Source: a virus
Lineage: Duplodnaviria > Heunggongvirae > Uroviricota > Caudoviricetes
Virus record (IMG/VR): IMGVR_UViG_2687453108_000014
Reading direction: 5' to 3' (one strand)
Length of the DNA stretch: 26,313 nucleotides
Part shown: piece after piece, positions 1 to 26,313 of the stretch
How the letters are laid out: every line of letters begins with the position of its first letter
Position numbering within the stretch: the stretch's first letter is position 1
Translations under genes and position numbers: made by a program
Notes under the pieces: generated by a model
Database searches by the model: none
The model's input: only the letters and a program-made list of their open reading frames with translations
Told to the model about the DNA's origin: nothing

Positions 1-118
1 ATGTCTGCACCTGCATTGCCTGATGTCAGAACAGTATTTTGATTAATTGCCAGGGTTACAATGGCACAAATGCGGCACAGGAGGAAACGTGGTGTATTTA
101 AATATGGGGTAACTACTT

Positions 119-146
119 GATTTAAATGGTGCGATAATAGGAACCA
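119..146. repeat. Degenerate copy of the thrW 3' end plus flank; possible distal att junction of the P4-like element
   Basis: ttgatttaaatggtgc-gataatagga matches 24859-24886 (flank plus start of thrW 3' end) with a 1-bp gap, then diverges. Confidence 0.35.
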
Positions 147-285
147 ATAATCGCCACCAACACAATGATTTTAATACATAAATTAAAATAGAAGATTTAA
201 ACTACACACACCCCTATACACATTGGTGAAGGCGTTCGCTTTCCGCGCATTCTCAAGGCAGAAAAAACTTTTTTTGGGGGATAAC

Positions 286-376
286 TGTTCATACTACTCA
301 TTGTGTTTTTTTTCATTAATATTCAAAAAGATATGAAATTAACGATTGATAAGAAGTGAACACTTTACTGTTCACC
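286..376. repeat. Iteron-like octamers (TGTTCAYY / GTGAACA), including an inverted pair; candidate P4-type crr/ori
   Basis: TGTTCATA at 286-293; GTGAACAC at 356-363 and TGTTCACC at 369-376 form an inverted pair with a 6-bp spacer. I recall TGTTCACC as the P4 alpha-binding iteron. Confidence 0.35.
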
Positions 377-675
377 TTGACTGATTAATAAGTGCATAAA
401 AACCTAATTTTTGAGCACGGAAGGTATTTGTTCCTTACCCCATTTTTTCTCTTTAGTCCAGTACAACAAAAAATGCGCCCAACAGAAAACTGTTTTGAAT
501 TTAAATGCAATCGCTTTGTAGTGATTGTAACGTAAGTTGATTTGATGGGTGCGATTTTGTTTAGCGATAATGGTATGTTGTAAAAATCATTTCGTTGCAA
601 TAAAATTGCATCGCTACATTTTATAGACAATATCAATTAAATTTTAATACTCATTATTAATTTTGAGGCTAACAA

Positions 676-1632
676 GTGACTAGTTATTCAAACTTTTCCA
701 ATCAAATAAAAGAAACCATCAATAATAAATTCGATCATGAAATTCATGATTGGGACATTATAAAAAACTCAATCACAACTTTAATAAATAAAAATATCCA
801 TGGTGCAGGTAGAAATATCGTTGATTTTATAGATTTAGGTAACTGGGATTTTATTTCAAACTTTTCCTTTGATGACTCTACAAGAAGACTTGAATTAGAG
901 TGGCACCCCAATGATAAATTCCATATATATATTGAGTCCGTTGTGTTTGTCGAGTTTAATGACACTATATATGCTTTCTTAAAGGGATACTATCACAATC
1001 AGTTATCTCTAAATAGAATATATAATACAAAATGCTCTTCATGTTCATTTGAAAACTCAGGTTCTTATATGGTAGACGTTTATAGAACGGTTAAAAGAGT
1101 AAATGAGACAATCCAGACCCCAAATATAAATTGCTATACTACATGTATTTTAACAAGGCCCGCAAATGGTCATGTTACATCTACAGGCTTCTCACGAAAC
1201 CTCATGGATGCGATAAATATTTCATTAGCAGAGCACAAAATAGCCTCTTTACATAATGAAGTCATGAGTATTGAGGAATATGATCGTGATTCTTTACAAG
1301 AGAAAGGAAATACTGCCAGGAGATATTTAGAATATATTCTCATGCTTGTTAATATTCGTATAATGCATTTAAACAACGTTCAATACCAAGAGCAAATGCT
1401 AGGTAGTTTAGTTTCTGTTATTGAGGCTCTGGACTATGAACCATTAATGAAAAATGATGTTGAAATTACAAAGGACATCCTTAATGCTTGCAGCCACCAC
1501 GGGGGGGTTAGAATTGAAAAGAAAGATGTAATTTTTTCTTTGGAAGTTATTGAAAACTTAATTAAAGCCATAAAGAAAACCGACATAAATAAATTACAAC
1601 TCGATGGGATGTTTAAATCAATTCAAAAATAA
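676..1632 (+). CDS. Hypothetical protein, 318 aa, AT-rich cargo gene of unknown function
   Basis: Long uninterrupted ORF with GTG start preceded by GAGG at suitable spacing; visibly AT-rich versus the neighbouring primase gene; no motif I can recognise. Confidence 0.6.
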   Translation: MTSYSNFSNQIKETINNKFDHEIHDWDIIKNSITTLINKNIHGAGRNIVDFIDLGNWDFISNFSFDDSTRRLELEWHPNDKFHIYIESVVFVEFNDTIYAFLKGYYHNQLSLNRIYNTKCSSCSFENSGSYMVDVYRTVKRVNETIQTPNINCYTTCILTRPANGHVTSTGFSRNLMDAINISLAEHKIASLHNEVMSIEEYDRDSLQEKGNTARRYLEYILMLVNIRIMHLNNVQYQEQMLGSLVSVIEALDYEPLMKNDVEITKDILNACSHHGGVRIEKKDVIFSLEVIENLIKAIKKTDINKLQLDGMFKSIQK

Positions 1633-1736
1633 ACATCATCTAACAATGAATTAGATGCATTTTCCGCTGACGCCTTAGCATATAACTTTTAAATTTTATC
1701 GATATATATTTTGAGATAATTTCCTGTAGCGGATTT

Positions 1737-1757
1737 AAGACCGGCACAGCCGGTCTT
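1737..1757. terminator. Hairpin between convergent genes, possible bidirectional terminator
   Basis: Perfect 9-bp stem aagaccggc / gccggtctt with 3-nt loop, between the stop of the 676-1632 ORF and the stop of the primase gene; no strong U-tract. Confidence 0.35.
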
Positions 1758-1764
1758 AGGTCAG

Positions 1765-4098
1765 TTATTTCGCTGCAAACTCATCGCATTTTGGCAACCA
1801 GTCAGCATTGCTTTCCTCTCTTAGGGCCAGATTAGTCTGCATTCCTTGATTGGTCCGTCGTTTCTCATACTGCAGCCCATATTCCTTGAGCATTAACGGT
1901 AGCCCCTTGCCAAACATGGTCAGACTGAGCGTATTTTTATAGCCGTTAGCCTCCATGTAGACCAGATAGGCATGGTAGAGGTAAGTTCGAGGCTGACGTG
2001 GAACAATATTAGCGTTCCCCATAAACATGCCCGTGGTGTCAGGTAGGACCTCAAGGTAGCCGCAAAAATCAAAAGCTGAATCAGCATCACGTTTGATGGT
2101 GAGCGCTTCATCGGAGTTCTGCTGTGACTGAAGCAATGTCCTGGCACTCATTGGGTCGCTGAAACGCTGCATAAGCTGGCGAACAATCACCGCTAGCTCA
2201 CTGGCAATTTTCTCTTTGAGCTGGGTATCGCGTTCCTCCGGGGCTATCTGGTCGGGGAAATGCAGGATCACCCTTCGGCGTGAAACTCCACCACTACGAT
2301 CAGTGAAGCGCATCGGATTATTGTTCACAGCCAGGATGACCGCCGGGATGTGGGTTGAATAGGCGTTCTGATATTTGGGATCAACGGATACCGCATCGCC
2401 GCCAGTGATGGCTTTTAGTCCGGCCCCGTCACCGCTCCACTTTTCCTGGTCGGGAAGTCGAATCAGTGAAAAACCTATTAACGCAGCTCGTTCTCTTGGC
2501 GACTCAAGCATTTCAATGGTTGCCGAGGTCGCGTTATCTTCACCCGCCAGCATGGTTGCTATTTCAGCAAGAATACTCTTTCCACTTCCGCCAGGGCCAG
2601 TGACCTCCAGAAACAGCTGCCAGTCATAACGGTTAGCCAGCACCATAAACAATGCAGCCAGAATAATGTCCCGTTTTTCAGGATTAAAACCTGCGGCACG
2701 ATCCAGCCAGCGCCAGAATGCCGGGGCATGGGTTTCCAGTGACTCACCGTCAACGGGCTGCGTGTAATCCACCTCGCACAGCGTACGTAACCAGTGCTTC
2801 TTATCGTGCGGGCTGAACAATCCTGTCCGGGTATCGAGCACACCGTTGCGAAATCCGATAAGTTGCCGCGCCGGATTCTGCTGTTGCGGAACGATCAGTT
2901 TGAGGGTTTCCACGAGAGACGCAATTTTCGCGGATGAAAAAGGTGCGTCGAGGCGCTGAAACAGCGCAGCGACATCACGGGCAAAATCGGCGTAATAGAT
3001 AACTTTCCAGGCCCCCGCCTCATAGCGTGAAAGGAGCTGCCCGTTCGGGTCTACTGCCAGTGAATTTTTATAGTGATCCACTACCCTCTGCGCTTTTTCG
3101 CTGACGCTCAGCGCGGTAAATTCAGCTTCGCTCATTGTGTCGAAGGGGCTGGCAACAGCTGGTTTTATTACTTCATGAATTGCATGCCGGGTGGCTTCTT
3201 CGCCGTTTTGCGTGAATGCATCGTTCCAGTCACCAAACACAGGCGGGAGCGCCATTGTGCAATTGCAGGCCCCGGTAACAGCTGCGCCCCTTGTTTGCCC
3301 CGCACCGTTGAGATCGCGGTCAGCAGCAATAATTATCTGGTGCGTTGGGTACTCACTGCAGGCAATGCTCGCCAGGGAAAGGAAATTGACGGACGAAAAG
3401 GCCACCATGACAGCATCGCCAGTCAGATAGTTGATAGTAAGTGCGGTGGCATATCCTTCCGCTATCCAGAGCCGTTTGGCTGCTTTGGCAGTACCTTCAA
3501 CCAGGTAAAAGGCATTCTTAACCTGACCGCCTTTAAGGAAGCATTTGCCCCCATTAGCGTTGATTAACTGCAGATTTACCAGCTCTCCATCTGCATACAA
3601 TGGAACGACAAGATCTCCCGCGCGAAATGCCACACCACCGACTTTATGCATAGCGGTTAATTCCCGGCAAGGCAGTGCAGGAAACCCTTTACTCGTCAGA
3701 TAGGCATTGCCAGTGGTCTGGCGGGACTTATCAAACAAACGGGCAGCCAGCACTGCTGCAGCTTTTCTCCCGTCCTCTTTTTCAGGAGAACCAGATTCAA
3801 GCATTCCCTGAGATACTGGCAGCAGGTTTCCGATAATGCCGTTTATTCTGTCTGCCGCTTCACTAATGCCTACATCCAGTACTTTACTTACAAGCGCCAG
3901 GCCATCACCTGCCCCGCACTGGTTACAGAACCACGTTCCCCGCCCTTCCTGGTCATCAAATCGAAAGCGGTCTTTCCCGGCACAGACCGGGCAGGGCTGG
4001 TGCCGATTTTTCAGTACATTTACGCCCAGCGCAGGTAAAATTCTTGACCAGTGACCCCGAGCTGCTTTCTCAGCCTGGCTAACTTTCATTCCTGACAT
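1765..4098 (-). CDS. P4 alpha-type primase-helicase
   Basis: N-terminal zinc motif CPVCAGKDRFRFDD...CNQCG, central TOPRIM-like region, C-terminal Walker A GPGGSGKS. Start placed at the internal Met (MSGMKVSQ...), which removes the overlap with the upstream ORF. Confidence 0.88.
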   Translation of the reverse strand: MSGMKVSQAEKAARGHWSRILPALGVNVLKNRHQPCPVCAGKDRFRFDDQEGRGTWFCNQCGAGDGLALVSKVLDVGISEAADRINGIIGNLLPVSQGMLESGSPEKEDGRKAAAVLAARLFDKSRQTTGNAYLTSKGFPALPCRELTAMHKVGGVAFRAGDLVVPLYADGELVNLQLINANGGKCFLKGGQVKNAFYLVEGTAKAAKRLWIAEGYATALTINYLTGDAVMVAFSSVNFLSLASIACSEYPTHQIIIAADRDLNGAGQTRGAAVTGACNCTMALPPVFGDWNDAFTQNGEEATRHAIHEVIKPAVASPFDTMSEAEFTALSVSEKAQRVVDHYKNSLAVDPNGQLLSRYEAGAWKVIYYADFARDVAALFQRLDAPFSSAKIASLVETLKLIVPQQQNPARQLIGFRNGVLDTRTGLFSPHDKKHWLRTLCEVDYTQPVDGESLETHAPAFWRWLDRAAGFNPEKRDIILAALFMVLANRYDWQLFLEVTGPGGSGKSILAEIATMLAGEDNATSATIEMLESPRERAALIGFSLIRLPDQEKWSGDGAGLKAITGGDAVSVDPKYQNAYSTHIPAVILAVNNNPMRFTDRSGGVSRRRVILHFPDQIAPEERDTQLKEKIASELAVIVRQLMQRFSDPMSARTLLQSQQNSDEALTIKRDADSAFDFCGYLEVLPDTTGMFMGNANIVPRQPRTYLYHAYLVYMEANGYKNTLSLTMFGKGLPLMLKEYGLQYEKRRTNQGMQTNLALREESNADWLPKCDEFAAK

Positions 4099-4111
4099 TG
4101 TGCGGCCCTCC

Positions 4112-4435
4112 TTAGTGCAGCGCTGGTTTGTTGAGGTGACGGGAACAAAGTTCATCCATGACCGTCATTCCGAGCAGTGAGAGAACCGGACAGGCTTTAA
4201 GCGGCCCCGACTCCATCAGATCCGAAAGCAACGCGCAGGCAATTTCCAGCCCTCTTTGCTGCCCATGCTGGCGCAGATAGAACCCTTCCAGCTCGCGGGC
4301 TATGGCATCTTCAAGTTCAGCGAGCGTCAGGCCGGAATAACGTTCCTGATGATTGCTTAGAGCCAGCCAGGCACAGGCAACGGCACGGCGATACAGAGCG
4401 GCACGAAGTGCCAGAAGAGATTCACAGCATATCAT
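4112..4435 (-). CDS. Hypothetical protein in the P4-like early region
   Basis: ORF co-directional with and just upstream of the primase gene; no recognisable motif. Confidence 0.45.
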
Positions 4436-4656
4436 CAGGCCACCTCCGCATTCATCAGGTCGTCATGGCAGCGTTGCACCACTCCATCCAGTTGCTCTGT
4501 CATCAGATAAATGAGGGAAACCAGTTGTTCGCATTGGGCACCTGCTGGCTTTTCATAACAGTCCTGCAGGGCTGCCATGCCAGTTACATACTCACCCACA
4601 TTGCGTAAATGTTTCAGCCTTACAACATCGTCGTAGGAAATCTCAAACTGGTTCAT
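4435..4656 (-). CDS. Hypothetical small protein in the P4-like early region
   Basis: 73-aa ORF abutting the neighbouring ORFs in an operon-like arrangement. Confidence 0.4.
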
Positions 4657-5210
4657 AGCGTCACCTCCCCGGCAGGCAGCCGTGCAGAAAGGGAGAGTAC
4701 ATAATCTCGGACTAGCAAACGGCGCGCGGAACGCTCATCGCAGGAGACAGTGCGAAGCATACAGATGCGGGGGTGAGTGTCAGCACGGCGGATTGCGGCA
4801 AACACAAAGACATATTGCGGGTGTGACGGGGTGAGGATTGTAGCCATGATGGCAGCCTCCAATAAGTAGCGGTTATTGCTACCACCGGAAACGCCAATTT
4901 CACTGGTGGCAGCCCGAACGGGGTTGGCGTAACCGGCCTTATTGGAAACCGGCCAGCCCGAAGGCTGCCCCGCCCGGACTACCATTATCTCGATAGAACC
5001 ATGGTGTAAGCATAAACACCACAGCCCTGAAAATGGTTGTGCCTGAGCTACGACGTAAAAAAAGACGCAAGGGGCGTCAATTGTCGCCAATAAGTTATAC
5101 GGAACGCCAATTCCGGCTGCCGATTTTGCGACAGCGGAAAAACTATACCTGGAAATGACGACAGTAAGCAAGCCAGAATAAAGGTATTTAATGTATGCAG
5201 GTATCATCAT
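4653..5210 (-). CDS. Hypothetical protein; start overlaps the alpA stop (ATGA); true start uncertain
   Basis: ATG at 5208-5210 overlaps the AlpA stop; composition is not strongly protein-like, so a shorter internal start is possible. Confidence 0.3.
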
Positions 5211-5467
5211 GCATCACATCCCCGCCCACGGGCGCTGATGCGGTCCGCCATCCATGCGCTGACCTCAGACTGTGCCCAGGCGACATTTTTACCGCCAAGC
5301 GGGATCTGCTTCGGAAACGCATCGCGGCTGATCAGGTCGTAAACGGTCGAACGGGACAACCCGCATAAGTGCATCACCTCAGGCAGGCGTAAAAATCGCT
5401 CATGATGGTTCGATACAGGAAATAATGGCGCAGCAGGAGCTGGCGCAGACACAGAAATATTACGCAT
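5207..5467 (-). CDS. alpA: AlpA/Vis-family prophage transcriptional regulator
   Basis: Segment [53 protein letters not shown] is characteristic of AlpA-family HTH proteins of P4-like elements. Confidence 0.8.
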
Positions 5468-6020
5468 TTATCTACCCTCTTTAATTTCCACAACAGTCCG
5501 GATGAATTTATCCGGGTTCAGGTAGTTCCTTATTATGTGTATATAAACCACCTGCGCACGCATTTTTTATTTAGCGTCACATATTGATTTTATGGAATTT
5601 AAAGCCCGATTAAACCATATAAAATGACATAATAAATACCATGCCTGCGGACTATAAATACAGGAGCATTAATAGGAACTACCATTCACCCAGGGTTTAC
5701 TATCCTATGGGTCATTGCACCTGATAGTGCTAACCCCACCGCCAATACAGCAAGGCAGTACAACTTCTACACGAGGCCTTGCATTGCAGGCCCCAATTTC
5801 CGGGCATATTTTTGAATCGCATCCAACTTATAAACATTGGGCCTGCATAAAAACCTTGATATTAAATAACATCACCTTAAATCGTAAAATATATCCGAAT
5901 GAATCCATAAAGAACCGGACAGATCTAGTTTTATAAAAATCAGTATGAAATGCAACACCATGGCCAGAGGCGAAAATGTTATTCCCCGGCAAAAACATGC
6001 AGTCTATTTATGTGCCTGTT

Positions 6021-6233
6021 GAATACTCCTGAATAAGGGTGAATAGTGGTGAGGAGCAAAAAACAAATAGCTACGAGGAATAAAAAAACCACCCATTATG
6101 AAAAAATACCATAAATAATTTTATTCCCATGTGAACAGTTATGAACAGTCGATGAATACTGCCATGCCAACCCTTCACCTTATAACCTTCTGTATTACCT
6201 ATTTTTTTTACCTAAGTGAATAGTAGTGAATAG
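6021..6233. repeat. Cluster of iteron-like octamers (GGTGAATA / GTGAACAG / AGTGAATA) in the divergent control region
   Basis: At least six copies of TGAAYA-type octamers at 6038-6045, 6130-6137, 6141-6147, 6151-6158, 6215-6222 and 6225-6232; they resemble the reverse complement of the P4 iteron. Confidence 0.4.
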
Positions 6234-6400
6234 TTAAGGTAAGTCTGAAACAGCCTTAGTTAAACGAGGCCTTTTCTGGCTAGCCAAAAGAGGTCCGGGG
6301 CGGTTCAGTCTTTGTCTTGTCGCTCGCACAATGGCGTTCAATGGCAGCTTTGTATGCATCACAGCACAATTGACACCACGACAAACCACTAGGTGCTGAC

Positions 6401-7153
6401 ATGACAATCCCAGAACAGAACAATAACCCGATCGTTGAAATTTCTATCCCTGTTTCGACGCAACAGGCGCTTGAGAAAGTGAATGCCACCAAATCTGCAT
6501 GGCTTGAAGCACGTCGTCAGCAAAAAGCGGCAGCGGATAATATTGCGACAATCCGCCAGCGCCGCGCTGAAATGGAAGCCACGACGAACGCCCTGAATGA
6601 GGAGTGGCGCACGCTATTTCGTGAAAGTCAGGGCGTAGTCTCAAAGGAAATGAAAAAACTGCGCACGGAAATTGCGCTGGGACGAGAAACGCTTGAGGAT
6701 TTTGATGAGCTGCTGGCGGCTCAGGAAAGCGAAAATGCACTTTTGCCGCAGGAGGCTGCGGAATTAGCCGGAAAGTATATCCACGCGCACGACACCCTTG
6801 TGGGTATTCGCGCAAAACAAATCTGGGAAGATTTTATGCAGTCGCATGGAAAAGCACTAATCCAGACACTAAGCCTGCTCAAATCAACAATGGGCAGGGA
6901 AGCCAGCGCAGTTGTCGGTGTGGTGCATTCAGTTAATGACCCGGACACACTGCTGAAAGATTTTATTCATAAACATATCACCAGACCGGCTCTGACTAAC
7001 GATGCGATGCCCGAACAGGACCCCGTGTTTAAACTGGCGGGAGTTGCCCCGGATTATGCGGCCCGTCTGGATTTCAGTAATAAACTCTCTCCAGCAGCTA
7101 TGCATAAAATGAAGGTTCGTCAGGAACGTGCTGAGAAGGAGAAAGCAGTATGA
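6401..7153 (+). CDS. sid: Sid-like capsid size-determination protein
   Basis: 250-aa coiled-coil-rich protein first in the sid-psu-delta block; shares the FMQ-HG-AL motif with the adjacent Psu-like gene. Assignment is from position and recalled similarity. Confidence 0.55.
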   Translation: MTIPEQNNNPIVEISIPVSTQQALEKVNATKSAWLEARRQQKAAADNIATIRQRRAEMEATTNALNEEWRTLFRESQGVVSKEMKKLRTEIALGRETLEDFDELLAAQESENALLPQEAAELAGKYIHAHDTLVGIRAKQIWEDFMQSHGKALIQTLSLLKSTMGREASAVVGVVHSVNDPDTLLKDFIHKHITRPALTNDAMPEQDPVFKLAGVAPDYAARLDFSNKLSPAAMHKMKVRQERAEKEKAV

Positions 7154-7701
7154 TGGCCCGAGTCACTCCAGACCAAGCGCTTATCAGTTTTAGAAATGCC
7201 CGTATTCTGTGGGCTGGACATAGTGAGAGCCGAAAAGCCGTTGAACAACAGATAGAATCACTCCTCACTGCCATGGAAAAACCAGCAGATTATGCTCGAC
7301 AGCTCGAATTACAGCGGGAACATCTGGATGTGCTGAAATGGCAAATTAACTGTGCTGCGCGCGAATGCATTTACTCGCAGCATCAACTGATGGAGGCCTG
7401 CACAGAAGACGCTCTCAGCAATTTTATGCAGGCGAATGGAGCAGCCCTGACATCTGCACTGGCTCCGTTCCTGAAGGGGCGCGGAGGGGTTGACGTTGCG
7501 TCCCGTATATTACGCAATGCTCTGGTTCGCCAGCTGGCAATAACACCGCCTGAAATTGCCGGGGATTATCGTATGATTCTGGATGAATCCGGTGTGATGC
7601 CTGACCCCATGATGGTTCGTGATTGCCAGAGCTCTTACACCCCTGCACAACAACTGCGCTTTCAGCAACGTCTGGATTACATTAACGGCATGCAGGAGTA
7701 A
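7150..7701 (+). CDS. psu: Psu-like polarity suppression protein
   Basis: 183 aa; KWQINCAARECIY and FMQANGAALTSALAPFL resemble what I recall of P4 Psu; start overlaps the sid stop (ATGA). Confidence 0.65.
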   Translation: MMARVTPDQALISFRNARILWAGHSESRKAVEQQIESLLTAMEKPADYARQLELQREHLDVLKWQINCAARECIYSQHQLMEACTEDALSNFMQANGAALTSALAPFLKGRGGVDVASRILRNALVRQLAITPPEIAGDYRMILDESGVMPDPMMVRDCQSSYTPAQQLRFQQRLDYINGMQE

Positions 7702-7706
7702 TATTA

Positions 7707-7979
7707 ATGGCACTTAAATGTCCCGAATGCGGTACGACGGCACACGCCAGAACCTCCGCCTATGAAGCACCATCGGTTAAACGCTCATGGTATCAGTGCC
7801 AGAATCTTGAATGTTCCTACACATTTACCGCACTGGAAAGTGTGGATACGATAATCATGAAGCCCCGGCGCAATGAACAGGAATCAGAGAAAGCACAAAT
7901 GCCGGAAAAACAACAGCAAACTCTCAATCGCTATGGCTCCGCGTCAAAGCTGTCAAGCCGTCAGCAAATTCCTGTCTGA
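7707..7979 (+). CDS. ogr: Ogr/Delta-family zinc-finger late transcription activator
   Basis: CPECG...AHARTS...YQCQNLECSYTF matches the Ogr/Delta zinc-finger pattern of P2/P4-type elements. Confidence 0.85.
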   Translation: MALKCPECGTTAHARTSAYEAPSVKRSWYQCQNLECSYTFTALESVDTIIMKPRRNEQESEKAQMPEKQQQTLNRYGSASKLSSRQQIPV

Positions 7980-7998
7980 TTAGCAAAAAAAGCCCACG

Positions 7999-8027
7999 TA
8001 ATCCCGGTCCAGTACTGGGATTTTTTA
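7999..8027 (+). terminator. Rho-independent terminator after ogr/delta
   Basis: Stem AATCCCGG / CTGGGATT around a 7-nt loop, followed by TTTTTT. Confidence 0.6.
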
Positions 8028-8388
8028 CGCCTTTTCCCTGGCTGGCCTGAGAGCGCATGAGTGCATGTCTATAGCGCATGAAAACGCATGATTCTCATGC
8101 ACCATTTTTGACGCGAAAGCCCTTGTGTGGTGGCTTCTGAGACGATTTGCGGAATGCATGAAAACCAGTCTGTTAAGCGAAGCGAGCAGGCGTGGGGGGC
8201 TGCGCGCGCTAAGGGGTTAGATTATAAAATATCAAACGCCGGTGAGATCCATTATTGTGGAACCACCCGAAGGAAGTGTAGAGGCGAAAGTACCCAAAAT
8301 AATTTTGCAAATTATTTAGAAATGAACTGAGCGCTCGAAACGAAATATAATTTCGAGCACCCCAATTAGCAGTTATATTTTTAATGTA

Positions 8389-10207
8389 TTAAACAGGATA
8401 AAAACCAGAGCTTCCATTCTTATTTAAGTTATGGATTTTATTTGCATCATTAATTTTTATTTGGAACGTCGGACCTTTATTCTCAAGAATTACAATCTGG
8501 AAATTATAGTCCCTTTTGATTAATGCGTGATAAAATGAATCACTGAGACTGACGCTATTAACATCCGATAGAGAACCCCCTCTATCTTTATCAAAGTGCG
8601 TCACTAATGGACTATCAAGCACAACAAATCCAATGAATGGATTCCCTTTTCTTGATAAAAATTCCGCAAAGCAAATGGTAAATATAGCATGCATTACTGC
8701 ACGGGTACCTTTACCAAACATTCCTCGGCGTTTCCCATTGATATTAAAGTCATATGTATCTTCGTCAAATCGCACTTTGTTATCTTTAGAATTTTCAAAA
8801 TTTATATCATTCAAAAAGTCTTGCATCGCTATTTCTATATCATACAAATCAGCTACTGTTAAGGAGTCAAAGTCCTCGGCGGAGTATTTAAGTTCGTCAA
8901 CATCATCTTCTTTATCTTGTAATGAAGATAGAATGCTATGTTTTGTGTGATCCATTAAAAGATTGTCTTTATATTCATAAAGTGATTCAAGAGATGAATG
9001 TATTGTTTTATATTTTTATCTTCTAACGTCTTAAAATCACTTTTTTCTGATTGATAAATTTCATTAACATCATTTTTTCTTAACATAATTAATTCATGTT
9101 CGCGAACATTAGATCCGATTGATTCAATTAATCCTTTCAGCTGGCTTTTGATTTTCAATTTTTCTGCATTACACGACAAAAAACAATCATCATATGATAT
9201 TTCATTTTCTTTTTTTGCGGTGTATTACAGAACTCACAATAAATATCTGCAAAATTATTTAAATAGAAATTCGCCTGTGATACAACATCTATTCTTTGTA
9301 GATCTATAAAGTATTGGTCTTTAAGAAGACTAAATCTTTCAATGAGTAATGATAAGTATTTTTCCCTGTCACTGATTGAATATAATTCATCACTTAACTC
9401 TTTTAATAATTGCTTCTTATCATCAAGTGCATCAACAATACCTTTCAATATATCTTTCGATGATTCAATATCTTGCTCTACTTTCTCAAGTTCTCTTGAA
9501 ACAATGACTTGATCATATTCAGGATAAATTAATTGCGCTTTCAATTCCTCATAAATATTTGCAATTTGATTTTTTTAAAAATATCTTGCTTTTTTATTTG
9601 GTTTTTCTGCTAAGGAGTTAGTATCATCTCTCTGAGTTAAAAGGAATTTAAATTCAGACTTTCTTTTTGTCTCCTCGCTAGGAATATCAGAAAGAATTAA
9701 CGACTTCTCAGTTAACACTCTTAATTCATCAATACAAAAAAATTCAAAAACATTATTAAGATTAAATTTATGAAGAGTATTACTTAAGTTTGTTCTTACT
9801 TTAGCCTCTTTGAAATTCAACCTACCATAAAAGTATGATGAAAAACTCTTTTTAGACGAAGCACTTTTGGAAAAAACCATCAACAGATTAGCTTCACTAA
9901 CATTTTCAATACTCGAATCATATAATCTGTAATGGGCGCTATCCTGAAGAGACCTCTCAATTGTCATTACCCTACCTTGAAAATTAAATTCCAGATAGGC
10001 TAAATCATAACCTTGAGCATGATCGATATCTTTATTTTTTAGTTTTTCACTCCCTAATAAATATCGAATCAAATAATATATGTATGTTTTTCCAGAGTCA
10101 GAACCACCATATAAAATAGTCAATTTAGAACCAAATTCAATTATAGCATCTAATTTATTGAATCCGGTTACCTTTATTTTTCTGAACGTAAAAAAATTGT
10201 CATTCAT
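8389..10207 (-). pseudogene. SMC/ABC-like ATPase (component 3), split into four ORF fragments by one in-frame TAA and at least one frameshift
   Basis: N-terminal fragment has an SMC-type Walker A (FRKIKVTGFNKLDAIIEFGSKLTILYGGSDSGKT); the middle is coiled-coil-like; the last fragment has a Walker-B-like FVVLDSP. Fragments 9578-10207 and 9155-9574 are in the same frame separated by TAA at 9575-9577. Fragments 2 and 3 use TTG starts. Confidence 0.5.
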
Positions 10208-10658
10208 AATTAAATTCCATATCATATTTGCCAATTTTATTTTTTATAATTGATTGCAACTGCTCATCAGGAATATCACTATATAACTTAACCACCAAAT
10301 TTATATTATGCTCCATCTGCGCAACATATTCATTATGTAGAGAATTTGTAAATGCATATGTTTTTTCAGAAGCTTTATATACAAAACCACGATGTGTATA
10401 AATTTTTGAGGCTAGTTCATAGCCTTGCAACAAAGCCAATGATTCTAAAACAATCTCTCGTTTTAGGGCTAACTGAGCATCTCTACGGGGTATTGGAGGA
10501 TGAAGACTAATCTCTTCAGGTAAAAAATCCTTAAGATTTACTAAAATAAAATCAAAACAAATAAGCCGTTCAAGGCTTAATGAAGAAGGATAAATAGCGA
10601 CGAGCACTTTCGCCATTCGACATGCCACTTCTAAACTTGAATTATAAATTCTAACCAT
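10200..10658 (-). CDS. Small protein (component 2), about 152 aa from the internal ATG
   Basis: ATG at 10656-10658 overlaps the upstream stop (TAATG) and its own stop overlaps the ATPase start (ATGAATGA); no recognisable motif. Confidence 0.5.
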   Translation of the reverse strand: MVRIYNSSLEVACRMAKVLVAIYPSSLSLERLICFDFILVNLKDFLPEEISLHPPIPRRDAQLALKREIVLESLALLQGYELASKIYTHRGFVYKASEKTYAFTNSLHNEYVAQMEHNINLVVKLYSDIPDEQLQSIIKNKIGKYDMEFNYE

Positions 10659-11275
10659 TATCTCACCGTCCAAATTACTTCACCATCATTAACCAAATGA
10701 TGGCATATTCCTTTTTTATCATTTGCTTCACATATTTTTGATAGTACTGAATGTGCAATTGGTGTCAGAACAGCCTGCTTCAAGACTGCATTACACCTAA
10801 TAAATGCATAATTATGGTCTTCATAAAAGACGGGTTCAATTGAAGATGAAATGTAACATTTCAATGCTTTGAATACATCATCTTTAAATACTTCGCGGAC
10901 AAAAACCTCAAGCGAAGATGCAAAATAAAAATCATTTCTACTATTATTAAAGTGTCGTCTGTATGGATCATCAAGCTCTAAGAAAGAACTATAAGTTTTA
11001 TTTCCATGCTCTGAATAGGCTTGAAGCAGTGCATTAACATATACAGACTCTTTTTTTGAATTGTATGTTGGAATTTCATTTGGAGGGATTCTCACGACAT
11101 ACAGCTCGTTAAAGTACTTAAAATAAAGGTGTGTATTTGCAATATCATTTAAAATCAATGATAAGGGTAGAGAGTAAAAAATACTAAAATCAAAATCCTC
11201 AATATATTTTTTTATTTCATCATCTAATGGAATATCAATCTTTTTAGTTATTTTTTTGAAATTGCTGAATCCCAT
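10658..11275 (-). CDS. Hypothetical protein, probably the C-terminal part of the upstream nuclease-like gene
   Basis: Overlaps the upstream ORF by 28 nt in another frame exactly at an A7 run (11251-11257); its own RBS is weak; a 1-nt change in the run would fuse the two into about 340 aa. Confidence 0.45.
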   Translation of the reverse strand: MGFSNFKKITKKIDIPLDDEIKKYIEDFDFSIFYSLPLSLILNDIANTHLYFKYFNELYVVRIPPNEIPTYNSKKESVYVNALLQAYSEHGNKTYSSFLELDDPYRRHFNNSRNDFYFASSLEVFVREVFKDDVFKALKCYISSSIEPVFYEDHNYAFIRCNAVLKQAVLTPIAHSVLSKICEANDKKGICHHLVNDGEVIWTVR

Positions 11276-11664
11276 GAATCAAGGACTGCTTTTTTAAGCT
11301 CGTTTTTATTTTTCAATAAATTAGAAAATGTAGTAGATAAATCATAGGGTGCCACAAAAAAGTACTTCTGAGGGATGGGATAATCACCATTCAGAGTAAA
11401 ATAGATAAGTTTTCCAAACTCAACTACAACATCAGAGAACCCTAAACTTTTTTTGTACAGTTTGCATTGATAATTATCCCAAGAATAACCTTCTACGTTA
11501 GGATCCGATTTATATCCAACAACGTCTCTACCTTTATCTCCAGCTCCTCCCAAACGTTCGCTCCACGGGTAATCATCTGATTTACAGACAATAAGCCAAT
11601 CATGGACAAATACCTCCCATTGTTCATCATCCCATGTCAATATTTCCGAAAGTGGTTGAGACAC
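11248..11664 (-). CDS. PD-(D/E)xK (Mrr/Cap4-like) nuclease-domain protein (component 1, N-terminal part)
   Basis: ERLGGAGDKGRDVVGY ... NYQCKLYKK resembles the G-x-GD-x-G-x-D ... QxK catalytic core of Mrr-type nucleases; GTG start 7 nt after AAGGAG, directly downstream of the integrase stop. Confidence 0.5.
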   Translation of the reverse strand: MSQPLSEILTWDDEQWEVFVHDWLIVCKSDDYPWSERLGGAGDKGRDVVGYKSDPNVEGYSWDNYQCKLYKKSLGFSDVVVEFGKLIYFTLNGDYPIPQKYFFVAPYDLSTTFSNLLKNKNELKKAVLDSWDSAISKK

Positions 11665-11667
11665 AAA

Positions 11668-12849
11668 TTAACTCCTTTTTAGTCTTTCAAATATCAAATT
11701 ACTGTACCAGTCCATCATAGACTTCCTTCCACTAAAATATTGAGCATGGTTATAAGTCCCCCTAATAGAATTTTTATCTACATGAGCCAACTGGATTTCA
11801 ATCCAAGCACTCTCAAAACCTTGCTCATGCAGGATTGTAGAAAGGGTATGACGAAAACCATGTCCAGTGACTTTTCCTCCATACCCAATACGCTTAATGG
11901 CTTGATTTATACTCGCTTCGCTCATTGGCCTATTCGGATCGTTCCGCCCTGGAAAAACATAACGATAGTTCCCTGTCATGATCTTGAGTTCATTGAGTAA
12001 ATCTACCGCTTGAGATGATAAGGGCACAAGATGTGGCCTACGCATTTTCATCCTTTCAGCAGGAATTTCCCAAATAGCGTTATCCAGATCAAATTCTTGC
12101 CATAATGCCGCGCGTAATTCGATGGTTCTCACACCCGTAATCATCAGTAATTTCGTGGCTATCTGGACAAGCTTACTCCCGGAGTAACCCTCTAAGGCAC
12201 GTAGAAAATCAGGTATCTCATCAGCTTTTAGGAATGGGAAATGATTGGATTGGTGTACTTCGAGAGCGCTGGAGAGATCAGCCGCAGGATTGTACTCCGC
12301 CCTACCCGTTGCAATTGCGGGGCGGTTCACTTCGGAGCAACGCTGCCGCACTTTGCGCATTTTCTCCAACGCACCACGTTTCTCAATTTTACGCAGAACG
12401 TTCAGCAGCTCTAGCGGTTTAATCTCTCCCACAGGCCTTGTTCCGACATAAGGAAAAATGTCGTTCTTAAACGCTTCCATGATGTCTGATGCATATCCCG
12501 CCGACCATTTAGCAGATTTAAGTTGATGCCACTCTCTGGCTATCTTTTCGAAGGCGTTCTCTGACTCTGTTTGCATAGCTAGCTTTTGCTCTTTTCGAAC
12601 CTCACTAGGGTTCTTTCCTTCTGCCACAAGTTTTCGAGCTTCATCACGACGGGAACGAGCATCGGCAAGGGTGATCGTTGGGTAAACACCAAGCGAGATC
12701 ATTTTGGGTTTGCCGGCATAGCGATAGCGGAACCGCCAACTCTTGCTTCCATTAGGTTCTATAAGTAATGACAACCCTAGCCCATCTCCAAATGTATAGG
12801 CTTTAGCTTCAGGCTTAGCGCGGCGAATCTGCATATCGTTTAAAGGCAT
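11668..12849 (-). CDS. int: P4-type tyrosine integrase
   Basis: P4-type N-terminal arm-binding region (MPLNDMQIRRAKPEAKAYTFGDGLGLSL...) and catalytic HxxR (GHGFRHTL) and Tyr (RGTYNHAQY) motifs; lies next to the partial thrW repeat. Confidence 0.9.
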   Translation of the reverse strand: MPLNDMQIRRAKPEAKAYTFGDGLGLSLLIEPNGSKSWRFRYRYAGKPKMISLGVYPTITLADARSRRDEARKLVAEGKNPSEVRKEQKLAMQTESENAFEKIAREWHQLKSAKWSAGYASDIMEAFKNDIFPYVGTRPVGEIKPLELLNVLRKIEKRGALEKMRKVRQRCSEVNRPAIATGRAEYNPAADLSSALEVHQSNHFPFLKADEIPDFLRALEGYSGSKLVQIATKLLMITGVRTIELRAALWQEFDLDNAIWEIPAERMKMRRPHLVPLSSQAVDLLNELKIMTGNYRYVFPGRNDPNRPMSEASINQAIKRIGYGGKVTGHGFRHTLSTILHEQGFESAWIEIQLAHVDKNSIRGTYNHAQYFSGRKSMMDWYSNLIFERLKRS

Positions 12850-12904
12850 GTGTATAGGAATCCAGACCGAACAGGAACATATACACAATCCTATACACAT
12901 TCAG

Positions 12905-13010
12905 TACCGGATTCTACTGGATGGTTACGGACTACTATGGACTTAAAAGAATAAAAAATGTTATAAATCAGAGATTTTATGGACTAATACGGACGTTTGA
13001 GGAAGTTGAG
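12905..13010. promoter_or_regulatory. Candidate integrase arm-type binding repeats
   Basis: Repeated TACGGAC / TATGGACTA motifs between the int start and the att core. Confidence 0.3.
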
Positions 13011-13012
13011 AT

Positions 13013-13058
13013 GGTGCCGATAATAGGAGTCGAACCTACGACCTTCGCATTACGAATT
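13013..13058 (-). repeat. 46-bp partial thrW 3' end, the att junction between the two elements
   Basis: Exact 46-bp identity to 24870-24915 (3' portion of thrW); diverges at 13059. Confidence 0.85.
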
Positions 13059-13338
13059 ATAAGAATCCGCTTCTAATTCAAAGCATTACCCCATCAACAC
13101 TGCGCTCACACGTCCCACCACATCAAAACATGTAAAGCCTTGCAAGCCATTGCGAGGCCTTATGTGTCTCAGTTTTGTCCCACCTTGTATTACGACTTGC
13201 ATAGCCAATGAAGATAAACGTGACGACAAACGGCGCAGCAGTCTTCTTTTCTTTCACGACTTCTCCAGCATGCATACCTTTCTGCCATGACTGAAGTGAA
13301 TGCCTGTTATGAGCAAGGATTGGCCCAGATGAATCGCC

Positions 13339-13504
13339 CTGGACTGTTGCGATCGTGAAGCCATAGACTGGGCCGCAAGCACGGGAGGTTACGATAAAGC
13401 GACAGTGCAGGATGTCATGTTAGGAGCGATAGAAAAACGCTTTGGCGATAAAGTACCGGAACAGTCCATCCAGTGGCTGACAGATAACGGTTCAGCGTAT
13501 AGAG
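13339..13504 (+). pseudogene. IS2-family (IS3 superfamily) transposase remnant, upstream part, interrupted by the IS629-like element
   Basis: Translates to ...[51 protein letters not shown], resembling an InsD-type C-terminal region; the frame continues after the IS. Confidence 0.55.
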
Positions 13505-13558
13505 TGAACCGCCCCGGAAATCCTGGAGACTAAACTCCCTGAGAAAGAGGTAAACAGG

Positions 13559-13885
13559 ATGACTAAAAATACTCGTTTTTCCCCCGAAGTCCGTCAGCGG
13601 GCGATTCGTATGGTTCTGGAAAGTCAGGATGAATATGACTCACAGTGGGCGGCAATTTGTTCCATTGCCCCAAAGATTGGCTGTACGCCGGAGACTCTGC
13701 GTGTCTGGGTTCGCCAGCATGAGCGGGATACCGGGGGCGGTGATGGTGGGCTCACCAGCGCTGAACGTCAGCGTCTGAAAGAGCTGGAACGTGAAAATCG
13801 TGAACTGCGCCGCAGTAACGATATCCTTCGCCAGGCTTCCGCTTATTTTGCGAAGGCGGAGTTCGACCGCCTCTGGAAAAAATGA
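13559..13885 (+). CDS. IS629-like OrfA (HTH)
   Basis: [23 protein letters not shown]... with leucine-zipper-like C-terminus, typical of IS3-family OrfA. Confidence 0.85.
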
Positions 13886-14772
13886 TGCCACTGCTGGATA
13901 AGCTGCGTGAGCAGTACGGGGTCGGACCGGTATGCAGCGAACTGCATATTGCCCCGTCAACGTATTACCATTGTCAGCAACAGCGACATCATCCGGATAA
14001 ACGCAGTGCCCGTGCGCAGCACGACGACTGGCTGAAGAGAGAGATACAGCGCGTATACGATGAAAATCATCAGGTGTACGGTGTGCGTAAAGTCTGGCGT
14101 CAGTTGTTACGGGAAGGAATCAGGGTGGCCAGATGTACAGTGGCACGTCTCATGGCGGTTATGGGACTTGCCGGTGTTCTCCGGGGTAAAAAGGTCCGTA
14201 CGACCATCAGCCGGAAAGCCGTTGCCGCAGGCGACCGCGTAAACCGTCAGTTCGTGGCAGAACGACCTGACCAGCTGTGGGTGGCTGATTTTACTTACGT
14301 CAGCACATGGCAGGGCTTCGTCTATGTGGCGTTTATCATTGATGTGTTTGCCGGATACATCGTGGGGTGGCGGGTCTCATCGTCTATGGAAACGACATTC
14401 GTGCTGGATGCGCTGGAGCAGGCGTTGTGGGCCCGTCGTCCGTCTGGCACCATCCATCACAGCGATAAAGGCTCTCAGTATGTGTCACTGGCCTATACGG
14501 AGCGACTAAAAGAAGCCGGATTACTGGCATCAACAGGGAGTACAGGCGACTCGTATGACAACGCGATGGCTGAGAGCATCAATGGTCTTTACAAAGCGGA
14601 GGTAATACACCGTAAGAGCTGGAAAAACCGTGCAGAAGTGGAACTGGCCACACTAACGTGGGTGGACTGGTATAACAATCGACGATTGCTGGGAAGGCTG
14701 GGCCATACTCCTCCGGCAGAAGCAGAAAAAGCTTATTATGCTTCCATCGGAAACGATGATCTGGCAGCCTGA
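13882..14772 (+). CDS. IS629-like OrfB (DDE transposase)
   Basis: DDE-type catalytic region (...WVADFTYV..., ...HHSDKGSQY..., ...DNAMAES...); overlaps orfA as expected for programmed -1 frameshifting. Confidence 0.85.
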
Positions 14773-14817
14773 GTTCACAGATAAAACACTCTCCAGGAAA
14801 CCCGGGGCGGTTCAGAG

Positions 14818-15083
14818 CGCATGAAACACGGCAGTTCGCCAGAGAGTTGAATCTGGAGCCCTGCACAACGGCAATCAGCAGTCCTCAGAGTAATGGAATT
14901 GCAGAAAGGTTCGTGAAAACGATGAAGGAAGACTACATCGCGTTCATGCCGAAACCGAATGTAAGAACGGCATTGCATAATCTTGCAGTGGCGATCGAAC
15001 ATTACAATGAAAACCATCCGCACAGTGCGTTGGGTTATCGCTCTCCGCGAGAATATCGACGTCAGCGGGTAACGTTAACTTAA
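14818..15083 (+). pseudogene. IS2-family transposase remnant, downstream part (C-terminus)
   Basis: ...[36 protein letters not shown]...[14 protein letters not shown]... continues the frame of 13339-13504 once the IS and one GAG copy are removed. Confidence 0.55.
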
Positions 15084-15124
15084 GATACCCCCCCTGTCTG
15101 GAAATAAGGGGGCAAGAACAATGA

Positions 15125-15868
15125 TCAGATTCCCTGGTGAGTAAGAATTTTACTTTCTGAACTCCTCTGAGAGTATTGACTTGGAGAAACACCAAAATAA
15201 CGTCTAAATACATAAGTAAAGTATGAGACACTGGCATAACCACAGACCTTAGCTACTTTACTAATAGGATAACAACGAGTGCTGAGTAAATATTCAGCCA
15301 TTTGCATCCTCTCATCAAGTATGATCTTACTGAATGATACCCCCTCTTCTTTCAATTTCCTCTTTAGTAAACTTTCGCTGAGATATAATCTTGATGATAT
15401 ATCCTTAAGACGCCATGGTGCAGATAAATCCGTATGAATAATCGTTTTAACTTTAGCCCCTGTGCTTTTCAAACATCCAAACAGAAATACTCCAAATTGT
15501 TTTTCAGAAGAAAATGCAGAGAGACATGTAAAAGCAATAGACTCATCAAAAATTTCTATGTATTCAGCACAGTGATTAGCCCAACTAATTAATCCTTTAA
15601 TTAAACTGAAGTCAGCAAAGTTTATTTTTAAATAAGATGGATATTCCCTACAATCAGAAATATCCCTTAAGTTATTAGCTTTCAAATAGCGACTAATAAA
15701 CTCAGCGCCAAAATCCGCCACTATCACTCTTTCAGGATATGTCAGGAAAAAATCTCTAGAGCTAGAGTCGACAAGTACAGATGAACCTCTCTCCAGAAAC
15801 ACACTCTCTTTTCCGAAATAAACATCAAAGGACTCCAAAATCAATATAACTGAACATGTAGTTGCCAT
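15125..15868 (-). CDS. AraC/XylS-family transcriptional regulator, AppY-like
   Basis: C-terminal double HTH (WRLKDISSRLYLSESLLKRKLKEEGVSFSKIILDERMQMAEYLL...VCGYASVSYFTYVFRRYFGVSPSQY); overall layout resembles prophage-borne AppY-type regulators; gene is AT-rich. Confidence 0.8.
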   Translation of the reverse strand: MATTCSVILILESFDVYFGKESVFLERGSSVLVDSSSRDFFLTYPERVIVADFGAEFISRYLKANNLRDISDCREYPSYLKINFADFSLIKGLISWANHCAEYIEIFDESIAFTCLSAFSSEKQFGVFLFGCLKSTGAKVKTIIHTDLSAPWRLKDISSRLYLSESLLKRKLKEEGVSFSKIILDERMQMAEYLLSTRCYPISKVAKVCGYASVSYFTYVFRRYFGVSPSQYSQRSSESKILTHQGI

Positions 15869-16450
15869 ATCATCCCCCCAATTTAACTGAAACCAGGATG
15901 AAGTATATGTATATAAAGTTCACTTTGCCAAACTTCAGTATAAAAAACCACTAAAAATAGGGTGTGATAAAAAATACCGTAACAATAAAGCAAAGGATTA
16001 TAAATTCCGTTACAGTTACAAATGATACTCAAGAAACAATTCCTTAGGAAAAACTTATTTACAGCCAATAAGTAAGACACTTATATGATATCAAGTTTTC
16101 ATAAAACATAACTAGGCTAAATAGCTGCGCCTAATACCGCTACACTTTTGCCAGCCCATGTTTGCCTCCGGGTATTGACCCCTTCTCTACGCAACTTCAG
16201 TTCCCACCACCAACTTTGCGGCAGCTTTGTAGGATCAATGTCTAAAAGAATAATGGTGACCGATAAGAAAACGACTGAATAACTGCAGATTTTCGCTCAA
16301 AACCTTCCTGTCAGATCCATAGCGAATCAAGTGCTGAATGTCACAGTATCGAACAGAAAACAGTGACGATCTAACCCTTCAAGAATATTCTACGATTGTT
16401 CTGTTTAGGAAAAGCAAGACGGGAAGTCGGGAGATAAGTCATTGATAAAG

Positions 16451-16512
16451 TGGCGGAGAGAGGGGGATTTGAACCCCCGGTAGAGTTGCCCCTACTCCGG
16501 TTTTCGAGACCG
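16451..16512 (-). other. 62-bp 3' fragment of a tRNA-Ser(CGA) gene (serU-like), att-type remnant
   Basis: Reverse complement reads CGGTCTCGAAAACCGGAGTAGGGGCAACTCTACCGGGGGTTCAAATCCCCCTCTCTCCGCCA: anticodon arm with CGA, long variable arm, T-arm and acceptor 3' end; the 5' half is absent. Confidence 0.7.
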
Positions 16513-16595
16513 ACCCGATCATCAAACGAAACATAAAATTAGCTCACATTATGAGGAAAGGTATCTTTTTGCGCTATGTAAATTCAAAGGGTTAG

Positions 16596-17465
<870 letters not shown>

Positions 17466-17522
17466 ATCTTCAAGTGGTAAGCATAAACCGCAGCACGATC
17501 TTGCATACGACGTGCTACGGTT

Positions 17523-18077
17523 TCATTTATCTCCGGCCGGAAACTTCTTATACAGTGTCGATACACCAACATCATAGATGATCGCTACCTTCTGGCGAGG
17601 AATTCCTGCTGCAATTAATCGTCCGGCCTGCGCCCATTGTTCTGGTGTAAGTTTGGGACGACGTCCACCAATTCGTCCCTGTGCGCGAGCAGCTTCCAGT
17701 CCAGCTTTTGTTCGTTCAACAATCAGTTCTCGTTCCATTTCAGCCAGGGCCCCCATCACATGAAAGAAAAAGCGCCCCATTGGGGTACTGGTATCAATAG
17801 CATCCGTCAGGCTGCGAAAATTAACGCCACGTTCGCGCAACTCCTCAACCAGAATGACCAGATGCCGCATACTGCGCCCCAGCCGATCCAGTTTCCAGAC
17901 AACCAGAGTGTCACCTGCCGATAATGTCCTGAGCAGTTTTTTCAGTCCCGGCCTTTCGGACTTTGTACCGCTTATCTTGTCTTCAAAAATCAGCTCGCAT
18001 CCTGCACAGTTCAGCGCATTACGTTGTAGATCTGTGTTCTGGTCATTTGTTGACACACGTACATAGCCAATAAGCAT
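17523..18077 (-). CDS. pin: Pin/Gin/Hin-family serine DNA invertase
   Basis: MLIGYVRVSTNDQNTDLQ... with catalytic Ser and C-terminal HTH; lies next to a hix/gix-like site and an invertible segment. Confidence 0.9.
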   Translation of the reverse strand: MLIGYVRVSTNDQNTDLQRNALNCAGCELIFEDKISGTKSERPGLKKLLRTLSAGDTLVVWKLDRLGRSMRHLVILVEELRERGVNFRSLTDAIDTSTPMGRFFFHVMGALAEMERELIVERTKAGLEAARAQGRIGGRRPKLTPEQWAQAGRLIAAGIPRQKVAIIYDVGVSTLYKKFPAGDK

Positions 18078-18141
18078 GGTAGATCTCCCTGACAAAAGCA
18101 GGAATGATGCCATTTGCTCGTTATTTCTGCATTTTCATAAA

Positions 18142-18167
18142 CGTTGGTTTGGGAGAAGGTGCTCCAG
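18142..18167. repeat. Invertase crossover site 1 (hix/gix-like, 26 bp)
   Basis: Reverse complement TTCTCCCAAACCAACGTTTATGAAAA resembles hix/gix sites and matches 19971-19996 in inverted orientation over TTCTCCCAAACCAA-GTTT. Confidence 0.7.
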
Positions 18168-18388
18168 CTATTGGCGTTCCGTTTCTGGCCGTCCGCTGCA
18201 ATGCCAATACTGTAATCGACAGCTGGTCCTGTATGGTGTTTTTGAAGTTCAACGGCGCGAAATTCTCTGCCACTGATTATCCTGTGCTGGCGAAAGTGTT
18301 TCCTTCGCTGGTATTACCTGAAGCCGCGGTGATTTCATTCGTATCTGGGATGACGGGCGAGGTGCAGACGGTGGTCGCGAATTATTAA
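18168..18388 (+). other. Promoterless alternative tail-fibre C-terminal segment (Sv')
   Basis: Frame runs on from the crossover site: ...GAPAIGVPFLAVRCNANTV...KFNGAKFSATDYPVLAKVFPSLVLPEA..., a tail-fibre-like motif. Confidence 0.45.
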
Positions 18389-18594
18389 GCTGGCAGGCAG
18401 CTACAACTTTCTCAGTTTGCCGGGAATATAGGCGAAGGTGCGGGACACGCAATTAACTTTCATGATGGCATCGCCGGAAATCAGCCAGGATTTTCACGAT
18501 TTAATTTCACCAGTAACTCTGTGGGTGATGGTGTGAATTTTGTTGCAGTCAGACCGCGAAATATTGCATTTAACTTTCTGGTGAGGGCTAAATA

Positions 18595-19185
18595 ATGAAC
18601 CTGTTTTTGATGAAAATGGGCTGGCTACAGTGCCGGGCGATATGCGTTGTTTTTATTATGATGCTGAAACATCTGAGTATACGGCTGGTCTGATGAATAT
18701 ATTAATACTGGCGTAAGTATGCCCGCCTGTTCCACTGGTATTGACCCTGGCGAAAACATTCCGGGAAGAGTGGCAGTATTTACAGGTAAGGGATGGAGCC
18801 ATGAAGAAGACCATCGCAATGAGACTGTTTACTCAATCGAAAATGGCGCAGCTGTTACAGTGGATTATATCGGTGCCATCAAAGACGGTTATGTCACGAT
18901 TTCACCGTTAACGCCATACGATAAATGGGATGGTGAGAAATGGGTGACAGACACTGAGGCACAACACAGTGCCGCAGTAGACGCGGCAGAAGCACAGCGC
19001 CAATCACTGATTGATGCAGCAATGGCTTCCATTAGTCTGATTCAGCTGAAGTTACAGGCCGGACGGAAACTGACTCAGGCAGAACAACCCGACTTAACGC
19101 CGTGCTGGATTACATTGACGCGGTGACGGCAACAGATACCAGCACCGCGCCGGATGTCATCTGGCCTGAACTGCCGGAGGCGTAG
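18595..19185 (+). pseudogene. Tail fibre assembly gene (tfa'), frameshifted
   Basis: Tfa-like middle region (TPYDKWDGEKWVTDTEAQ...) in one frame, conserved C-terminus (LNAVLDYIDAVTATDTSTAPDVIWPELPEA) in another; the N-terminus after ATG 18595 is in a third. Confidence 0.55.
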
Positions 19186-19586
19186 GCCATTCAATATCTG
19201 GCGCACCGGAAGTATCGACCAGCTCCAGTGCGTCCAGATAATCCAGCCACAATTATATTGCGTCAGTTCGTCACCTTTCAGACGACCAATAGCCGCTTTA
19301 CCGGGCCATTGCTTACTGTTCATGTATTCGTTGGCCTGGTTAATTAGTAGCTGTCTTTCTGATTCAGTAATTTCAATAAGCTCTTCATGCGTGGGTGGAG
19401 GAATATCTGCCACGCAGGCAGCCCATCATCTCCGGCAATACGGATTTTCCTTGTGGCGGTTCAGCCATAAACTCACTGATAATATTTTGATTTACTTCCT
19501 TAGCGTCTGATAAATCCCATCCCTCTGATTTATATTTATCAATCATATCCACAGGGAAAAAGCATTATGCCTTGCGCTATAAACAT
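19157..19586 (-). pseudogene. Tail fibre assembly gene (tfa), multiply frameshifted
   Basis: Starts MDEYVYSARHNAF then stops; DIPPPTHEELIEITESERQLL... and the conserved C-terminus WLDYLDALELVDTSGAPDIEWPTPPAVQAR are each in different frames; 3' end overlaps tfa' antisense. Confidence 0.55.
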
Positions 19587-19616
19587 ATTCGTCCATATAA
19601 ATCACCCTGAATAAAA

Positions 19617-20339
19617 TTACTCACCAACAGCCCACCAACTGTAATTCATCGATACCGTGTCGCTGGTTGATGACGTTCTGTAAGCAGAATTAAAGCCGGT
19701 TAACGTTGGGCCTTCTGCAGTCATCACGAACCCTCGCCCAGCGCCTAAAGGCGCACCGCCATCACCAGAATGAGTAAGCATGGCGCAGTCCGCTTTTTGG
19801 GGAAAGGGATGCTGAATGTAATTCTCATTGTTGCGTCGATAATGTCGGCGTAACCGCACCACGACCATATTGCAGGATTTTCCCGTTGGTAATTTCATCC
19901 ATCCATTACCACTGGCAAAGAGGCCATGTCCGGTATCTGATTTTCCCCTGTCCCACATCCCGTTTGCCGCTTCTCCCAAACCAAGGTTTTGAAGAGCCGT
20001 TTTCACCGTGCCGTCCGATTTGATATCGCCAAACGGATTCTTGCGGCTCAGGTATTCAACAGCAAACCCCGATCCCAGCAATTCAACAAAACCGGGCAGA
20101 TCACCATTATCAAGCACATCCCGTTGCGTTTTATCACTTACAAACTGGGCCAGAGCTGCAGCAATAAAGCTGGCCTGCCGAATAACCTTATTGACTTGCG
20201 CACTGGATGCTTTCCCTGCTGTAAATCCGGATATAAGCGCAGGCAACGCTTCCCATTCCTCCTGCGACATAACATTGGCATTTCGATCAGTTGCAAACGC
20301 TTTAAAGTCATTTTTCGCCATCAGAGTAATACTCCCCAT
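19617..20339 (-). CDS. Side tail fibre protein (e14 Stf-like); C-terminal third lies inside the invertible segment
   Basis: ORF just upstream of tfa containing crossover site 2 (19971-19996) in frame. Confidence 0.6.
19971..19996. repeat. Invertase crossover site 2 (hix/gix-like, 26 bp) inside stf
   Basis: TTCTCCCAAACCAAGGTTTTGAAGAG, inverted relative to site 1. Confidence 0.7.
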
Positions 20340-20632
20340 GCCCCTACATCAAAACCACTGATGAATTCGTTATCCATATCAAAACCAAAAAATTTAGAGC
20401 CTTCCGATGGAGTTTCCACCGAAGGTGTTTCAATGCCCCCCGCCCATACCCCGGCGGCTTTTACTGTTAGATACCCCTGTTTAATTGCCGCAATTAACTC
20501 ACGCGATACATCTGAAATATCAGTATCAGGAAAGACCCAGACCGATATCGTCATGTCCTGGTTATCGATGTTGGCGATCCGACGCATCTGCTCACGGTCA
20601 AAGTTAACCATCTGTGCGGCGATGTTTTTCAT
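20321..20632 (-). pseudogene. Deletion fusion: lambda P codons 1-21 joined to the 3' end of a tail/baseplate gene
   Basis: First 21 residues (MKNIAAQMVNFDREQMRRIAN) match lambda P; downstream sequence is unrelated and ends overlapping the stf start, as the last gene before a tail fibre would. Confidence 0.65.
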
Positions 20633-21528
20633 AAATCCACCCCGTAAATCCAGTCAGTGTTTGTCAGGTCGAGTTTTGGTTTGCTGGCTGTCACGCCTGC
20701 CTGTTGCTTGTTACGGTTGATTTCGAGCTGGGTCCACTTGTCGCGGAGTTTGGCCGGACTCAGCACGTTACCGGACCAGAAGTTGTCCTGGCAGGCCCAG
20801 CGGAAAAGCACACACATATCGCGGTGGTTACGTCCGTCACGTTCACGCATCAGGCGGATATCGTTAGCCCACCCAGCAAAATTCGGTTTTCTGGCTGATG
20901 GCGCGATGGTCTTCACCATGTCAAACATCCACTCTGCGGCGGTCAGGTCTTCTGCTGTTCCCCACTTGCTGCCGCTCTGAATTGCAGCATCCGGTTTAAC
21001 CACAGAAAGATCGTTTTCTGGCTGGTCAGAGGATTCGCCAGAATTCTCGGACGAATAATCTTTTCTTTTTTCTTTTGTAATAGTGTCTTTTGTGTCCCCC
21101 TGTTTTGAGGGATAGCAATCCCCCAATTTGAGGGATGTTTTATCCCTCGTTTTAGGGGATTTTCCCTCGTTTTGAGGGATACACCATTCTGAGATGTTTT
21201 TATTTGGTCCAAACATGCCGCCTTGCTGCTTGATAATATTCATTCTGACGAGTTCTAACTTGGCTTCATTGCACCGTTTGACAGGTAACTTTGTAATCTC
21301 GCTAAGTTGAGAATCGGTGATTCTGTCCATTGGTTTATTCCACCCATAGGTTTTACGCAGAATGGCAAGCAGCACTTTAAACTGTCGCTTGGTCAGATCT
21401 GCGCCCGAATAAGCCTCAAGCAGCATATTTGATAGTCTGGCGTAACCATCATCGAGATCTGCCACATTACGCTCCTGTCCGGCAAAGTTACCTCTGCCGA
21501 AGTTGAGTATTTTTGCTGTATTTGTCAT
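20629..21528 (-). CDS. O: Lambda-type replication initiator O
   Basis: 299 aa, matches what I recall of lambda O; contains the ori iterons. Confidence 0.93.
   Translation of the reverse strand: MTNTAKILNFGRGNFAGQERNVADLDDGYARLSNMLLEAYSGADLTKRQFKVLLAILRKTYGWNKPMDRITDSQLSEITKLPVKRCNEAKLELVRMNIIKQQGGMFGPNKNISEWCIPQNEGKSPKTRDKTSLKLGDCYPSKQGDTKDTITKEKRKDYSSENSGESSDQPENDLSVVKPDAAIQSGSKWGTAEDLTAAEWMFDMVKTIAPSARKPNFAGWANDIRLMRERDGRNHRDMCVLFRWACQDNFWSGNVLSPAKLRDKWTQLEINRNKQQAGVTASKPKLDLTNTDWIYGVDL
21060..21185. repeat. ori-lambda: four ~19-bp iterons plus adjacent AT-rich region inside O
   Basis: Repeated ...CCCTC(A/G)AAA(C/T)(G/A)AGGGA... units at about 21096-21183, with a T-rich tract at 21060-21095. 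Confidence 0.8.
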
Positions 21529-21560
21529 AATGACTCCTGTTGATAGATCCAGTAATGACC

Positions 21561-21854
21561 TCAGAACTCCATCTGGATTTGTTCAGAACGCTCGGTTGCC
21601 GCCGGGCGTTTTTTATTGGTGAGAATCGCAGCAACTTGTCGCGCCAATCGAGCCATGTCGTCGTCAACGACCCCCCATTCAAGAACAGCAAGCAGCATTG
21701 AGAACTTTGGAATCCAGTCTCTCTTCCACCTGCTGATCTGCGACTTATCAACTCCCACAGCTTCCGCTGTCTTCTCAGTTCCAAGCATTGCGATTTTGTT
21801 AAGCAACGCACTCTCGATTCGTAGAGCCTCGTTGCGTTTGTTTGCACGAACCAT
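21561..21854 (-). CDS. cII: Lambda cII transcriptional activator
   Basis: 97 aa from MVRANKRNEALRIESALLNKIAMLGTEKTAEAVGVDKSQISRWKRDWIPKF...; the ORF track's longer N-terminal extension is discarded. Confidence 0.93.
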   Translation of the reverse strand: MVRANKRNEALRIESALLNKIAMLGTEKTAEAVGVDKSQISRWKRDWIPKFSMLLAVLEWGVVDDDMARLARQVAAILTNKKRPAATERSEQIQMEF

Positions 21855-21972
21855 ATGTAAGTATTTCCTTAGATAACAATTGATTGAATGTATGCAAATA
21901 AATGCATACACCATAGGTGTGGTTTAATTGGATGCCCTTTTTCAGGGCTGGAATGTGTAAGAGCGGGGTTAT

Positions 21973-22182
<210 letters not shown>

Positions 22183-22195
22183 TTAGTACATGCAA

Positions 22196-22266
22196 CCATT
22201 ATCACCGCCAGAGGTAAAGCAGTCAACACGCGCGGTGTTAGATATTTATCCCTTGCGGTGATAGAT
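22196..22266. promoter_or_regulatory. OR1-OR2-OR3 with divergent PR and PRM promoters
   Basis: OR1 TATCACCGCCAGAGGTA (22200-22216), OR2 CAACACGCGCGGTGTTA (22224-22240), OR3 TATCCCTTGCGGTGATA (22247-22263); OR2 differs from my recalled lambda sequence by one central base. Confidence 0.85.
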
Positions 22267-22270
22267 TTAA

Positions 22271-22987
<717 letters not shown>

Positions 22988-23114
22988 TAGGAAGTAAGTT
23001 TTATGTTGACGGCACAGTCAACTTGGCATAGATTAATTAAACCAAGCCCAGCCCCGTTCGCAGACAATTGTTAATATCTGCATAACGGCTCTGGGCTATT
23101 TTTTTGGGACTCTT

Positions 23115-23573
23115 ATGAAGAAAGCAGCAATTTTAATTGATGCGGGTTTTTTCATGCAGCGTGTTCATGCTACGCATCGTAAACACTTCGCCGAGCATGA
23201 ACTGACTGCGCAATGCATAATGAAAGTAATATGGTCAATGGTTCTTTCCCATCTTAATGGAAAACGTCAATCACAAGAACGTAGGGAACCGCTTGAGCTT
23301 TATAGAATTTACTTCTATGACTGTCCACCACTCGACATTCAAACACGCCTTCCACTTCCTGAGCCTGGCAATAAGACGCCTGGTCGCAAGAATTTCAAAC
23401 TCGAAAAATCATATATTCTGAGAACGGAGCTGCATGAAGAGTTAAGAAAAACTCGAAAAACAGCCAATTGTATTTATTTTAAAATTAATAGGTGCAACTC
23501 ACTAAACAACGCAATTCTGATCTCTCGATCACCTCCCAAGCCACACAACCCTGCAAAAAATAAATCTATATAA
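23115..23573 (+). CDS. Hypothetical protein in the slot lambda uses for rexA/rexB; N-terminus NYN/PIN-like
   Basis: ORF between cI and OL, co-directional with cI; begins MKKAAILIDAGFF...; the 3' end runs into lambda-like sequence upstream of OL3, so it may be a truncated remnant. Confidence 0.4.
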   Translation: MKKAAILIDAGFFMQRVHATHRKHFAEHELTAQCIMKVIWSMVLSHLNGKRQSQERREPLELYRIYFYDCPPLDIQTRLPLPEPGNKTPGRKNFKLEKSYILRTELHEELRKTRKTANCIYFKINRCNSLNNAILISRSPPKPHNPAKNKSI

Positions 23574-23587
23574 AAAACATACAGATA

Positions 23588-23650
23588 ACCATCTGCGGTG
23601 ATAAATTATCTCTGGCGGTGTTGACACAAATACCACTAGCGGTGATACTA
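23588..23650 (+). promoter_or_regulatory. OL3-OL2-OL1 operators with PL promoter
   Basis: OL3 23588-23604, OL2 23607-23623, OL1 23631-23647 (TACCACTAGCGGTGATA); -35 TTGACA at 23621-23626 and -10 GATACT at 23644-23649. Confidence 0.85.
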
Positions 23651-23688
23651 AGCACATCAGCAGGACGCACTAACCACCATGAAGGTGA

Positions 23689-23719
23689 TGCTCTTAAAAA
23701 TTAAGCCCTGAAGAAGGGC
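23689..23719 (+). promoter_or_regulatory. nutL (boxA variant plus boxB hairpin)
   Basis: boxB GCCCTGAAGAAGGGC at 23705-23719; upstream boxA-like tgctcttaaaaatta appears to carry one substitution relative to recalled lambda. Confidence 0.7.
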
Positions 23720-23876
23720 AGCATTCAAAGCAGAAGGCTTTGGTGTGTGTGATACGAAACGAAGCATTGGCCGGAAGTGCGAATCCGGATTAGCAGCCAA
23801 TGTGCCATTGCGGGGTGTTTTCGTTCAGGACTACGACTCCCACACACAACCAAAGCTAACTAACAGGAGAATCCAG

Positions 23877-23990
23877 ATGGATGCACAAACACGCCGCCGC
23901 GAACGTCGCGCAGAGAAACAGGCTCAATGGAAAGCAGATCGGATTCTGGCTTCAACATTTCGCAGGAATGCAACTAAGAGACATTACTGA
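23877..23990 (+). pseudogene. N: Truncated antiterminator N (codons 1-20) running out of frame into integrase sequence
   Basis: [20 protein letters not shown] matches lambda N; from about 23938 the sequence is integrase-derived and the N frame ends after 17 unrelated codons. Confidence 0.85.
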
Positions 23991-24855
23991 ATCAAAAATT
24001 TATTCAGCAATGCAGAAAATGACGAACCGGCGTCATGAGGAAAACTGGAAACTCAGGGCAGAAGCATGCAGAAAAAAAGGGAAACCTGTTCCAGAATACA
24101 CGCCAAAACCAGCGTCCGTTGCAACGAAGGCTACGCATCTTTCATTTATAAAGGCCCTGCTAAGAGCCGCAGAGCGTGAATGGAAAATGCTCGATAAGGC
24201 ACCAATTATTAAAGTGCCTCAACCAAAGAATAAACGGATCCGCTGGCTGGAGCCCCATGAAGCACAAAGGCTGATTGATGAATGTCCGGAGCCATTAAAG
24301 TCTGTTGTTGAATTTGCACTGGCAACAGGCTTAAGACGCTCGAACATCATCAACCTTGAATGGCAACAAATAGATATGCAGCGCCGGGTGGCATGGATAA
24401 ACCCGGAAGAGAGTAAATCAAACCGCGCAATTGGCGTTGCGCTGAATGATACTGCATGTCGCGTATTGAAAAAACAAATCGGTAATCATCACCGTTGGGT
24501 ATTTGTGTACAAGGAAAGCTGTACCAAACCAGACGGAACGAAAGCGCCAACAGTAAGGAAGATGCGGTATGACGCAAACACAGCCTGGAAAGCGGCGCTG
24601 AGACGGGCTGGTATTGATGATTTCAGATTTCACGACTTGAGACACACCTGGGCAAGTTGGCTGGTTCAAGCCGGAGTCCCGTTGTCAGTGTTACAGGAAA
24701 TGGGAGGCTGGGAGTCTATCGAAATGGTTCGTCGATATGCTCACCTTGCACCTAATCACCTTACCGAACACGCACGGCAAATAGACTCGATCCTGAACCC
24801 ATCGGTCCCAAATTTGTCCCAGTCAAAAAATAAGGAAGGTACTAATGATGTGTAA
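23939..24855 (+). pseudogene. int: P22-type tyrosine integrase lacking about 80 N-terminal residues
   Basis: ...[39 protein letters not shown]... through [39 protein letters not shown]; homology begins abruptly at the N junction with no native start or arm-binding domain; the gene ends 14 bp from thrW. Confidence 0.8.
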
Positions 24856-24869
24856 CTTATTGATTTAAA

Positions 24870-24945
24870 TGGTGCCGATAATAGGAGTCGAACCTACGAC
24901 CTTCGCATTACGAATGCGCTGCTCTACCAACTGAGCTATATCGGC
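24870..24945 (-). tRNA. thrW: tRNA-Thr (anticodon CGU), thrW
   Basis: Reverse complement is GCCGATATAGCTCAGTTGGTAGAGCAGCGCATTCGTAATGCGAAGGTCGTAGGTTCGACTCCTATTATCGGCACCA, a full cloverleaf with CCA. Confidence 0.95.
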
Positions 24946-25059
24946 CCTGAAAGGACATGTTCACGAACGTGAATCACGGTGGACAAGGTTAAAACTAACC
25001 GGGCGATGCGTCAATGGCCTTGTGAATCAAACGGCTACTTTTGCATCACCCGGTTTTAT

Positions 25060-26313
25060 TTACGCACGAATGGTGTAATCACCAATGCCGATCCACTTGT
25101 AAGTGGTCAGTGCTTCCAGCCCCATTGGGCCACGCGCGTGGAGTTTTTGTGTGCTTACCGCCACTTCCGCACCCAGTCCAAACTGGCCGCCGTCGGTAAA
25201 ACGCGTAGAGGCGTTAACGTAAACAGCGGACGAATCCACTTCGTTAACAAAACGCTGGGCGTTGCGCATATCGCGGGTCAGGATCGCATCGGAGTGTTGC
25301 GTGCCGTGTTCACGAATATGGGCGATGGCATCGTCAAGATCGCTGACGATTTTGACGTTCAAATCTAATGACAGAAACTCATCGTCATACTCTTCGGCTT
25401 TAACCGCCACCACCTTCGCAGGGCCTGTCTGCAACTGCGCCAGCGCAGATGCATCTGCGTGTAACGTCACGCCGCTTTCCGCCATTTGTTTGCTTAATGC
25501 GGGCAGGAAGCTATAGGCGATGTTTTTATTCACCAGCAACGTTTCTACCGTATTACATGTGCTCGGACGCTGAGTTTTCGCATTGACGATTACTTTCAGG
25601 GCTTCAGCAATCTCTGCACTTTCATCAACATAAATATGGCATACGCCTATACCACCTGTGATCACCGGGATCGTCGACTGCTCGCGGCACAGTTTATGCA
25701 AACCAGCCCCGCCGCGCGGGATCAGCATGTCGATGTATTTATCCATACGCAGCATTTCACTGACCAGCGCACGGTCAGGATTATCAATCGCCTGCACGGC
25801 ACCCGCCGGTAAGCCACAGGATTTCAGGGCGTCCTGAATCACCACCACCGTTGCCGCGTTAGTGCGACAGGTTTCTTTGCCACCACGCAGGATCACCGCG
25901 TTACCGGTTTTCAGGCACAGCGAAGCGACATCAACCGTCACGTTCGGGCGCGCTTCATAAATCACGCCAATAACCCCCAGCGGTACGCGACGACGCTCAA
26001 GACGCAGGCCGCTGTCCAGTACGCCGCCATCGATTACCTGCCCCACTGGATCGGCGAGGTTGCACACCTGACGTACATCGTCGGCAATGCCTTTCAGCCG
26101 TGCGGGCGTCAGTGCCAGACGGTCAAGCATCGCTTCGCTAAGGCCATTGGCTCGCGCGTCAGCAACATCCTGGGCGTTAGCGTTGAGGATGATTTCGCTT
26201 TGTGCTTCCAGTTCATCGGCGATTTTTTCCAGCACGCGATTTTTTTCGCGGCTGGAGAGTTGCGCTAATTTATACGAGGCTTGCTTCGCGGCAATGCCCA
26301 TTTGTTCCAGCAT
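25060..26313 (-). CDS. proA: Gamma-glutamyl phosphate reductase
   Basis: 417-aa ORF with typical ProA sequence; start codon is at the last bases of the window. Confidence 0.96.

Follow-up and report, generated by a model that had tools for sequence, protein, structure and literature searches.

Two iteron clusters as probable ori and crr of a P4-like satellite prophage at thrW of Escherichia coli O157:H7

A 26,313-nucleotide stretch of caudoviral DNA (IMG/VR record IMGVR_UViG_2687453108_000014; hereafter the window) carries two clusters of short iteron-like octamers, and the question that they raise is whether these are the ori and crr sites of a P4-type replicon, as the first-pass annotation had supposed, and how a gene comes to lie next to one of them. 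The present analysis puts the probability at roughly 0.85 that the two clusters are the two halves of a bipartite, cis-acting replication system in a P4-like satellite prophage at thrW. The replication apparatus is as expected of the known family, and the whole system is an ordinary, somewhat worn version of the well-known P4 replication system.

The prophage and its replication genes

The element is the P4-like satellite prophage that O157:H7 strains of E. coli carry at thrW, of the type called "Sp2" in strain Sakai. It matches O157:H7 chromosomes at 100% identity, is colinear with P4 (X51522), and is present in about 300 sequenced O157:H7 and O55:H7 genomes. The element spans window positions ~129-13058, integrated at thrW. 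Its alpha-side boundary is a left att core at 129-145 (tggtgcgataatagga), a short duplicate of the 3'-terminal sequence of the tRNA-Thr gene thrW. The core matches thrW itself (24870-24886) and also the longer copy at 13013-13058, which repeats 46 bp of the 3' part of thrW and forms the right att, the int-side boundary. The left flank is common to the window and a related thrW element that does not have the gene at 676-1632 (L005) up to exactly position 145, beyond which the two diverge. Tandem integrase arm-type repeats follow at 201-224 on the plus strand (ACTACACACA and CCTATACACATT) and correspond to the 'attP arm sequence repeats' on the crr side of the core in P4, where such repeats are annotated on either side of attP. 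In the whole 26-kb window, CTATACACA occurs only at 214 and 12891; TATACACA is found additionally at 12880, with an inverted copy at 12849 adjoining int, and L005 has ACTATACACAtatCTATACACA at the position equivalent to the arm repeats. An internal att-like site at 537-555, considered as a tandem remnant (16 of 19 matches to the flank and att at 117-135, a score that 23 of 500 shuffles reach), was rejected as probably chance because the repeats at 201-224 match the int-side arm.

All seven genes of the SatelliteFinder core set (int, psu, delta, sid, alpA, ash/epsilon, and alpha) are found within the att boundaries, and Pfam supports alpha, DUF5375/cnr, Ash, AlpA, Psu, Ogr_Delta, and int, the last being a tyrosine integrase at 11668-12849 on the minus strand (Arm-DNA-bind_3, Phage_int_M, and Phage_integrase, together with the RefSeq annotation). 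Compared with P4, psu and delta have exchanged places, a known variant present in 20% of elements (PMC8628076). The Lamassu cargo of the element is split into six ORFs, and some decay must therefore have taken place.

The alpha gene (1765-4098, minus strand) is intact and encodes a 777-residue primase, SF3 helicase, and origin-binding protein. The product is 72% identical to P4 alpha, with the zinc ribbon, the Toprim motif EGYATA, and the Walker A motif GPGGSGKS conserved; its Pfam domains are found, and residues 671-770 match the C-terminal domain of P4 alpha in PDB 1KA8 (E = 9e-46). P4 alpha binds type-I iterons, and the alpha of the present element is the presumed iteron-binding initiator, a cognate alpha with a conserved C-terminal origin-binding domain being common to the two elements. 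A terminator scan locates the alpha transcription terminator, homologous to P4 t-alpha, as a hairpin at 1732-1762 on the minus strand that aligns with the P4 terminator at 4604-4628. At 4112-4435, also on the minus strand, lies a homolog of cnr (P4 ORF106, with which it is syntenic; Pfam DUF5375, E = 1.7e-49), the likely copy-number regulator of the oriI replicon.

The right cluster and P4 ori1

The right cluster is located in a divergent intergenic region bordered on the left by an alpA/vis homolog (5207-5467, minus strand; Pfam Phage_AlpA, E = 1.2e-19; syntenic with P4 ORF88) and on the right by a sid-like gene (6401-7153, plus strand; 23% identical to P4 Sid over the full length, E = 5e-12; phrog_6165, E = 5e-96). 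Its core, at 6130-6234 on the minus strand, appears to be the ortholog of P4 ori1, with six type-I iterons that keep a fixed helical phase on either side of an AT-rich spacer. The slots are TGTGAACAGT (6130), TATGAACAGT (6140), GATGAATACT (6151), the inverted ACCCTTCACC (6170, plus strand), and AGTGAATAGT twice (6215 and 6225), and their spacing of 10/11/19/45/10 bp matches the 10/11/20/45/10 bp of P4 within 1 bp. The orientation pattern (three, one inverted, two) and the position between alpA/vis and sid are likewise common to both elements, and the last iteron lies 167 bp from the ATG of sid, compared with 168 bp in P4. Window positions 6128-6236 align with P4 9308-9416, where six 'ori type 1 repeats' are annotated in the gap from ORF88/vis to sid; in X51522 these occupy 9310-9413 of an ori (ori1 of the oriI replicon) annotated at 9086-9809. 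The minimal ori1 of P4 is 123 bp, and the six iterons of an origin of this kind, set at nearly helical intervals, take up a core of ~105-123 bp. The window differs from P4 in an alpA-to-ori distance that is ~380 bp longer and in keeping the GTGAACA core only in slot 1, the other slots having ATGAACA, ATGAATA, CTTCACC (inverted), and GTGAATA twice; an exact TGTTCACC is absent from all slots of 6130-6234.

Slots 4 and 5 are separated by an AT-rich spacer (6180-6214) that aligns with its P4 counterpart and whose conserved motif CTGTATTAC and T-run are common to ten lineages. This spacer is the presumed DNA-unwinding region, the role that we take the ~35-bp AT-rich region between the fourth and fifth iterons to play in P4 ori1. 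Plasmid iteron origins and the pri-rep-ori of PICIs likewise have phased short direct repeats flanking an AT-rich melting region and an initiator of their own, the Pri-Rep proteins of PICIs differing from P4 alpha in sequence (PMC6092414). P4-type replicons, in contrast, need a second iteron site (crr) kilobases away, and their initiator combines primase, SF3 helicase, and winged-helix parts in a single fused protein.

An extra array phased at 10 bp (6019-6058, plus strand), with the units tTGAATActc, cTGAATAagg, gTGAATAgtg, and gTGAGGAgca, sits where P4 has its 'ori type 2 repeats' (annotated at 9176-9205). The P4 type-2 repeats (CCACTTAAAG, three copies) are replaced in the window by this phased TGAATA array, which resembles type-1 iterons and whose third copy is a good type-1 variant (ACTATTCACC, 14.5 bits). 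The array is conserved in the related elements of Scandinavium (L073) and Enterobacter (L057); many lineages have lineage-specific arrays of 10-bp phasing just upstream of ori, with a sequence that varies by lineage.

The first-pass annotation had counted at least six octamers in 6021-6233, which holds for the relaxed core TRTTCA (eight, at 6020, 6030, 6040, 6132, 6142, 6153, 6217, and 6227, with one inverted CTTCACC at 6172) but is overstated for the exact octamer. In that interval exact TGTTCAYY does not occur, exact GTGAACA occurs only once (6130-6136), and TGTTCA is present at two minus-strand positions, 6132 and 6142. Enrichment of the exact octamer, named at the time as a check, fails: TGTTCAYY is found six times in the window against 4.18 expected, and 28 of 100 shuffles reach six. 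Similarly, the 24 occurrences of TGTTCACC with at most one mismatch in the whole window compare with 18.8 expected and are reached by 12 of 100 shuffles. Because the exact-octamer enrichment is not significant, we used instead a position-weight matrix built from the 16 type-1 repeats annotated in P4 record X51522, together with cluster tests and an architecture test in which iteron slots are scored at P4's spacing and orientation.

Six matrix matches that score 8 bits or more fall within 200 bp at 6038-6234, a count reached by none of 2000 dinucleotide shuffles of 6000-6250 or of 5468-6400, and just one of 500 whole-window shuffles has even five matches in any 200 bp. The left cluster is weak by count, with two matches, a number reached in 111 of the 2000 shuffles made of 146-675 and in 10 of the 2000 made of 260-380. 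The architecture score of ori is 58.5 bits (shuffles: mean -12.6, sd 5.4, maximum 6.0) and that of crr 31.1 bits (shuffles: mean -6.3, sd 5.6, maximum 12.6), each position being the best on its own strand in the whole window. The octamer count and the two to three matrix matches of the left cluster could be taken to mean that the clusters are chance A+T-rich hexamers in A+T-rich intergenic DNA. This reading is, however, refuted by the local dinucleotide shuffles, which never reach the right-cluster count or either architecture score, and by the colinear base-by-base alignment with P4 and dozens of elements, including the A6/T8 tract and CTGTATTAC, and we assign it a practically vanishing probability. 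Matrix matches inside the alpha gene (2178, 2320, 2535, and 2812), considered as a third site, are read as incidental coding sequence, because only one of them is common to P4 and it is located in the conserved AVNNNP codons. The ori2 of P4 lies inside alpha and is not known to have iterons.

The left cluster, crr, and the cargo insertion

The coordinates first given for the left cluster are correct, and its octamers are the three good iterons of a crr unit: TGTTCATA (286-293, plus strand), TGTTCACT (355-362, minus strand), and TGTTCACC (369-376, plus strand), the last two forming an inverted pair. The unit (262-380, plus strand) is homologous to one P4 120-bp crr direct repeat; it aligns over its full length with each of the two P4 repeats and also with crr units of nine other P4-like elements, and by blastn it is 70-75% identical over ~117 nt to the crr units of more than 25 loci. 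In P4, crr is annotated at 4291-4590 of X51522 and also in X05623. The units of both elements are ~120 bp long, with an A-run/T-run at the start, a tandem iteron pair on the 5' side, a convergent pair (GTGAACA-N6-TGTTCACC) on the 3' side, and iterons in both orientations. In both, the iteron motif of crr is that of ori, and crr lies between alpha and the att core, at 117 bp from the core in the window and 194 bp in P4. The finding that both clusters align colinearly with annotated P4 elements, in corresponding places, upholds the proposal that they are P4-type ori and crr.

P4 has two 120-bp direct repeats ~60 bp apart, whereas the window has one unit; a second was found neither in 1-1764 nor specifically in 1633-1764, and only one unit scores at least 20. 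This unit keeps only three of the five to six iterons, slot 2 (ACTACTCATT, 293-302) and the middle slots being degenerate and three slots scoring at least 8 bits. On these alignments, 262-380 reads as a single, partly eroded crr unit. One crr repeat is sufficient in P4, and a single unit does not disqualify the element from the family, because crr is single in ~25 of the surveyed loci, the commonest natural state, and double in ~16.

The distance from crr to the alpha stop is 1388 bp, compared with ~50 bp in P4. It is this long (1.39 kb) because a cargo insertion of 1355 bp (381-1735; GC 0.31, or 31%, versus 0.52 for alpha) sits between the alpha terminator and crr, which abut in P4, L005, and a further element (L006), with crr ~50-60 bp from the alpha stop. 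The insertion appears to have entered the ~20 bp between the last crr iteron and the terminator, and blastn finds no match to it in other P4-like loci. It carries a gene at 676-1632 (plus strand) for a 318-residue protein of an orphan family, with an N-terminal beta domain and a C-terminal HEPN-like helical domain in the predicted structure, which is not a member of any known defence family. As the insert lies between the alpha terminator and crr, the gene is inside the element, as cargo in the replicon; the att core at 129-145, the arm repeats, and the comparison with L005 place both crr and the gene there, in agreement with the earlier suggestion. The slot downstream of alpha is a published minor hotspot for cargo, in a paper that does not mention crr. 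The hotspot and the window have in common low-GC foreign gene(s) downstream of alpha inside the att-delimited element, other loci having Mrr-like, AAA_15, PIN, SIR2-like, and similar genes in the slot; in the window the insertion point is resolved to the alpha terminator/crr junction.

A comparison of ~60 P4-like loci shows a conserved ori layout and many single crr units, with cargo in the alpha/crr slot of roughly one locus in four. The six-slot layout is present in ~47 of 53 surveyed loci from many enterobacterial genera. In ~13 other loci crr is displaced by at least 700 bp, three to four have split units, and in three the cargo is inserted between two crr units. An element with a 95% identical alpha (L054), for which the same ori is expected, has no ori1 layout in the fetched 14-kb locus.

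Rival readings and implications

By analogy with P4, alpha would bind the iterons through its C-terminal winged-helix domain and assemble at ori, replication from which would need crr in cis as a further alpha-binding site. The protein would then open the AT-rich spacer, unwind the DNA with its SF3 helicase, and prime with its N-terminal primase, while Cnr (4112-4435) would modulate the copy number.

We have also considered that the two sites are orthologs of ori1 and crr that are now dead relics, in a domesticated, decaying prophage whose iterons have fallen below the affinity that alpha needs, so that no replication takes place. Five of the six ori slots deviate from GGTGAACAGT, two to three crr slots are lost, Lamassu is broken up as described above, and the ori composite of 58.5 is near the bottom among loci with the layout (63-103 in other lineages). 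Tocchetti et al. (1999) are said to have found that P4 oriI is inactivated by the loss of even one iteron. In O157 Sakai, Sp2 was seen neither to circularise nor to replicate or be packaged, whether or not mitomycin C was added (PMC2669165 Table 2), and the resident P2-like prophage is defective, leaving the strain without a competent P2 helper (PMC2669165). The Sakai result may, however, come from missing induction or excision rather than from a dead origin, and alpha and cnr are intact. Moreover, the annotated repeats of P4 itself include TATTCACC and TCTTCACC, ATGAACA-type and GATGAAC-type iterons are present in other lineages, and the variant slots TATGAACAGT, GATGAATACT, and AGTGAATAGT recur in the elements of Scandinavium and Enterobacter. 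Compared with the former, the iteron slots are 95% identical and the sequence between them 78%; with the latter, whose alpha is 82% identical, the values are 90% and 51%. The slots have thus changed far less than the DNA that separates them, which speaks for selection on the iterons. Since the degenerate iterons are common to these two elements, they are a lineage trait, and since the weak variants are retained by members of the same alpha lineage from other genera, we take the iterons, weaker than those of P4, to be a probable working set of the lineage rather than the product of random decay. The loss of function thus described is a possibility of some weight that we nevertheless hold to be unlikely.

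A reading of the repeats as mainly transcriptional operators, of the late (sid) and left-operon promoters or of the cargo gene, recognized by AlpA/Vis, Delta, or another regulator, we regard as highly improbable. The right cluster does lie in a divergent promoter region between alpA and sid, and the phased arrays upstream of ori vary by lineage, as the site of a regulator would. This could fit the array at 6019-6058 but neither the ori core nor crr, for the six-slot core is the annotated ori of P4, the motif recurs in crr, far from promoters, and it is constant across lineages whose regulators differ.

Reading the clusters as replication sites, we put forward two linked ideas, which taken together are speculative and rather improbable. 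The ~20-bp alpha terminator/crr junction and the inter-crr spacer may be a specific, recurrent cargo-entry point in P4-like satellites; if so, crr works at a variable distance from alpha and ori, and the 318-residue HEPN-like gene would be an undescribed anti-phage or addiction gene in the slot. The alpha lineage of the window may also have re-specified its iterons to ATGAACAGT/GTGAATAGT, with the phased TGAATA array replacing the type-2 repeats. If that is true, it forms a separate replicon-specificity group, and several P4-like satellites could coexist in one cell without cross-talk.

The term crr is absent from the text of three surveys of P4-like satellites (PMC8628076, PMC9122126, and PMC13586616), which discuss neither ori nor crr. 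Base-level coordinates of both sites are now given for the P4-like prophage of O157:H7 and O55:H7, where they are unannotated. The element does not end at the alpha gene, as crr and cargo lie beyond it, which matters for the delimitation of satellites and for the mining of cargo genes, and the two templates, of the six-slot ori and of the crr unit, could be used as markers of P4-type replicons.

Gene order and boundaries of the element

Over its first 14 kb, the window shows 100% identity to E. coli O157:H7 chromosomes, e.g., TW14359 and JEONG-1266. RefSeq annotation together with searches against Pfam, PHROG, and Rfam identifies a P4-like satellite prophage there. Window and P4 (X51522, + strand) are colinear, 1737-5404 aligning with P4 4609-8961 at 71% identity. 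From left to right, the element encodes alpha (1765-4098, − strand), cnr/DUF5375 (4112-4435, −), a 73-aa ORF, an Ash-domain protein (4653-5210, −), alpA (5207-5467, −), a sid-like gene (6401-7153, +), psu, delta, a fragmented Lamassu system, and int (11668-12849, −). The part of the window to the right of the satellite contains IS fragments, a lambdoid remnant, and the tRNA-Thr gene thrW (24870-24945). The C4 antisense RNA (4902-4989, −; Rfam, 84 bits) and isrK (5058-5135, −; Rfam, 72 bits) overlap the Ash-domain gene, lying inside or beside its ORF; P4-like elements have their CI-RNA-type immunity region in this stretch. At 7150-7979 the order is sid-psu-delta, as opposed to sid-delta-psu in P4, a known variant in the family; the delta is short (90 aa) and Ogr-like. 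The main hotspot between psu/delta and int (8389-11664, −; 31% GC) holds six Lamassu ORFs, with LmuA in two pieces, LmuC intact, and LmuB in three pieces; this defence system appears to be pseudogenised.

The 3′ end of thrW is duplicated at 13013-13058, with a short-form copy at 129-145. The left flank is shared with L005, a thrW-integrated P4-like element of strain 103605, up to exactly position 145, where the two diverge. The window has just two copies of the arm-type repeat CTATACACA, at 214 and 12891, and related sequences at 12880 and 12849, an arrangement that resembles P4, where arm repeats flank attP on both sides. The element therefore extends over approximately 129-13058, with the crr and the 676-1632 gene inside, and the first-pass placement of that gene within the element is borne out.

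The left flank at 1-142 is 94% identical to the end of Escherichia phage phi458 (44297-44439) and also resembles the 3′ end of a truncated lambdoid integrase beside thrW (24840-24869); the "chromosomal" flank is thus itself phage-derived. A stretch at 537-555, TTGATTTGATGGGTGCGAT, matches 117-135 (thrW flank plus att core) at 16 of 19 positions and could be the vestige of an older junction. Its score is only marginal against shuffled sequence, being reached by 23 of 500 shuffles, so the resemblance is probably due to chance.

Correspondence of the repeat clusters to P4 ori and crr

The annotations of ori, crr, attP, and arm repeats in the P4 record X51522 were used as an independent reference. 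The ori is annotated there with six "type 1 repeats" (9310-9413) and three "type 2 repeats" (9176-9205), and the crr with two 120-bp direct repeats (4291-4590) containing ten type 1 repeats. The first-pass annotation had tentatively assigned the two octamer clusters of the window to these elements, and both assignments agree with the alignments: 6128-6236 aligns base for base with P4 9308-9416, and 262-380 aligns full-length with each P4 crr repeat. The left octamers are found where they had been placed, at 286-293 (TGTTCATA), 355-362 (TGTTCACT, − strand), and 369-376 (TGTTCACC). For the right cluster, at least six octamers had been claimed in 6021-6233. The cluster is real but does not consist of exact copies, with zero TGTTCAYY and one GTGAACA (at 6130); its members are TRTTCA variants at 6020, 6030, 6040, 6132, 6142, 6153, 6217, and 6227, together with an inverted CTTCACC at 6172. 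Window-wide, the literal octamer shows no enrichment, with 6 copies observed versus 4.18 expected, or 24 versus 18.8 when one mismatch is allowed.

A 10-mer weight matrix built from the 16 annotated P4 repeats gives 21 matches of at least 8 bits in the window. Six of these fall within 200 bp at 6038-6234, a count that no local dinucleotide shuffle attained in 2000 trials. On match count alone the left cluster is weak, 111 of 2000 shuffles of 146-675 reaching its 2 matches. We also calculated an architecture score, in which iteron slots are placed on the P4 strands and at the P4 offsets, with a tolerance of 2 bp. The ori template at 6130 scores 58.5 (shuffles: mean −12.6, maximum 6.0), and the crr template at 284 scores 31.1 (shuffles: mean −6.3, maximum 12.6). 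Inside alpha, a 640-bp stretch of coding sequence contains four matches of 10-14 bits (2178, 2320, 2535, and 2812). They are probably incidental, as only the one at 2320 is common to P4, and it sits in the conserved AVNNNP codons.

The ori slots are, in order, TGTGAACAGT, TATGAACAGT, GATGAATACT, the inverted ACCCTTCACC, AGTGAATAGT, and again AGTGAATAGT, spaced by 10, 11, 19, 45, and 10 bp, compared to 10, 11, 20, 45, and 10 bp in P4. Slots 4 and 5 are separated by an AT-rich spacer that retains the motif CTGTATTAC and a T-run, and the distance from the end of the core to the sid start codon is 167 bp, versus 168 bp in P4. Among 80 alpha-encoding loci from GTDB genomes, 53 had enough upstream sequence to be scanned, and the same six-slot layout and spacings occur in ~47 of them, spanning Enterobacter, Citrobacter, Kluyvera, Kosakonia, Serratia, Yersinia, Erwinia, Rosenbergiella, and others.

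The ori score of the window lies near the bottom of the layout-bearing loci. It is found there alongside L073 (Scandinavium, alpha 94% identical) and L057 (Enterobacter, alpha 82% identical), which carry nearly the same variant slots. The slots are 95% identical to those of L073 and 90% to those of L057, as against 78% and 51%, respectively, for the sequence between them. Iteron degeneracy is therefore a conserved trait of the lineage rather than O157-specific damage. G-to-A and C-to-T core variants are not confined to this lineage, being present in others and in the crr of P4 itself. In distant alpha relatives (~40% identity), dense clusters of ATGAACA-type/CTGAATA-type repeats occur directly downstream of alpha (L060 of Morganella, ~8400-8500; L065 and L067 of Yersinia, ~8400), which suggests a G-to-A drift of the iteron core across the wider family. 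In L054 (Kluyvera genomosp. 3, alpha 95% identical to that of the window), the alpha terminator is directly adjoined by a degenerate crr unit. No ori1-type six-slot layout is found anywhere in the 14-kb locus, and the upstream region contains other genes.

Four 10-bp-phased TGAATA-like repeats at 6019-6058, conserved in L073 and L057, occupy the place of the P4 type 2 repeats. Such arrays, lineage-specific and of 3-6 repeats, are located ~80-130 bp upstream of ori slot 1, at the same position in the window, in P4 (9176-9205), and in L006, L029, L041, L042, and L066. The P4 repeats are CCACTTAAAG, those of the window lineage TGAATA-type, and those of several other lineages TGGCAA-type.

The 262-380 unit also aligns full-length with the crr units of nine other elements, and blastn finds it at 70-75% identity over ~117 nt in >25 loci. 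Still present are the A-run/T-run with which it opens, the first iteron, and the convergent pair at its 3′ end, GTGAACA-N6-TGTTCACC, which holds the best-conserved columns of the crr family alignment. The second and middle iterons are degenerate, and in the middle segment (TTAAC) the unit agrees with the L073, L057, and L054 lineage. It is the sole crr unit, no second one being found in 1-1764.

Cargo between alpha and crr

The final crr iteron of P4, L005, and L006 immediately precedes the terminator, at a distance of ~50-60 bp from the alpha stop. In the window, 1355 bp of 31% GC (381-1735) are inserted in that ~20-bp junction, next to an alpha of 52% GC. Among the surveyed loci, ~25 have a single adjacent crr unit and ~16 two adjacent units. 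The crr is displaced by 0.7-3.1 kb in ~13 loci, including L073 and L057, the latter with a weaker unit ~1.4 kb away. Alpha-to-crr cargo is carried by L008, L012, L027, L032, L045, L047-L050, L053, L066, and L073, and in 3-4 loci (L009, L033, L059) cargo lies between two crr units. Overall, about one quarter of the surveyed P4-like elements have varied low-GC cargo in one of these two positions, with the crr always on the att side. The slot cargo includes Mrr-type nuclease (Mrr_cat), AAA_15 ATPase, DUF3800 with PIN (PIN_12), and SIR2-like genes, the last present in both L073 and L057, as well as a pentapeptide-ion channel protein and a PUA-like protein with a metallophosphatase. A published account of this cargo slot makes no mention of crr.

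The 318-aa product of the 676-1632 gene has no match in Pfam, PADLOC, or NCBIfam and belongs to a small orphan family, with members in an ICE-like region, in an integrase-adjacent island beside proBA (thrW neighbourhood), and in a Proteus chromosome. Its fold is predicted confidently (pLDDT 87.6), and a Foldseek search of the predicted structure against the PDB returned nothing significant.

Implications for replication

The replication scheme of P4 goes back to Flensburg & Calendar 1987, Ziegelin et al. 1993/1995, Tocchetti et al. 1998/1999, and Yeo et al. 2002. Supporting statements are given in PMC2777425 and PMC6092414. By analogy with P4, alpha would use its winged-helix domain to bind the iterons of ori and crr, each site being needed in cis, and would then melt the AT-rich region, unwind, and prime, while Cnr would limit the copy number. 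The alpha of the window is intact, with all motifs present, and its C-terminal domain matches PDB 1KA8 (E = 9e-46). In O157 Sakai, neither circularisation nor replication nor packaging was seen for the P4-like prophage Sp2, and the P2-like partner is defective (PMC2669165).

Homology, synteny, conserved architecture, and the element boundaries, together with the intact alpha and the match of its C-terminal domain, constitute the computed support, at the level of sequence, for reading the two clusters as a putative P4-type ori and crr. The sites of the window are a somewhat degenerate copy of a well-known P4-type system, and only the exact cargo-entry junction beside crr and the lineage-specific iteron set are mildly new.

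Follow-up and report, generated by a model that had tools for sequence, protein, structure and literature searches.

Sp2, a P4-like satellite prophage of Escherichia coli O157:H7, carries a 318-codon gene, ECs_0304, between its alpha primase gene and its att site, and the locus raises the question of what such a gene does in a satellite. An initial annotation had taken it for an orphan cargo gene and had remarked that single-gene anti-phage or abortive-infection proteins often look like this. We studied the gene within a stretch of 26,313 nucleotides (IMG/VR record IMGVR_UViG_2687453108_000014; hereafter, the window), the whole of which matches the thrW-proA region of O157:H7 strain JEONG-1266 at 100% identity. 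Besides thrW itself, the window contains two copies of the thrW 3' end, and hence two tandem elements (Table 1). The left element is named "prophage Sp2, P4-like phage" in the annotation of strain Sakai, which places its end at window position 143; the right element, Sp1, is a decayed lambdoid remnant. The main cargo hotspot of Sp2 holds a Lamassu system in pieces. Since the Lamassu genes are broken, the main defence system of Sp2 is decayed, whereas ECs_0304 is intact. Literature searches for WP_000205213, ECs0304 and NP_308331 returned no papers.

Table 1. Positions of the features discussed, in order along the window.
Feature	Position	Strand	Remark
att copy (thrW 3' end plus flank)	109-146		Primase-side end of Sp2
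Sp2, P4-like satellite prophage	~143-13057		
Inverted pair of P4 type-I-like iterons, AGTGAACA ... TGTTCACC	355-376		crr-like remnant directly left of the insertion
Cargo insertion module	379-1736		Relative to the empty-slot element of E. coli TOE3 (L019)
GAGG Shine-Dalgarno	665-668	+	7 nt before GTG; read from sequence
CDS ECs_0304 / NP_308331.1 / WP_000205213.1	676-1632	+	318 aa, GTG start; annotated "hypothetical protein"
N-terminal beta-rich domain, residues 1-165	676-1170	+	Three helices; AlphaFold2 model
C-terminal HEPN-fold domain, residues 170-318	1183-1629	+	Helical in AlphaFold2 model
Helix-2 motif R215-x3-E219-x3-K223	1318-1344	+	Codons AGG 1318-1320, GAA 1330-1332
Motif N270-A-C-S273-H274-H275-G-G277, end of helix 3	1483-1506	+	Place of the canonical HEPN Rx4-6H
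Hairpin terminator common to ECs_0304 and alpha primase	1726-1768		P4 backbone
Alpha primase-helicase	1765-4155	-	P4 backbone gene bounding the slot; annotated start gives 1765-4098
C4 antisense RNA (P4 immunity RNA)	4902-4989	-	Rfam, 84 bits
isrK	5058-5135	-	Rfam, 72 bits
sid/psu/delta	6401-7979		In Sp2
Main cargo hotspot (psu-int) of Sp2	8389-11664	-	
LmuB, three broken ORFs	9578-10207, 9158-9544, 8392-8955	-	
LmuC, intact	10203-10658	-	
LmuA, split in two ORFs	11251-11664, 10661-11275	-	Profile 10-140 and 141-333, respectively
Sp2 integrase	11668-12900		
thrW 3'-end copy	13006-13057		
Sp1, decayed lambdoid remnant	13057-24870		
tRNA-Thr(CGT) (thrW)	24870-24945		

The open reading frame, its GTG start and its GAGG Shine-Dalgarno sequence are all present as first described, and the start codon is supported by relatives that begin at the same aligned residue. 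The GC content is 0.28-0.33 along the gene (31.3% for the gene as a whole), as compared with 0.52-0.55 in the alpha primase gene, which bears out the earlier observation that ECs_0304 is more AT-rich than the P4-like core. Comparison with homologues of 71-80% identity gave dN/dS values of 0.06-0.13, with synonymous sites near saturation, as expected of a working protein-coding gene. We conclude that ECs_0304 is a real gene under purifying selection. The O157 allele was found in 307 of 5426 complete E. coli genomes, and 306 of the 308 matching E. coli records, mostly O157:H7 with O55:H7, are at least 99% identical.

We compared the region with related elements. Window positions 1-378 correspond to positions 5601-5980 of the element of E. 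coli TOE3 (L019), and 1737-2400 to L019 6001-6664. These flanks are only 20 nt apart in TOE3; hence, the O157 element has a 1.36-kb insertion that reaches from the iterons to the primase terminator. The whole att-to-alpha interval is empty in strain MIN14, and is swapped for a different 1.6-kb segment in strain 22AR0322. ECs_0304 therefore lies inside an att-bounded element, in an interval that is empty or holds a SIR2-like gene or ECs_0304 depending on the relative. In a second E. coli lineage (L006), the same gene occupies the same slot. The L006 protein is 77% identical, the 75% nucleotide homology extends across the hairpin and into alpha, and the junction on the left, which follows the iterons, TGTTCAC(C/T)TT(G)ACTGATTA, is common to L006 and the window. 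Thus, the association of gene and slot is old rather than a one-off event. The gene in the 22AR0322 slot (L018 4789-5886) encodes a 365-aa protein, WP_114569535.1, that is annotated as hypothetical and gives matches to PADLOC SIR2 models (E 3.5e-9) and none to Pfam.

To survey the slot more widely, we examined 80 P4-like loci from other species, and defined a slot gene as an ORF of at least 150 aa starting no more than 800 nt after the primase gene. Such a gene was present in 64 of the 80 loci, and these first genes after alpha fell into 52 unrelated clusters. Among the clusters are AAA_15/AAA_21 proteins that match AriA, PtuA and GajA, together with Mrr_cat, HNH, AbiEii, SIR2, GmrSD, reverse transcriptase (RVT) and TIR; integrases of neighbouring elements and host genes are represented too. 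Across these 64 loci, the slot between alpha primase and att is hypervariable and rich in defence domains. A search of all 80 loci with the family profile detected no relative of ECs_0304, and we therefore reject a conserved P4 core function. Hence, the proposal that ECs_0304 is cargo is well supported, both by the discrete insertion that TOE3 lacks and by the different genes that fill the same position elsewhere. In a survey published in 2026, the interval between primase and att is classed as a minor defence hotspot of P4, in which 7% of P4 defence systems lie (PMC13586616). Like the cargo of P4 satellite hotspots (Rousset et al. 2022; PMC13586616), ECs_0304 is a single accessory gene in a variable slot, although it lies in the minor primase-att hotspot rather than in the main psu-int hotspot. 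Its product matches no system named or validated in those two studies, none of the six novel systems validated in PMC13586616 resembles it, and it matches no system in PADLOC 2.0.

ECs_0304 is convergent with the alpha primase gene, with a hairpin between them, as had been noted. This hairpin has a predicted folding energy of -26.1 kcal/mol (z -5.7; none of 200 shuffled sequences folds as well), and its stem is kept in L019 and L006, although the loops differ. In the empty-slot L019 element (~5990-6020), a T7 tract follows the primase terminator hairpin when read in the primase sense. In the window, the insertion lies directly against the hairpin, with TTAAATCC in place of T7; hence, the insertion may have weakened termination of the primase transcript, or may have made the hairpin serve both genes. 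The initial annotation also placed an iteron cluster beside the gene. A search for P4 type-I iterons over the whole window gave counts at chance level, with one notable inverted pair, that directly left of the insertion. However, L019 and L006 keep this pair and have 3-4 copies of the GGTGAA(C/T)A type at the same place, so the description holds in essence. A third, weak att-like copy, TTGATTTGATGGGTGCGAT, lies at 537-555, within the cargo module and upstream of ECs_0304, and is identical to positions 117-135 at 16 of 19 positions. It is absent from L006, and could be a chance occurrence in AT-rich DNA or a scar of module acquisition.

We then asked what kind of protein the gene encodes. AlphaFold2, supplied with the family alignment, gave a confident model (pLDDT 87.6, pTM 0.83) with two domains. 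The N-terminal domain is beta-rich and YojF/ChuX-like, with neither P-loop nor ABC motifs, and has a conserved motif, (I/V)VDF(I/L)DxxNWD. The C-terminal domain is made up of helix 1 (residues 170-198), helix 2 (204-229), an insert helix (242-251), helix 3 (261-273) and helix 4 (282-301). We assessed conservation in an alignment of 48 diverse relatives sharing 16-44% identity with the query. R215, E219, H274 and G277 are invariant in these relatives, and D50, D58, P162, N181, L222, K223, G243, L245, N270 and S273 are nearly invariant. D50 and D58 belong to the N-domain motif, and we considered whether this acidic motif might be a PD-(D/E)xK or metal site; we rejected this reading, since K103 is not conserved family-wide and the fold is not nuclease-like.

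In HEPN domains, the signature lies at the end of helix 3, an acidic residue is conserved on helix 2, typically as Ex3[KR], and inserts between helices 2 and 3 are frequent (Anantharaman et al. 2013, PMC3710099). In the ECs_0304 family, the Ex3[KR] pattern is present on helix 2, with E219 invariant and K223 nearly so. The canonical Rx4-6H is absent because N270 replaces the arginine (N-x3-H), whereas H274 is kept. An invariant arginine, R215, lies one helical turn before E219. Some HEPN families, such as c2405 and Parep1/8, likewise keep the histidine without the arginine, and other conserved basic residues could replace the motif arginine in such families (PMC3710099). We conclude that the C-terminal domain of the ECs_0304 protein is a divergent HEPN domain, so that a motif can be assigned to a protein for which the initial annotation could assign none. 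Mapping of the helices onto the HEPN fold would place R215 and E219 near H274. R215 and E219, both on helix 2, and H274, where helix 3 ends, are the putative catalytic residues, and the domain is probably an RNase.

Standard searches did not find this family. Pfam, NCBIfam and PADLOC searches with the query gave nothing above noise, and no family among the 5027 models of PADLOC-DB 2.0 matched at E values up to 10. PHROGs gave two weak matches only (E 0.0039 and 0.048), profile searches against PDB sequences gave nothing meaningful, and a profile search with the HEPN domain alone recovered only fragments of the same family. A remote link to the anticodon nucleases PrrC and RloC nevertheless emerged below threshold, although a Foldseek search of the predicted structure against the PDB found nothing significant. 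One family member (P0051) matches only the last ~140 positions (575-706 of 713) of the Pfam family AAA_13 (PF13166), with an E value of 7.8e-4 and 18.7 bits, where the cut-off is 36, and another (P0059) matches positions 634-692 (E 0.073). An AAA_13 protein is also encoded on a Salmonella contig (L108) that carries a family member. Close relatives of its C-terminus carry PF13166, and one of them is named "wobble nucleotide-excising tRNase", that is, RloC. The C-terminus of this RloC-type protein reads ...NTMRNILEYYFSF...INRHSHSDGRN..., with the stretch NTMRNILEYY before INRHSHSDG; aligned with the family consensus, NTxRRxxExxLK...LNxxSHDSG, it shares the motifs NT.R..LE and N..SH(D/S)(S/D)G. 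An hhalign comparison of the family with the RloC-type protein placed both motifs in register (P 5e-4 to 7e-4) with a probability of only 26-31%, because the template profile is thin.

The active site of PrrC provides a further point of comparison. Mutagenesis and chemical rescue implicate the triad R320-E324-H356 in PrrC (PMC1484252), and R215-E219-H274 of the ECs_0304 protein form an R-x3-E ... H constellation that would correspond to it. The spacing from arginine to histidine is 59 residues, as compared with 36 in PrrC, owing to a longer insert between helices 2 and 3. PrrC and RloC, like ECs_0304, are encoded by mobile accessory genes associated with phage defence. However, the ECs_0304 protein has neither their ABC-ATPase nor a zinc hook; it has a 165-residue beta-rich domain instead, and at 318 aa is shorter than PrrC (~400) and RloC (~800). 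PrrC is linked to type I restriction-modification, whereas the window has no hsd genes, and a type I restriction system is near the family gene in only one homologue context. Hence, lacking the defining ABC-ATPase, the ECs_0304 protein is not a member of the PrrC/RloC family. These sequence comparisons make homology of its HEPN domain to the PrrC/RloC nuclease domain suggestive, not proven.

Two other groups of HEPN proteins resemble the ECs_0304 protein in layout. In the c2405 and Parep1/8 type, an alpha+beta N-domain of ~170-180 residues likewise precedes the HEPN domain (with AbiTii in c2405). The likeness to c2405 is one of motif pattern only, with the histidine kept and the arginine lost, and the ECs_0304 protein differs from this type in having a compensating invariant arginine on helix 2. 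Two family members have weak matches to DUF4145, which belongs to the same clade as c2405, but at the sequence level Pfam AbiTii matched neither the query (E up to 10) nor the 48 relatives (E up to 1). The second group, RnlA and LsoA (RNase LS), are anti-T4 abortive-infection toxins of E. coli that likewise combine N-terminal alpha/beta domains with a C-terminal HEPN RNase, and an R/E pair on an earlier helix contributes to their active site, as is predicted for the ECs_0304 protein. RnlA differs in having three domains, a canonical Rx4H and an antitoxin gene, rnlB, whereas ECs_0304 has no partner gene. Foldseek comparison of the ECs_0304 model with RnlA/LsoA was not significant (E 0.24, TM 0.20).

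Contrary to its description as an orphan, ECs_0304 has many homologues, none of them annotated. A sequence search identified 36 clusters at 90% identity from Escherichia, Citrobacter, Providencia, Pantoea, Pectobacterium, Proteus, Enterobacter, Serratia, Salmonella, Klebsiella, Buttiauxella and Aeromonas. A profile search identified 108 representatives at 50% identity, none with a Pfam domain or an informative name. Homologues are found in two kinds of ICE, in a Providencia P4-like element directly after the delta gene, and in a lambdoid prophage past the replication genes. In another E. coli thrW island (L009 6715-14327), a 45%-identical homologue (P0032; 115 member sequences) adjoins the integrase gene, and in Salmonella the plasmid-like contig L108 carries a family member among defence and toxin genes. 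Further homologues lie in small chromosomal islets, several without recognisable defence neighbours. No partner or neighbouring ORF is conserved across the 10 homologue contexts that we examined; thus, the single gene is the unit of transfer and of function, and the family travels as a single gene among mobile elements.

Several features of these contexts are recorded here as side observations. P0032 is followed by a convergent operon of three genes, encoding proteins of 387 aa, 149 aa (response-regulator-like) and 1091 aa (with Pfam Y4jQ). The neighbours on L108 include a group II intron reverse transcriptase, a 448-aa RelA_SpoT protein, ParDE, TacAT, Rep3 and the RloC-type AAA_13 gene. The family genes examined (L003, L006, L009, L012 and L020-L024) have a GC content of 28-35% regardless of host, and that of Serratia is 35% GC with flanks of 62%. 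This family-wide low GC content suggests either a common low-GC origin or selection for AT-richness.

Taken with the fold and the PrrC-like triad, which add weight to it, the suggestion of an anti-phage or abortive-infection function is plausible. Our preferred explanation, which we consider somewhat more probable than otherwise, is that ECs_0304 is inserted satellite cargo encoding a HEPN RNase of the PrrC/RloC type, controlled by its N-domain, that brings about abortive infection. The 1.36-kb module with ECs_0304 would have been inserted into the minor defence hotspot between alpha primase and att. The N-domain stands where PrrC and RloC have their regulatory ABC-ATPase, and might keep the nuclease silent and sense a phage cue. 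The released HEPN domain, which like other HEPN RNases probably acts as a dimer, would cut tRNA or another RNA; translation would stop, infection would be aborted, and the clone and its satellite would be protected. All of this function, from RNA cleavage and its target to sensing by the N-domain and protection against phages, is what we infer. ECs_0304 is of a known kind, in that HEPN-based defence toxins and P4 hotspot cargo are both familiar, while the family is unannotated and its combination of domains and its active-site layout, which is non-canonical, are new. We put forward only tentatively the further reading that the protein is a minimal "ATPase-less anticodon nuclease" with a beta-rich sensor domain, one of a previously unrecognised family of single-gene abortive-infection proteins that shuttles among elements. 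Its carriers would be the Sp2 genomes dominated by O157:H7 and O55:H7, and satellites, ICEs, prophages and plasmids of Enterobacterales and Aeromonas.

We weighed three other explanations, each of which is less well supported than an abortive-infection RNase. The protein might be a toxin for addiction or for competition between elements, stabilising the satellite or acting against helper P2, rival satellites or incoming plasmids; its N-domain would then be an antitoxin within the same molecule. We regard this as unlikely. A toxin-type HEPN fold, a gene that is always on or beside mobile elements, the lack of a separate antitoxin gene, and ParDE and TacAT modules no more than 7 kb away on one plasmid-like contig would all fit. 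However, an addiction system in the classical sense depends on a labile antitoxin, and no ORF is conserved as a partner; moreover, lone homologues persist in chromosomal islets that have no mobile backbone to stabilise, and recognised anti-phage genes populate the slot.

Less likely again is a non-catalytic HEPN domain, in which case the protein would be a regulator that binds RNA or nucleotides, or an anti-defence factor, for example one that protects an element entering a new host. The invariance of R215, E219 and H274 in very divergent relatives, and their coincidence with the PrrC triad, argue for catalysis, even though the canonical Rx4-6H is incomplete and some HEPN families without it (MtlR and NTase-fused domains, for example) are non-catalytic (PMC3710099); R215 is a basic residue of the kind that could stand in for the missing arginine. 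As for anti-defence, the family gene of a Citrobacter ICE is flanked by an orphan N6/N4 methyltransferase and ArdC, surroundings that would fit an anti-defence gene as well. However, tblastn searches of phage and plasmid collections gave one marginal phage match and one plasmid match. The family is thus almost absent from sequenced phages and plasmids, the usual home of anti-defence genes, and nothing points to a phage-borne anti-defence role. Least probable is a silent passenger, a horizontally acquired and probably H-NS-silenced gene with no present role in O157:H7: its GC content is very low (31%), promoter-like sites upstream of it are no commoner than in shuffled sequence, and Sp2 tolerates gene decay, as its main hotspot with the decayed Lamassu system indicates, but 306 of 308 records have an intact ORF, in contrast to the broken Lamassu genes, purifying selection is strong across the family, and the L006 lineage has kept the same gene in the same slot at 75% nucleotide identity.

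If the abortive-infection RNase reading is true, a compact defence family of ~320 aa has been missed by current defence-finding tools, and control of an anticodon-nuclease-type HEPN domain is not confined to the ABC-ATPase but can come from a different sensor module. The protein would then be a simple system for the study of how HEPN toxins are restrained and triggered. Since the gene is intact in nearly all matching E. coli records, it could be relevant to the typing of O157:H7 by phages, to phage biocontrol and to the ecology of Stx phages in this pathogen. The gene further offers a concrete, testable case from the second defence hotspot of P4 satellites, between primase and att, which has received little study; candidate single-gene defence proteins are common in such hotspots.

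Some distant relatives are longer, at 470-610 aa, with an extra 170-290 residues. P0049, P0088, P0126 and P0138 have C-terminal extensions, whereas P0068, P0074, P0075, P0079, P0085 and P0141 have N-terminal ones. A Pfam scan of these ten proteins identified no informative fused domain, and the extensions may represent other sensor or effector modules joined to a common core. Elsewhere in the window, an ORF at 4653-5210, named "host cell division inhibitor Icd-like protein" in RefSeq, contains both the C4 antisense RNA and isrK. The Sp1 remnant is a mosaic of IS1203 with an ALIL pseudoknot, an AraC-type regulator, a LEM-3-like GIY-YIG protein (16641-17465), the pinE invertase gene with broken tail-fibre genes, a lambdoid replication/cII/cro/cI block and a truncated integrase gene.

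What the first reader, a model, noticed from the sequence alone, without database searches (positions are those of the whole stretch)
8389..11664. Three-component candidate defence module in the P4-like cargo hotspot, with its ATPase broken
Directly downstream of the P4-type integrase and co-directional with it lies a markedly AT-rich operon. It encodes a PD-(D/E)xK Mrr/Cap4-like nuclease-domain protein (11248-11664, probably continuing into 10658-11275), a small 152-aa protein (10200-10658), and an SMC-like ABC ATPase (8389-10207) with Walker A, coiled-coil middle and a Walker-B-like C-terminus. The genes are coupled by overlapping stop/start codons. This is the slot between int and psu/delta where P4-like satellites are known to carry variable anti-phage systems. 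The nuclease / small protein / SMC-ATPase order resembles Lamassu (DdmABC-type), but I cannot confirm family membership from sequence alone. It may be a divergent or undescribed variant.
Basis: partly seen in the sequence, partly recalled or inferred. Interest (0 to 1): 0.8.

Follow-up and report, generated by a model that had tools for sequence, protein, structure and literature searches.

The report
Decayed Lamassu-Mrr defence operon in P4-like satellite
This is a known type of anti-phage system (Lamassu with an Mrr-type nuclease) carried in the cargo slot of a P4-like satellite prophage of E. coli O157:H7, but two of its three genes are broken by small mutations, so it is almost certainly a dead relic rather than a new defence system.

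Summary
Downstream of the P4-type integrase lies an AT-rich minus-strand operon, lmuA (11664-10658), lmuC (10658-10200) and lmuB (10207-8389). PADLOC and Pfam place all the pieces in one Lamassu / ABC-3C set. AlphaFold models of intact homologues match solved LmuA and LmuB structures best. The LmuA effector is an Mrr-type PD-(D/E)xK nuclease, so this is the described "Lamassu-Mrr" subtype, not an undescribed variant.

The operon is a pseudogene array with four lesions:
- a 1-base loss in lmuA (A-run 11251-11257);
- a TTA>TAA stop in lmuB (9575-9577);
- two single-A losses in lmuB (9210-9216 and 9013-9017).

Intact 335/152/606-aa versions sit in the same int-delta/psu slot in Pantoea, and next to a degraded integrase in Proteus. 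In 5,426 complete E. coli genomes the locus occurs only in the O157:H7/O55:H7 lineage (about 309 genomes). No intact copy turned up by DNA search, and the lmuA lesion is in all 309 records. Later lesions accumulate by sub-lineage, and substitutions look neutral.

The locus is Sakai prophage Sp2 (ECs_0290-0293; ECs_0293 is already flagged as a pseudogene). Its O55:H7 allele was published as "Lamassu-var" (NAR 2024) with only a marginal phenotype. Low novelty.

The parts
11248..11664 (-). lmuA 5' fragment (138 aa): Mrr-type PD-(D/E)xK nuclease domain. GTG start at 11664-11662, with Shine-Dalgarno AAGGAG at 11677-11672. It ends at a premature TAA (11250-11248) created by the frameshift.
   Evidence: PADLOC LmuA PDLC03852 positions 10-140, E 9e-41. 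The family-invariant residues D43, G45, D47, Q66-C67-K68, E82 and K85 are all present. 6 of 43 family members hit Pfam Mrr_cat, best E 1.6e-6. Sequence read.
11251..11257 (-). Lesion a: an A7 run in lmuA that is one base shorter than the corresponding 8-nt segment of intact relatives. It causes a frameshift that separates the nuclease domain from the C-terminal domain.
   Evidence: Adding one A restores ...DSWDSAISKKITKKIDIPLD..., which matches Pantoea ...SWDSAISKKISKKVDIPLD.... This allele is present in 309 of 309 E. coli records.
10658..11275 (-). lmuA 3' fragment (ORF of 205 aa; the homologous part starts at the A-run): the LmuA C-terminal domain (ABC-3C CTD6).
   Evidence: Pfam CTD6 E 7.7e-30. 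PADLOC LmuA PDLC03852 positions 141-333, E 3.9e-44.
10200..10658 (-). lmuC (152 aa), intact: ABC-3C middle component 2 (called wHTH in Millman's table).
   Evidence: Pfam MC2 E 6e-30. PADLOC LmuC PDLC03871 E 2.5e-36. 30% identity to SE15 LmuC, E 9e-25.
8389..10207 (-). lmuB pseudogene (ancestrally 606 aa): SMC/Rad50-like ABC ATPase, now in four reading-frame pieces (9575-10207, 9155-9544, 8955-9179, 8389-8955).
   Evidence: PADLOC LmuB PDLC03863 positions 3-199 (E 8e-50), 230-329 (E 2e-16) and 428-608 (E 5e-37). ECs_0293 is flagged as a pseudogene in Sakai.
9575..9577 (-). Lesion b: TTA(Leu211)>TAA nonsense in lmuB. It truncates the protein after the N-terminal head half.
   Evidence: Present in the window and in Sakai. 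O55:H7 strains and Proteus have TTA, and Pantoea has CTG. LSU61 has a 390-aa ORF spanning the site.
9210..9216 (-). Lesion c: A8>A7 single-base loss in lmuB (frameshift). It is specific to a subclade of O157:H7.
   Evidence: Proteus, Sakai and O55:H7 all have A8. The window allele is in 66 of 309 records.
9013..9017 (-). Lesion d: A6>A5 single-base loss in lmuB (frameshift). It is shared by every O157:H7 and O55:H7 copy examined.
   Evidence: The homologue reads ..GKKYKKIH..; in the window KYKTIH is in another frame.
8329..8362 (-). Terminator-like hairpin (13 pairs) 27 nt downstream of the lmuB stop. Probable end of the operon.
11668..12849 (-). P4-type tyrosine integrase (393 aa by homology; the ORF is open up to 12900). 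Its stop lies 3 nt before the lmuA start.
   Evidence: Pfam Arm-DNA-bind_3, Phage_int_M and Phage_integrase. RefSeq and homologue starts.
6401..7979 (+). P4-like late genes on the other side of the cargo slot: sid-like (6401-7153), psu (7150-7701), delta (7707-7979).
   Evidence: Pfam Psu E 4.8e-42 and Ogr_Delta E 1e-16. PHROGs Psu-like families. Sakai annotation.
13011..13057 (.). 47-bp direct repeat of the 3' end of thrW (24869-24915): the att site on the integrase side of the satellite. A 16-bp partial copy at 117-132 marks the other end, giving an element of about 12.9 kb.
   Evidence: Sakai feature 'prophage Sp2, P4-like phage'.

Best explanation
The locus is a pseudogenised three-gene Lamassu system of the Mrr-effector subtype (lmuA-lmuC-lmuB; ABC-3C with CTD6 and MC2). 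It is carried as cargo between int and delta/psu of the P4-like satellite prophage Sp2 of E. coli O157:H7.

How the intact ancestor worked is inferred from published Lamassu work, not shown here. An LmuB dimer plus LmuC holds one LmuA monomer inactive. On sensing phage DNA ends or replication intermediates, with ATP hydrolysis, LmuA is released. It then oligomerises through its C-terminal domain, and its nuclease degrades DNA, which aborts the infection.

In this window the system cannot do that:
- LmuA's nuclease domain is cut off from the C-terminal domain, which in solved Lamassu complexes mediates tetramerisation.
- LmuB stops at residue 210, after Walker A but before the coiled coil, the CxxC apex and Walker B, and it has two further frameshifts downstream.
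- Only lmuC is intact.

The decay was stepwise. Two single-A losses (lmuA, and lmuB at 9013-9017) predate the O55:H7/O157:H7 split. The TAA arose on the O157:H7 branch. The A8>A7 loss arose in a subclade that includes this window. Other strains carry their own extra homopolymer indels and stops.
For: - Family assignment: PADLOC LmuA, LmuC and LmuB hits tile single models across the fragments. Pfam gives CTD6, MC2 and AAA_23.
- Structure: the LmuA-homologue model (pLDDT 93.6) matches solved LmuA chains best (9nxx, 9ny1, 9hqx), then Cap4, MspJI and FokI nucleases. The LmuB-homologue model matches LmuB chains (9uxh, 9hqu, 9hqx, 9nyg), then Rad50 and SMC heads.
- Mrr subtype: invariant D..D..QxK motif and Mrr_cat hits in the family. 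All three proteins are homologous to the validated SE15 Lamassu-Mrr (table).
- Lesions: three-frame translation, comparison with Sakai and O55:H7, and comparison with intact outgroups.
- Repair: restoring the two shared A losses and using majority alleles gives clean 335/152/606-aa ORFs.
- Not sequencing error: the lmuA lesion is in 309 of 309 records, and the window-specific lesion is in 66 of 309.
- Relaxed constraint: 9 non-synonymous plus 2 nonsense against 2 synonymous changes, where the neutral N:S ratio is 4.0, plus five further lineage-specific indels in A/T runs.
- Same cassette, intact, in the same P4-like slot in Pantoea alhagi and a Logan sample.
- Requirement for all three genes and the Abi mechanism.
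Against: - The O55:H7 allele of this locus, which has a split lmuA and a two-piece lmuB, was reported to reduce T-even plaque size. That would imply some residual activity. However, the effect was seen only at the highest dilutions, and the insert ends exactly at the lmuA start codon, so it has no native upstream signals.
- lmuC and the nuclease-domain ORF remain intact, and all the frameshifts lie in slippery A-runs, so low-level restoration by slippage cannot be excluded.
- No expression or phenotype data exist for the window allele.
- The substitution counts are small.
Confidence: 0.9

Rival explanations
1. The fragmented locus is still a working, or conditionally working, defence system. 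Full-length proteins could be restored by -1 ribosomal or transcriptional slippage at the A-runs (a phase-variable or slippage-tuned Lamassu). Alternatively, the split pieces could assemble non-covalently.
For: - All three frameshifts are single-A changes in A5-A8 runs.
- At lmuA the 0-frame reads TCA AAA AAA TAA. A -1 slip on A_AAA_AAA would give exactly the ancestral ..AISKKITKK.. (my inference).
- The stop of fragment 3 overlaps the ATG of fragment 4 (TAATG at 8955).
- The O55:H7 allele gave smaller T-even plaques.
- Allele length at these tracts varies between strains.
Against: - The window also has a TAA nonsense codon at lmuB codon 211, which slippage cannot fix.
- Three or four independent events would all have to be bypassed in one cell.
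- Intact relatives have uninterrupted ORFs and no conserved slippery site.
- Lineage-specific changes add more stops rather than toggling between on and off states.
- Substitutions look neutral.
- The reported phenotype is marginal and comes from a construct lacking upstream signals.
Confidence: 0.06
2. It is a genuine new multi-gene (5-7 CDS) Lamassu variant, as implied by the published label 'Lamassu-var, 3 to 9 CDSs'.
For: RefSeq annotates 6-7 separate CDSs without pseudogene flags in most genomes. The Domainator paper treats it as a system variant.
Against: - The CDSs tile single LmuA and LmuB profiles in order.
- The closest relatives have exactly three genes of 335, 152 and 606 aa.
- The breaks map to one-base changes relative to those relatives.
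- The number of pieces differs between strains.
Confidence: 0.02
3. The ATPase and nuclease are housekeeping repair paralogues (RecN/SbcC-like) or unrelated gene fragments, not a defence module.
For: Weak Pfam hits to SMC_N and AAA_23. Lamassu is itself thought to derive from SbcCD/Rad50-Mre11.
Against: - The best profile and structure matches are to Lamassu components specifically.
- The three genes co-occur in the same order in other genera.
- The location is the P4 defence hotspot.
- There is no Mre11/SbcD partner.
Confidence: 0.01

Closest known systems
'Lamassu-var' of the Domainator paper (NAR 2024, PMC11754643), cloned from E. coli O55:H7 TB182A, CP038295 positions 4,116,517-4,120,474
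   Same: It is the same locus. The same delta/psu/sid and int flank it. LmuA-C is the identical protein WP_001303996 (TB182A's LmuA-N WP_024174675 and LmuC WP_000251689 are the O55:H7 variants, each one residue from the window's). The lmuA frameshift is the same, and so is the downstream lmuB frameshift, inferred from TB182A's identical RefSeq protein set with O55:H7 DEC5D, whose DNA was aligned. The paper's cluster 1 (259 loci, '3 to 9 CDSs', Psu 31% identical to P4) corresponds to the O157:H7/O55:H7 copies found here.
   Different: The O55:H7 allele lacks the TAA nonsense and the A8>A7 loss of the window, but has its own extra A loss (394 + 188 aa LmuB pieces). The paper's main text has no occurrence of 'frameshift', 'pseudogene' or 'truncat', and it says the element is not P4-like. 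Here the element has the P4-type core set and att repeats.
Lamassu-Mrr (Lamassu family, Millman et al. 2022), validated system from E. coli O150:H5 SE15
   Same: The architecture is the same: Mrr-nuclease LmuA, wHTH LmuC, SMC LmuB. All three proteins are homologous: LmuA 27% (E 2e-42), LmuC 30% (E 9e-25), LmuB 27% over the first 400 aa (E 8e-30). The GGAGDKGRD / YQCK / FDFSIF / GICH motifs are shared.
   Different: Sequence identity is only 27-30%. SE15 is intact and protects by abortive infection, with all three genes required. The window copy has two of its three genes disrupted.
Structurally solved Lamassu complexes: V. cholerae LmuABC/DdmABC (9nxx, 9ny1, 9nyg), Salmonella enterica LmuACB (9hqu, 9hqx), type II Lamassu (9uxh)
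   Same: They are the best structural matches for models of the intact homologues of LmuA and LmuB. They share the nuclease-plus-CTD layout of LmuA and the Rad50-like LmuB with a coiled coil and CxxC apex. The mechanism is presumed to be the same.
   Different: There is no detectable sequence similarity by phmmer or hmmsearch. The V. cholerae system uses a Cap4-type nuclease, whereas this one has an Mrr-type nuclease. TM-scores are low (about 0.3), as expected for flexible multi-domain chains.
Intact orthologous cassettes in Pantoea alhagi CP019706, Logan SRR1122541 and Proteus mirabilis
   Same: Gene order and overlaps are the same. LmuB is 75-87% identical. The Pantoea copies sit in the same int / delta-psu-sid slot of a P4-like element.
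   Different: They have uninterrupted 335/152/606-aa ORFs. The Proteus copy lies next to a degraded integrase.

Membership tests
Lamassu (LmuA/LmuC/LmuB; ABC-3C) | LmuB: SMC/Rad50-like ABC ATPase with Walker A, Walker B, a long antiparallel coiled coil and a CxxC apex | tested here: met
   Met for the reconstructed gene. PADLOC LmuB PDLC03863 is covered at positions 3-608 by the fragments. The motifs are conserved in alignment with 606-aa homologues. The model has helices 233-319 and 339-439 with CxxC at 324-327. The top PDB matches are LmuB chains.
Lamassu (LmuA/LmuC/LmuB; ABC-3C) | LmuC: small middle component encoded between or next to lmuA and lmuB | tested here: met
   Pfam MC2 E 6e-30 and PADLOC LmuC E 2.5e-36. 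Homologous to SE15 LmuC.
Lamassu (LmuA/LmuC/LmuB; ABC-3C) | LmuA: variable N-terminal effector fused to a conserved LmuA C-terminal domain | tested here: met
   Met for the reconstructed gene. PADLOC LmuA positions 10-333 are covered by the two fragments. CTD6 is found in 43 of 43 family members. The model matches solved LmuA chains best.
Lamassu-Mrr subtype | Effector domain is an Mrr-type PD-(D/E)xK nuclease with the catalytic D...(Q/E)xK motif | tested here: met
   D43, D47, Q66-x-K68 and E82 are invariant and present in the window. Mrr_cat is hit by 6 of 43 members (best E 1.6e-6), though only at E 0.2 for the window fragment itself. Fold matches include Cap4, MspJI and FokI nuclease domains. 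37% identity to the B. cereus 'Mrr nuclease' LmuA.
Lamassu (functional system) | All three genes intact (all are required for defence in tested systems) | tested here: not met
   lmuA is frameshifted. lmuB has one nonsense codon and two frameshifts.
Lamassu (functional system) | Confers phage resistance by abortive infection | not testable with these tools
   The only data are for the O55:H7 allele: smaller T-even plaques at the highest dilutions.
P4-like satellite defence hotspot cargo | Located between psu/delta and int of an element with the P4 core genes, bounded by att repeats | tested here: met
   Core genes present: sid-like, psu, delta, int, alpha primase-helicase, an Ash-family protein that RefSeq names Icd-like, and an HTH regulator. 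thrW-derived repeats lie at 13011-13057 and 117-132. Sakai labels the element Sp2, P4-like. Psu is divergent, reported as 31% identical to P4 Psu.
   The best profile and structure hits are LmuB. The partners are LmuA and LmuC. The context is mobile-element cargo.
Programmed -1 frameshift gene | Slippery site and frame break conserved among homologues | tested here: not met
   Proteus and Pantoea homologues have a single ORF, and the sequence at the site differs.

The most novel reading that the evidence does not exclude
The broken operon is not fully dead. Slippage at the A-runs (for example -1 on A_AAA_AAA_TAA in lmuA, which would recreate the ancestral protein), or assembly of split LmuA and LmuB pieces, would yield a low-level or phase-variable Lamassu activity. 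That would explain the weak T-even phenotype reported for the O55:H7 allele and the retention of the locus across the whole O157:H7/O55:H7 lineage. For the window allele it would also require read-through of the TAA at lmuB codon 211.
Probability: 0.05. Interest if true: 0.5.

Novelty: already known. Interest (0 to 1): 0.2.

Why it matters
The main value is as a correction and an annotation aid.

- The 'most frequent P4-hotspot system' reported for E. coli ('Lamassu-var', 259 loci) is one decaying Lamassu-Mrr locus. It is inherited vertically in the heavily sequenced O157:H7/O55:H7 lineage. It is neither a new multi-gene variant nor an abundant active system.
- RefSeq mostly annotates its fragments as separate hypothetical proteins.
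- It is a clear counter-example to the recent claim that defence pseudogenes are rare (under 1%) in P4 hotspots.
- It gives a dated series of inactivation steps: two shared lesions, then a lineage-specific stop, then a subclade indel.
- The intact Pantoea and Proteus cassettes, or a four-base repair of this one, could serve as a convenient enterobacterial Lamassu-Mrr for experiments.

Tried and rejected
- **Intact E. coli copy.** Megablast and blastn of the locus against 5,426 complete genomes found only copies at 99.6% identity or above. Every copy whose sequence or annotation I read was broken, and the lmuA lesion is in all 309 records.
- **PDB sequence searches.** Searches with LmuA, LmuB, LmuC and an LmuA profile gave only chance hits. 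Structure comparison was needed instead.
- **Counting the TAA allele.** An 81-nt query was removed by the low-complexity filter. Its distribution therefore rests on the strains read directly: the window and Sakai have it, and three O55:H7 strains and LSU61 lack it.
- **Rousset et al. FRIK944 lead.** Their inactive 'O157:H7 FRIK944' construct turned out to be a cytidine-deaminase system, not this locus. This locus was not in their survey, probably because its Psu is too divergent for their BLAST threshold ('None').
- **Compensating indel in LSU61.** Its extra A does not restore the frame, because a TGA follows immediately.
- **Programmed frameshifting in lmuA.** Rejected as the primary explanation because relatives have a continuous ORF.
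- **Technical.** Loci L003-L005 were not mirrored to the Python sandbox, so the variant comparison used DNA alignment instead.
Full report
**Observation.** The stretch is AT-rich, at 27-34% GC against about 50% in the flanks. lmuA starts at a GTG (11664) 3 nt after the integrase stop and is preceded by AAGGAG. lmuA/lmuC and lmuC/lmuB overlap by 1 nt and 8 nt respectively. A 13-pair terminator-like hairpin follows the lmuB stop.

**Identity.**
- PADLOC places every informative fragment in one Lamassu set. The two nuclease ORFs cover positions 10-140 and 141-333 of a single LmuA model (E 9e-41 and 4e-44). The small protein is LmuC (E 2.5e-36). Three ATPase pieces cover positions 3-199, 230-329 and 428-608 of a single LmuB model (E 8e-50, 2e-16, 5e-37).
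- Pfam gives the ABC-3C domains CTD6 and MC2, plus AAA_23.
- Intact LmuB homologues of 606 aa exist in Proteus mirabilis (87% identity) and Pantoea alhagi (75%). A second tier sits at about 45% identity in Salmonella, Serratia, Klebsiella, Citrobacter, Yersinia and Aeromonas.
- The repaired window LmuB aligns end to end with them and keeps Walker A, a CxxC pair, GKGxR and the VLDSP Walker B.
- An AlphaFold model of an intact LmuA homologue (pLDDT 93.6) matches solved LmuA chains from V. cholerae and Salmonella best, then Cap4, MspJI, FokI and Avs3 nuclease domains.
- An LmuB-homologue model shows a split head, two long antiparallel helices and the CxxC at the apex. After a B. subtilis YydD-YydB integrative model (9a6c), it matches solved LmuB chains best, ahead of Rad50 and SMC heads.
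- Sequence-only searches of the PDB found nothing.

**Effector subtype.** In a 43-member alignment of LmuA relatives, D43, G45, D47, Q66-C67-K68, E82 and K85 are invariant. This is a PD-(D/E)xK pattern of the Mrr type. Six members hit Pfam Mrr_cat (best E 1.6e-6) and all 43 hit CTD6. Millman et al. defined the Lamassu family to include Mrr effectors. They validated a 'Mrr nuclease LmuA / wHTH LmuC / SMC LmuB' system from E. coli SE15 that acts by abortive infection and needs all three genes. The repaired window proteins are homologous to all three SE15 proteins at 27-30% identity (E 2e-42, 9e-25, 8e-30), and LmuA is 37% identical to the B. cereus 172560W homologue. This is therefore the described Lamassu-Mrr subtype, not an undescribed variant.

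**Lesions.** Three-frame translation, comparison with other E. coli copies and comparison with intact outgroups define four lesions.
- (a) lmuA: the A7 run at 11251-11257 is one base shorter than in relatives. Adding one A restores ..DSWDSAISKKITKKIDIPLD.., matching the single 335-aa ORFs of Proteus and Pantoea.
- (b) lmuB codon 211: TTA>TAA at 9575-9577.
- (c) lmuB: A8>A7 at 9210-9216.
- (d) lmuB: A6>A5 at 9013-9017.

Restoring (a) and (d) and taking the majority alleles yields uninterrupted ORFs of 335, 152 and 606 aa.

**Distribution and history.**
- The locus occurs in about 309 of 5,426 complete E. coli genomes. All copies are at least 99.6% identical and all are in the O157:H7/O55:H7 lineage. 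No more distant DNA relative was found in E. coli.
- Lesion (a) is in 309 of 309 records.
- Lesion (d) is in every strain I read, including O55:H7 DEC5D, DEC5B and CB9615 and the early-branching O157:H7 LSU61. TB182A carries the same RefSeq protein set as DEC5D.
- Lesion (b) is in the window and Sakai, but not in the O55:H7 strains or LSU61.
- Lesion (c) is in 66 of 309 records.
- Other strains have private indels in A/T runs and a private CAA>TAA.
- Substitutions within the lineage are 9 non-synonymous plus 2 nonsense against 2 synonymous, where the neutral expectation for N:S is 4.0.

Together this is stepwise neutral decay after an early inactivation. It is not assembly error.

**Context.**
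- The element has a sid-like gene, psu, delta, int, an alpha-type primase-helicase, an Ash-family protein that RefSeq names Icd-like, and an HTH regulator.
- It is bracketed by a 47-bp repeat of the thrW 3' end (13011-13057) and a 16-bp partial copy (117-132), giving about 12.9 kb.
- Sakai annotates it as 'prophage Sp2, P4-like phage', with ECs_0293 (lmuB) flagged as a pseudogene.
- The psu-int interval is the published P4 defence hotspot.
- In Pantoea alhagi and a Logan assembly, the intact cassette occupies exactly this slot.

**Prior description.** The Domainator paper reported as its most frequent E. coli hotspot cluster a system 'related to Lamassu' (259 loci, '3 to 9 CDSs', Psu 31% identical to P4). 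It cloned 'Lamassu-var' from CP038295 positions 4,116,517-4,120,474. That interval is this locus in O55:H7 TB182A. It has the split LmuA and a 394 + 188-aa LmuB. The insert ends at the lmuA start codon, so it carries no native upstream signals. The phenotype was only smaller T-even plaques at the highest dilutions. The paper's text does not mention frameshifts or pseudogenes. A 2026 preprint states that defence pseudogenes are under 1% of the pseudogenes in P4 elements, so this locus is an exception to that pattern.

**Mechanism.** For the intact ancestor I infer the published Lamassu mechanism. An LmuA1-B2-C1 complex keeps the nuclease sequestered. It senses DNA ends or replication intermediates, and ATP hydrolysis releases LmuA. 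LmuA then tetramerises through its C-terminal domain and degrades DNA, which aborts the infection. In the window allele, LmuB ends at residue 210, and LmuA's nuclease domain is detached from the C-terminal domain that mediates tetramerisation. The system should therefore be inactive, and the free nuclease domain should be harmless. This last step is inference.

**Rivals.**
- Residual function through slippage or split-protein assembly cannot be excluded. It is unlikely for this allele because of the TAA codon and the number of lesions.
- A true multi-gene variant is contradicted by the three-gene relatives.
- A repair paralogue is contradicted by the profile and structure matches and by the synteny.

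**Verdict.** However, the system is a known subtype, this locus has already been published and partly annotated as a pseudogene, and it is non-functional by sequence. Interest is low. The useful by-product is the recognition that 'Lamassu-var' is a decayed Lamassu-Mrr fixed in one clonal lineage.

Noticed in passing
window 16641-17465 (+): A 274-aa protein matches the PADLOC PD-T4-3 model almost full-length (E 2.3e-140). RefSeq calls it a LEM-3-like GIY-YIG protein. It appears to be an intact single-gene defence system in the neighbouring prophage Sp1 remnant, beside pinE and tail-fibre genes.
   Followed up: partly
window 676-1632 (+): A 318-aa ORF in a very AT-rich stretch (29-35% GC) lies just beyond the alpha primase gene and inside the att-bounded satellite. 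It has no hit in Pfam, PHROGs or PADLOC. It may be a second, uncharacterised cargo gene of the P4-like element.
   Followed up: partly
window 13405-14772 (+): An IS3-family element (IS1203/IS629-type orfA/orfB at 13559-14772) and an adjacent transposase fragment lie just outside the att repeat. In strain TW14359 a copy of the same IS instead interrupts the satellite integrase, whereas int is intact in this window.
   Followed up: no
window 117-132, 13011-13057 and 24869-24915: Direct repeats derived from the 3' end of tRNA-Thr(CGU) thrW delimit two tandem elements: the P4-like Sp2 (about 117-13057) and the Sp1 remnant (13058-24868).
   Followed up: yes
L009 (E. coli O55:H7 TB182A, CP038295 4,116,517-4,120,474): The published 'Lamassu-var' insert starts at the delta start codon and ends exactly at the lmuA GTG. 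It therefore contains the delta gene but no sequence upstream of lmuA (no native SD or promoter). This weakens its marginal phenotype as evidence of function.
   Followed up: partly
window 8953-8957 (-): The out-of-frame third lmuB fragment ends in TAA overlapping the ATG of the last fragment (TAATG), at a Met that is internal in intact homologues. This is a chance arrangement that could allow termination-reinitiation of the C-terminal head half.
   Followed up: no
window 9043-9048 and homologous positions in L002, L004, L005, L010: One A-tract in lmuB exists as A5 (O55:H7 DEC5D and CB9615), A6 (window, Sakai, Proteus) and A7 (O157:H7 LSU61). Other A/T runs also carry strain-private indels. 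This is homopolymer drift typical of an unconstrained AT-rich pseudogene.
   Followed up: yes
window 10200-10658 (-): LmuC matches PHROG family phrog_36943 over its full length (E 4.7e-105; function listed as unknown). That PHROG can be annotated as a Lamassu LmuC / ABC-3C middle component 2.
   Followed up: no

Follow-up and report, generated by a model that had tools for sequence, protein, structure and literature searches.

Short type II Lamassu systems (LmuACB) are the closest described relatives of the locus analysed here, and are represented by DdmABC of Vibrio cholerae (9NY5/9NYG) and LmuACB of Salmonella enterica. They have the following traits in common with it: the gene order lmuA-lmuC-lmuB; an LmuB of about 600 aa with a Walker A motif (K40), a Walker B motif of the form hhhhD[Q/S/T/E] and a coiled coil; a small LmuC; and an LmuA composed of an N-terminal PD-(D/E)xK nuclease and a C-terminal docking domain. 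The Walker B motif is part of the published definition of short Lamassu (PMC12663957). In the solved Lamassu systems, the Walker A mutant LmuB K40A is inactive, and the zinc hook, the ATP-binding motifs and the interfaces of the LmuA C-terminal domain are required. This domain docks on LmuB/LmuC and mediates tetramerisation (PMC12663957). By analogy with the published homologues, intact LmuB would form a Rad50/SMC-like ATPase dimer equipped with coiled coil and zinc hook, and would, together with LmuC, keep LmuA inactive via the LmuA C-terminal domain. Once the complex detects the ends of phage DNA, or replication structures, hydrolysis of ATP would free LmuA, which would then tetramerise through its C-terminal domain, and its nuclease would destroy DNA and thereby abort infection. 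This model is drawn from the Cap4-type homologues of V. cholerae and Salmonella, not from an Mrr/CTD6-type system.

Known from earlier work (Rousset et al. 2022, PMC9122126; PMC13586616), the defence hotspot of P4-like satellites has the integrase on one side and psu/delta on the other, and its cargo consists of AT-rich foreign cassettes; the operon analysed here is placed likewise. Recognisable defence pseudogenes are reported to be rare in P4 (<1%), and systems to be swapped before decaying (PMC13586616). One such cargo, termed ‘Lamassu-var’ (Domainator cluster 1; E. coli O55:H7 TB182A, CP038295:4116517-4120474), is described as having ‘3 to 9 CDSs’ and as occupying 259 of 910 hotspots (PMC11754643). 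Locus and satellite are the very ones described below.

The window, which is the whole 26,313-nt stretch of DNA analysed, has E. coli O157:H7 as its host and the P4-like satellite prophage Sp2 as its element. Judged from its sequence, the minus-strand region 8389-11664 is very probably what is left of a Lamassu operon, lmuA-lmuC-lmuB, of the short, type II kind, which real mutations inactivated genetically in a stepwise manner. All fragments and lesions of the operon described below are on this strand. The operon is located between the Sp2 integrase and ogr/delta-psu-sid. The tyrosine integrase (11668..12900, minus strand) forms the upstream edge of the hotspot, and the sid-like, psu and ogr/delta genes (6401..7979, plus strand) form the other edge, both according to RefSeq annotation; the alpha primase of Sp2 is at 1765-4155. 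The operon thus occupies the position of variable cargo in a P4-like defence hotspot. Pantoea alhagi has the same int ... delta-psu layout with intact cargo, the integrase being placed in the same arrangement relative to the operon and Pfam Psu and Ogr_Delta matching at the equivalent position. Directly after the lmuB stop codon there is a terminator-like hairpin with a 13-bp stem (8329..8362, minus strand), which likely marks the operon end. The GC content of the operon is 30.9%, versus 45-50% in the flanks, and A/T runs of at least 6 bases number 21 in the operon and one in the flanks.

The assignment to Lamassu is carried by intact orthologues. The operons of Proteus mirabilis (P0001) and Pantoea alhagi (P0002) are intact and encode proteins of 335, 152 and 606 aa within 3279 nt. 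The PADLOC profiles match the Proteus proteins with E values of 2e-87 for LmuA, 3.3e-35 for LmuC and 3.4e-117 for LmuB (LmuB residues 6-605), and also match the window fragments. A profile of 20 LmuB homologues searched against the PDB matches LmuB of V. cholerae from the LmuABC complex structure (9NY5/9NYG), as well as 9HQU and 9UXL (‘DUF3732 domain-containing protein’), followed by Rad50 and SMC. LmuB or LmuA as single-sequence queries against PDB sequences gave nothing meaningful, a profile of LmuA homologues found no solved relative in the PDB, and NCBIfam holds no model for LmuA, LmuB or LmuC. The Walker A, hhhhDS-type Walker B and CxxC motifs of LmuB agree with the short Lamassu definition in PMC12663957. 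Three differences set the locus apart from described LmuACB systems: its effector has an Mrr-like head and a CTD6 tail instead of Cap4, its LmuB type has one CxxC zinc hook while the V. cholerae protein has none, and the window copy is a pseudogene array with lmuA in two pieces and lmuB in four. The name ABC-three component (ABC-3C) system is a domain-based one for the same family, with Pfam MC2 (PF20288) and CTD6 (PF20282) matching at E ~1e-30, from which the locus differs solely by its inactivation.

As in Rad50/SbcC and SMC ATPases, the ABC head of LmuB is interrupted by a coiled coil that bears a CxxC hook. The likeness is confined to the N-terminal head, where the profile matches Rad50 and SMC at E = 5e-8 to 1e-7. 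Canonical members of these families exceed 1000 aa and have a kleisin or Mre11/SbcD partner, whereas LmuB, with 606 aa overall, has a far shorter coiled coil. Its Walker B diverges (DS), it is set in a defence island, and its partners are MC2 and CTD6 proteins with no Mre11/SbcD among them. The resemblance is one of superfamily, not of membership.

The earlier sequence-only reading left out lmuA, which is frameshifted as well (10658-11664). The 5′ fragment (138 codons, 11248..11664) encodes the N-terminal Mrr-like PD-(D/E)xK nuclease domain of the effector and matches the PADLOC LmuA profile PDLC03852 at E = 9e-41 over profile positions 10-140 of 336. The columns of its nuclease motif D43, D47 and Q66-C67-K68 are invariant in 24 LmuA homologues, four of which match Mrr_cat (PF04471). 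The 3′ fragment (205 codons, 10658..11275) encodes the C-terminal domain CTD6 (Pfam PF20282, E = 7.7e-30) and covers positions 141-333 of the same PADLOC profile. When aligned with the intact operons of Proteus and Pantoea, lmuA shows a 1-nt deletion at TTTC-AAAAAAA (11251..11258), which splits the 335-codon gene in the linker between the nuclease and the C-terminal domain, and which is present in 7/7 O55:H7/O157:H7 alleles aligned or checked. Addition of one base yields a 335-aa ORF with 310/335 residues identical to the Proteus protein. Nuclease and docking domain are hence on separate ORFs of 138 and 205 codons, while LmuA homologues typically have 335-380 aa (among 120 homologues listed). 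Between lmuA and lmuB lies lmuC (152 codons, 10200..10658), which is apparently intact, matches Pfam MC2 (PF20288) at E = 6e-30, and has a product named ‘ABC-three component system middle component 2’ in RefSeq. It is intact in every lineage examined. With about ten lesions and with lmuC making up 14% of the operon, we estimate its chance of escape at ~22%, and there is therefore no evidence for selective lmuC retention.

In lmuB, the conserved motifs are distributed over separate fragments because of one nonsense codon and two 1-nt poly-A deletions. Fragment 1 (codons 1-210, 9578..10207) encodes the N-terminal ABC/SMC head lobe, matches Pfam AAA_23, AAA_15 and SMC_N, and has a product named ‘AAA family ATPase’ in RefSeq. 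Its Walker A motif GGSDSGKT (G34-T41, including K40) is at 10085-10108 and consists of columns invariant in 20 homologues. The ORF called at 9575..10234 has its true ATG at 10207. As had been read from the sequence, this ORF and the one at 9155..9544 share a frame and are parted only by a TAA at 9575..9577. This codon is the nonsense mutation L211*: O55:H7, 493/89, LSU61, Proteus and Pantoea all have TTA (Leu) at this position, with T in place of the coding-strand A found at 9576 in the window. Fragment 2 (codons 212-330, 9217..9574) continues in the original frame, is co-linear with P0001 and P0002, and encodes the ascending coiled-coil arm and the zinc hook C324-E-F-C327 (9227-9238), whose two cysteines do not vary among 20 homologues. 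The middle region of LmuB is predicted to form the coiled coil and matches only coiled-coil proteins of the PDB.

Directly after the zinc hook, an A7 run (9210..9216) specific to the sublineage of the window causes a -1 frameshift; the run is A8 in Sakai, 493/89, LSU61, O55 and Proteus. Fragment 3 (codons ~334-397, 9018..9209) lies in the -1 frame and encodes the apex and the descending coiled coil. The 74-codon ORF at 8955..9179 is indeed in another frame and downstream of the A7 run, in agreement with the sequence-only reading, and the ORF given there as 8958-9179 corresponds to the TTG-bounded part of fragment 3 plus 20 out-of-frame codons. The two middle fragments do start with TTG in the mechanical ORF list. 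An older -1 frameshift is at an A5 run (9013..9017; A6 in Proteus) and occurs in 7/7 O55:H7/O157:H7 alleles aligned or checked. Fragment 4 (codons ~399-606, 8389..9012) encodes the end of the coiled coil and the C-terminal head lobe, matches Pfam DUF3732 at E = 5.3e-5, and contains a signature-like GKGTRAV motif and the Walker B motif FVVLDS (8611-8628), which has the hhhhD[Q/S/T/E] form. Residues G499, K500, G501, R503, D532, S533 and P534 are invariant in LmuB homologues (n=20). The annotated 188-codon ORF begins at the internal Met419 (8953-8955). It does start at the TAATG overlap (TAA 8955-8957, ATG 8953-8955) pointed out earlier, but the last break is not there: the second frameshift is the one at 9013-9017, ~57 nt upstream. 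The TAATG pseudo-boundary arises because the frame shifted at 9013-9017 meets the TAA at 8955-8957. The two head lobes are thus no longer part of one chain, and lmuB is a pseudogene because L211* and the two -1 frameshifts interrupt it. The locus thus descends from a Lamassu system but is now a pseudogene. The RefSeq record of Sakai already has ECs_0293 as an ‘AAA family ATPase’ pseudogene covering all four fragments.

The proposal of a single SMC-like ATPase gene of about 600 aa is borne out by the intact homologues, which are single 606-aa ORFs (P0001, P0002). The joined fragments align end to end with 34 single proteins of 594-621 aa at 95-100% coverage, with a best E of 0, an agreement well beyond what chance would give. 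Three single-base reversions in lmuB give a 606-codon ORF with 532/606 residues (88%) identical to P0001 without gaps. One base change is enough for the stop codon, as anticipated, while two single-base insertions are needed where one indel had been expected. Operon length falls from 3279 nt (intact copies) to 3277 nt (493/89) and 3276 nt (window), and the gaps are three single bases only.

We compared the alleles of the locus in O55:H7 and O157:H7. It occurs at ≥99% identity in 308 complete E. coli genomes, and no intact gene was found among them. Allele counts were obtained with queries of 601-602 nt, ranked and evenly sampled. The lesions are nested along the line from O55:H7 to O157:H7: two old frameshifts, probably shared by all ~308 genomes, then the nonsense codon, which is typical of O157:H7, and then the A7 deletion. 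The TTA allele is found only in eight O55:H7 strains and O157 strain 493/89 when the 602-nt region is searched, and also in LSU61. Sakai and EDL933 have A8 at 9210-9216, the TW14359/EC4115/TR01 group A7. Of 60 records picked at even spacing from 309, which come from many laboratories, 13 (~22%) carry the A7 allele. Further indels are lineage-specific: LSU61 has an additional A, O55 has lost an A (A6 to A5 in the 9041-9046 run), PV15-279 carries two further 1-nt deletions and IS1203, and ATCC 43888 has a multi-base deletion. All 1-nt indels fall in A/T runs of ≥5 bases. Among changes within E. coli, 10 are nonsynonymous or nonsense and 4 synonymous (~2.5:1). Of the 3279 nt of the operon, 20 columns vary; the 1639 nt of flank have two variable columns (Fisher p = 0.013), and the coding part of the flank has none (p = 0.004). 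This pattern suggests that the decay of the operon is neutral.

Two other explanations of the broken frames were weighed. The sequence-only reading had left open decay or an assembly or sequencing error, and two of the three lmuB lesions do lie in poly-A runs, which are classic sites of homopolymer error. An intact gene hidden behind such miscalls nevertheless has next to no chance of being correct. At least 25 complete genomes among the matches listed have exactly the sequence of the window, and its A7 allele is met again across the sampled records; the alternative alleles are clade-specific instead of scattered, the nonsense codon is a substitution and not an indel, and an intact gene is missing from all 308 E. 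coli genomes. The lesions are genuine because the sequence is shared by dozens of independent assemblies of complete genomes and each lesion tracks the phylogeny, so that only decay stands. Equally negligible is the probability that the fragments are truly separate small genes with the TAA and the TAATG as real boundaries, even though PGAP gives three CDSs in most records (‘AAA family ATPase’ and two hypothetical proteins) and the TAATG overlap resembles translational coupling. Homologues outside the E. coli clade are all single proteins of ~600 aa that align over every junction, and single-base edits restore the frame. The peptide ESLYEYKDNLL is still encoded upstream of the ATG of the 188-codon ORF, as in P0001 and P0002; Met419 is not family-wide, being Ser in P0009; and the number of fragments varies among lineages. 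The intact single 606-aa ORFs of Proteus and Pantoea therefore refute the idea of four separate small genes, the finding that would have overturned a single-gene origin.

A third possibility is that the system is fragmented yet alive, with split polypeptides reassembling, or with ribosomal or transcriptional slippage on A runs, of a contingency type, giving a weak or switchable defence. Rad50-type heads can be reconstituted in vitro from N and C halves, and the heptamer A_AAA_AAG is a slippery, dnaX-type site. The change from A8 to A7 creates this heptamer in phase (9209-9215), and a -1 slip there would exactly restore PQKKENE. Programmed frameshifting at A_AAA_AAG was rejected because a stop codon lies upstream and a frameshift downstream. 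A cloned O55:H7 allele, that of TB182A, reportedly gave smaller T-even plaques, a weak effect confined to the most dilute titres (PMC11754643); the insert also carried the ogr/delta gene and lacked the sequence upstream of the lmuA start. Against residual activity, L211* in the window precedes all other lmuB lesions and, as a substitution-type stop, cannot be bypassed by slippage; three independent recoding events would be required to make full-length LmuB, and one more to make LmuA. The alleles are fixed by clade and do not flip, indels are still accumulating, the nonsynonymous to synonymous ratio is ~2.5:1, and the LmuA nuclease is cut off from its docking and tetramerising domain. A phase-variable contingency locus is likewise not what the genomes show, there being no intact allele in any of the 308, several independent lesions including a substitution, and clade-fixed alleles. 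We regard residual or switchable activity as improbable. A still slimmer chance is given to a complex of split LmuA/LmuB pieces, or of rare poly-A slippage products, with intact LmuC that is weakly active or differently regulated, as hinted by the weak T-even phenotype of the frameshifted O55:H7 allele; a natural ‘split-SMC’ Lamassu is very unlikely for the L211* allele of the window itself.

We thus return to decay by real mutations, and the Lamassu system of the window is genetically dead, an ordinary pseudogene. Slipped-strand errors probably piled up stepwise in a very AT-rich, homopolymer-rich foreign cassette, and this cassette is stuck in an immobile satellite where cargo exchange is no longer possible. 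In Sakai, Sp2 shows no excision, no replication and no packaging (PMC2669165).

A few SNPs and indels distinguish the ‘Lamassu-var’ allele of TB182A from that of the window: it has neither L211* nor the A8 to A7 change, and has lost one A of its own in the run at 9041-9046 (A6 to A5). It already contains the frameshift in lmuA and two in lmuB. Frameshifts or pseudogenes are not mentioned in the available portion of that text (PMC11754643). Since the tested allele already had three frameshifts, its weak phenotype needs re-examination against a repaired operon. The spread in CDS number and the high count of ‘Lamassu-var’ are best explained by progressive fragmentation in one heavily sequenced clone. 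The ‘abundant Lamassu variant’, reported as the commonest P4-like hotspot in E. coli, would be this single clonal locus in progressive fragmentation. In most O157:H7 records of RefSeq, the fragments appear under protein names like any other (‘AAA family ATPase’, ‘hypothetical protein’, ‘ABC-three component system protein’), and defence-system finders call ‘Lamassu’ in O157:H7 where no functional copy is present. Unlike the P4 cargo described in PMC13586616, the Sp2 locus has clearly decayed in place, within a satellite that has lost its mobility. The nested series of lesions from O55:H7 to O157:H7 contradicts the generalisation that systems in P4-like satellites are swapped before pseudogenisation. 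As biology, the process is routine: a costly abortive-infection system decayed in a stranded satellite prophage.

The first reading frame of the ATPase gene lmuB comprises 210 codons on the minus strand, from the ATG at 10207 to the TAA at 9575-9577. After this TAA the same frame runs on to a TGA at 9155-9157, followed by a 74-codon, TTG-bounded ORF in another frame (8955-9179) and a 188-codon ORF (8389-8955) whose ATG overlaps the preceding TAA (TAATG). The sequence-only reading had described fragments 9578-10207 and 9155-9574 as one frame split by the TAA alone, 8958-9179 as lying in a different frame, and 8389-8955 as beginning at the TAATG overlap. This observation is confirmed because both the ORF list and the raw sequence match it, and the frame change reflects a base missing from the A-run 9210-9216. 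Its assignment to an SMC-like ATPase also held: the first fragment matches AAA_23, AAA_15, and SMC_N in Pfam, and the last one DUF3732. An LmuB profile built from 20 homologues matches chains labelled "DUF3732 domain-containing protein" in 9HQU/9HQX, 9UXL, and 9NY5/9NYG (the last two being V. cholerae LmuABC complexes), and then Rad50 and SMC heads.

With the concatenated lmuB fragments as query, 34 proteins were matched, nearly all of them single proteins of 594-621 aa with 95-100% query coverage; the best are from Proteus mirabilis (606 aa, 86% identity) and Pantoea alhagi (606 aa, 73%), in loci whose three ORFs have 335, 152, and 606 codons. In the whole-operon DNA alignment, four intact copies measure 3279 nt, O157 strain 493/89 3277 nt, and the window 3276 nt, and the gaps are only three single bases: one in lmuA (TTTC-AAAAAAA, about 11251-11258), one in the lmuB A-run 9210-9216, found within this alignment in the window only, and one in the lmuB A-run 9013-9017. 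We then repaired lmuB in silico by changing 9576 back to T and inserting an A in both A-runs. The resulting 606-codon ORF has 532 of 606 residues identical to the Proteus protein without a gap, so the expected ORF of about 600 aa is recovered, with two A insertions rather than the single indel proposed. One base inserted in lmuA gives a 335-codon ORF (310/335 identical to Proteus LmuA). The single-ORF homologues and the three-edit repair therefore show that TAATG is no gene boundary, and the reading of four real genes with the TAA as a boundary is refuted. TAATG is further ruled out in this role by a frameshift about 57 nt upstream and by ESLYEYKDNLL, encoded in the same frame ahead of the 188-codon ORF's ATG as in homologues; this ATG is internal Met419, a position occupied by Ser in homologues further removed.

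The operon is a short type II Lamassu with an Mrr-like effector, a known kind of system in a known place, the P4-like hotspot. PADLOC names its products LmuA, LmuC, and LmuB (E = 2e-87, 3e-35, and 3e-117 on intact orthologues). The 152-codon ORF at 10200-10658 matches MC2, the ABC-3C middle component (Pfam, E = 6e-30), and the 205-codon ORF at 10658-11275 matches CTD6 (E = 7.7e-30). A single PADLOC LmuA model covers ORF 11248-11664 with its first half and ORF 10658-11275 with its second. Hence a 1-nt deletion splits lmuA (10658-11664) into two ORFs with a 28-nt overlap, one of 138 codons for the Mrr-like nuclease and the other the CTD6 ORF. Each LmuA homologue is one protein of 324-381 aa; CTD6 is found in all 24 sampled and Mrr_cat in four of these, and D43, D47, Q66, C67, and K68 are invariant among them, so LmuA is an Mrr-like PD-(D/E)xK nuclease. 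In the LmuB homologue alignment, Walker A (G34, S36, D37, G39, K40), the CxxC hook (C324, C327), the signature-like motif (G499, K500, G501, R503), and Walker B (D532, S533, P534) are invariant. These motifs agree with the published definition of short Lamassu, namely a Walker B of hhhhD[Q/S/T/E] and 0-2 zinc hooks (PMC12663957). The lmuA lesion lies outside the stretch considered by the sequence-only reading, and both halves stand as normal proteins in RefSeq. Short LmuA calls (145 and 201 aa) have also been made for one assembly each of Proteus and Pantoea (locus L005 versus L006, and L007 versus L008/L009, respectively). As the L007 DNA keeps the 335-codon lmuA frame open, its short call is a start-codon choice and not a lesion.

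Two explanations had been offered for the broken frames, decay and sequencing or assembly error. Many E. coli O157:H7 chromosomes, TW14359, EC4115, and TR01 among them, carry the 3.4-kb region at 100% identity, and at ≥99% identity it is present in about 308 complete E. coli genomes out of 5426. We aligned six E. coli alleles with a Proteus outgroup and checked the TB182A annotation separately. Two deletions, that in lmuA and that at 9013-9017, are shared by O55:H7 RM12579 and TB182A, by O157 strains 493/89, LSU61, PV15-279, and Sakai, and by the window; the TTA-to-TAA change at 9576 is present in Sakai, PV15-279, and the window and absent from O55:H7, 493/89, and LSU61; the A8-to-A7 deletion at 9210-9216 is confined among the aligned alleles to the window's group. 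A 602-nt ancestral-allele query matches perfectly in exactly nine genomes (eight O55:H7 and 493/89), and among 60 records taken at even spacing from 309, 13 have the window allele and 43 have the TAA with A8. Private lesions are found in the A6 run at 9041-9046 (one A gained in LSU61, one lost in O55:H7), in PV15-279 (A5 to A4 at about 11313, T7 to T6 at 10196, and IS1203 at the 5' end), and in ATCC 43888 (a deletion of several bases). A 344-aa homologue from a Logan assembly joins LmuC up to ...QSIIKN directly to LmuB ...QIANIYEEL..., an in-frame lmuC::lmuB fusion by deletion of the whole N-terminal ATPase head, and hence is a further decay allele of this locus. Alleles that are nested and specific to clades, seen across hundreds of independently assembled genomes, refute assembly error and support a decayed defence module.

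In the Lamassu systems published for V. cholerae and Salmonella, LmuA is sequestered as a monomer in an LmuA1-LmuB2-LmuC1 complex, held by its C-terminal domain at the coiled-coil apex. The complex detects DNA ends or origins of phage replication, and on ATP hydrolysis LmuA is set free and tetramerises via its C-terminal domains, which creates the active nuclease site. Activity is lost in LmuB K40A and in zinc-hook, ATP-binding, head-engagement, and interface mutants. By homology, the intact form of the window operon would work likewise. Here, LmuB translation ends after residue 210, just beyond the Walker A lobe; the zinc hook, descending coiled coil, and Walker B lobe fall in three further frames, and the LmuA nuclease is cut off from its docking and tetramerisation domain, so this copy cannot work in that way. 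The A8-to-A7 deletion leaves CAA AAA AAG, an in-phase, dnaX-type heptamer A_AAA_AAG (9209-9215, minus strand). A -1 ribosomal slip there would give the exact ancestral peptide PQKKENE, and is moot because of L211* upstream and the frameshift downstream. That the fragmented system retains some function is very improbable, and keeps a slight chance only because a less damaged allele has a published weak phenotype: a cloned insert (CP038295:4116517-4120474) made T-even plaques smaller, at the highest dilutions only (PMC11754643). CP038295 is O55:H7 TB182A, whose annotated proteins are those of RM12579 as well (LmuA in 138- and 205-aa pieces, LmuB in 394- and 188-aa pieces), and the insert extends from ogr/delta as far as codon 1 of the 5' lmuA fragment.

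Several features of the locus point to neutral decay. Every 1-nt indel of the operon lies in an A/T run of at least 5 bases. The operon (8389-11664) has a GC content of 30.9% and 21 A/T runs of at least 6 bases, versus 45-50% in neighbouring satellite core genes and one such run in int and delta-psu-sid; by its composition the cargo is foreign, and it presents a large target for slippage. Substitutions among the E. coli alleles comprise nine nonsynonymous and one nonsense versus four synonymous. Variable columns number 20 in the 3279-nt operon versus two in 1639 nt of adjacent satellite sequence (Fisher p = 0.013), both intergenic (p = 0.004 against coding flank). lmuC is the operon's sole intact gene in the window, which is statistically unremarkable, with an estimated chance of ~22% given about ten lesions over the operon.

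The operon is flanked by a tyrosine integrase (11668-12900) and by ogr/delta, psu, and a sid-like gene (6401-7979), with a P4 alpha-type primase further out (1765-4155), a classic defence hotspot of P4-like satellites. The curated Sakai record places it inside "prophage Sp2, P4-like phage", and the Pantoea order int, Lamassu, delta, psu, psu-like is that of the window. Sp2 in Sakai does not circularise, replicate, or get packaged, and Sp13, the P2-like phage that would serve as its helper, is defective (PMC2669165); therefore, Sp2 can no longer exchange cargo. The closest intact operon (89% nt identity; Proteus mirabilis locus L006, 4543-13821) lies outside any P4-like element. Its neighbours are an IS-type transposase, a primase-like gene with DUF927, and another integrase, so this cassette has been passed among distinct mobile elements. 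Beyond the Sp2 integrase, 12900-26313 is a second degraded prophage in tandem, with the following features in order: an IS3-family element (13559-14772), an AraC regulator (15125-15868), a GIY-YIG remnant, a Pin-type invertase (17523-18113), lambdoid O and CI-like genes, a second integrase (23881-24855), tRNA-Thr(CGT) (24870-24945), and proA (25060-26313). The homologous Pantoea alhagi satellite with intact Lamassu (L007-L009) directly adjoins proB-proA, the same chromosomal neighbourhood.

One reference annotation, that of Sakai, already enters the whole 1820-nt stretch as a single pseudogene (ECs_0293, "AAA family ATPase"); most other RefSeq records enter the pieces as separate CDSs. "Lamassu-var", with "3 to 9 CDSs" and a Psu only 31% identical to that of P4, is reported as the commonest cluster among P4-like hotspots of E. 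coli (259/910 hotspots; PMC11754643), and the words pseudogene, frameshift, and truncation are absent from the main text of that paper. We infer that it is abundant because one clone has been heavily sequenced, and that its CDS count varies because of progressive fragmentation. A 2026 survey states that P4 seldom carries recognisable pseudogenes of defence systems (<1%) and that swap precedes decay (PMC13586616); the window locus is an exception to this rule for P4 defence cargo.

What the first reader, a model, noticed from the sequence alone, without database searches (positions are those of the whole stretch)
10658..11664. Nuclease-like gene split at an A7 homopolymer; GTG start coupled to the integrase stop
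The PD-(D/E)xK-like ORF has no ATG at all. It starts with GTG 7 nt after a strong AAGGAG that lies inside the last codons of int, in the same frame as int and one codon after its stop. Its 3' end overlaps the next ORF by 28 nt exactly at an A7 run (11251-11257), so a 1-nt change would make one protein of about 340 aa. This looks like either a phase-variable or pseudogenised effector gene, or a sequencing indel.
Basis: seen in the sequence. Interest (0 to 1): 0.45.

Follow-up and report, generated by a model that had tools for sequence, protein, structure and literature searches.

The report
Frameshifted, decaying Lamassu defence nuclease gene
The two overlapping ORFs are the two halves of one anti-phage nuclease gene (LmuA of a Lamassu system) carried by a P4-like satellite prophage of E. 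coli O157:H7; the gene lost one A from an A8 run and, like its partner gene LmuB, is an ordinary decaying pseudogene rather than a sequencing error or a genetic switch.

Summary
The ORF at 11248-11664 starts with GTG, has no internal Met, and sits 7 nt after an AAGGAG inside the last codons of int. It overlaps the ORF at 10658-11275 by 28 nt at an A7 run (11251-11257). One extra A gives a single 334-aa protein.

The two ORFs match consecutive positions (10-140 and 141-333) of one PADLOC LmuA profile. Of the 120 homologues listed, 117 are single proteins of 324-381 aa, and they align across the junction without a gap.

The operon is LmuA-LmuC-LmuB, a short Lamassu (ABC-3C) system with an Mrr-like effector. 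It lies in the int-proximal defence hotspot of a P4-like satellite integrated at thrW.

- **Sequencing error excluded:** none of 309 complete E. coli records (O157:H7 and O55:H7) has A8 at this run.
- **Phase variation and programmed frameshifting unsupported:** there is no run-length polymorphism, no stimulatory RNA structure and no frameshift in homologues.
- **LmuB is also broken:** in this window it carries a nonsense codon and two more 1-nt deletions. Sister lineages carry further lesions of their own.

Verdict: real but ordinary pseudogenisation of a known defence system. Interest is low. It is a minor counter-example to the reported rarity of defence pseudogenes in P4 hotspots.

The parts
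11668..12849 (-). P4-type tyrosine integrase (393 aa from the PGAP start; the mechanical ORF extends to 12900). Its last codons contain the SD of the next gene.
   Evidence: Pfam Arm-DNA-bind_3, Phage_int_M and Phage_integrase. 89% aa identity to the integrase of a Serratia P4-like element. RefSeq annotation.
11672..11677 (-). AAGGAG Shine-Dalgarno, 7 nt upstream of the GTG start of lmuA, inside int codons AGG AGT
   Evidence: Read directly from the sequence. The same AAAGGAG + 7 nt + TTG precedes the Xenorhabdus homologue.
11251..11664 (-). lmuA 5' half: GTG start and Mrr-like PD-(D/E)xK effector domain, residues 1-138 (ORF ends TAA 11250-11248)
   Evidence: PADLOC LmuA PDLC03852 positions 10-140 of 336, E=9e-41. 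Invariant G40 G42 D43 G45 R46 D47 ... Q66 C67 K68. Full-length homologues P0043 and P0103 reach Pfam Mrr_cat above the gathering score.
11251..11257 (-). A7 run, site of the 1-nt deletion (ancestral A8: TCA AAA AAA ATA ACT = S K K I T)
   Evidence: None of 309 E. coli records has A8.
10658..11250 (-). lmuA 3' half (-1 frame): linker plus ABC-3C C-terminal domain CTD6. The mechanical ORF starts at a fortuitous ATG at 11275.
   Evidence: PADLOC LmuA PDLC03852 positions 141-333, E=4e-44. Pfam CTD6 E=8e-30. tblastn of Xenorhabdus and Serratia LmuA switches frame at 11251-11254.
10200..10658 (-). lmuC (ABC-3C middle component 2), apparently intact; its ATG overlaps the lmuA stop (TAATG)
   Evidence: Pfam MC2 E=6e-30. 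PADLOC LmuC E=2.5e-36. 59% identity over 152 aa to the Xenorhabdus protein.
8389..10207 (-). lmuB (SMC/Rad50-like ABC ATPase) pseudogene, broken into four ORFs
   Evidence: PADLOC LmuB PDLC03863 pieces 3-199, 230-329 and 428-608 of 610. tblastn frames -3, -2, -1. Three single-base repairs give a 606-aa ORF that aligns without gaps across the three repaired lesions with the 604- and 609-aa homologues.
9575..9577 (-). In-frame TAA nonsense codon in lmuB (ancestral TTA Leu)
   Evidence: O55:H7 RM12579 has T at 9576. Homologues have Leu at this column.
9210..9216 (-). A7 run in lmuB: second 1-nt deletion (A8 to A7), specific to a sub-lineage of O157:H7
   Evidence: A8 in O55:H7 and PV15-279. 241 of 309 records match the A8 version exactly; the other 68 do not.
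9006..9017 (-). Interval holding the third lmuB lesion, a 1-nt loss in or near an A4/A5 run, shared by O55:H7 and O157:H7
   Evidence: Frame switch -2 to -1. Adding one A restores register with homologues. No E. coli record matches that repaired version.
13011..13057 (.). 47-nt exact copy of the 3' part of thrW (24870-24945): att site flanking the P4-like satellite next to int
   Evidence: blastn within the window. A further 27-nt copy lies at 117-142.
117..142 (.). Distal att repeat (27 nt aligned, 26 identical, 96%) marking the other end of the roughly 12.9-kb P4-like satellite
   Evidence: P4-like genes lie between the repeats: primase, icd-like, sid-like, psu, ogr/delta.

Best explanation
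The two ORFs are one gene, lmuA. It encodes the effector of a short (type II, LmuC-containing) Lamassu / ABC-3C anti-phage system: an N-terminal Mrr-like PD-(D/E)xK nuclease domain, a linker and a C-terminal CTD6 docking domain. The system (lmuA-lmuC-lmuB) is AT-rich cargo (31% GC) in the int-proximal defence hotspot of a P4-like satellite prophage integrated at thrW in the E. coli O55:H7/O157:H7 lineage. An ancestral A8 run (S-K-K-I-T) lost one A. This separates the nuclease domain (138 aa) from the domain that, in characterised Lamassu systems, docks LmuA on the LmuB/LmuC sensor and mediates activating oligomerisation. The lesion became fixed, and the operon then decayed without constraint. 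In this window lmuB has a TTA-to-TAA nonsense codon and two further single-base deletions, and other strains have different additional lesions. Shown here: the homology, the single-gene state of homologues, the fixation of A7, and the extra lesions and their lineage distribution. Inferred: loss of function, the ancestral A8, and the mechanistic consequence of uncoupling the two domains (by analogy with the Vibrio Cap4-Lamassu structures, bioRxiv 10.1101/2025.04.02.646746). The GTG start with AAGGAG inside the int 3' end is the genuine start of lmuA and reflects tight packing against int.
For:: ORF-N matches LmuA profile positions 10-140 and ORF-C matches positions 141-333 of the same 336-position model. 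LmuC matches, and LmuB matches in three pieces.
Pfam CTD6 and MC2.
The best intact one has 67% identity. No intact near-identical protein exists among 5.8 billion clusters; only the 197-aa C-terminal half appears (692 member sequences).
the alignment is gapless across the junction.
the frame switch falls exactly at the A run.
0 of 309 records have A8.
progressive, lineage-specific lesions in lmuB and lmuA.
6 nonsynonymous, 1 nonsense and 2 synonymous differences between O55 and O157 in the cargo, consistent with relaxed constraint.
P4-like gene set and att repeats.
a Serratia P4-like element at thrW carries the same int-lmuA-lmuC-lmuB-delta arrangement with intact 334-, 159- and 609-aa genes.
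Against: RefSeq/PGAP annotates both halves as ordinary CDS, not as pseudogenes, in most genomes. The A7 lies in phase as A_AAA_AAA followed directly by TAA, a possible -1 slippery site, so trace amounts of full-length LmuA cannot be excluded. No expression or phenotype data were available. No close intact relative (above 67% identity) exists, so A8 is inferred rather than observed. lmuC is still intact.
Confidence: 0.9

Rival explanations
1. Sequencing or assembly indel at a homopolymer: the real genome has A8 and an intact gene.
For: Homopolymer runs are typical sites of sequencing errors. Single-genome homopolymer differences that could be such errors were seen elsewhere (NE 1092-2).
Against: All 309 complete E. 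coli records with the locus lack A8. They come from many laboratories and platforms and include O55:H7. The protein database holds 692 member sequences of the C-terminal half and no intact near-identical protein.
Confidence: 0.01
2. Phase-variable (contingency) effector gene: slipped-strand mispairing at the A run switches LmuA on and off in the population.
For: The break is a homopolymer tract in the coding sequence. The analogous A run in lmuB is polymorphic (A8 in 241 records, not A8 in 68). Several other lesions are also homopolymer indels.
Against: No length polymorphism at the lmuA run in 309 records. Switching it on would be useless because lmuB carries a nonsense codon and a shared frameshift in every genome examined in detail. 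The lmuB polymorphism accompanies other irreversible lesions (IS1203 insertion, nonsense codon), which fits one-way decay. Whether it follows clonal lineages was not mapped.
Confidence: 0.03
3. Programmed -1 ribosomal frameshift or transcriptional slippage at A_AAA_AAA_TAA makes full-length LmuA at a set low level, for example to limit a toxic nuclease.
For: The heptamer A_AAA_AAA is in the correct phase, the required shift is -1, and a stop codon follows immediately. The lmuB A7 likewise reads A_AAA_AAG in phase. Established knowledge: such heptamers are used in dnaX and IS3-family elements.
Against: Any 1-nt deletion in an A8 run automatically gives an A7 needing a -1 shift; the phase match has about a 1 in 3 chance. 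The 81 nt downstream fold no better than shuffled sequence (z = +1.3). No homologue is frameshifted: the DNA of the two inspected has AGT AAA ATA or CAC AAA ATC in frame, and 117 of 120 listed are single proteins. lmuB also has a nonsense codon and a frameshift away from any slippery heptamer. Strains carry further lesions in the N-terminal ORF.
Confidence: 0.03
4. Two functional genes: a free-standing 138-aa Mrr-like nuclease domain translationally coupled to int, plus a separate CTD6 protein, forming a naturally split effector.
For: Both ORFs are annotated as CDS. The break falls between the effector domain and CTD6. The N-terminal ORF has a strong SD.
Against: No good SD precedes the ATG at 11275. 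Only 3 of 120 listed relatives are shorter than full length, and one of those is this locus itself. Strains show an IS1203 insertion, an A5-to-A4 frameshift and a 1-nt deletion inside the N-terminal ORF, so it is not under constraint. The sensor LmuB is broken.
Confidence: 0.03

Closest known systems
Short (type II) Lamassu / ABC-three-component system with an Mrr-type LmuA effector (PADLOC LmuA PDLC03852, LmuC PDLC03871, LmuB PDLC03863; Pfam CTD6 PF20282, MC2 PF20288)
   Same: Gene order lmuA-lmuC-lmuB. Strong profile matches for all three proteins. LmuA architecture is an N-terminal PD-(D/E)xK (Mrr-like, D...QxK) domain, a linker and CTD6. Intact counterparts with 57-67% identity occur in Xenorhabdus, Serratia, Yersinia and Aeromonas.
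   Different: Here lmuA is frameshifted and lmuB carries three lesions, so the system is very probably non-functional. The N-terminal domain itself does not reach Pfam Mrr_cat; only more distant full-length homologues do.
Vibrio cholerae Lamassu Vc-Cap4 (DdmABC), the structurally characterised LmuA1B2C1 complex (bioRxiv 10.1101/2025.04.02.646746)
   Same: Same three-component logic. The LmuA C-terminal domain docks on the LmuB coiled coils and LmuC; on DNA-end sensing LmuA is released and oligomerises to activate the nuclease.
   Different: The effector domain differs (Cap4 there, Mrr-like here). No sequence match to any solved chain. The mechanism is transferred by analogy only.
Defence hotspot of P4-like satellites (between int and psu/delta); NAR 2026, PMC13586616
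   Same: Int is directly followed by defence cargo and then ogr/delta, psu and sid. The Serratia P4-like element at thrW has the same cassette, intact.
   Different: That study reports that defence pseudogenes are rare in P4 (under 1% of pseudogenes) and that systems are swapped before inactivation. This locus is a multiply inactivated defence system retained across the O55:H7/O157:H7 lineage.
Programmed -1 frameshift sites (dnaX, IS3 family: A_AAA_AAG)
   Same: A-rich heptamer in the correct phase, and a -1 shift is required.
   Different: No stimulatory structure, no conservation of the frameshift in homologues, and accompanying irreversible lesions.

Membership tests
Lamassu (short / type II, Mrr effector) | LmuB: SMC/Rad50-like ABC ATPase of about 600 aa | tested here: met
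   Met at the level of homology: PADLOC LmuB PDLC03863 matches in three pieces, E=8e-50, 2e-16 and 5e-37. A repaired 606-aa ORF aligns with the 604- and 609-aa homologues. The gene itself is broken.
Lamassu (short / type II, Mrr effector) | LmuC / ABC-3C middle component between lmuA and lmuB | tested here: met
   Pfam MC2 E=6e-30; PADLOC LmuC E=2.5e-36; the ORF is intact.
Lamassu (short / type II, Mrr effector) | LmuA: one polypeptide with an N-terminal effector domain and a C-terminal docking domain | tested here: not met
   Both halves are present and collinear on one LmuA profile but lie in different frames. Homologues are single proteins.
Lamassu (short / type II, Mrr effector) | Effector domain is Mrr-like PD-(D/E)xK | tested here: inconclusive
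   No direct Pfam hit for the O157 N-terminal domain. Full-length homologues P0043 and P0103 hit Mrr_cat at 25 and 26.7 bits against a cut-off of 21. The invariant D43, D47, Q66, C67 and K68 fit the D...QxK motif.
Lamassu (short / type II, Mrr effector) | Protects against phage | not testable with these tools
Four inactivating lesions predict no activity.
P4-like satellite prophage | P4-type int, alpha primase-helicase, psu, sid-like and delta/ogr genes, flanked by att repeats at a tRNA | tested here: met
   RefSeq annotation of the identical EC4115 region. Pfam domains of int. 47-nt and 27-nt copies of the thrW 3' end at 13011-13057 and 117-142.
Programmed -1 ribosomal frameshift | Slippery heptamer X_XXY_YYZ in the zero-frame phase | tested here: met
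   TC[A AAA AAA] TAA.
Programmed -1 ribosomal frameshift | Downstream stimulatory structure or upstream SD-like stimulator | tested here: not met
   The 81 nt downstream have an MFE of -5.9 kcal/mol, z = +1.3 against shuffles. No SD-like motif was seen upstream on direct reading.
Programmed -1 ribosomal frameshift | Frameshift conserved among homologues | tested here: not met
   Homologues are single ORFs. The Xenorhabdus and Serratia DNA has no long A run at the site.
Phase-variable contingency locus | Repeat-length polymorphism among closely related isolates that toggles the reading frame | tested here: not met
   0 of 309 records have A8 at the lmuA run. The partner gene is irreversibly damaged.

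The most novel reading that the evidence does not exclude
The A_AAA_AAA_TAA site might allow low-level -1 ribosomal or transcriptional slippage that still yields some full-length LmuA. Alternatively, the int-coupled 138-aa Mrr-like domain might have been co-opted as a free-standing satellite nuclease. In either case the 'pseudogene' would retain a role, for example in satellite-helper conflict, independent of the broken LmuB sensor.
Probability: 0.03. Interest if true: 0.5.

Novelty: already known. Interest (0 to 1): 0.15.

Why it matters
The main value is for annotation. In about 300 complete O157:H7 and O55:H7 genomes, RefSeq lists the two halves as a 'hypothetical protein' and an 'ABC-three component system protein', and lists the lmuB pieces as separate proteins. 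They should instead be annotated as lmuA and lmuB pseudogenes of a Lamassu system.

There is also a small evolutionary point. A recent survey (PMC13586616) concluded that defence systems in P4-like satellites are swapped before they decay and that defence pseudogenes are rare. This locus is a clear exception: a defence cassette fixed in an inactivated state in a major pathogen lineage. It carries a datable series of lesions:
- **Shared by O55 and O157:** the lmuA A8-to-A7 deletion and the lmuB lesion at about 9006-9017.
- **O157 (this window and PV15-279) but not O55:H7:** the lmuB nonsense codon.
- **Sub-lineage only:** the lmuB A8-to-A7 deletion and IS1203 insertions.

These lesions could serve as lineage markers. 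They also show that homopolymer indels dominate decay in AT-rich cargo.

Tried and rejected
- **Pfam on the N-terminal ORF alone:** no hit. PADLOC and transitive homology were needed to identify it.
- **Sequence search of solved structures with the repaired LmuA:** only a chance-level hit (E=0.13), so no direct structural anchor. Structure prediction was not run because the question was settled by sequence.
- **Plasmid collection search:** only one misfiled E. coli contig and an integrase-only Klebsiella hit.
- **88-nt query to count genomes with TTA instead of TAA at 9576:** no match, probably because of low-complexity masking. The state was instead read directly in O55:H7 and PV15-279.
- **Apparent 210-aa LmuB in a second Xenorhabdus assembly:** I checked whether it marked a conserved stop at the same place as in O157. 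It is a contig-end or rearrangement artefact, since the sequence diverges after TTCTTAA.
- **Rejected readings:** programmed frameshifting, phase variation, sequencing error and a split functional effector (see rival explanations).

Full report
**Observation.** The genes in the finding lie on the minus strand. The integrase ORF ends AGG AGT TAA at 11676-11668. One TTT codon follows, and then GTG at 11664-11662 opens a 138-aa ORF (11248-11664) in the same frame as int. AAGGAG is at 11677-11672, 7 nt before the GTG. The ORF has no Met other than its initiator. A 205-aa ORF (ATG 11275 to 10658) overlaps it by 28 nt, and the overlap contains an A7 run at 11251-11257. The downstream frame is -1 relative to the upstream one, so an eighth A joins them into a 334-aa ORF. 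Runs of seven A or T are common in this segment (8 in 3.3 kb at 31% GC, against 45% for the whole window), so the run alone is not remarkable.

**What it is.** PADLOC profiles identify the locus.
- The N-terminal ORF matches positions 10-140 of the 336-position LmuA model PDLC03852 (E=9e-41). The C-terminal ORF matches positions 141-333 of the same model (E=4e-44).
- The next ORF (10200-10658) is LmuC (E=2.5e-36).
- The following four ORFs match positions 3-199, 230-329 and 428-608 of a 610-position LmuB model.
- Pfam agrees: CTD6 of ABC-three-component systems in the C-terminal ORF, MC2 in LmuC, and AAA_23/SMC_N in the first LmuB piece.

This is a short, LmuC-containing Lamassu (ABC-3C) anti-phage system. 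The N-terminal domain of LmuA has the invariant pattern G-x-G-D-K-G-R-D ... W-x-x-x-Q-C-K. Two full-length homologues reach Pfam Mrr_cat above its gathering score.

Of the 120 proteins listed, 117 are single proteins of 324-381 aa covering at least 91% of the query. The best have 67% identity (Xenorhabdus bovienii, 335 aa) and 56-61% identity (Aeromonas, Serratia, Yersinia). The only near-identical entry is the 197-aa C-terminal half itself, with 692 member sequences. A 16-sequence alignment runs across the junction without a gap: O157 WDSAISKK|ITKKIDIPL aligns with WDKSISKKITTS (P0004), WDESISKKISKT (P0002) and WDKSIGHKITSK (Serratia, P0007). tblastn with intact Xenorhabdus and Serratia proteins switches frame at 11251-11254. 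The N-termini of homologues start at the same column (MSQPL, MVQPL, MGKPL). The Xenorhabdus gene has AAAGGAG + 7 nt + TTG. This supports GTG 11664 as the true start.

**Not a sequencing error, not a switch.** The window is E. coli O157:H7; it is 100% identical over 4.65 kb to EC4115 and others. An 88-nt probe carrying A8 matched 309 records in 308 genomes, all in the 95-99% identity band (the listed ones at 98.9%, i.e. one gap) and none at 100%. The A7 state is fixed across O157:H7 and its O55:H7 relatives, in assemblies from many laboratories and platforms.

**The partner gene is also broken.**
- lmuB has an in-frame TAA at 9575-9577. O55:H7 RM12579 has TTA (Leu) there, and homologues also have Leu.
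- It has a 1-nt deletion in an A run at 9210-9216. This run is A8 in O55:H7 and in 241 of 309 records; the other 68, including this window, do not match the A8 version.
- It has a further 1-nt loss at about 9006-9017, shared by all.
- Three single-base repairs restore a 606-aa ORF that aligns without gaps across the three repaired lesions with the 604- and 609-aa homologues.

**Other strains have their own lesions.**
- O55:H7 RM12579 has A6 reduced to A5 at 9041-9046.
- NE 1092-2 lacks a base at 11621.
- PV15-279 has an IS1203 insertion in the lmuA 5' end, A5 reduced to A4 at 11313 and T7 reduced to T6 at 10196.

Between O55 and O157 the cargo differs by 6 nonsynonymous, 1 nonsense and 2 synonymous changes. 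The numbers are small but look like relaxed constraint. This is the signature of one-way decay after an initial inactivation, not of a reversible switch.

**Programmed frameshifting considered.** The run reads TC-A_AAA_AAA-TAA, a phase-correct -1 heptamer followed by a stop. The lmuB A7 reads A_AAA_AAG. However, any single-A loss from an in-frame A8 produces an A7 that needs a -1 shift, and the phase match has about a 1 in 3 chance. The 81 nt downstream fold no better than shuffled sequence (z = +1.3). The Xenorhabdus and Serratia homologues whose DNA was read have no long A run at this site, and the other listed homologues are single proteins. The nonsense codon and the third lmuB lesion are not at slippery sites. 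I give this reading about 3%.

**Context.** RefSeq annotation of the identical EC4115 region shows, next to the cassette, ogr/delta, psu, a sid-like gene, an Icd-like gene and a primase-helicase. Exact or near-exact copies of the thrW 3' end lie at 13011-13057 and 117-142. The element is therefore a roughly 12.9-kb P4-like satellite. It is integrated in tandem with another prophage remnant (13.1-24.8 kb) at thrW (24870-24945), next to proA. A Serratia marcescens P4-like element at thrW carries the same int-lmuA-lmuC-lmuB-delta arrangement with intact genes of 334, 159 and 609 aa. The cassette therefore sits in the known int-proximal defence hotspot of P4-like satellites.

**Mechanistic reading.** In the structurally characterised Vibrio Lamassu, the LmuA C-terminal domain docks the monomeric effector on the LmuB coiled coils and LmuC. 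DNA-end sensing then releases LmuA, which tetramerises to activate its nuclease (bioRxiv 10.1101/2025.04.02.646746). The break at residue 138/139 lies between the effector domain and CTD6 (residues 206-332 of the repaired protein). It would uncouple the nuclease from both docking and activation. This step is an inference by analogy, because that system has a Cap4 effector and this one an Mrr-like effector.

**Comparison with the literature and verdict.** A 2026 survey of P4 and P2 hotspots reports that defence-gene pseudogenes are rare (under 1% of P4 pseudogenes) and argues that systems are swapped before inactivation (PMC13586616). This locus is a counter-example, retained in a whole pathogen lineage. 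Otherwise the finding is ordinary: a known defence family, a homopolymer frameshift and progressive pseudogenisation. Confidence in the pseudogene explanation is 0.9 and interest is 0.15.

Noticed in passing
window 8389-10207 (-): lmuB, the partner ATPase gene, is itself broken into four ORFs: a TAA nonsense codon (9575-9577), an A8-to-A7 deletion (9210-9216) and a 1-nt loss near 9006-9017. RefSeq lists the pieces as separate 'AAA family ATPase' or 'hypothetical' proteins rather than as a pseudogene.
   Followed up: yes
window 9210-9216: The lmuB A run is polymorphic within O157:H7: 241 of 309 complete records have A8 and 68, including this window, do not. It could serve as a sub-lineage marker. 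I did not map it onto clades.
   Followed up: partly
window 117-142, 13011-13057 and 24870-24945: Three copies of the thrW 3' end (27, 47 and 76 nt). They delimit a roughly 12.9-kb P4-like satellite (about 117-13057) integrated in tandem with a second prophage remnant (13.1-24.8 kb; own integrase at 23881-24855, cI-like repressor, replication protein O, pin invertase and tail-fibre genes) at thrW next to proA.
   Followed up: partly
window ~13400-14800: An IS3-family element (orfA 13559-13885, orfB 13882-14772; IS629/IS1203-like) sits between the P4-like int side and the AraC-family gene (15125-15868). It lies inside or beside an older partial IS3-type transposase fragment (13405-13533). EC4115 lacks this roughly 1.3-kb insertion (by coordinate offset). 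Other strains carry IS1203 inside int or lmuA instead.
   Followed up: partly
L002 4607-4680 (Xenorhabdus bovienii), immediately upstream of lmuA: There is a weak, collinear relic of the last 25 or so codons of a P4-type integrase (HARYFCG*KNFLN / FFEWYSDFMFIGYKR against HAQYFSGRKSMMDWYSNLIFERLKR; each E is about 1), followed by the same AAAGGAG + 7 nt + start arrangement. The Xenorhabdus cassette sits in a different prophage context. This suggests the Lamassu cassette travels with the 3' end of int, i.e. the hotspot recombination boundary lies inside int.
   Followed up: partly
window 12320-12327 (int): Five substitutions cluster within 8 nt between O157:H7 and O55:H7 RM12579 in the integrase (GAACCGCCCC against GTTTCGCTAC). 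This looks like a micro-conversion patch or multi-nucleotide mutation rather than independent point changes.
   Followed up: no
window 8953-8957: A TAATG stop/start overlap lies between the third and fourth lmuB fragments. The ATG is an internal Met of the ancestral ORF (KDNLLMDHTKH). The apparent translational coupling is probably fortuitous, but it could allow separate translation of the C-terminal ATPase half.
   Followed up: no
protein P0016: A 211-aa relative (60% identity, covering 63% of the query, no CTD6 hit) may be another truncated LmuA in a different organism. It was not examined.
   Followed up: no

Follow-up and report, generated by a model that had tools for sequence, protein, structure and literature searches.

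A displaced serU attachment junction within the thrW prophage element of Escherichia coli O157:H7

How does the 3′ part of one tRNA gene, serU, come to lie inside a prophage element that is bounded by copies of another, thrW? The stretch of DNA in which it occurs (hereafter the window; 26,313 nucleotides from IMG/VR record IMGVR_UViG_2687453108_000014) corresponds over its whole length, in reverse complement, to the thrW region of E. coli O157 Sakai, annotated there as Sp1 (lambda-like) followed by Sp2 (P4-like), and its positions 14500-18500 match E. coli O157:H7 strain JEONG-1266 at 100% identity. From the letters of the window, an initial annotation had read positions 16451-16512 as the 3′ part of serU in the form of an attachment-site junction, and had proposed that the adjoining tail-fibre, pin, and GIY-YIG block derives from a prophage once integrated at serU and was joined to a lambda-type core by recombination. 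With one amendment concerning the nature of that core, this proposal was sustained. Positions 16173-16512 very probably represent a dead attR junction, which arrived when a thrW prophage acquired the terminal part of a related phage integrated at serU.

The serU fragment and its two flanks

The reverse complement of positions 16451-16512 (the fragment lies on the minus strand), CGGTCTCGAAAACCGGAGTAGGGGCAACTCTACCGGGGGTTCAAATCCCCCTCTCTCCGCCA, aligns without a mismatch (62/62) to nucleotides 29-90 of the 90-nt serU gene of K-12, a span that begins at the second base of the 5′ arm of the anticodon stem, takes in the CGA anticodon, the long variable arm, and the T arm, and ends with CCA. The CGA anticodon identifies the fragment as serU and not another tRNA-Ser gene and, in line with the initial annotation, as tRNA-Ser and not tRNA-Thr. 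Distances of 8.4 kb to the intact thrW and of 3.4 kb to the distal thrW repeat place it between both thrW attachment copies and, again as first described, several kb inside the element. The match is unique in the window even when up to 3 mismatches are allowed, and 0 of 100 shuffles matched the serU segment, none being expected by chance. The possibility that these 62 bp merely form part of a conserved phage sequence unrelated to tRNA-Ser, envisaged beforehand, proved not to be the case.

A complete tRNA-Ser(CGA) cloverleaf is absent from the locus, which holds only nucleotides 29-90 of 90 and lacks the 5′ third of the gene. Neither ARAGORN nor Rfam (in both gathering and E-value modes) called a tRNA at 16451-16512, and the sole tRNA that ARAGORN detected in the window is thrW, at 24870-24945. 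The fragment is not a functional tRNA gene; it yields no tRNA today and is most likely without any activity. An Rfam match to “Plastid-psbl-rps4 3′UTR RNA” at 16454-16505 on the plus strand (E=2e-7; 40.9 bits against a gathering cutoff of 68) was rejected as a real feature, and probably stems from an overlap of that family with the antisense of plastid tRNA-Ser.

The abrupt end of the tRNA match was likewise borne out by alignment: identity stops at 16512/16513 in the O157 copy, and continues for another 4 nt (66 nt in total) in the copies of MB15 and E1739, an extension across which the O157 copy is substituted. A serU segment of 62-63 nt constitutes the att core of phages ev099, mEp332, PhiR70_1, Chris1, KpF5, and SerU-LTIIb. 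The fragment, in which the initial annotation had recognized the form of an attachment-site junction, is the crossover region together with the B′ part of an attR junction, with native serU 3′ DNA to the left and the end of a serU phage to the right.

The left-hand side, positions 16173-16450, consists of 278 bp of the yodB-serU spacer, i.e. native chromosomal DNA found directly 3′ of serU. The comparison of the left flank with the serU neighbourhood, which had been set beforehand, covered 5426 complete E. coli genomes, and 5405 of them contain this segment, each with a single match. At the K-12 locus, the spacer match occupies 3001-3278 and is followed by serU at 3279-3368, intact and unoccupied. 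Because this spacer adjoins an empty and intact serU in K-12, and is found in nearly all of the genomes, it represents host DNA and not a phage arm; and because the left flank is chromosomal (B′), the junction is of the attR type and not a phage-borne attP.

The captured spacer is not the allele that O157 carries at its own serU. It differs by 3 positions from the native copy of M7424 and by 2 from the copy on the E1739 island, vs 9-11 of 340 positions from the native O157, K-12, and MB15 copies, and a 7-SNP haplotype is common to the window, the native locus of M7424, and the island copy of E1739, a non-O157 strain. The spacer was thus imported, and the haplotype rules out a duplication of the serU flank of O157 itself. 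As judged from these alleles, the pattern indicates a single origin of the block in another lineage with an M7424-like spacer, with the block entering O157 already within the thrW island.

The native serU locus of O157:H7, whose inspection had also been proposed, is occupied by Sp14/CP-933U (with espJ and tccP), which possesses its own attR next to a full yodB-serU spacer. This agrees with the reported integration of Sp14 at serU (PMC8190617). No reciprocal junction was seen at this locus.

To the left, the spacer ends on an insertion-sequence stub. Positions 16118-16172 correspond to the outer ~55 bp of an IS630-family element and display a 93% match to the transposase-3′ end, or terminus, of such an element on plasmid pJNE23-001_1. 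The body of the element would extend rightward, and is cut off at 16173, the first position homologous to native serU spacers. The 16172/16173 boundary is an illegitimate join and not a transposition end. Further left follow 250 bp of AT-rich DNA, an AraC-family gene, an ISEc48-like remnant, an SfII arm, and the thrW core. The AraC-IS630′-spacer junction was detected in 536 genomes, including non-O157 strains without Sp2.

The right-hand side (16513-17465, plus strand) comprises the phage (P) arm of attR and a gene for a LEM-3-like GIY-YIG protein (CDS 16692-17465; Pfam PF22945, E=3.3e-14), in a block that was found in 851 genomes and at several attachment sites. Using a chimeric query composed of the K-12 spacer beyond the island breakpoint and positions 16173-17000 of the window, we identified five genomes (MB15, RMDEC332, Q5, GF130, and PM4) in which the native flank, the serU fragment, and the GIY-YIG gene occur together at native serU. 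In MB15, the block ends a complete SfII-like prophage of ~39 kb, with an intact serU and an integrase on one side and the serU fragment and yodB on the other; the order is serU, cargo, integrase, early genes, HK97-type head, contractile tail, baseplate, tail fibre, pin, GIY-YIG, serU fragment, yodB. In Q5, the order is zinT, spacer, serU fragment, and GIY-YIG, followed by tail and baseplate genes. The presence of the block at the native serU junction of five genomes attributes the GIY-YIG/pin/tail-fibre end to serU-integrating phages, as the initial annotation had surmised.

When the GIY-YIG module was searched against sequenced phages by megablast, only the 62-63-nt core was matched, and no record of the phage collection carries the 278-bp spacer, matches being again limited to that core. 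The combination of an M7424-type spacer with an O157-type P arm and GIY-YIG gene at native serU is absent from the five native carriers and from M7424. The GIY-YIG alleles themselves are mosaic: over the first 588 bp the window and AR_0369 are 99.5% identical, a value that falls to 97% when 985 bp are compared, and E1739 matches the window at 99.3% in the spacer but at only 95.4% in the GIY-YIG allele. Recombination thus continued after the original join, which blurs its history. In A29 and E89 (ssrA islands) and in AR_0369, the GIY-YIG arm keeps ~19 nt of serU, corresponding to the anticodon stem-loop, and is followed by unrelated DNA. The breaks in these three genomes, at 5940-6010 of the extracted loci, fall exactly at the expected integrase crossover, which suggests secondary-site events or swapping of attachment modules.

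Next to the GIY-YIG gene lies a pin-type serine DNA invertase gene (17523-18077, minus strand; Resolvase and HTH_7 domains, annotated pinE), at the same position as in the MB15 serU prophage. It is followed by an invertible tail-fibre/tail-fibre-assembly segment (18134-19993) flanked by inverted repeats of ~20-25 bp, AAACGTTGGTTTGGGAGAAG and AAACCTTGGTTTGGGAGAAG. In Sakai, this segment runs in the other direction; its ends overlap at 18134-18158 and 19970-19993. The genes inside it are frameshifted; its opposite orientation indicates that the invertase nevertheless flipped it after the strains diverged. The constant 5′ part of the tail-fibre gene (19965-20321, minus strand) is truncated and fused at 20321 to the remnant of a phage P gene. 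Positions 19970-20048 are 96% identical to the tail-fibre gene of MB15 and positions 19915-20048 are 88% identical to SfII, and the serU/SfII-type similarity fades at ~20048, within the tail-fibre gene.

The thrW frame and its later insertions

The outer frame of Sp1 belongs to a different integration system. An intact thrW, tRNA-Thr(CGU), is recognized by both ARAGORN and Rfam at 24870-24945 (minus strand), adjoining proA, and an SfII/SfV-type integrase gene (23881-24855, plus strand) ends 14 nt from it, on the attL side of Sp1. The integrase is N-terminally truncated and annotated as a pseudogene. Its residues 19-324 are 99.7% identical to the SfII/SfIV integrase, 99.3% to that of SfI, and 98% to that of SfV, and at the nucleotide level positions 23937-24915 are 98.8% identical to the SfII int gene and attP core; the integrase of the MB15 serU phage is unrelated, with 31% identity over 58 amino acids. 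The distal junction of Sp1 (13012-13182, minus strand) comprises a 46-nt copy of the thrW 3′ end (13012-13057) and, from the gtrA side of SfII attP, ~125 bp of the arm. This copy forms a direct repeat with 24870-24915, and about 13011-13182 are 97.1% identical to SfII 24710-24881. SfII-type phages integrate at thrW, as is also visible from the 46-nt thrW segment in the attP region of SfII. The frame of Sp1 is an SfII/SfV-type thrW prophage.

Both a serU-type attL (i.e. an intact serU) and a serU-type integrase are absent from the element, whose other end is formed by thrW and the SfII-type integrase. Lacking its cognate attL and integrase, the serU junction is a displaced relic and not a working one. 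Similarity to SfII is limited to the attachment arms, int, and 134 bp of the tail fibre, and both the gtr and the structural genes are gone. The interval 20321-22987 is annotated as a lambda-like early block (P′ remnants, O, cII, cro, and cI), and BLAST detected no nucleotide similarity between it and either SfII or the MB15 serU phage. It is a third component, besides the SfII-type frame and the serU-phage end, and the P′/tail-fibre fusion at 20321 could be either the crossover itself or a later deletion. The proposed joining of the serU block to a lambda-type core therefore needs amending: an end acquired by recombination is indeed present, but the frame that received it is of the SfII/SfV type and not simply lambda-type.

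Between the serU-derived block and the thrW attR lies a gene for an AraC-family regulator (15125-15868, minus strand; HTH_AraC and HTH_18 domains). This region was detected in 645 genomes, in a thrW island in every context examined, and a search for the AraC/IS630 region at the native serU locus found it only in thrW islands. PatE is an AraC-type regulator encoded by z0321 on OI-8 (PMC10877973), and from its position the gene at 15125-15868 is probably patE. The patE product has been described as an activator of acid resistance and a repressor of LEE genes. Next to this gene, an IS3-family (ISEc48-like) remnant (13336-15083, plus strand) survives as two pieces, 13336-13503 and 14814-15083, split by a copy of IS1203 (13505-14813) in which Rfam identifies an ALIL frameshift pseudoknot at 13840-13956. 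IS1203 is absent at this position from Sakai, and hence provides a strain-level marker.

The remainder of the window, positions 127-13028 (minus strand), is the P4-like satellite prophage Sp2, identified by its P4-type integrase domains and by the annotation of Sakai. A 16-17-bp thrW core is duplicated at its ends (127-142 and 13012-13028), and in E1739, AR_0369, and AMA1167 positions 1-142 of the window are joined directly to 13011 onward. This Sp2-less arrangement identifies Sp2 as a later insertion into the distal thrW core of Sp1. On the chromosomal side of the distal thrW attachment site, positions 59-142 hold a relic of the 3′ end of a further SfII-like integrase gene, with 87% identity to the E1739 copy. 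The thrW core that follows this relic has a one-base deletion, and it is into this core that Sp2 inserted; together, the second integrase relic and the insertion of Sp2 imply that the thrW site was used at least three times.

Within Sp2, an ABC-three-component system and an AAA ATPase are annotated at 9575-11664 (minus strand), directly after the integrase, a position known to hold anti-phage cargo in P4-like satellites; the ATPase region differs from the pseudogene annotation of Sakai. Rfam matches to C4 antisense RNA and isrK (4902-4989 and 5058-5135, minus strand) mark a P4-like immunity region, and both RNAs are expected in P4-type satellites. The thrW island of E1739 contains in addition an inverted, unrecombined SfII-type arm-core-int′ copy (29744-30121 of the locus), which is attP-like and adjoins an Avs2 defence gene and a second pin gene, so that this island is a pile-up of several phage fragments.

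Proposed origin of the composite and competing routes

The comparisons above establish what the fragment, its two flanks, and the thrW frame are, and that the spacer allele is foreign; from them we infer the order and mechanism of the joining events. In a different E. coli lineage, an SfII-like myovirus would have become a serU prophage. Its right-end module, comprising tail fibre, pin, and GIY-YIG, would then have moved, along with attR and 278 bp of host flank, into an SfII/SfV-type thrW prophage, where the donor DNA replaced the corresponding end of the resident. On the side of the phage genes, the most likely route would be homologous recombination between genes common to both prophages; on the other side, an illegitimate join would have linked the serU spacer to the inside of an IS630-family element. 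The MB15 serU prophage and SfII are 95-97.6% identical over ~25 kb of structural and early genes, with unrelated integrases, and such near-identity combined with different integration modules and end cargo makes serU and thrW prophages an ideal substrate for an exchange of ends. Sp1 would later have decayed through a deletion from P to the tail fibre, the loss of gtr, IS insertions, and the insertion of the P4-like Sp2 into the distal thrW core. The composite would then have spread, by descent as well as horizontal exchange, to ~10% of E. coli genomes.

Several other routes to the same arrangement were weighed. The least credible takes the fragment for the attP core of a serU phage, borne within a mosaic phage genome and flanked on either side by phage and not host DNA (P-O-P′). 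Many phage genomes do carry exactly such a 62-63-nt serU core, but the 278 bp to its left are chromosomal in virtually every E. coli genome, including K-12 with its unoccupied site, and this reading was rejected as highly improbable. A tentative alternative, less probable than not, departs from the proposed end exchange in mechanism alone and resembles specialised transduction. A serU prophage would have excised aberrantly, through a crossover between the spacer and an IS630 copy near the integrase end, and the resulting att-less circle, bearing attR, the 278 bp, and perhaps the AraC cargo, would have inserted by homology, Campbell-fashion, into an SfII-type thrW prophage, deletions following. 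Host DNA contiguous with an attachment junction inside phage DNA is the classic signature of aberrant excision, and the order thrW-int...tail fibre-pin-GIY-YIG-serU fragment-spacer-IS630′-AraC...X arm-thrW fragment is what the insertion of a circle by a single crossover would leave. This mechanism fits the gene order as well as the proposed route does, and the second pin, the integrase pieces, and the SfII-type arm-core-int′ copy kept by the E1739 island, which are the tandem leftovers to be expected, hint in its favour. However, in the contexts examined, IS630 and AraC were seen in thrW islands only, and phage records match the core alone and not the spacer.

An exchange within a single chromosome appears unlikely. 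Here, SfII-like prophages at thrW and serU of one cell would have recombined and inverted the chromosome between them, bringing the serU fragment, the spacer, and yodB beside the thrW prophage; a further rearrangement, between the spacer and IS630, would then have restored the order and left the 278 bp behind. The two tRNA genes do lie on opposite strands, the prophages are >95% identical over ~25 kb, and the first inversion alone should already yield the order thrW-int...GIY-YIG-serU fragment-spacer. Two large rearrangements are needed, however, of which the second is illegitimate, while homologous re-inversion would be far more frequent and leave no spacer; no reciprocal junction was seen where O157 carries its native serU; and the spacer is foreign to O157, so that the event could at best have occurred in another lineage. 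While possible, this double inversion is the less economical route. Slightly more doubtful still is the reading that the relic is both the fossil of a specialised-transduction-like capture, in about a tenth of E. coli genomes, and a still usable attR-type secondary site at which serU integrases (e.g. the Sp14 enzyme) could bring about tandem integration at thrW or rearrangement between thrW and serU. The crossover region in the anticodon stem-loop and the whole B′ side are intact, the P arms joined to unrelated DNA beside the anticodon loop in the ssrA islands and AR_0369 resemble an integrase exchange, and there is a precedent in the attR of the resident prophage Rac, which served as an integration site for Sp10 in K-12 (PMC2669165). 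Against this, no element inserted at the relic was found among the genomes, the P-arm side of the core is substituted in O157, and Sp1 neither excised nor circularised in Sakai (PMC2669165). If this reading were nonetheless true, the relic could seed tandem thrW integration, or integrase-driven megabase rearrangements between thrW and serU, in O157:H7.

Significance and comparison with known systems

Prophage mosaicism and relics of attachment sites are well known, particularly in O157, and the present relic is a clear but ordinary case, although the example itself is previously undescribed as far as found. The literature searched contains no description of it, referring to Sp1 only as a severely degraded lambdoid remnant, and it is not marked in the RefSeq and Sakai annotations. 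The view of prophage evolution is unchanged, and the value of the relic lies in annotation, in lineage markers, and in its being a clean example. As a scar it is precise and datable, and the pathogen genome that bears it is among the best studied. Sp1/CP-933H is not a single decayed lambdoid phage. It contains at least three parts, namely an SfII-type thrW frame, a lambda-like early block, and a serU-phage end with 278 bp of foreign chromosome. The scar adjoins the probable patE, a regulator of acid resistance and LEE genes, and thus bears on the origin of that gene. More broadly, it illustrates how near-identical phages with different integrases swap ends between tRNA loci.

The closest counterparts of the relic are the attR junctions of serU prophages (Sp14/CP-933U, the MB15 type, mEp332, ev099, and SerU-LTIIb), which include a 61-66-nt serU 3′ segment starting in the anticodon stem and the same 3′-side host flank. 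In MB15, Q5, and three other genomes, the phage side also consists of the GIY-YIG/pin/tail-fibre end. Unlike these junctions, the relic sits within a thrW element, and of its host flank only 278 bp remain, ending in a fusion to an IS630-family stub. With SfII, SfIV, SfI, and SfV, Sp1 shares an integrase at 98-99.7% identity, the 46-nt attP core, and both arms, and the compound Sp1-Sp2 of Sakai has the P4-like Sp2 in tandem, as in the window. Unlike the Sf phages, Sp1 is devoid of gtr/oac cargo and structural genes, and its interior is made up of the lambda-like early block, the serU-phage end with its attachment junction, the AraC gene, and IS debris.

Two classical systems offer more distant parallels. 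In K-12, the e14 element carries pin, an invertible tail-fibre segment, and a nuclease gene next to attR and a duplicated end of icd. It shares with the relic the architecture of this end, i.e. tail fibre, invertible segment, pin, nuclease-type cargo, and an attR with a duplicated 3′ gene fragment, but differs in its target (icd vs serU), in its cargo (McrA vs a LEM-3-like GIY-YIG protein), and in that the junction of the relic has been displaced from the target locus. In the gal and bio specialised transducing genomes of lambda, host DNA is captured by aberrant excision. Like the relic, these genomes hold host DNA beside an attachment site within phage DNA, bounded by an illegitimate join; the relic differs in retaining only 278 bp and in being joined to an IS630-family stub.

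Follow-up and report, generated by a model that had tools for sequence, protein, structure and literature searches.

The tail-fibre inversion switch of the remnant prophage Sp1 is currently active in the E. coli O157:H7 lineage. We studied this switch in a stretch of viral DNA of 26,313 nucleotides (the window). Our preferred reading, to which we give a probability of about 0.87, is that it is the Pin inversion cassette of Sp1, still active, and that 19 bases lacking from the window sequence are PacBio consensus errors arising from mixed orientations. An earlier note on this DNA had described a Pin-controlled invertible tail-fibre switch, and an intact Pin, crossover sites of the e14 type and the occurrence of both orientations bear that description out. 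The same note had regarded the two tail-fibre assembly (tfa) genes as decayed. This part did not survive: the apparent "decay" almost certainly reflects errors of a long-read assembly that arose from the flipping.

To identify the source of the window, we used 5.1 kb around the cassette in a sequence search, which returned a 100% match to E. coli O157:H7 strain JEONG-1266; many other O157:H7 genomes match the same 5.1 kb at 99.2-99.6%. The annotation of strain Sakai names this region "prophage Sp1, lambda-like phage" (10,586 bp) and places it at thrW, beside proA and abutting the P4-like element Sp2. From thrW toward lower window coordinates, Sp1 carries an integrase remnant and lambda-type cI, cro, cII, and O, followed by a P/DUF2612 stub, the tail-fibre cassette, pin, PD-T4-3 (a GIY-YIG protein), and an AraC-family regulator. 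Neither annotation nor Pfam revealed head, tail, or baseplate genes in the 10.6-kb Sp1 beyond the cassette; hence, Sp1 cannot build a particle, which upholds the earlier view that the switch serves no infective virion. In this respect, Sp1 departs from a host-range switch, where the fibre is encoded within a virion-building genome. The cassette adjoins the PD-T4-3 defence gene and lies downstream of a lambda-type pR operon.

The stub (20321..20632, reverse strand) is a deletion scar, recognized with Pfam, in which about 20 first codons of a lambda-type P lead straight into what is left of a DUF2612 tail protein, its C-terminus. The DUF2612 match covers positions 135-177 of 181 (E = 6e-4, under the curated cut-off), and intact DUF2612 genes lie under the corresponding flank in other E. 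coli. As a result of the scar, stf-tfa follows immediately after cro-cII-O in the same direction, with the O stop overlapping the start of the stub and the stub stop overlapping the start of stf. The whole series (cro, cII, O, the stub, stf, and tfa) lies on one strand downstream of a lambda-pR-like promoter, TTGACT-17-GATAAT, found at 22226-22198 in a promoter scan. This pR-like promoter set apart, the scan of 17400-22400 for promoters and terminators gave hits no more numerous than in shuffled sequence. Judged from this arrangement, stf-tfa may plausibly be expressed upon CI derepression.

As the earlier note had proposed, two inverted 26-bp sites delimit the invertible segment. A repeat finder returned inverted arms at 18139-18158 and 19970-19989 (20 nt, 95% complementary). 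Site 1, proximal to pin, occupies 18132..18157 (TTTTCATAAACGTTGGTTTGGGAGAA; central dinucleotide at 18144-18145), and site 2, inside stf, occupies 19971..19996 (TTCTCCCAAACCAAGGTTTTGAAGAG; central dinucleotide at 19983-19984). The segment end given earlier, 19996, was exact; the start, 18142, had been placed inside site 1. The half-site TTCTCCCAAACC and the central AA/TT are common to both sites, and a 19-nt core of the sites is present in exactly two copies in the window versus 0.01 expected by chance. Two inverted 26-bp sites, each with imperfect 12-bp half-sites and the same 2-bp core, are a feature of the invertase family. An alignment with known invertase sites, a comparison set beforehand, showed site 1 to be identical to the pin-proximal e14 site at 26 of 26 positions and site 2 to differ from the distal e14 site at 2 of 26. 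The e14 16-mer TTGGTTTGGGAGAAGG quoted by Kirigo et al. (PMC12529663) is also matched exactly within site 1. The sites enclose two tail-fibre tips and a convergent pair of tfa genes, whose 3' ends overlap by 29 bp on opposite strands, as had been noted. In strains with an intact copy, the segment is 1,858 bp long; in the assembly of the window, it measures 1,839 bp.

The adjacent gene, pin (17523..18077, reverse strand), encodes a serine DNA invertase of 184 aa, assigned by Pfam, by structure match, and by identity to PinE; it is intact, as previously stated. Its protein has the architecture of the Hin/Gin/Cin/Pin (Din) serine-invertase family, an N-terminal catalytic domain with a serine at position 9/10 and a C-terminal helix-turn-helix (Pfam Resolvase, E = 8e-52; HTH_7, E = 1e-15). 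Residues 1-181 match the Gin structures 3UJ3/4M6F (E = 5e-94), the catalytic serine (Ser9) is present in the motif VRVSTNDQ, and 178 of 184 residues (97%) are identical to K-12 PinE. The RefSeq protein (WP_000904979.1) is common to all O157 strains whose annotation was examined. In the Hin, Gin, and Cin systems, a Fis-dependent enhancer lies within the 5' part of the invertase gene. A need for Fis and for negative supercoiling is a biochemical trait of the family. By analogy, we place a candidate enhancer region at pin nucleotides +20 to +170 (17907..18057, reverse strand), a stretch that is identical to e14 pinE at 147 of 150 nt; the 3' half of pin is less conserved. A strict 15-nt Fis consensus pattern matched once in pin (GTGCAGGATGCGAGC, centred 144 bp from the crossover centre) and gave no second Fis site in the pin region.

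Translated in a common frame, set by the central dinucleotide, each crossover site encodes N-(L/V)-G-L-G-E, and inversion swaps the fibre tips in frame, as the earlier note had proposed. In intact relatives, the complete fibre is 236 aa in the window orientation and 264 aa when flipped. The constant N-terminal part of ~117 aa (19997..20321, reverse strand) ends in ...LQNLGLGE and is identical in the two fibres; its junction motif is shared with e14 StfP. Tip A (19617..19970, reverse strand), joined to the constant part in the window orientation, carries a Gp53-like C-terminal domain (Pfam Gp53-like_C, E = 6e-12 for the intact 236-aa fibre) and lacks 6 bases in the window (19793-19962). Tip B (18158..18594, forward strand) is not joined to a full-length fibre here and also lacks 6 bases (two at 18182, one each at 18205 and 18323, and two at 18406). 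In Sakai, tip B and the constant part together make the 264-aa fibre ECs_0280.

Each tip has its own tfa gene. That of tip B (18595..19185, forward strand) is TfaE-like, encodes 197 aa when intact, and lacks 3 bases (18597, 18682, and 19082); the intact product, which strains 3-5-1 and 9000 carry as WP_000805544.1, matches Pfam Caudo_TAP (E = 2e-27). That of tip A (19157..19596, reverse strand) is YfdK-like, encodes 147 aa when intact, and lacks 4 bases (19250, 19409, 19444, and 19556); its intact product, WP_000344820.1, matches the same family (E = 3e-30). Intact strains therefore possess the hallmark of a host-range switch in which two C-termini, each with an assembly gene, can be joined in frame to one N-terminus.

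A short pin-proximal ORF starts outside the segment (18107..18131, forward strand; MPFARYFCIFINVGLGE...) and reads across site 1 into the tip that is unjoined to the full-length fibre. From the ATG at 18107, intact strains encode 164 aa in orientation A, that of the window, or 136 aa in orientation B (ECs_0283 in Sakai). The leader of this ORF is kept in e14 stfE. An outside start and a small tip protein that depends on inversion are features of recombinase-activated phage inhibition.

From these parts and by homology, we propose the following mechanism. Dimers of Pin would occupy the two inverted 26-bp sites, and the invertasome would be assembled by an enhancer that lies in the 5' part of pin and is bound by Fis. 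Cleavage and strand exchange at the central AA/TT would then invert the segment, such that either tip, followed by its own tfa chaperone gene, would be joined in frame to the constant 117-aa N-terminus. We infer that Pin itself is the catalyst and that Fis and the enhancer are needed.

The earlier note had suggested that the switch may still flip. We found both orientations among complete genomes and within one culture. Our junction query (1,200 bp) combined 600 bp of the segment of strain 3-5-1 with 600 bp of Sp1-specific flank, i.e., the constant part of stf and the P/DUF2612 stub; a version flipped in silico was also queried. At a coverage of at least 80%, the junction in the window orientation was recovered from 89 complete E. 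coli genomes and the flipped junction from 155, a census that counts assemblies, not independent inversion events. The best 60 of the 155 flipped matches are 100% identical over the query, including the Sp1-specific flank, and among them are Sakai, EDL933, TW14359, and EC4115. Sakai and 3-5-1 carry segments that are exact reverse complements (1858/1858), and both sites are unchanged, as predicted for an exchange at the central dinucleotide.

Two further cases bear on the timing of inversion. The cattle isolates 109 and 110, each 5,442,850 bp, carry the same rare IS1203 insertion in the 197-aa tfa inside the segment; their flanks show 0 mismatches in 14,475 + 12,353 bp, and their segments of 3,172 bp are exact reverse complements of each other. 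In the AR-0428 assembly, the chromosome shows orientation B, and a 46.9-kb linear "plasmid" contig shows orientation A. This "plasmid" is a spurious duplicate of the chromosomal region and otherwise differs from it by indels only. Because both orientations were assembled, one culture of AR-0428 must have held both forms. Together, the 109/110 pair and AR-0428 point to current activity rather than one old event. Reversible and conservative inversion with exact junctions at the sites, which is the behaviour of the invertase family, is what these genomes display.

We then turned to the missing bases. Strains 3-5-1 and 9000 served as references for alignments of the window, and a further alignment took in 30 kb of 3-5-1. 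Across 8.65 kb of the window (14814-23466), there are 0 mismatches to 3-5-1, and 18 gap openings account for 19 bases. These openings are confined to 18182-19962, strictly between the crossover sites, and the chance of all of them falling in this 7% of the window is ~1.6e-21, uniform placement being assumed. The other ~17.7 kb of the window differ from 3-5-1 by 8 mismatches and 1 gap. Taken together, the 24 kb outside the segment contain no more than one indel. Counted event by event against 3-5-1, there are 17 events in the segment, all of them losses in the window, with 0 insertions and 0 substitutions. Fifteen of the 17 are single-base contractions of 3-6-base homopolymers; the remaining two each removed a pair of bases, at TTCTTC and AAACTTTT.

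The frameshifts that had been reported in both tfa genes are indeed present in the window sequence, and they are not restricted to these genes: all four ORFs of the segment are affected (tip B has lost 6 bases, the 197-aa tfa 3, the 147-aa tfa 4, and tip A 6). The stf ORF is still open and looks intact because its 6 lost bases are a multiple of three. Aligned with the intact protein, it has ~60 codons scrambled. In a search with a 5,101-base query, no other record was 100% identical to the window, and the next-best matches span at least 5,120 bases. Apart from the IS1203 insertion in 109 and 110, annotation gives all four ORFs as intact in 3-5-1, 9000, Sakai, AR-0428, 109, and 110, and the 19-base losses are absent from all six of these strains, whether the comparison was made base by base or through annotation. 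The JEONG-1266 genome comes from PacBio reads alone, put together with FALCON at 101x.

These observations point to an assembly artefact rather than decay, with 17 deletion events, no substitutions, and every event in the segment. A precedent exists in E. coli EC958, where 2 substitutions and 20 indels were clustered in a 2.8-kb invertible tail-fibre segment and spurious contigs were also produced (PMC4134206). The cause in EC958 was that about half of the reads were in the other orientation (Forde et al. 2014, PMC4134206). We suggest that a mixed orientation of the JEONG-1266 culture likewise caused the consensus errors in the window.

The stf and tfa frameshifts might instead have accumulated in the JEONG-1266 lineage as genuine pseudogenization, because the cassette no longer serves a phage. 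Sp1 without other virion genes fits such a history, as selection for virion function is not expected, and true decay of the cassette does occur elsewhere, where IS1203 disrupts the 197-aa tfa in 109 and 110. Decay of this kind is hard to reconcile with a series of deletions that includes neither insertions nor substitutions, that consists almost wholly of homopolymer contractions, and that stops exactly at the crossover sites within 8.6 kb otherwise identical to 3-5-1. It is equally at odds with the privacy of the changes, with ORFs that are intact in six other strains, and with a PacBio-only assembly for which EC958 offers a parallel (PMC4134206). We therefore rejected true tfa decay on the difference pattern and the sequencing method, and regard pseudogenization as highly improbable. 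The orientations in the databases could also reflect rare RecA-dependent recombination between the repeats, or an arbitrary choice by the assembler. Inverted repeats do recombine in principle, and nothing more specific speaks for this idea. Continuous identity between the arms extends over only ~14-20 bp, the junctions fall exactly on 26-bp sites that are identical to a characterized invertase site, and a flip that separates isolates with no other differences, and that occurs in a single culture, implies a high rate; moreover, an assembler reports solely those orientations that are present in the reads. The exact junctions and the otherwise identical isolates led us to discard both versions of this explanation, which we find scarcely credible.

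Which invertase does the work is a separate matter. Other invertases of the genome could catalyse Sp1 inversion in trans, and in the strongest form of this alternative, the segment would flip mainly through another serine invertase (PinQ/PinR-like, from another O157 prophage), with the adjacent Pin playing a minor part. In K-12, inversion of the e14 P segment was reported to be stronger with PinQ and PinR than with PinE (PMC12529663), an EC958 prophage with a truncated invertase still inverts (PMC4134206), and our 5.1-kb query matched a single genome in as many as 12 places, meaning that related cassettes exist. Yet Pin is intact, adjacent to the segment, and 97% identical to PinE, and in the same e14 study overproduced PinE raised inversion to 49% and a pinE deletion was reported to lock the segment (PMC12529663). 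We consider a predominantly trans-acting invertase unlikely and retain Pin as the probable catalyst of an active Sp1 cassette.

By analogy with the e14 P segment, O157:H7 might keep the Sp1 cassette as a phase-variable anti-phage device, a proposal that we hold to be doubtful. The e14 chimeric protein StfE2 was reported to block T2 adsorption (Kirigo et al. 2025, PMC12529663); the short ORF of Sp1 corresponds to this system, and the Sp1 tips differ from the e14 tips. If the proposal were true, flipping would change which full-length and short tip proteins are formed and would generate subpopulations with masked phage receptors. An active switch in O157:H7 makes the phage-defence claim for tail-fibre inversion in cryptic prophages testable in a pathogen.

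Systems of this kind, with their sites, are already established, and so is the sequencing artefact. Knowledge of Pin-type tail-fibre inversion goes back to the 1980s, and the Sp1 invertase is already annotated in the Sakai genome; hence, the biological addition is little. In the literature searched, we found no prior report of inversion specifically at Sp1 of O157. The practical lesson is that, where homopolymer frameshifts cluster in a long-read assembly and the cluster ends exactly at inverted repeats, the segment is actively flipping and its genes should not be taken as decayed. Artefacts of this origin stand in public "complete" genomes, as the pseudogene calls of JEONG-1266 and the spurious "plasmid" of AR-0428 illustrate.

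Among known systems, the Sp1 cassette is, by sequence comparison, evidently a close relative of the e14 P-inversion system of K-12, with different tips and in a different remnant prophage. The two share the invertase (178/184), an identical site 1, and a site 2 that differs at 2/26 positions. They also share a layout (constant stf part, tip, tfa, convergent tfa, tip, and pin) and a short pin-proximal leader ORF, M(M)PFA.YF.IFINVGLGE. Both have a nuclease-type defence gene beyond pin, Sp1 having PD-T4-3 where e14 has mcrA, and both orientations are common in deposited genomes (e14: PMC12529663; Sp1: the genome census here). In contrast, the tips and tfa genes are largely unlike, with only patches at 89-93% identity, and the segment is 1,797 bp in e14 versus 1,858 bp in Sp1. 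The surroundings differ as well: Sp1 is a lambda-immunity remnant at thrW with its cassette behind O and the P stub, whereas the e14 cassette follows baseplate genes.

The classical inversion systems (Mu G/Gin, P1 C/Cin, and Salmonella H/Hin) have the same kind of small serine invertase, with Sp1 Pin matching Gin at the E value given above, and the same 26-bp site architecture, TTCTC..AAACC-NN-GGTTT..GAGAA. In Mu and P1, inversion swaps the tail-fibre C-termini together with their assembly genes. Both are complete phages in which the switch alters host range, and Hin switches a promoter, not a coding end. Sp1 differs from Mu and P1 in that a virion cannot be built from it. Phi1, Phi2, and Phi4 of EC958 (Forde et al. 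2014, PMC4134206) have the same class of 26-bp site and segments of 2-3 kb, and they gave the same PacBio symptoms, namely a local cluster of indels, as in JEONG-1266, and spurious contigs in the alternative orientation, as in AR-0428. The EC958 prophages and tips are different ones, and the raw reads there held ~50% of each orientation, whereas we infer the mixture for the JEONG-1266 culture. Finally, the P2-like phage pro483 and related myoviruses match 55% of the cassette (invertase, fibre, and tfa) at 91% nucleotide identity. These are complete phage genomes, whereas Sp1 keeps the cassette alone, and the match indicates that the module comes from functional phages.

Disruption of the invertible tail-fibre cassette by the insertion sequence IS1203 is genuine in some O157 strains. 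In strains 109 and 110, the gene for the 197-aa tfa product is interrupted by a copy of IS1203 that lies inside the invertible segment (positions 15545-16758 of the strain 109 locus, L011, and 15366-16579 of the strain 110 locus, L010). The segment so enlarged, at 3,172 bp, still inverts, as a comparison of strain 109 with strain 110 shows. A flipped segment also occurs in strain AR-0428, in a linear 46.9-kb RefSeq record labeled "plasmid pAR-0428-2" (NZ_CP044147.1; L008). This record spuriously duplicates the fadE-proA-Sp1-Sp2 region of the chromosome; it differs from the chromosomal copy by 2 mismatches, which fall inside the flipped segment, and all other differences are indels. Outside the cassette, the window has an IS1203 copy between the P4-like element Sp2 and the remnant prophage Sp1 (window 13505-14814). 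In strain 3-5-1, an identical copy lies elsewhere, next to the gene that follows cI downstream (window ~23466), and hence the positions of the IS differ between closely related strains.

The cI, cro, and cII genes of Sp1 occupy window 21561-22987. Their proteins look identical or almost identical to their phage lambda counterparts; if this likeness is true, Sp1 has lambda-type immunity. The O gene in the window is an intact ORF of 299 aa with the ori iterons inside it (window 21097-21181). This iteron array is shorter in the window and in 3-5-1 than in strain 9000 by 23 bp, i.e., one iteron-length unit, and it is because of these 23 bp fewer that O is an intact 299-aa ORF in the window. In strains 9000 and Sakai, the O gene measures 923 bp versus 900 bp (+23 bp), and the annotation calls it frameshifted or a pseudogene. 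On the minus strand at window 20321-20632, codons 1 to ~20 of a lambda-type P gene are joined in frame to the coding sequence for the last ~80 residues of a tail protein of the DUF2612 family; DUF2612 genes are intact in other E. coli. This fusion ORF looks like the scar left by a deletion that took out the remainder of the prophage between the replication and the tail-fibre genes.

The Lamassu-type defence locus of Sp2 (window 8389-11664, minus strand) appears to be broken into pieces. LmuA is divided between two ORFs, which match model positions 10-140 and 141-333, and LmuB among three (3-199, 230-329, and 428-608); LmuC is unbroken. For the most part, the fragmentation is not peculiar to the window assembly, since strain 3-5-1 has identical protein accessions for the locus. 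The middle ORF is longer in strains 110 and AR-0428.

Directly beyond the invertase gene pin lies a gene for a GIY-YIG protein (window 16692-17465, plus strand) that matches the PADLOC model for PD-T4-3 over its full length (E 2e-140), making it a candidate single-gene anti-phage defence. In e14, the cryptic K-12 prophage with one of the closest known systems to the Sp1 cassette, it is the restriction gene mcrA that adjoins the invertase gene pinE, whereas Sp1 has the PD-T4-3 gene in the equivalent place.

Follow-up and report, generated by a model that had tools for sequence, protein, structure and literature searches.

The window (the whole stretch of 26,313 nucleotides that was analysed) carries, between a lambda-type cI repressor gene and the OL operators, a non-lambda open reading frame (ORF) encoding 152 amino acids. 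Both genes are on the + strand and are separated by 127 bp, and the OL3-OL2-OL1/PL block (~23588-23649) starts 14 bp past the 3′ end of the ORF. The features of this interval and of its right-hand side are as follows:

22274..22987, + strand: lambda-type cI repressor, 237 aa, the upstream neighbour (ORF list and lambda comparison)
22995..23114, + strand: non-lambda 5′ leader of the NYN cassette; the same ~125 bp lie ahead of the gene in ev099, 2B8/E212 and Stx2a phages
23115..23573, + strand: ORF of 152 aa with an ATG start (ORF list)
23115..23465, + strand: genuine remnant, codons 1-117 of a 285-codon NYN-domain gene, 100% identical to ev099 L001:3126-3476
23464..23466, no strand: deletion junction, 574-bp loss (L001:3477-4050) with a 2-bp CC overlap
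23466..23573, + strand: 35 out-of-context codons and a stop, lambda-like non-coding DNA upstream of OL3
23588..23649, + strand: OL3-OL2-OL1 operators and PL promoter (sequence reading against the lambda operator annotation)
23878..23937, + strand: first 20 codons of lambda N (ORF translation; the ev099/lambda match ends at 23937)
23935..24855, + strand: 5′-truncated prophage integrase (EDL933 annotation "site-specific integrase, missing N-terminus")
24870-24945, - strand: tRNA-Thr (thrW), followed by proA

The cI protein has 234 of its 237 residues in common with lambda cI, and its gene is annotated in EDL933 as LexA family protein WP_001274756.1. Window positions 21814-22994 are 97.8% identical to lambda 38400-37219. 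The match breaks at 22994, 7 bp past the cI stop codon, and comes back at 23464 (lambda 35770), from where 23464-23937 is 92% identical to lambda 35770-35300. The DNA in between, 22995-23463, is non-lambda in this comparison, and the corresponding interval of lambda is annotated as rexA and rexB. Lambda 35770 itself falls in non-coding DNA of the rexB-OL3 interval (35652-35824). Over its final 108 nt, the ORF runs through lambda-like non-coding DNA, and the 35-codon tail read from them, NCIYFKINRCNSLNNAILISRSPPKPHNPAKNKSI, has its source in DNA that is non-coding in both lambda and ev099. The PL hexamers (TTGACA-17-GATACT) are found at 23621-23649.

A sequence-only reading of this DNA had placed a non-lambda ORF, co-directional with cI, in the rexA/rexB slot and had suspected that its C-terminal half was truncated where it runs into lambda-like sequence. 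Both points agree with the comparison above, the junction lying directly after codon 117. No likeness to RexA or RexB was found for the ORF with Pfam, PHROG or NCBIfam, nor any lambda DNA match over 22995-23463, and its link to RexAB is one of position. In RefSeq, the ORF is labelled as a hypothetical or PIN domain-containing protein.

With regard to expression, the cI/PRM/OR region is intact and lambda-like, and a scan of the + strand found no terminator-like site between cI and the ORF. It is plausible that the remnant is transcribed together with cI from PRM. A promoter-like sequence in the cassette leader (TTGACG-17-TAGATT, 23006-23034, 9/12 matches) carries no weight, the scan having returned no more such sites than shuffled sequences did.

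A cryptic prophage at thrW

The window region matches E. coli O157:H7 chromosomes at 99.8-100%, and its counterpart in EDL933 is a cryptic prophage at ~301 kb, beside tRNA-Thr (thrW), proA and proB. What the window holds is thus cryptic prophage Sp1/CP-933H of E. coli O157:H7, located at thrW; Sp1 is the name that CP-933H has in strain Sakai. Sp1 has been described as a highly degraded lambdoid prophage in Sakai (PMC2669165).

Several other lesions are visible along the prophage. A second, larger deletion has cut N after codon 20 and joined it to the truncated integrase, removing the PL operon from N to int. The lambda-type O gene (20629-21528, - strand) is an intact ORF of 299 codons in the window and is annotated as frameshifted (923 bp) in EDL933, TW14359, DEC4E and strain 472; because O is intact here, the source strain differs from these four at that gene. 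The replication gene P is truncated to an ORF of 103 codons (20321-20632, - strand). In EDL933 it is annotated as partial, abutting tail-fibre genes and the pinE invertase, and this site is another large internal deletion or a chimeric junction.

Positions 1-13000 of the window hold a P4-like satellite prophage, with the following genes:

1765-4155, - strand: primase-helicase
4653-5210, - strand: Ash
6401-7701, + strand: two Psu-like genes
11668-12900, - strand: integrase

Its psu-int interval contains an ABC-three-component (ABC-3C) conflict system, with MC2 at 10200-10673 and CTD6 at 10658-11275. The ATPase of this system is apparently distributed over three ORFs (8389-8955, 9155-9544 and 9575-10234), and because it appears to be split, the system may be degraded.

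The intact parent gene and the part that remains

In a megablast search of phage genomes, ev099 spanned the full query in two pieces, its copy measuring 1287 bp against 711 bp. From 22890 to 23465, the window is 100% identical to ev099 L001:2901-3476; the counterpart of 23464-23937 is L001:4051-4525. In ev099, 2B8 and E212, cI is followed by an 858-bp gene whose annotated product is an NYN domain-containing protein, and residues 1-117 of the ORF are 100% identical to the full-length 285-aa proteins. The 574 bp missing from the window comprise codons 118-285 and 67 bp of downstream DNA, and translation then runs 35 codons into the lambda-like DNA. We are highly confident that the ORF is a pseudogene, namely the front 41% (codons 1-117 of 285) of a single-gene NYN cassette whose deletion abuts an IS629 site.

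The comparison of the cI-OL interval among phages, which the sequence-only reading had proposed, showed the intact gene in the same slot after cI in ev099, 2B8, E212, Stx2a-converting phages (n=48) and E. coli CH4793. The gene is intact in 54 phage records. CH4793 has cI, cro and cII protein accessions identical to those of EDL933. The identical cassette, including its leader, follows three different repressors: the lambda-type cI (ev099, CH4793 and the window), the cI of 2B8/E212, and the 933W-type cI accompanied by a 113-aa ORF (Stx2a-converting phages). As a mobile cassette of one gene, the 285-aa NYN gene takes the place of rexAB in numerous lambdoid and Stx2a phages. The more distant homologues, solitary in every case, were seen in the interval between the Q antiterminator and holin genes (Edwardsiella prophage), at a prophage end in Pseudomonas syringae, and beside glmS in Proteus.

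Family assignment of the parent is provided by several profiles. The parent matches phrog_5783, a phage family annotated as of unknown function, over positions 1-245 (E = 1.5e-119), and the ORF matches only positions 1-108 of the 246 in this profile (E = 4e-42). Since this E-value is accompanied by 100% identity to full-length proteins, the coding signal of the ORF is far above chance, and by its sequence the ORF is a partial member of phrog_5783 by descent. The NYN/PIN-like character that had been read from the N-terminus of the ORF was borne out by the parent, which carries the identical residues 1-117 and scores 36.8 bits against Pfam NYN (PF01936; cut-off 24.2 bits), only via residues 158-205. 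A database search returned 7035 homologues of the parent across Gammaproteobacteria, mostly 250-300 aa long; a few of 167-185 aa are E. coli fragments that are 92-100% identical. The AlphaFold2 model of the parent (41 sequences) has a mean pLDDT of 87.5. No PDB chain matched the family profile even at E <= 10, and a fold comparison was used instead; the parent is an NYN-domain protein with a PIN-like fold. It is a putatively metal-dependent ribonuclease.

Most of this fold is absent from the window copy. Two aspartates, D9 and D69, do not vary across the family alignment, and conservation is 90% or higher at D164, D170, D189 and D191 (GDSDF motif), D205 and D209. Only the two invariant ones are left in the ORF, the other conserved aspartates all lying past residue 117. 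It has been predicted that four conserved acidic residues bind the catalytic metal in NYN domains (Anantharaman and Aravind 2006, summarised in PMC5499597); the ORF does not have four, the equivalence of the residues to the canonical tetrad being judged from motif position. Nor does it have a PIN-like alpha/beta/alpha fold with a parallel core sheet: strands 3-9, 61-69 and part of 116-120 are left, and the later core strands and helices are gone. Structure prediction of the 152-aa product, another check suggested beforehand, gave pLDDT values below 50 for residues 122-152, and the 35-residue tail is predicted to be disordered. The stretch of the parent that PF01936 recognises (158-205) is absent from the window copy, and the ORF matched no Pfam family even at E <= 10 and nothing in NCBIfam or PADLOC, PHROGs alone recognising it. 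Because D164, D170, the GDSDF motif and most of the catalytic core are lost, nuclease activity of the remnant is very unlikely.

Some peculiarities were noticed in other copies of the gene. RefSeq splits an uninterrupted 285-codon NYN ORF, open in frame throughout, in CH4793 (L008:2150-3007) and DEC4E (L005:3650-4525) into a pseudogene ("PIN domain-containing protein, missing C-terminus") and a shorter "NYN domain-containing protein". The split is probably artefactual, the truncated O157 protein being abundant and having served as evidence. In the Stx2a phage Stx2_EH0505, the 113-aa ORF (L018:2137-2478) occupies the interval between the 933W-type cI and the NYN cassette, and an IS element is located just past N. 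The Stx1 converting phage AU5Stx1 (KU977419.1 / NC_049920.1) retains two pieces of the NYN gene at ~12369-12572, together ~25% of it, suggestive of a deletion derivative of this cassette that arose independently.

Alleles of the gene at the IS629 site

Sister genomes carry the locus in several states. Allele coordinates are those of ev099 locus L001, in which the IS629 target TAA is 4048-4050, 64 bp past the NYN stop codon:

Strain 472 type: whole gene with a 1-nt frameshift after ~codon 152, IS629 at the TAA; product frameshifted; 6 genomes
TW14359 type: ...CAGCC (3476), A, TAA, IS629, TAA, CCAATTG (4051...); 570 bp lost, IS kept; 127 aa; 92 genomes
Window type: ...3476 joined to 4051; 152 aa; about 6 genomes
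EDL933 type: ...3473 joined to 4051; 129 aa; most of the 108 genomes with an IS-free junction
DEC4E type: ...3895 joined to ~4052, a separate ~156-bp deletion that reaches the same site; NYN core kept; 291 aa; 1 seen

The right edge of the deletion in the window lies directly after the TAA that forms the IS629 target duplication in sister genomes. In these relatives, IS629 is present at the same nucleotide, with the duplication: TW14359 reads ...CAGCCATAA, then IS629, then TAACCAATTG (92 genomes), and strain 472 reads ...ACACATAA followed by IS629 beside the whole gene (6 genomes). The class of IS-free junctions to which the window belongs occurs in 108 of 5426 E. coli genomes. Such junctions lie directly at the IS end and show microhomology or small flank losses that vary in size, all right-hand breakpoints falling within a few nt of that end. 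The three short IS-free alleles, with products of 152, 129 and 128 aa, equal the TW14359 allele minus IS629, the right-hand TAA, and 6, 7 or 10 nt of left flank. The IS-free scars lack ancestral bases still found in the alleles that carry IS629 and are therefore derived from these.

The most likely history is an insertion of IS629 followed by imprecise excision. In the order of events that we infer, IS629 would have inserted at the TAA 64 bp past the NYN stop codon, the adjacent 570 bp would then have been lost, and imprecise excision of IS629 would finally have left the IS-free scars. At the site concerned, "IS.29" of Sp1, strains are known to be polymorphic (PMC3271280). It was also reported that IS629 excision in O157 is promoted by an enhancer and entails flanking deletions and microhomology joining, and that O157:H7 carries the IS-excision enhancer gene iee (PMC9943667), which is located outside the 26-kb window; this enhancer may have promoted the excisions seen here. 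The 570-bp loss itself may have been IS-driven as well, slippage between AAAAACAGCCTTAA and AAAAACACATAA being the alternative. A classic IS-adjacent deletion, considered as the origin of the 570-bp loss, was set aside as less parsimonious, since the left flank would have needed an additional T-to-A change.

The alternative just mentioned can be extended to the whole deletion, which would then have arisen by slippage or illegitimate recombination unrelated to IS629, with the element later landing by chance in some lineages. The lost segment does have imperfect direct repeats on either side (AAAAACAGCCTTAA, L001:3467-3480, and AAAAACACATAA, 4039-4050), and a crossover between them gives the exact left flank of TW14359. 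However, in six genomes IS629 sits at the same TAA beside the full-length frameshifted gene, so at least one lineage had acquired IS629 before the large deletion. ATAA and TAA, ancestral bases missing from the IS-free scars, are still present in the TW14359 allele, and the scars can therefore not be its ancestors; four independent IS-free junctions at 0-4 nt from the IS end are likewise hard to explain without the element. We consider an origin unrelated to IS629 improbable. A reading of the ORF as a complete, independent short gene that merely resembles an NYN N-terminus could appeal to its start, its stop, its 152 open codons and its RefSeq label, but the DNA is 100% identical to the intact gene through codon 117 and then jumps 574 bp, the ORF tail is lambda non-coding DNA, and in a family of mostly 250-300 aa the few shorter members are E. 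coli fragments. The identity to codon 117 and the deletion coordinates refute this reading, whose probability we put at next to nothing.

A third possibility is that the 152-aa product, or its 117-aa NYN piece, is still functional as a dominant-negative partner of intact NYN proteins encoded by co-resident prophages, an RNA-binding module or a regulator expressed with cI. The frame is open, the leader and start codon are those native to the cassette, and the cI/PRM region ahead of the ORF is intact, with no terminator-like site between; in Sakai, the early genes left in Sp1 show a response to mitomycin C (PMC2669165), and Stx2a phages able to share the host carry intact copies. Against this, at most three core strands and two conserved acidic residues are left, and the tail past residue 117 is predicted to be disordered and is not conserved among O157 alleles, whose products have 152, 129, 127 and 128 aa. 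The same locus is also found frameshifted or IS-flanked, a pattern of neutral decay. Retained function of this kind appears very improbable, and the pseudogene remains our reading. The N-terminal 117 codons are without a disabling mutation in any allele, and O157:H7 genomes are too alike for this to indicate selection. Because both the inactivating lesions and the C-terminal tails are varied, the series argues for neutral decay of the gene in the prophage, whatever the order of events.

The ORF, which recent RefSeq already labels as a PIN domain-containing protein, is in these terms an ordinary pseudogene in a well-studied cryptic prophage. The allele series is a clean natural case of IS629 insertion followed by repeated imprecise excision and could possibly serve as a lineage marker.

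Possible role of the intact gene and known systems

For the intact 285-aa NYN gene, a moderate defence lead, phage exclusion is a reasonable candidate role, suggested by its position. The gene appears to behave as an accessory gene expressed in the lysogen, and because the distribution of the cassette fits such a gene, an RNase acting against superinfecting phages would be its likeliest role, a guess that we hold at well under even chances. The fuller proposal is equally tentative: a single-protein, lysogen-expressed NYN ribonuclease could protect the lysogen as a functional replacement of RexAB, on a cassette mobile between immunity regions and accessory slots. If this were true, the O157:H7 copy would be a fossil of an NYN-based defence lost via IS629 activity. 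In a remoter version of this proposal, the N-terminal fragment would still modulate intact NYN proteins encoded by co-resident Stx phages. The literature yielded nothing specific on a lambdoid immunity-region NYN gene or an NYN prophage defence, and no experimental data on the NYN subfamily of the parent. In PADLOC-DB 2.0, the parent has weak partial matches of ~45 residues each to HEC-09 (E = 2e-4) and NYN (E = 1.4e-3).

HEC-09 (PADLOC PDLC04163), a MARF1-like NYN candidate defence gene, is like the parent a single NYN-domain protein found in a mobile/defence context. The weak profile match is confined to the catalytic motif (46 residues around GDSDF), whereas the N-terminal domains differ, and the window ORF has no HEC-09 match at all. 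HEC-09 gave no protection against the phages assayed (bioRxiv 10.1101/2024.01.29.577857). The closest known family is NYN (PF01936; the LabA-like/MARF1-like branch of the PIN-like superfamily) together with phrog_5783. Compared with reference NYN domains of 150 aa, the parent has an extra large insertion (~residues 70-160) and a basic C-terminal tail, and the window copy lacks everything past residue 117, including the stretch recognised by Pfam and most of the catalytic residues.

Lambda RexA/RexB share the cI-OL slot and the orientation of cI with the NYN gene, and because of this orientation the gene is probably expressed in the lysogen from the repressor promoters. On the other hand, there is no sequence relationship between them, and two genes stand against one: RexA/RexB are a sensor and a membrane protein, whereas the NYN product is a predicted soluble nuclease, and the copy here is broken. 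As for the lesion, it resembles the IS629 polymorphisms of O157:H7, in which the element is present or absent at one Sp1 site across strains, with a TAA target duplication. It differs from a classic IS-adjacent deletion in that the left copy of the target duplication has survived the main 570-bp loss. Enhancer-dependent IS629 excision (PMC9943667) leaves small variable losses and overlaps of 1-3 nt, as at the IS-free alleles described here.
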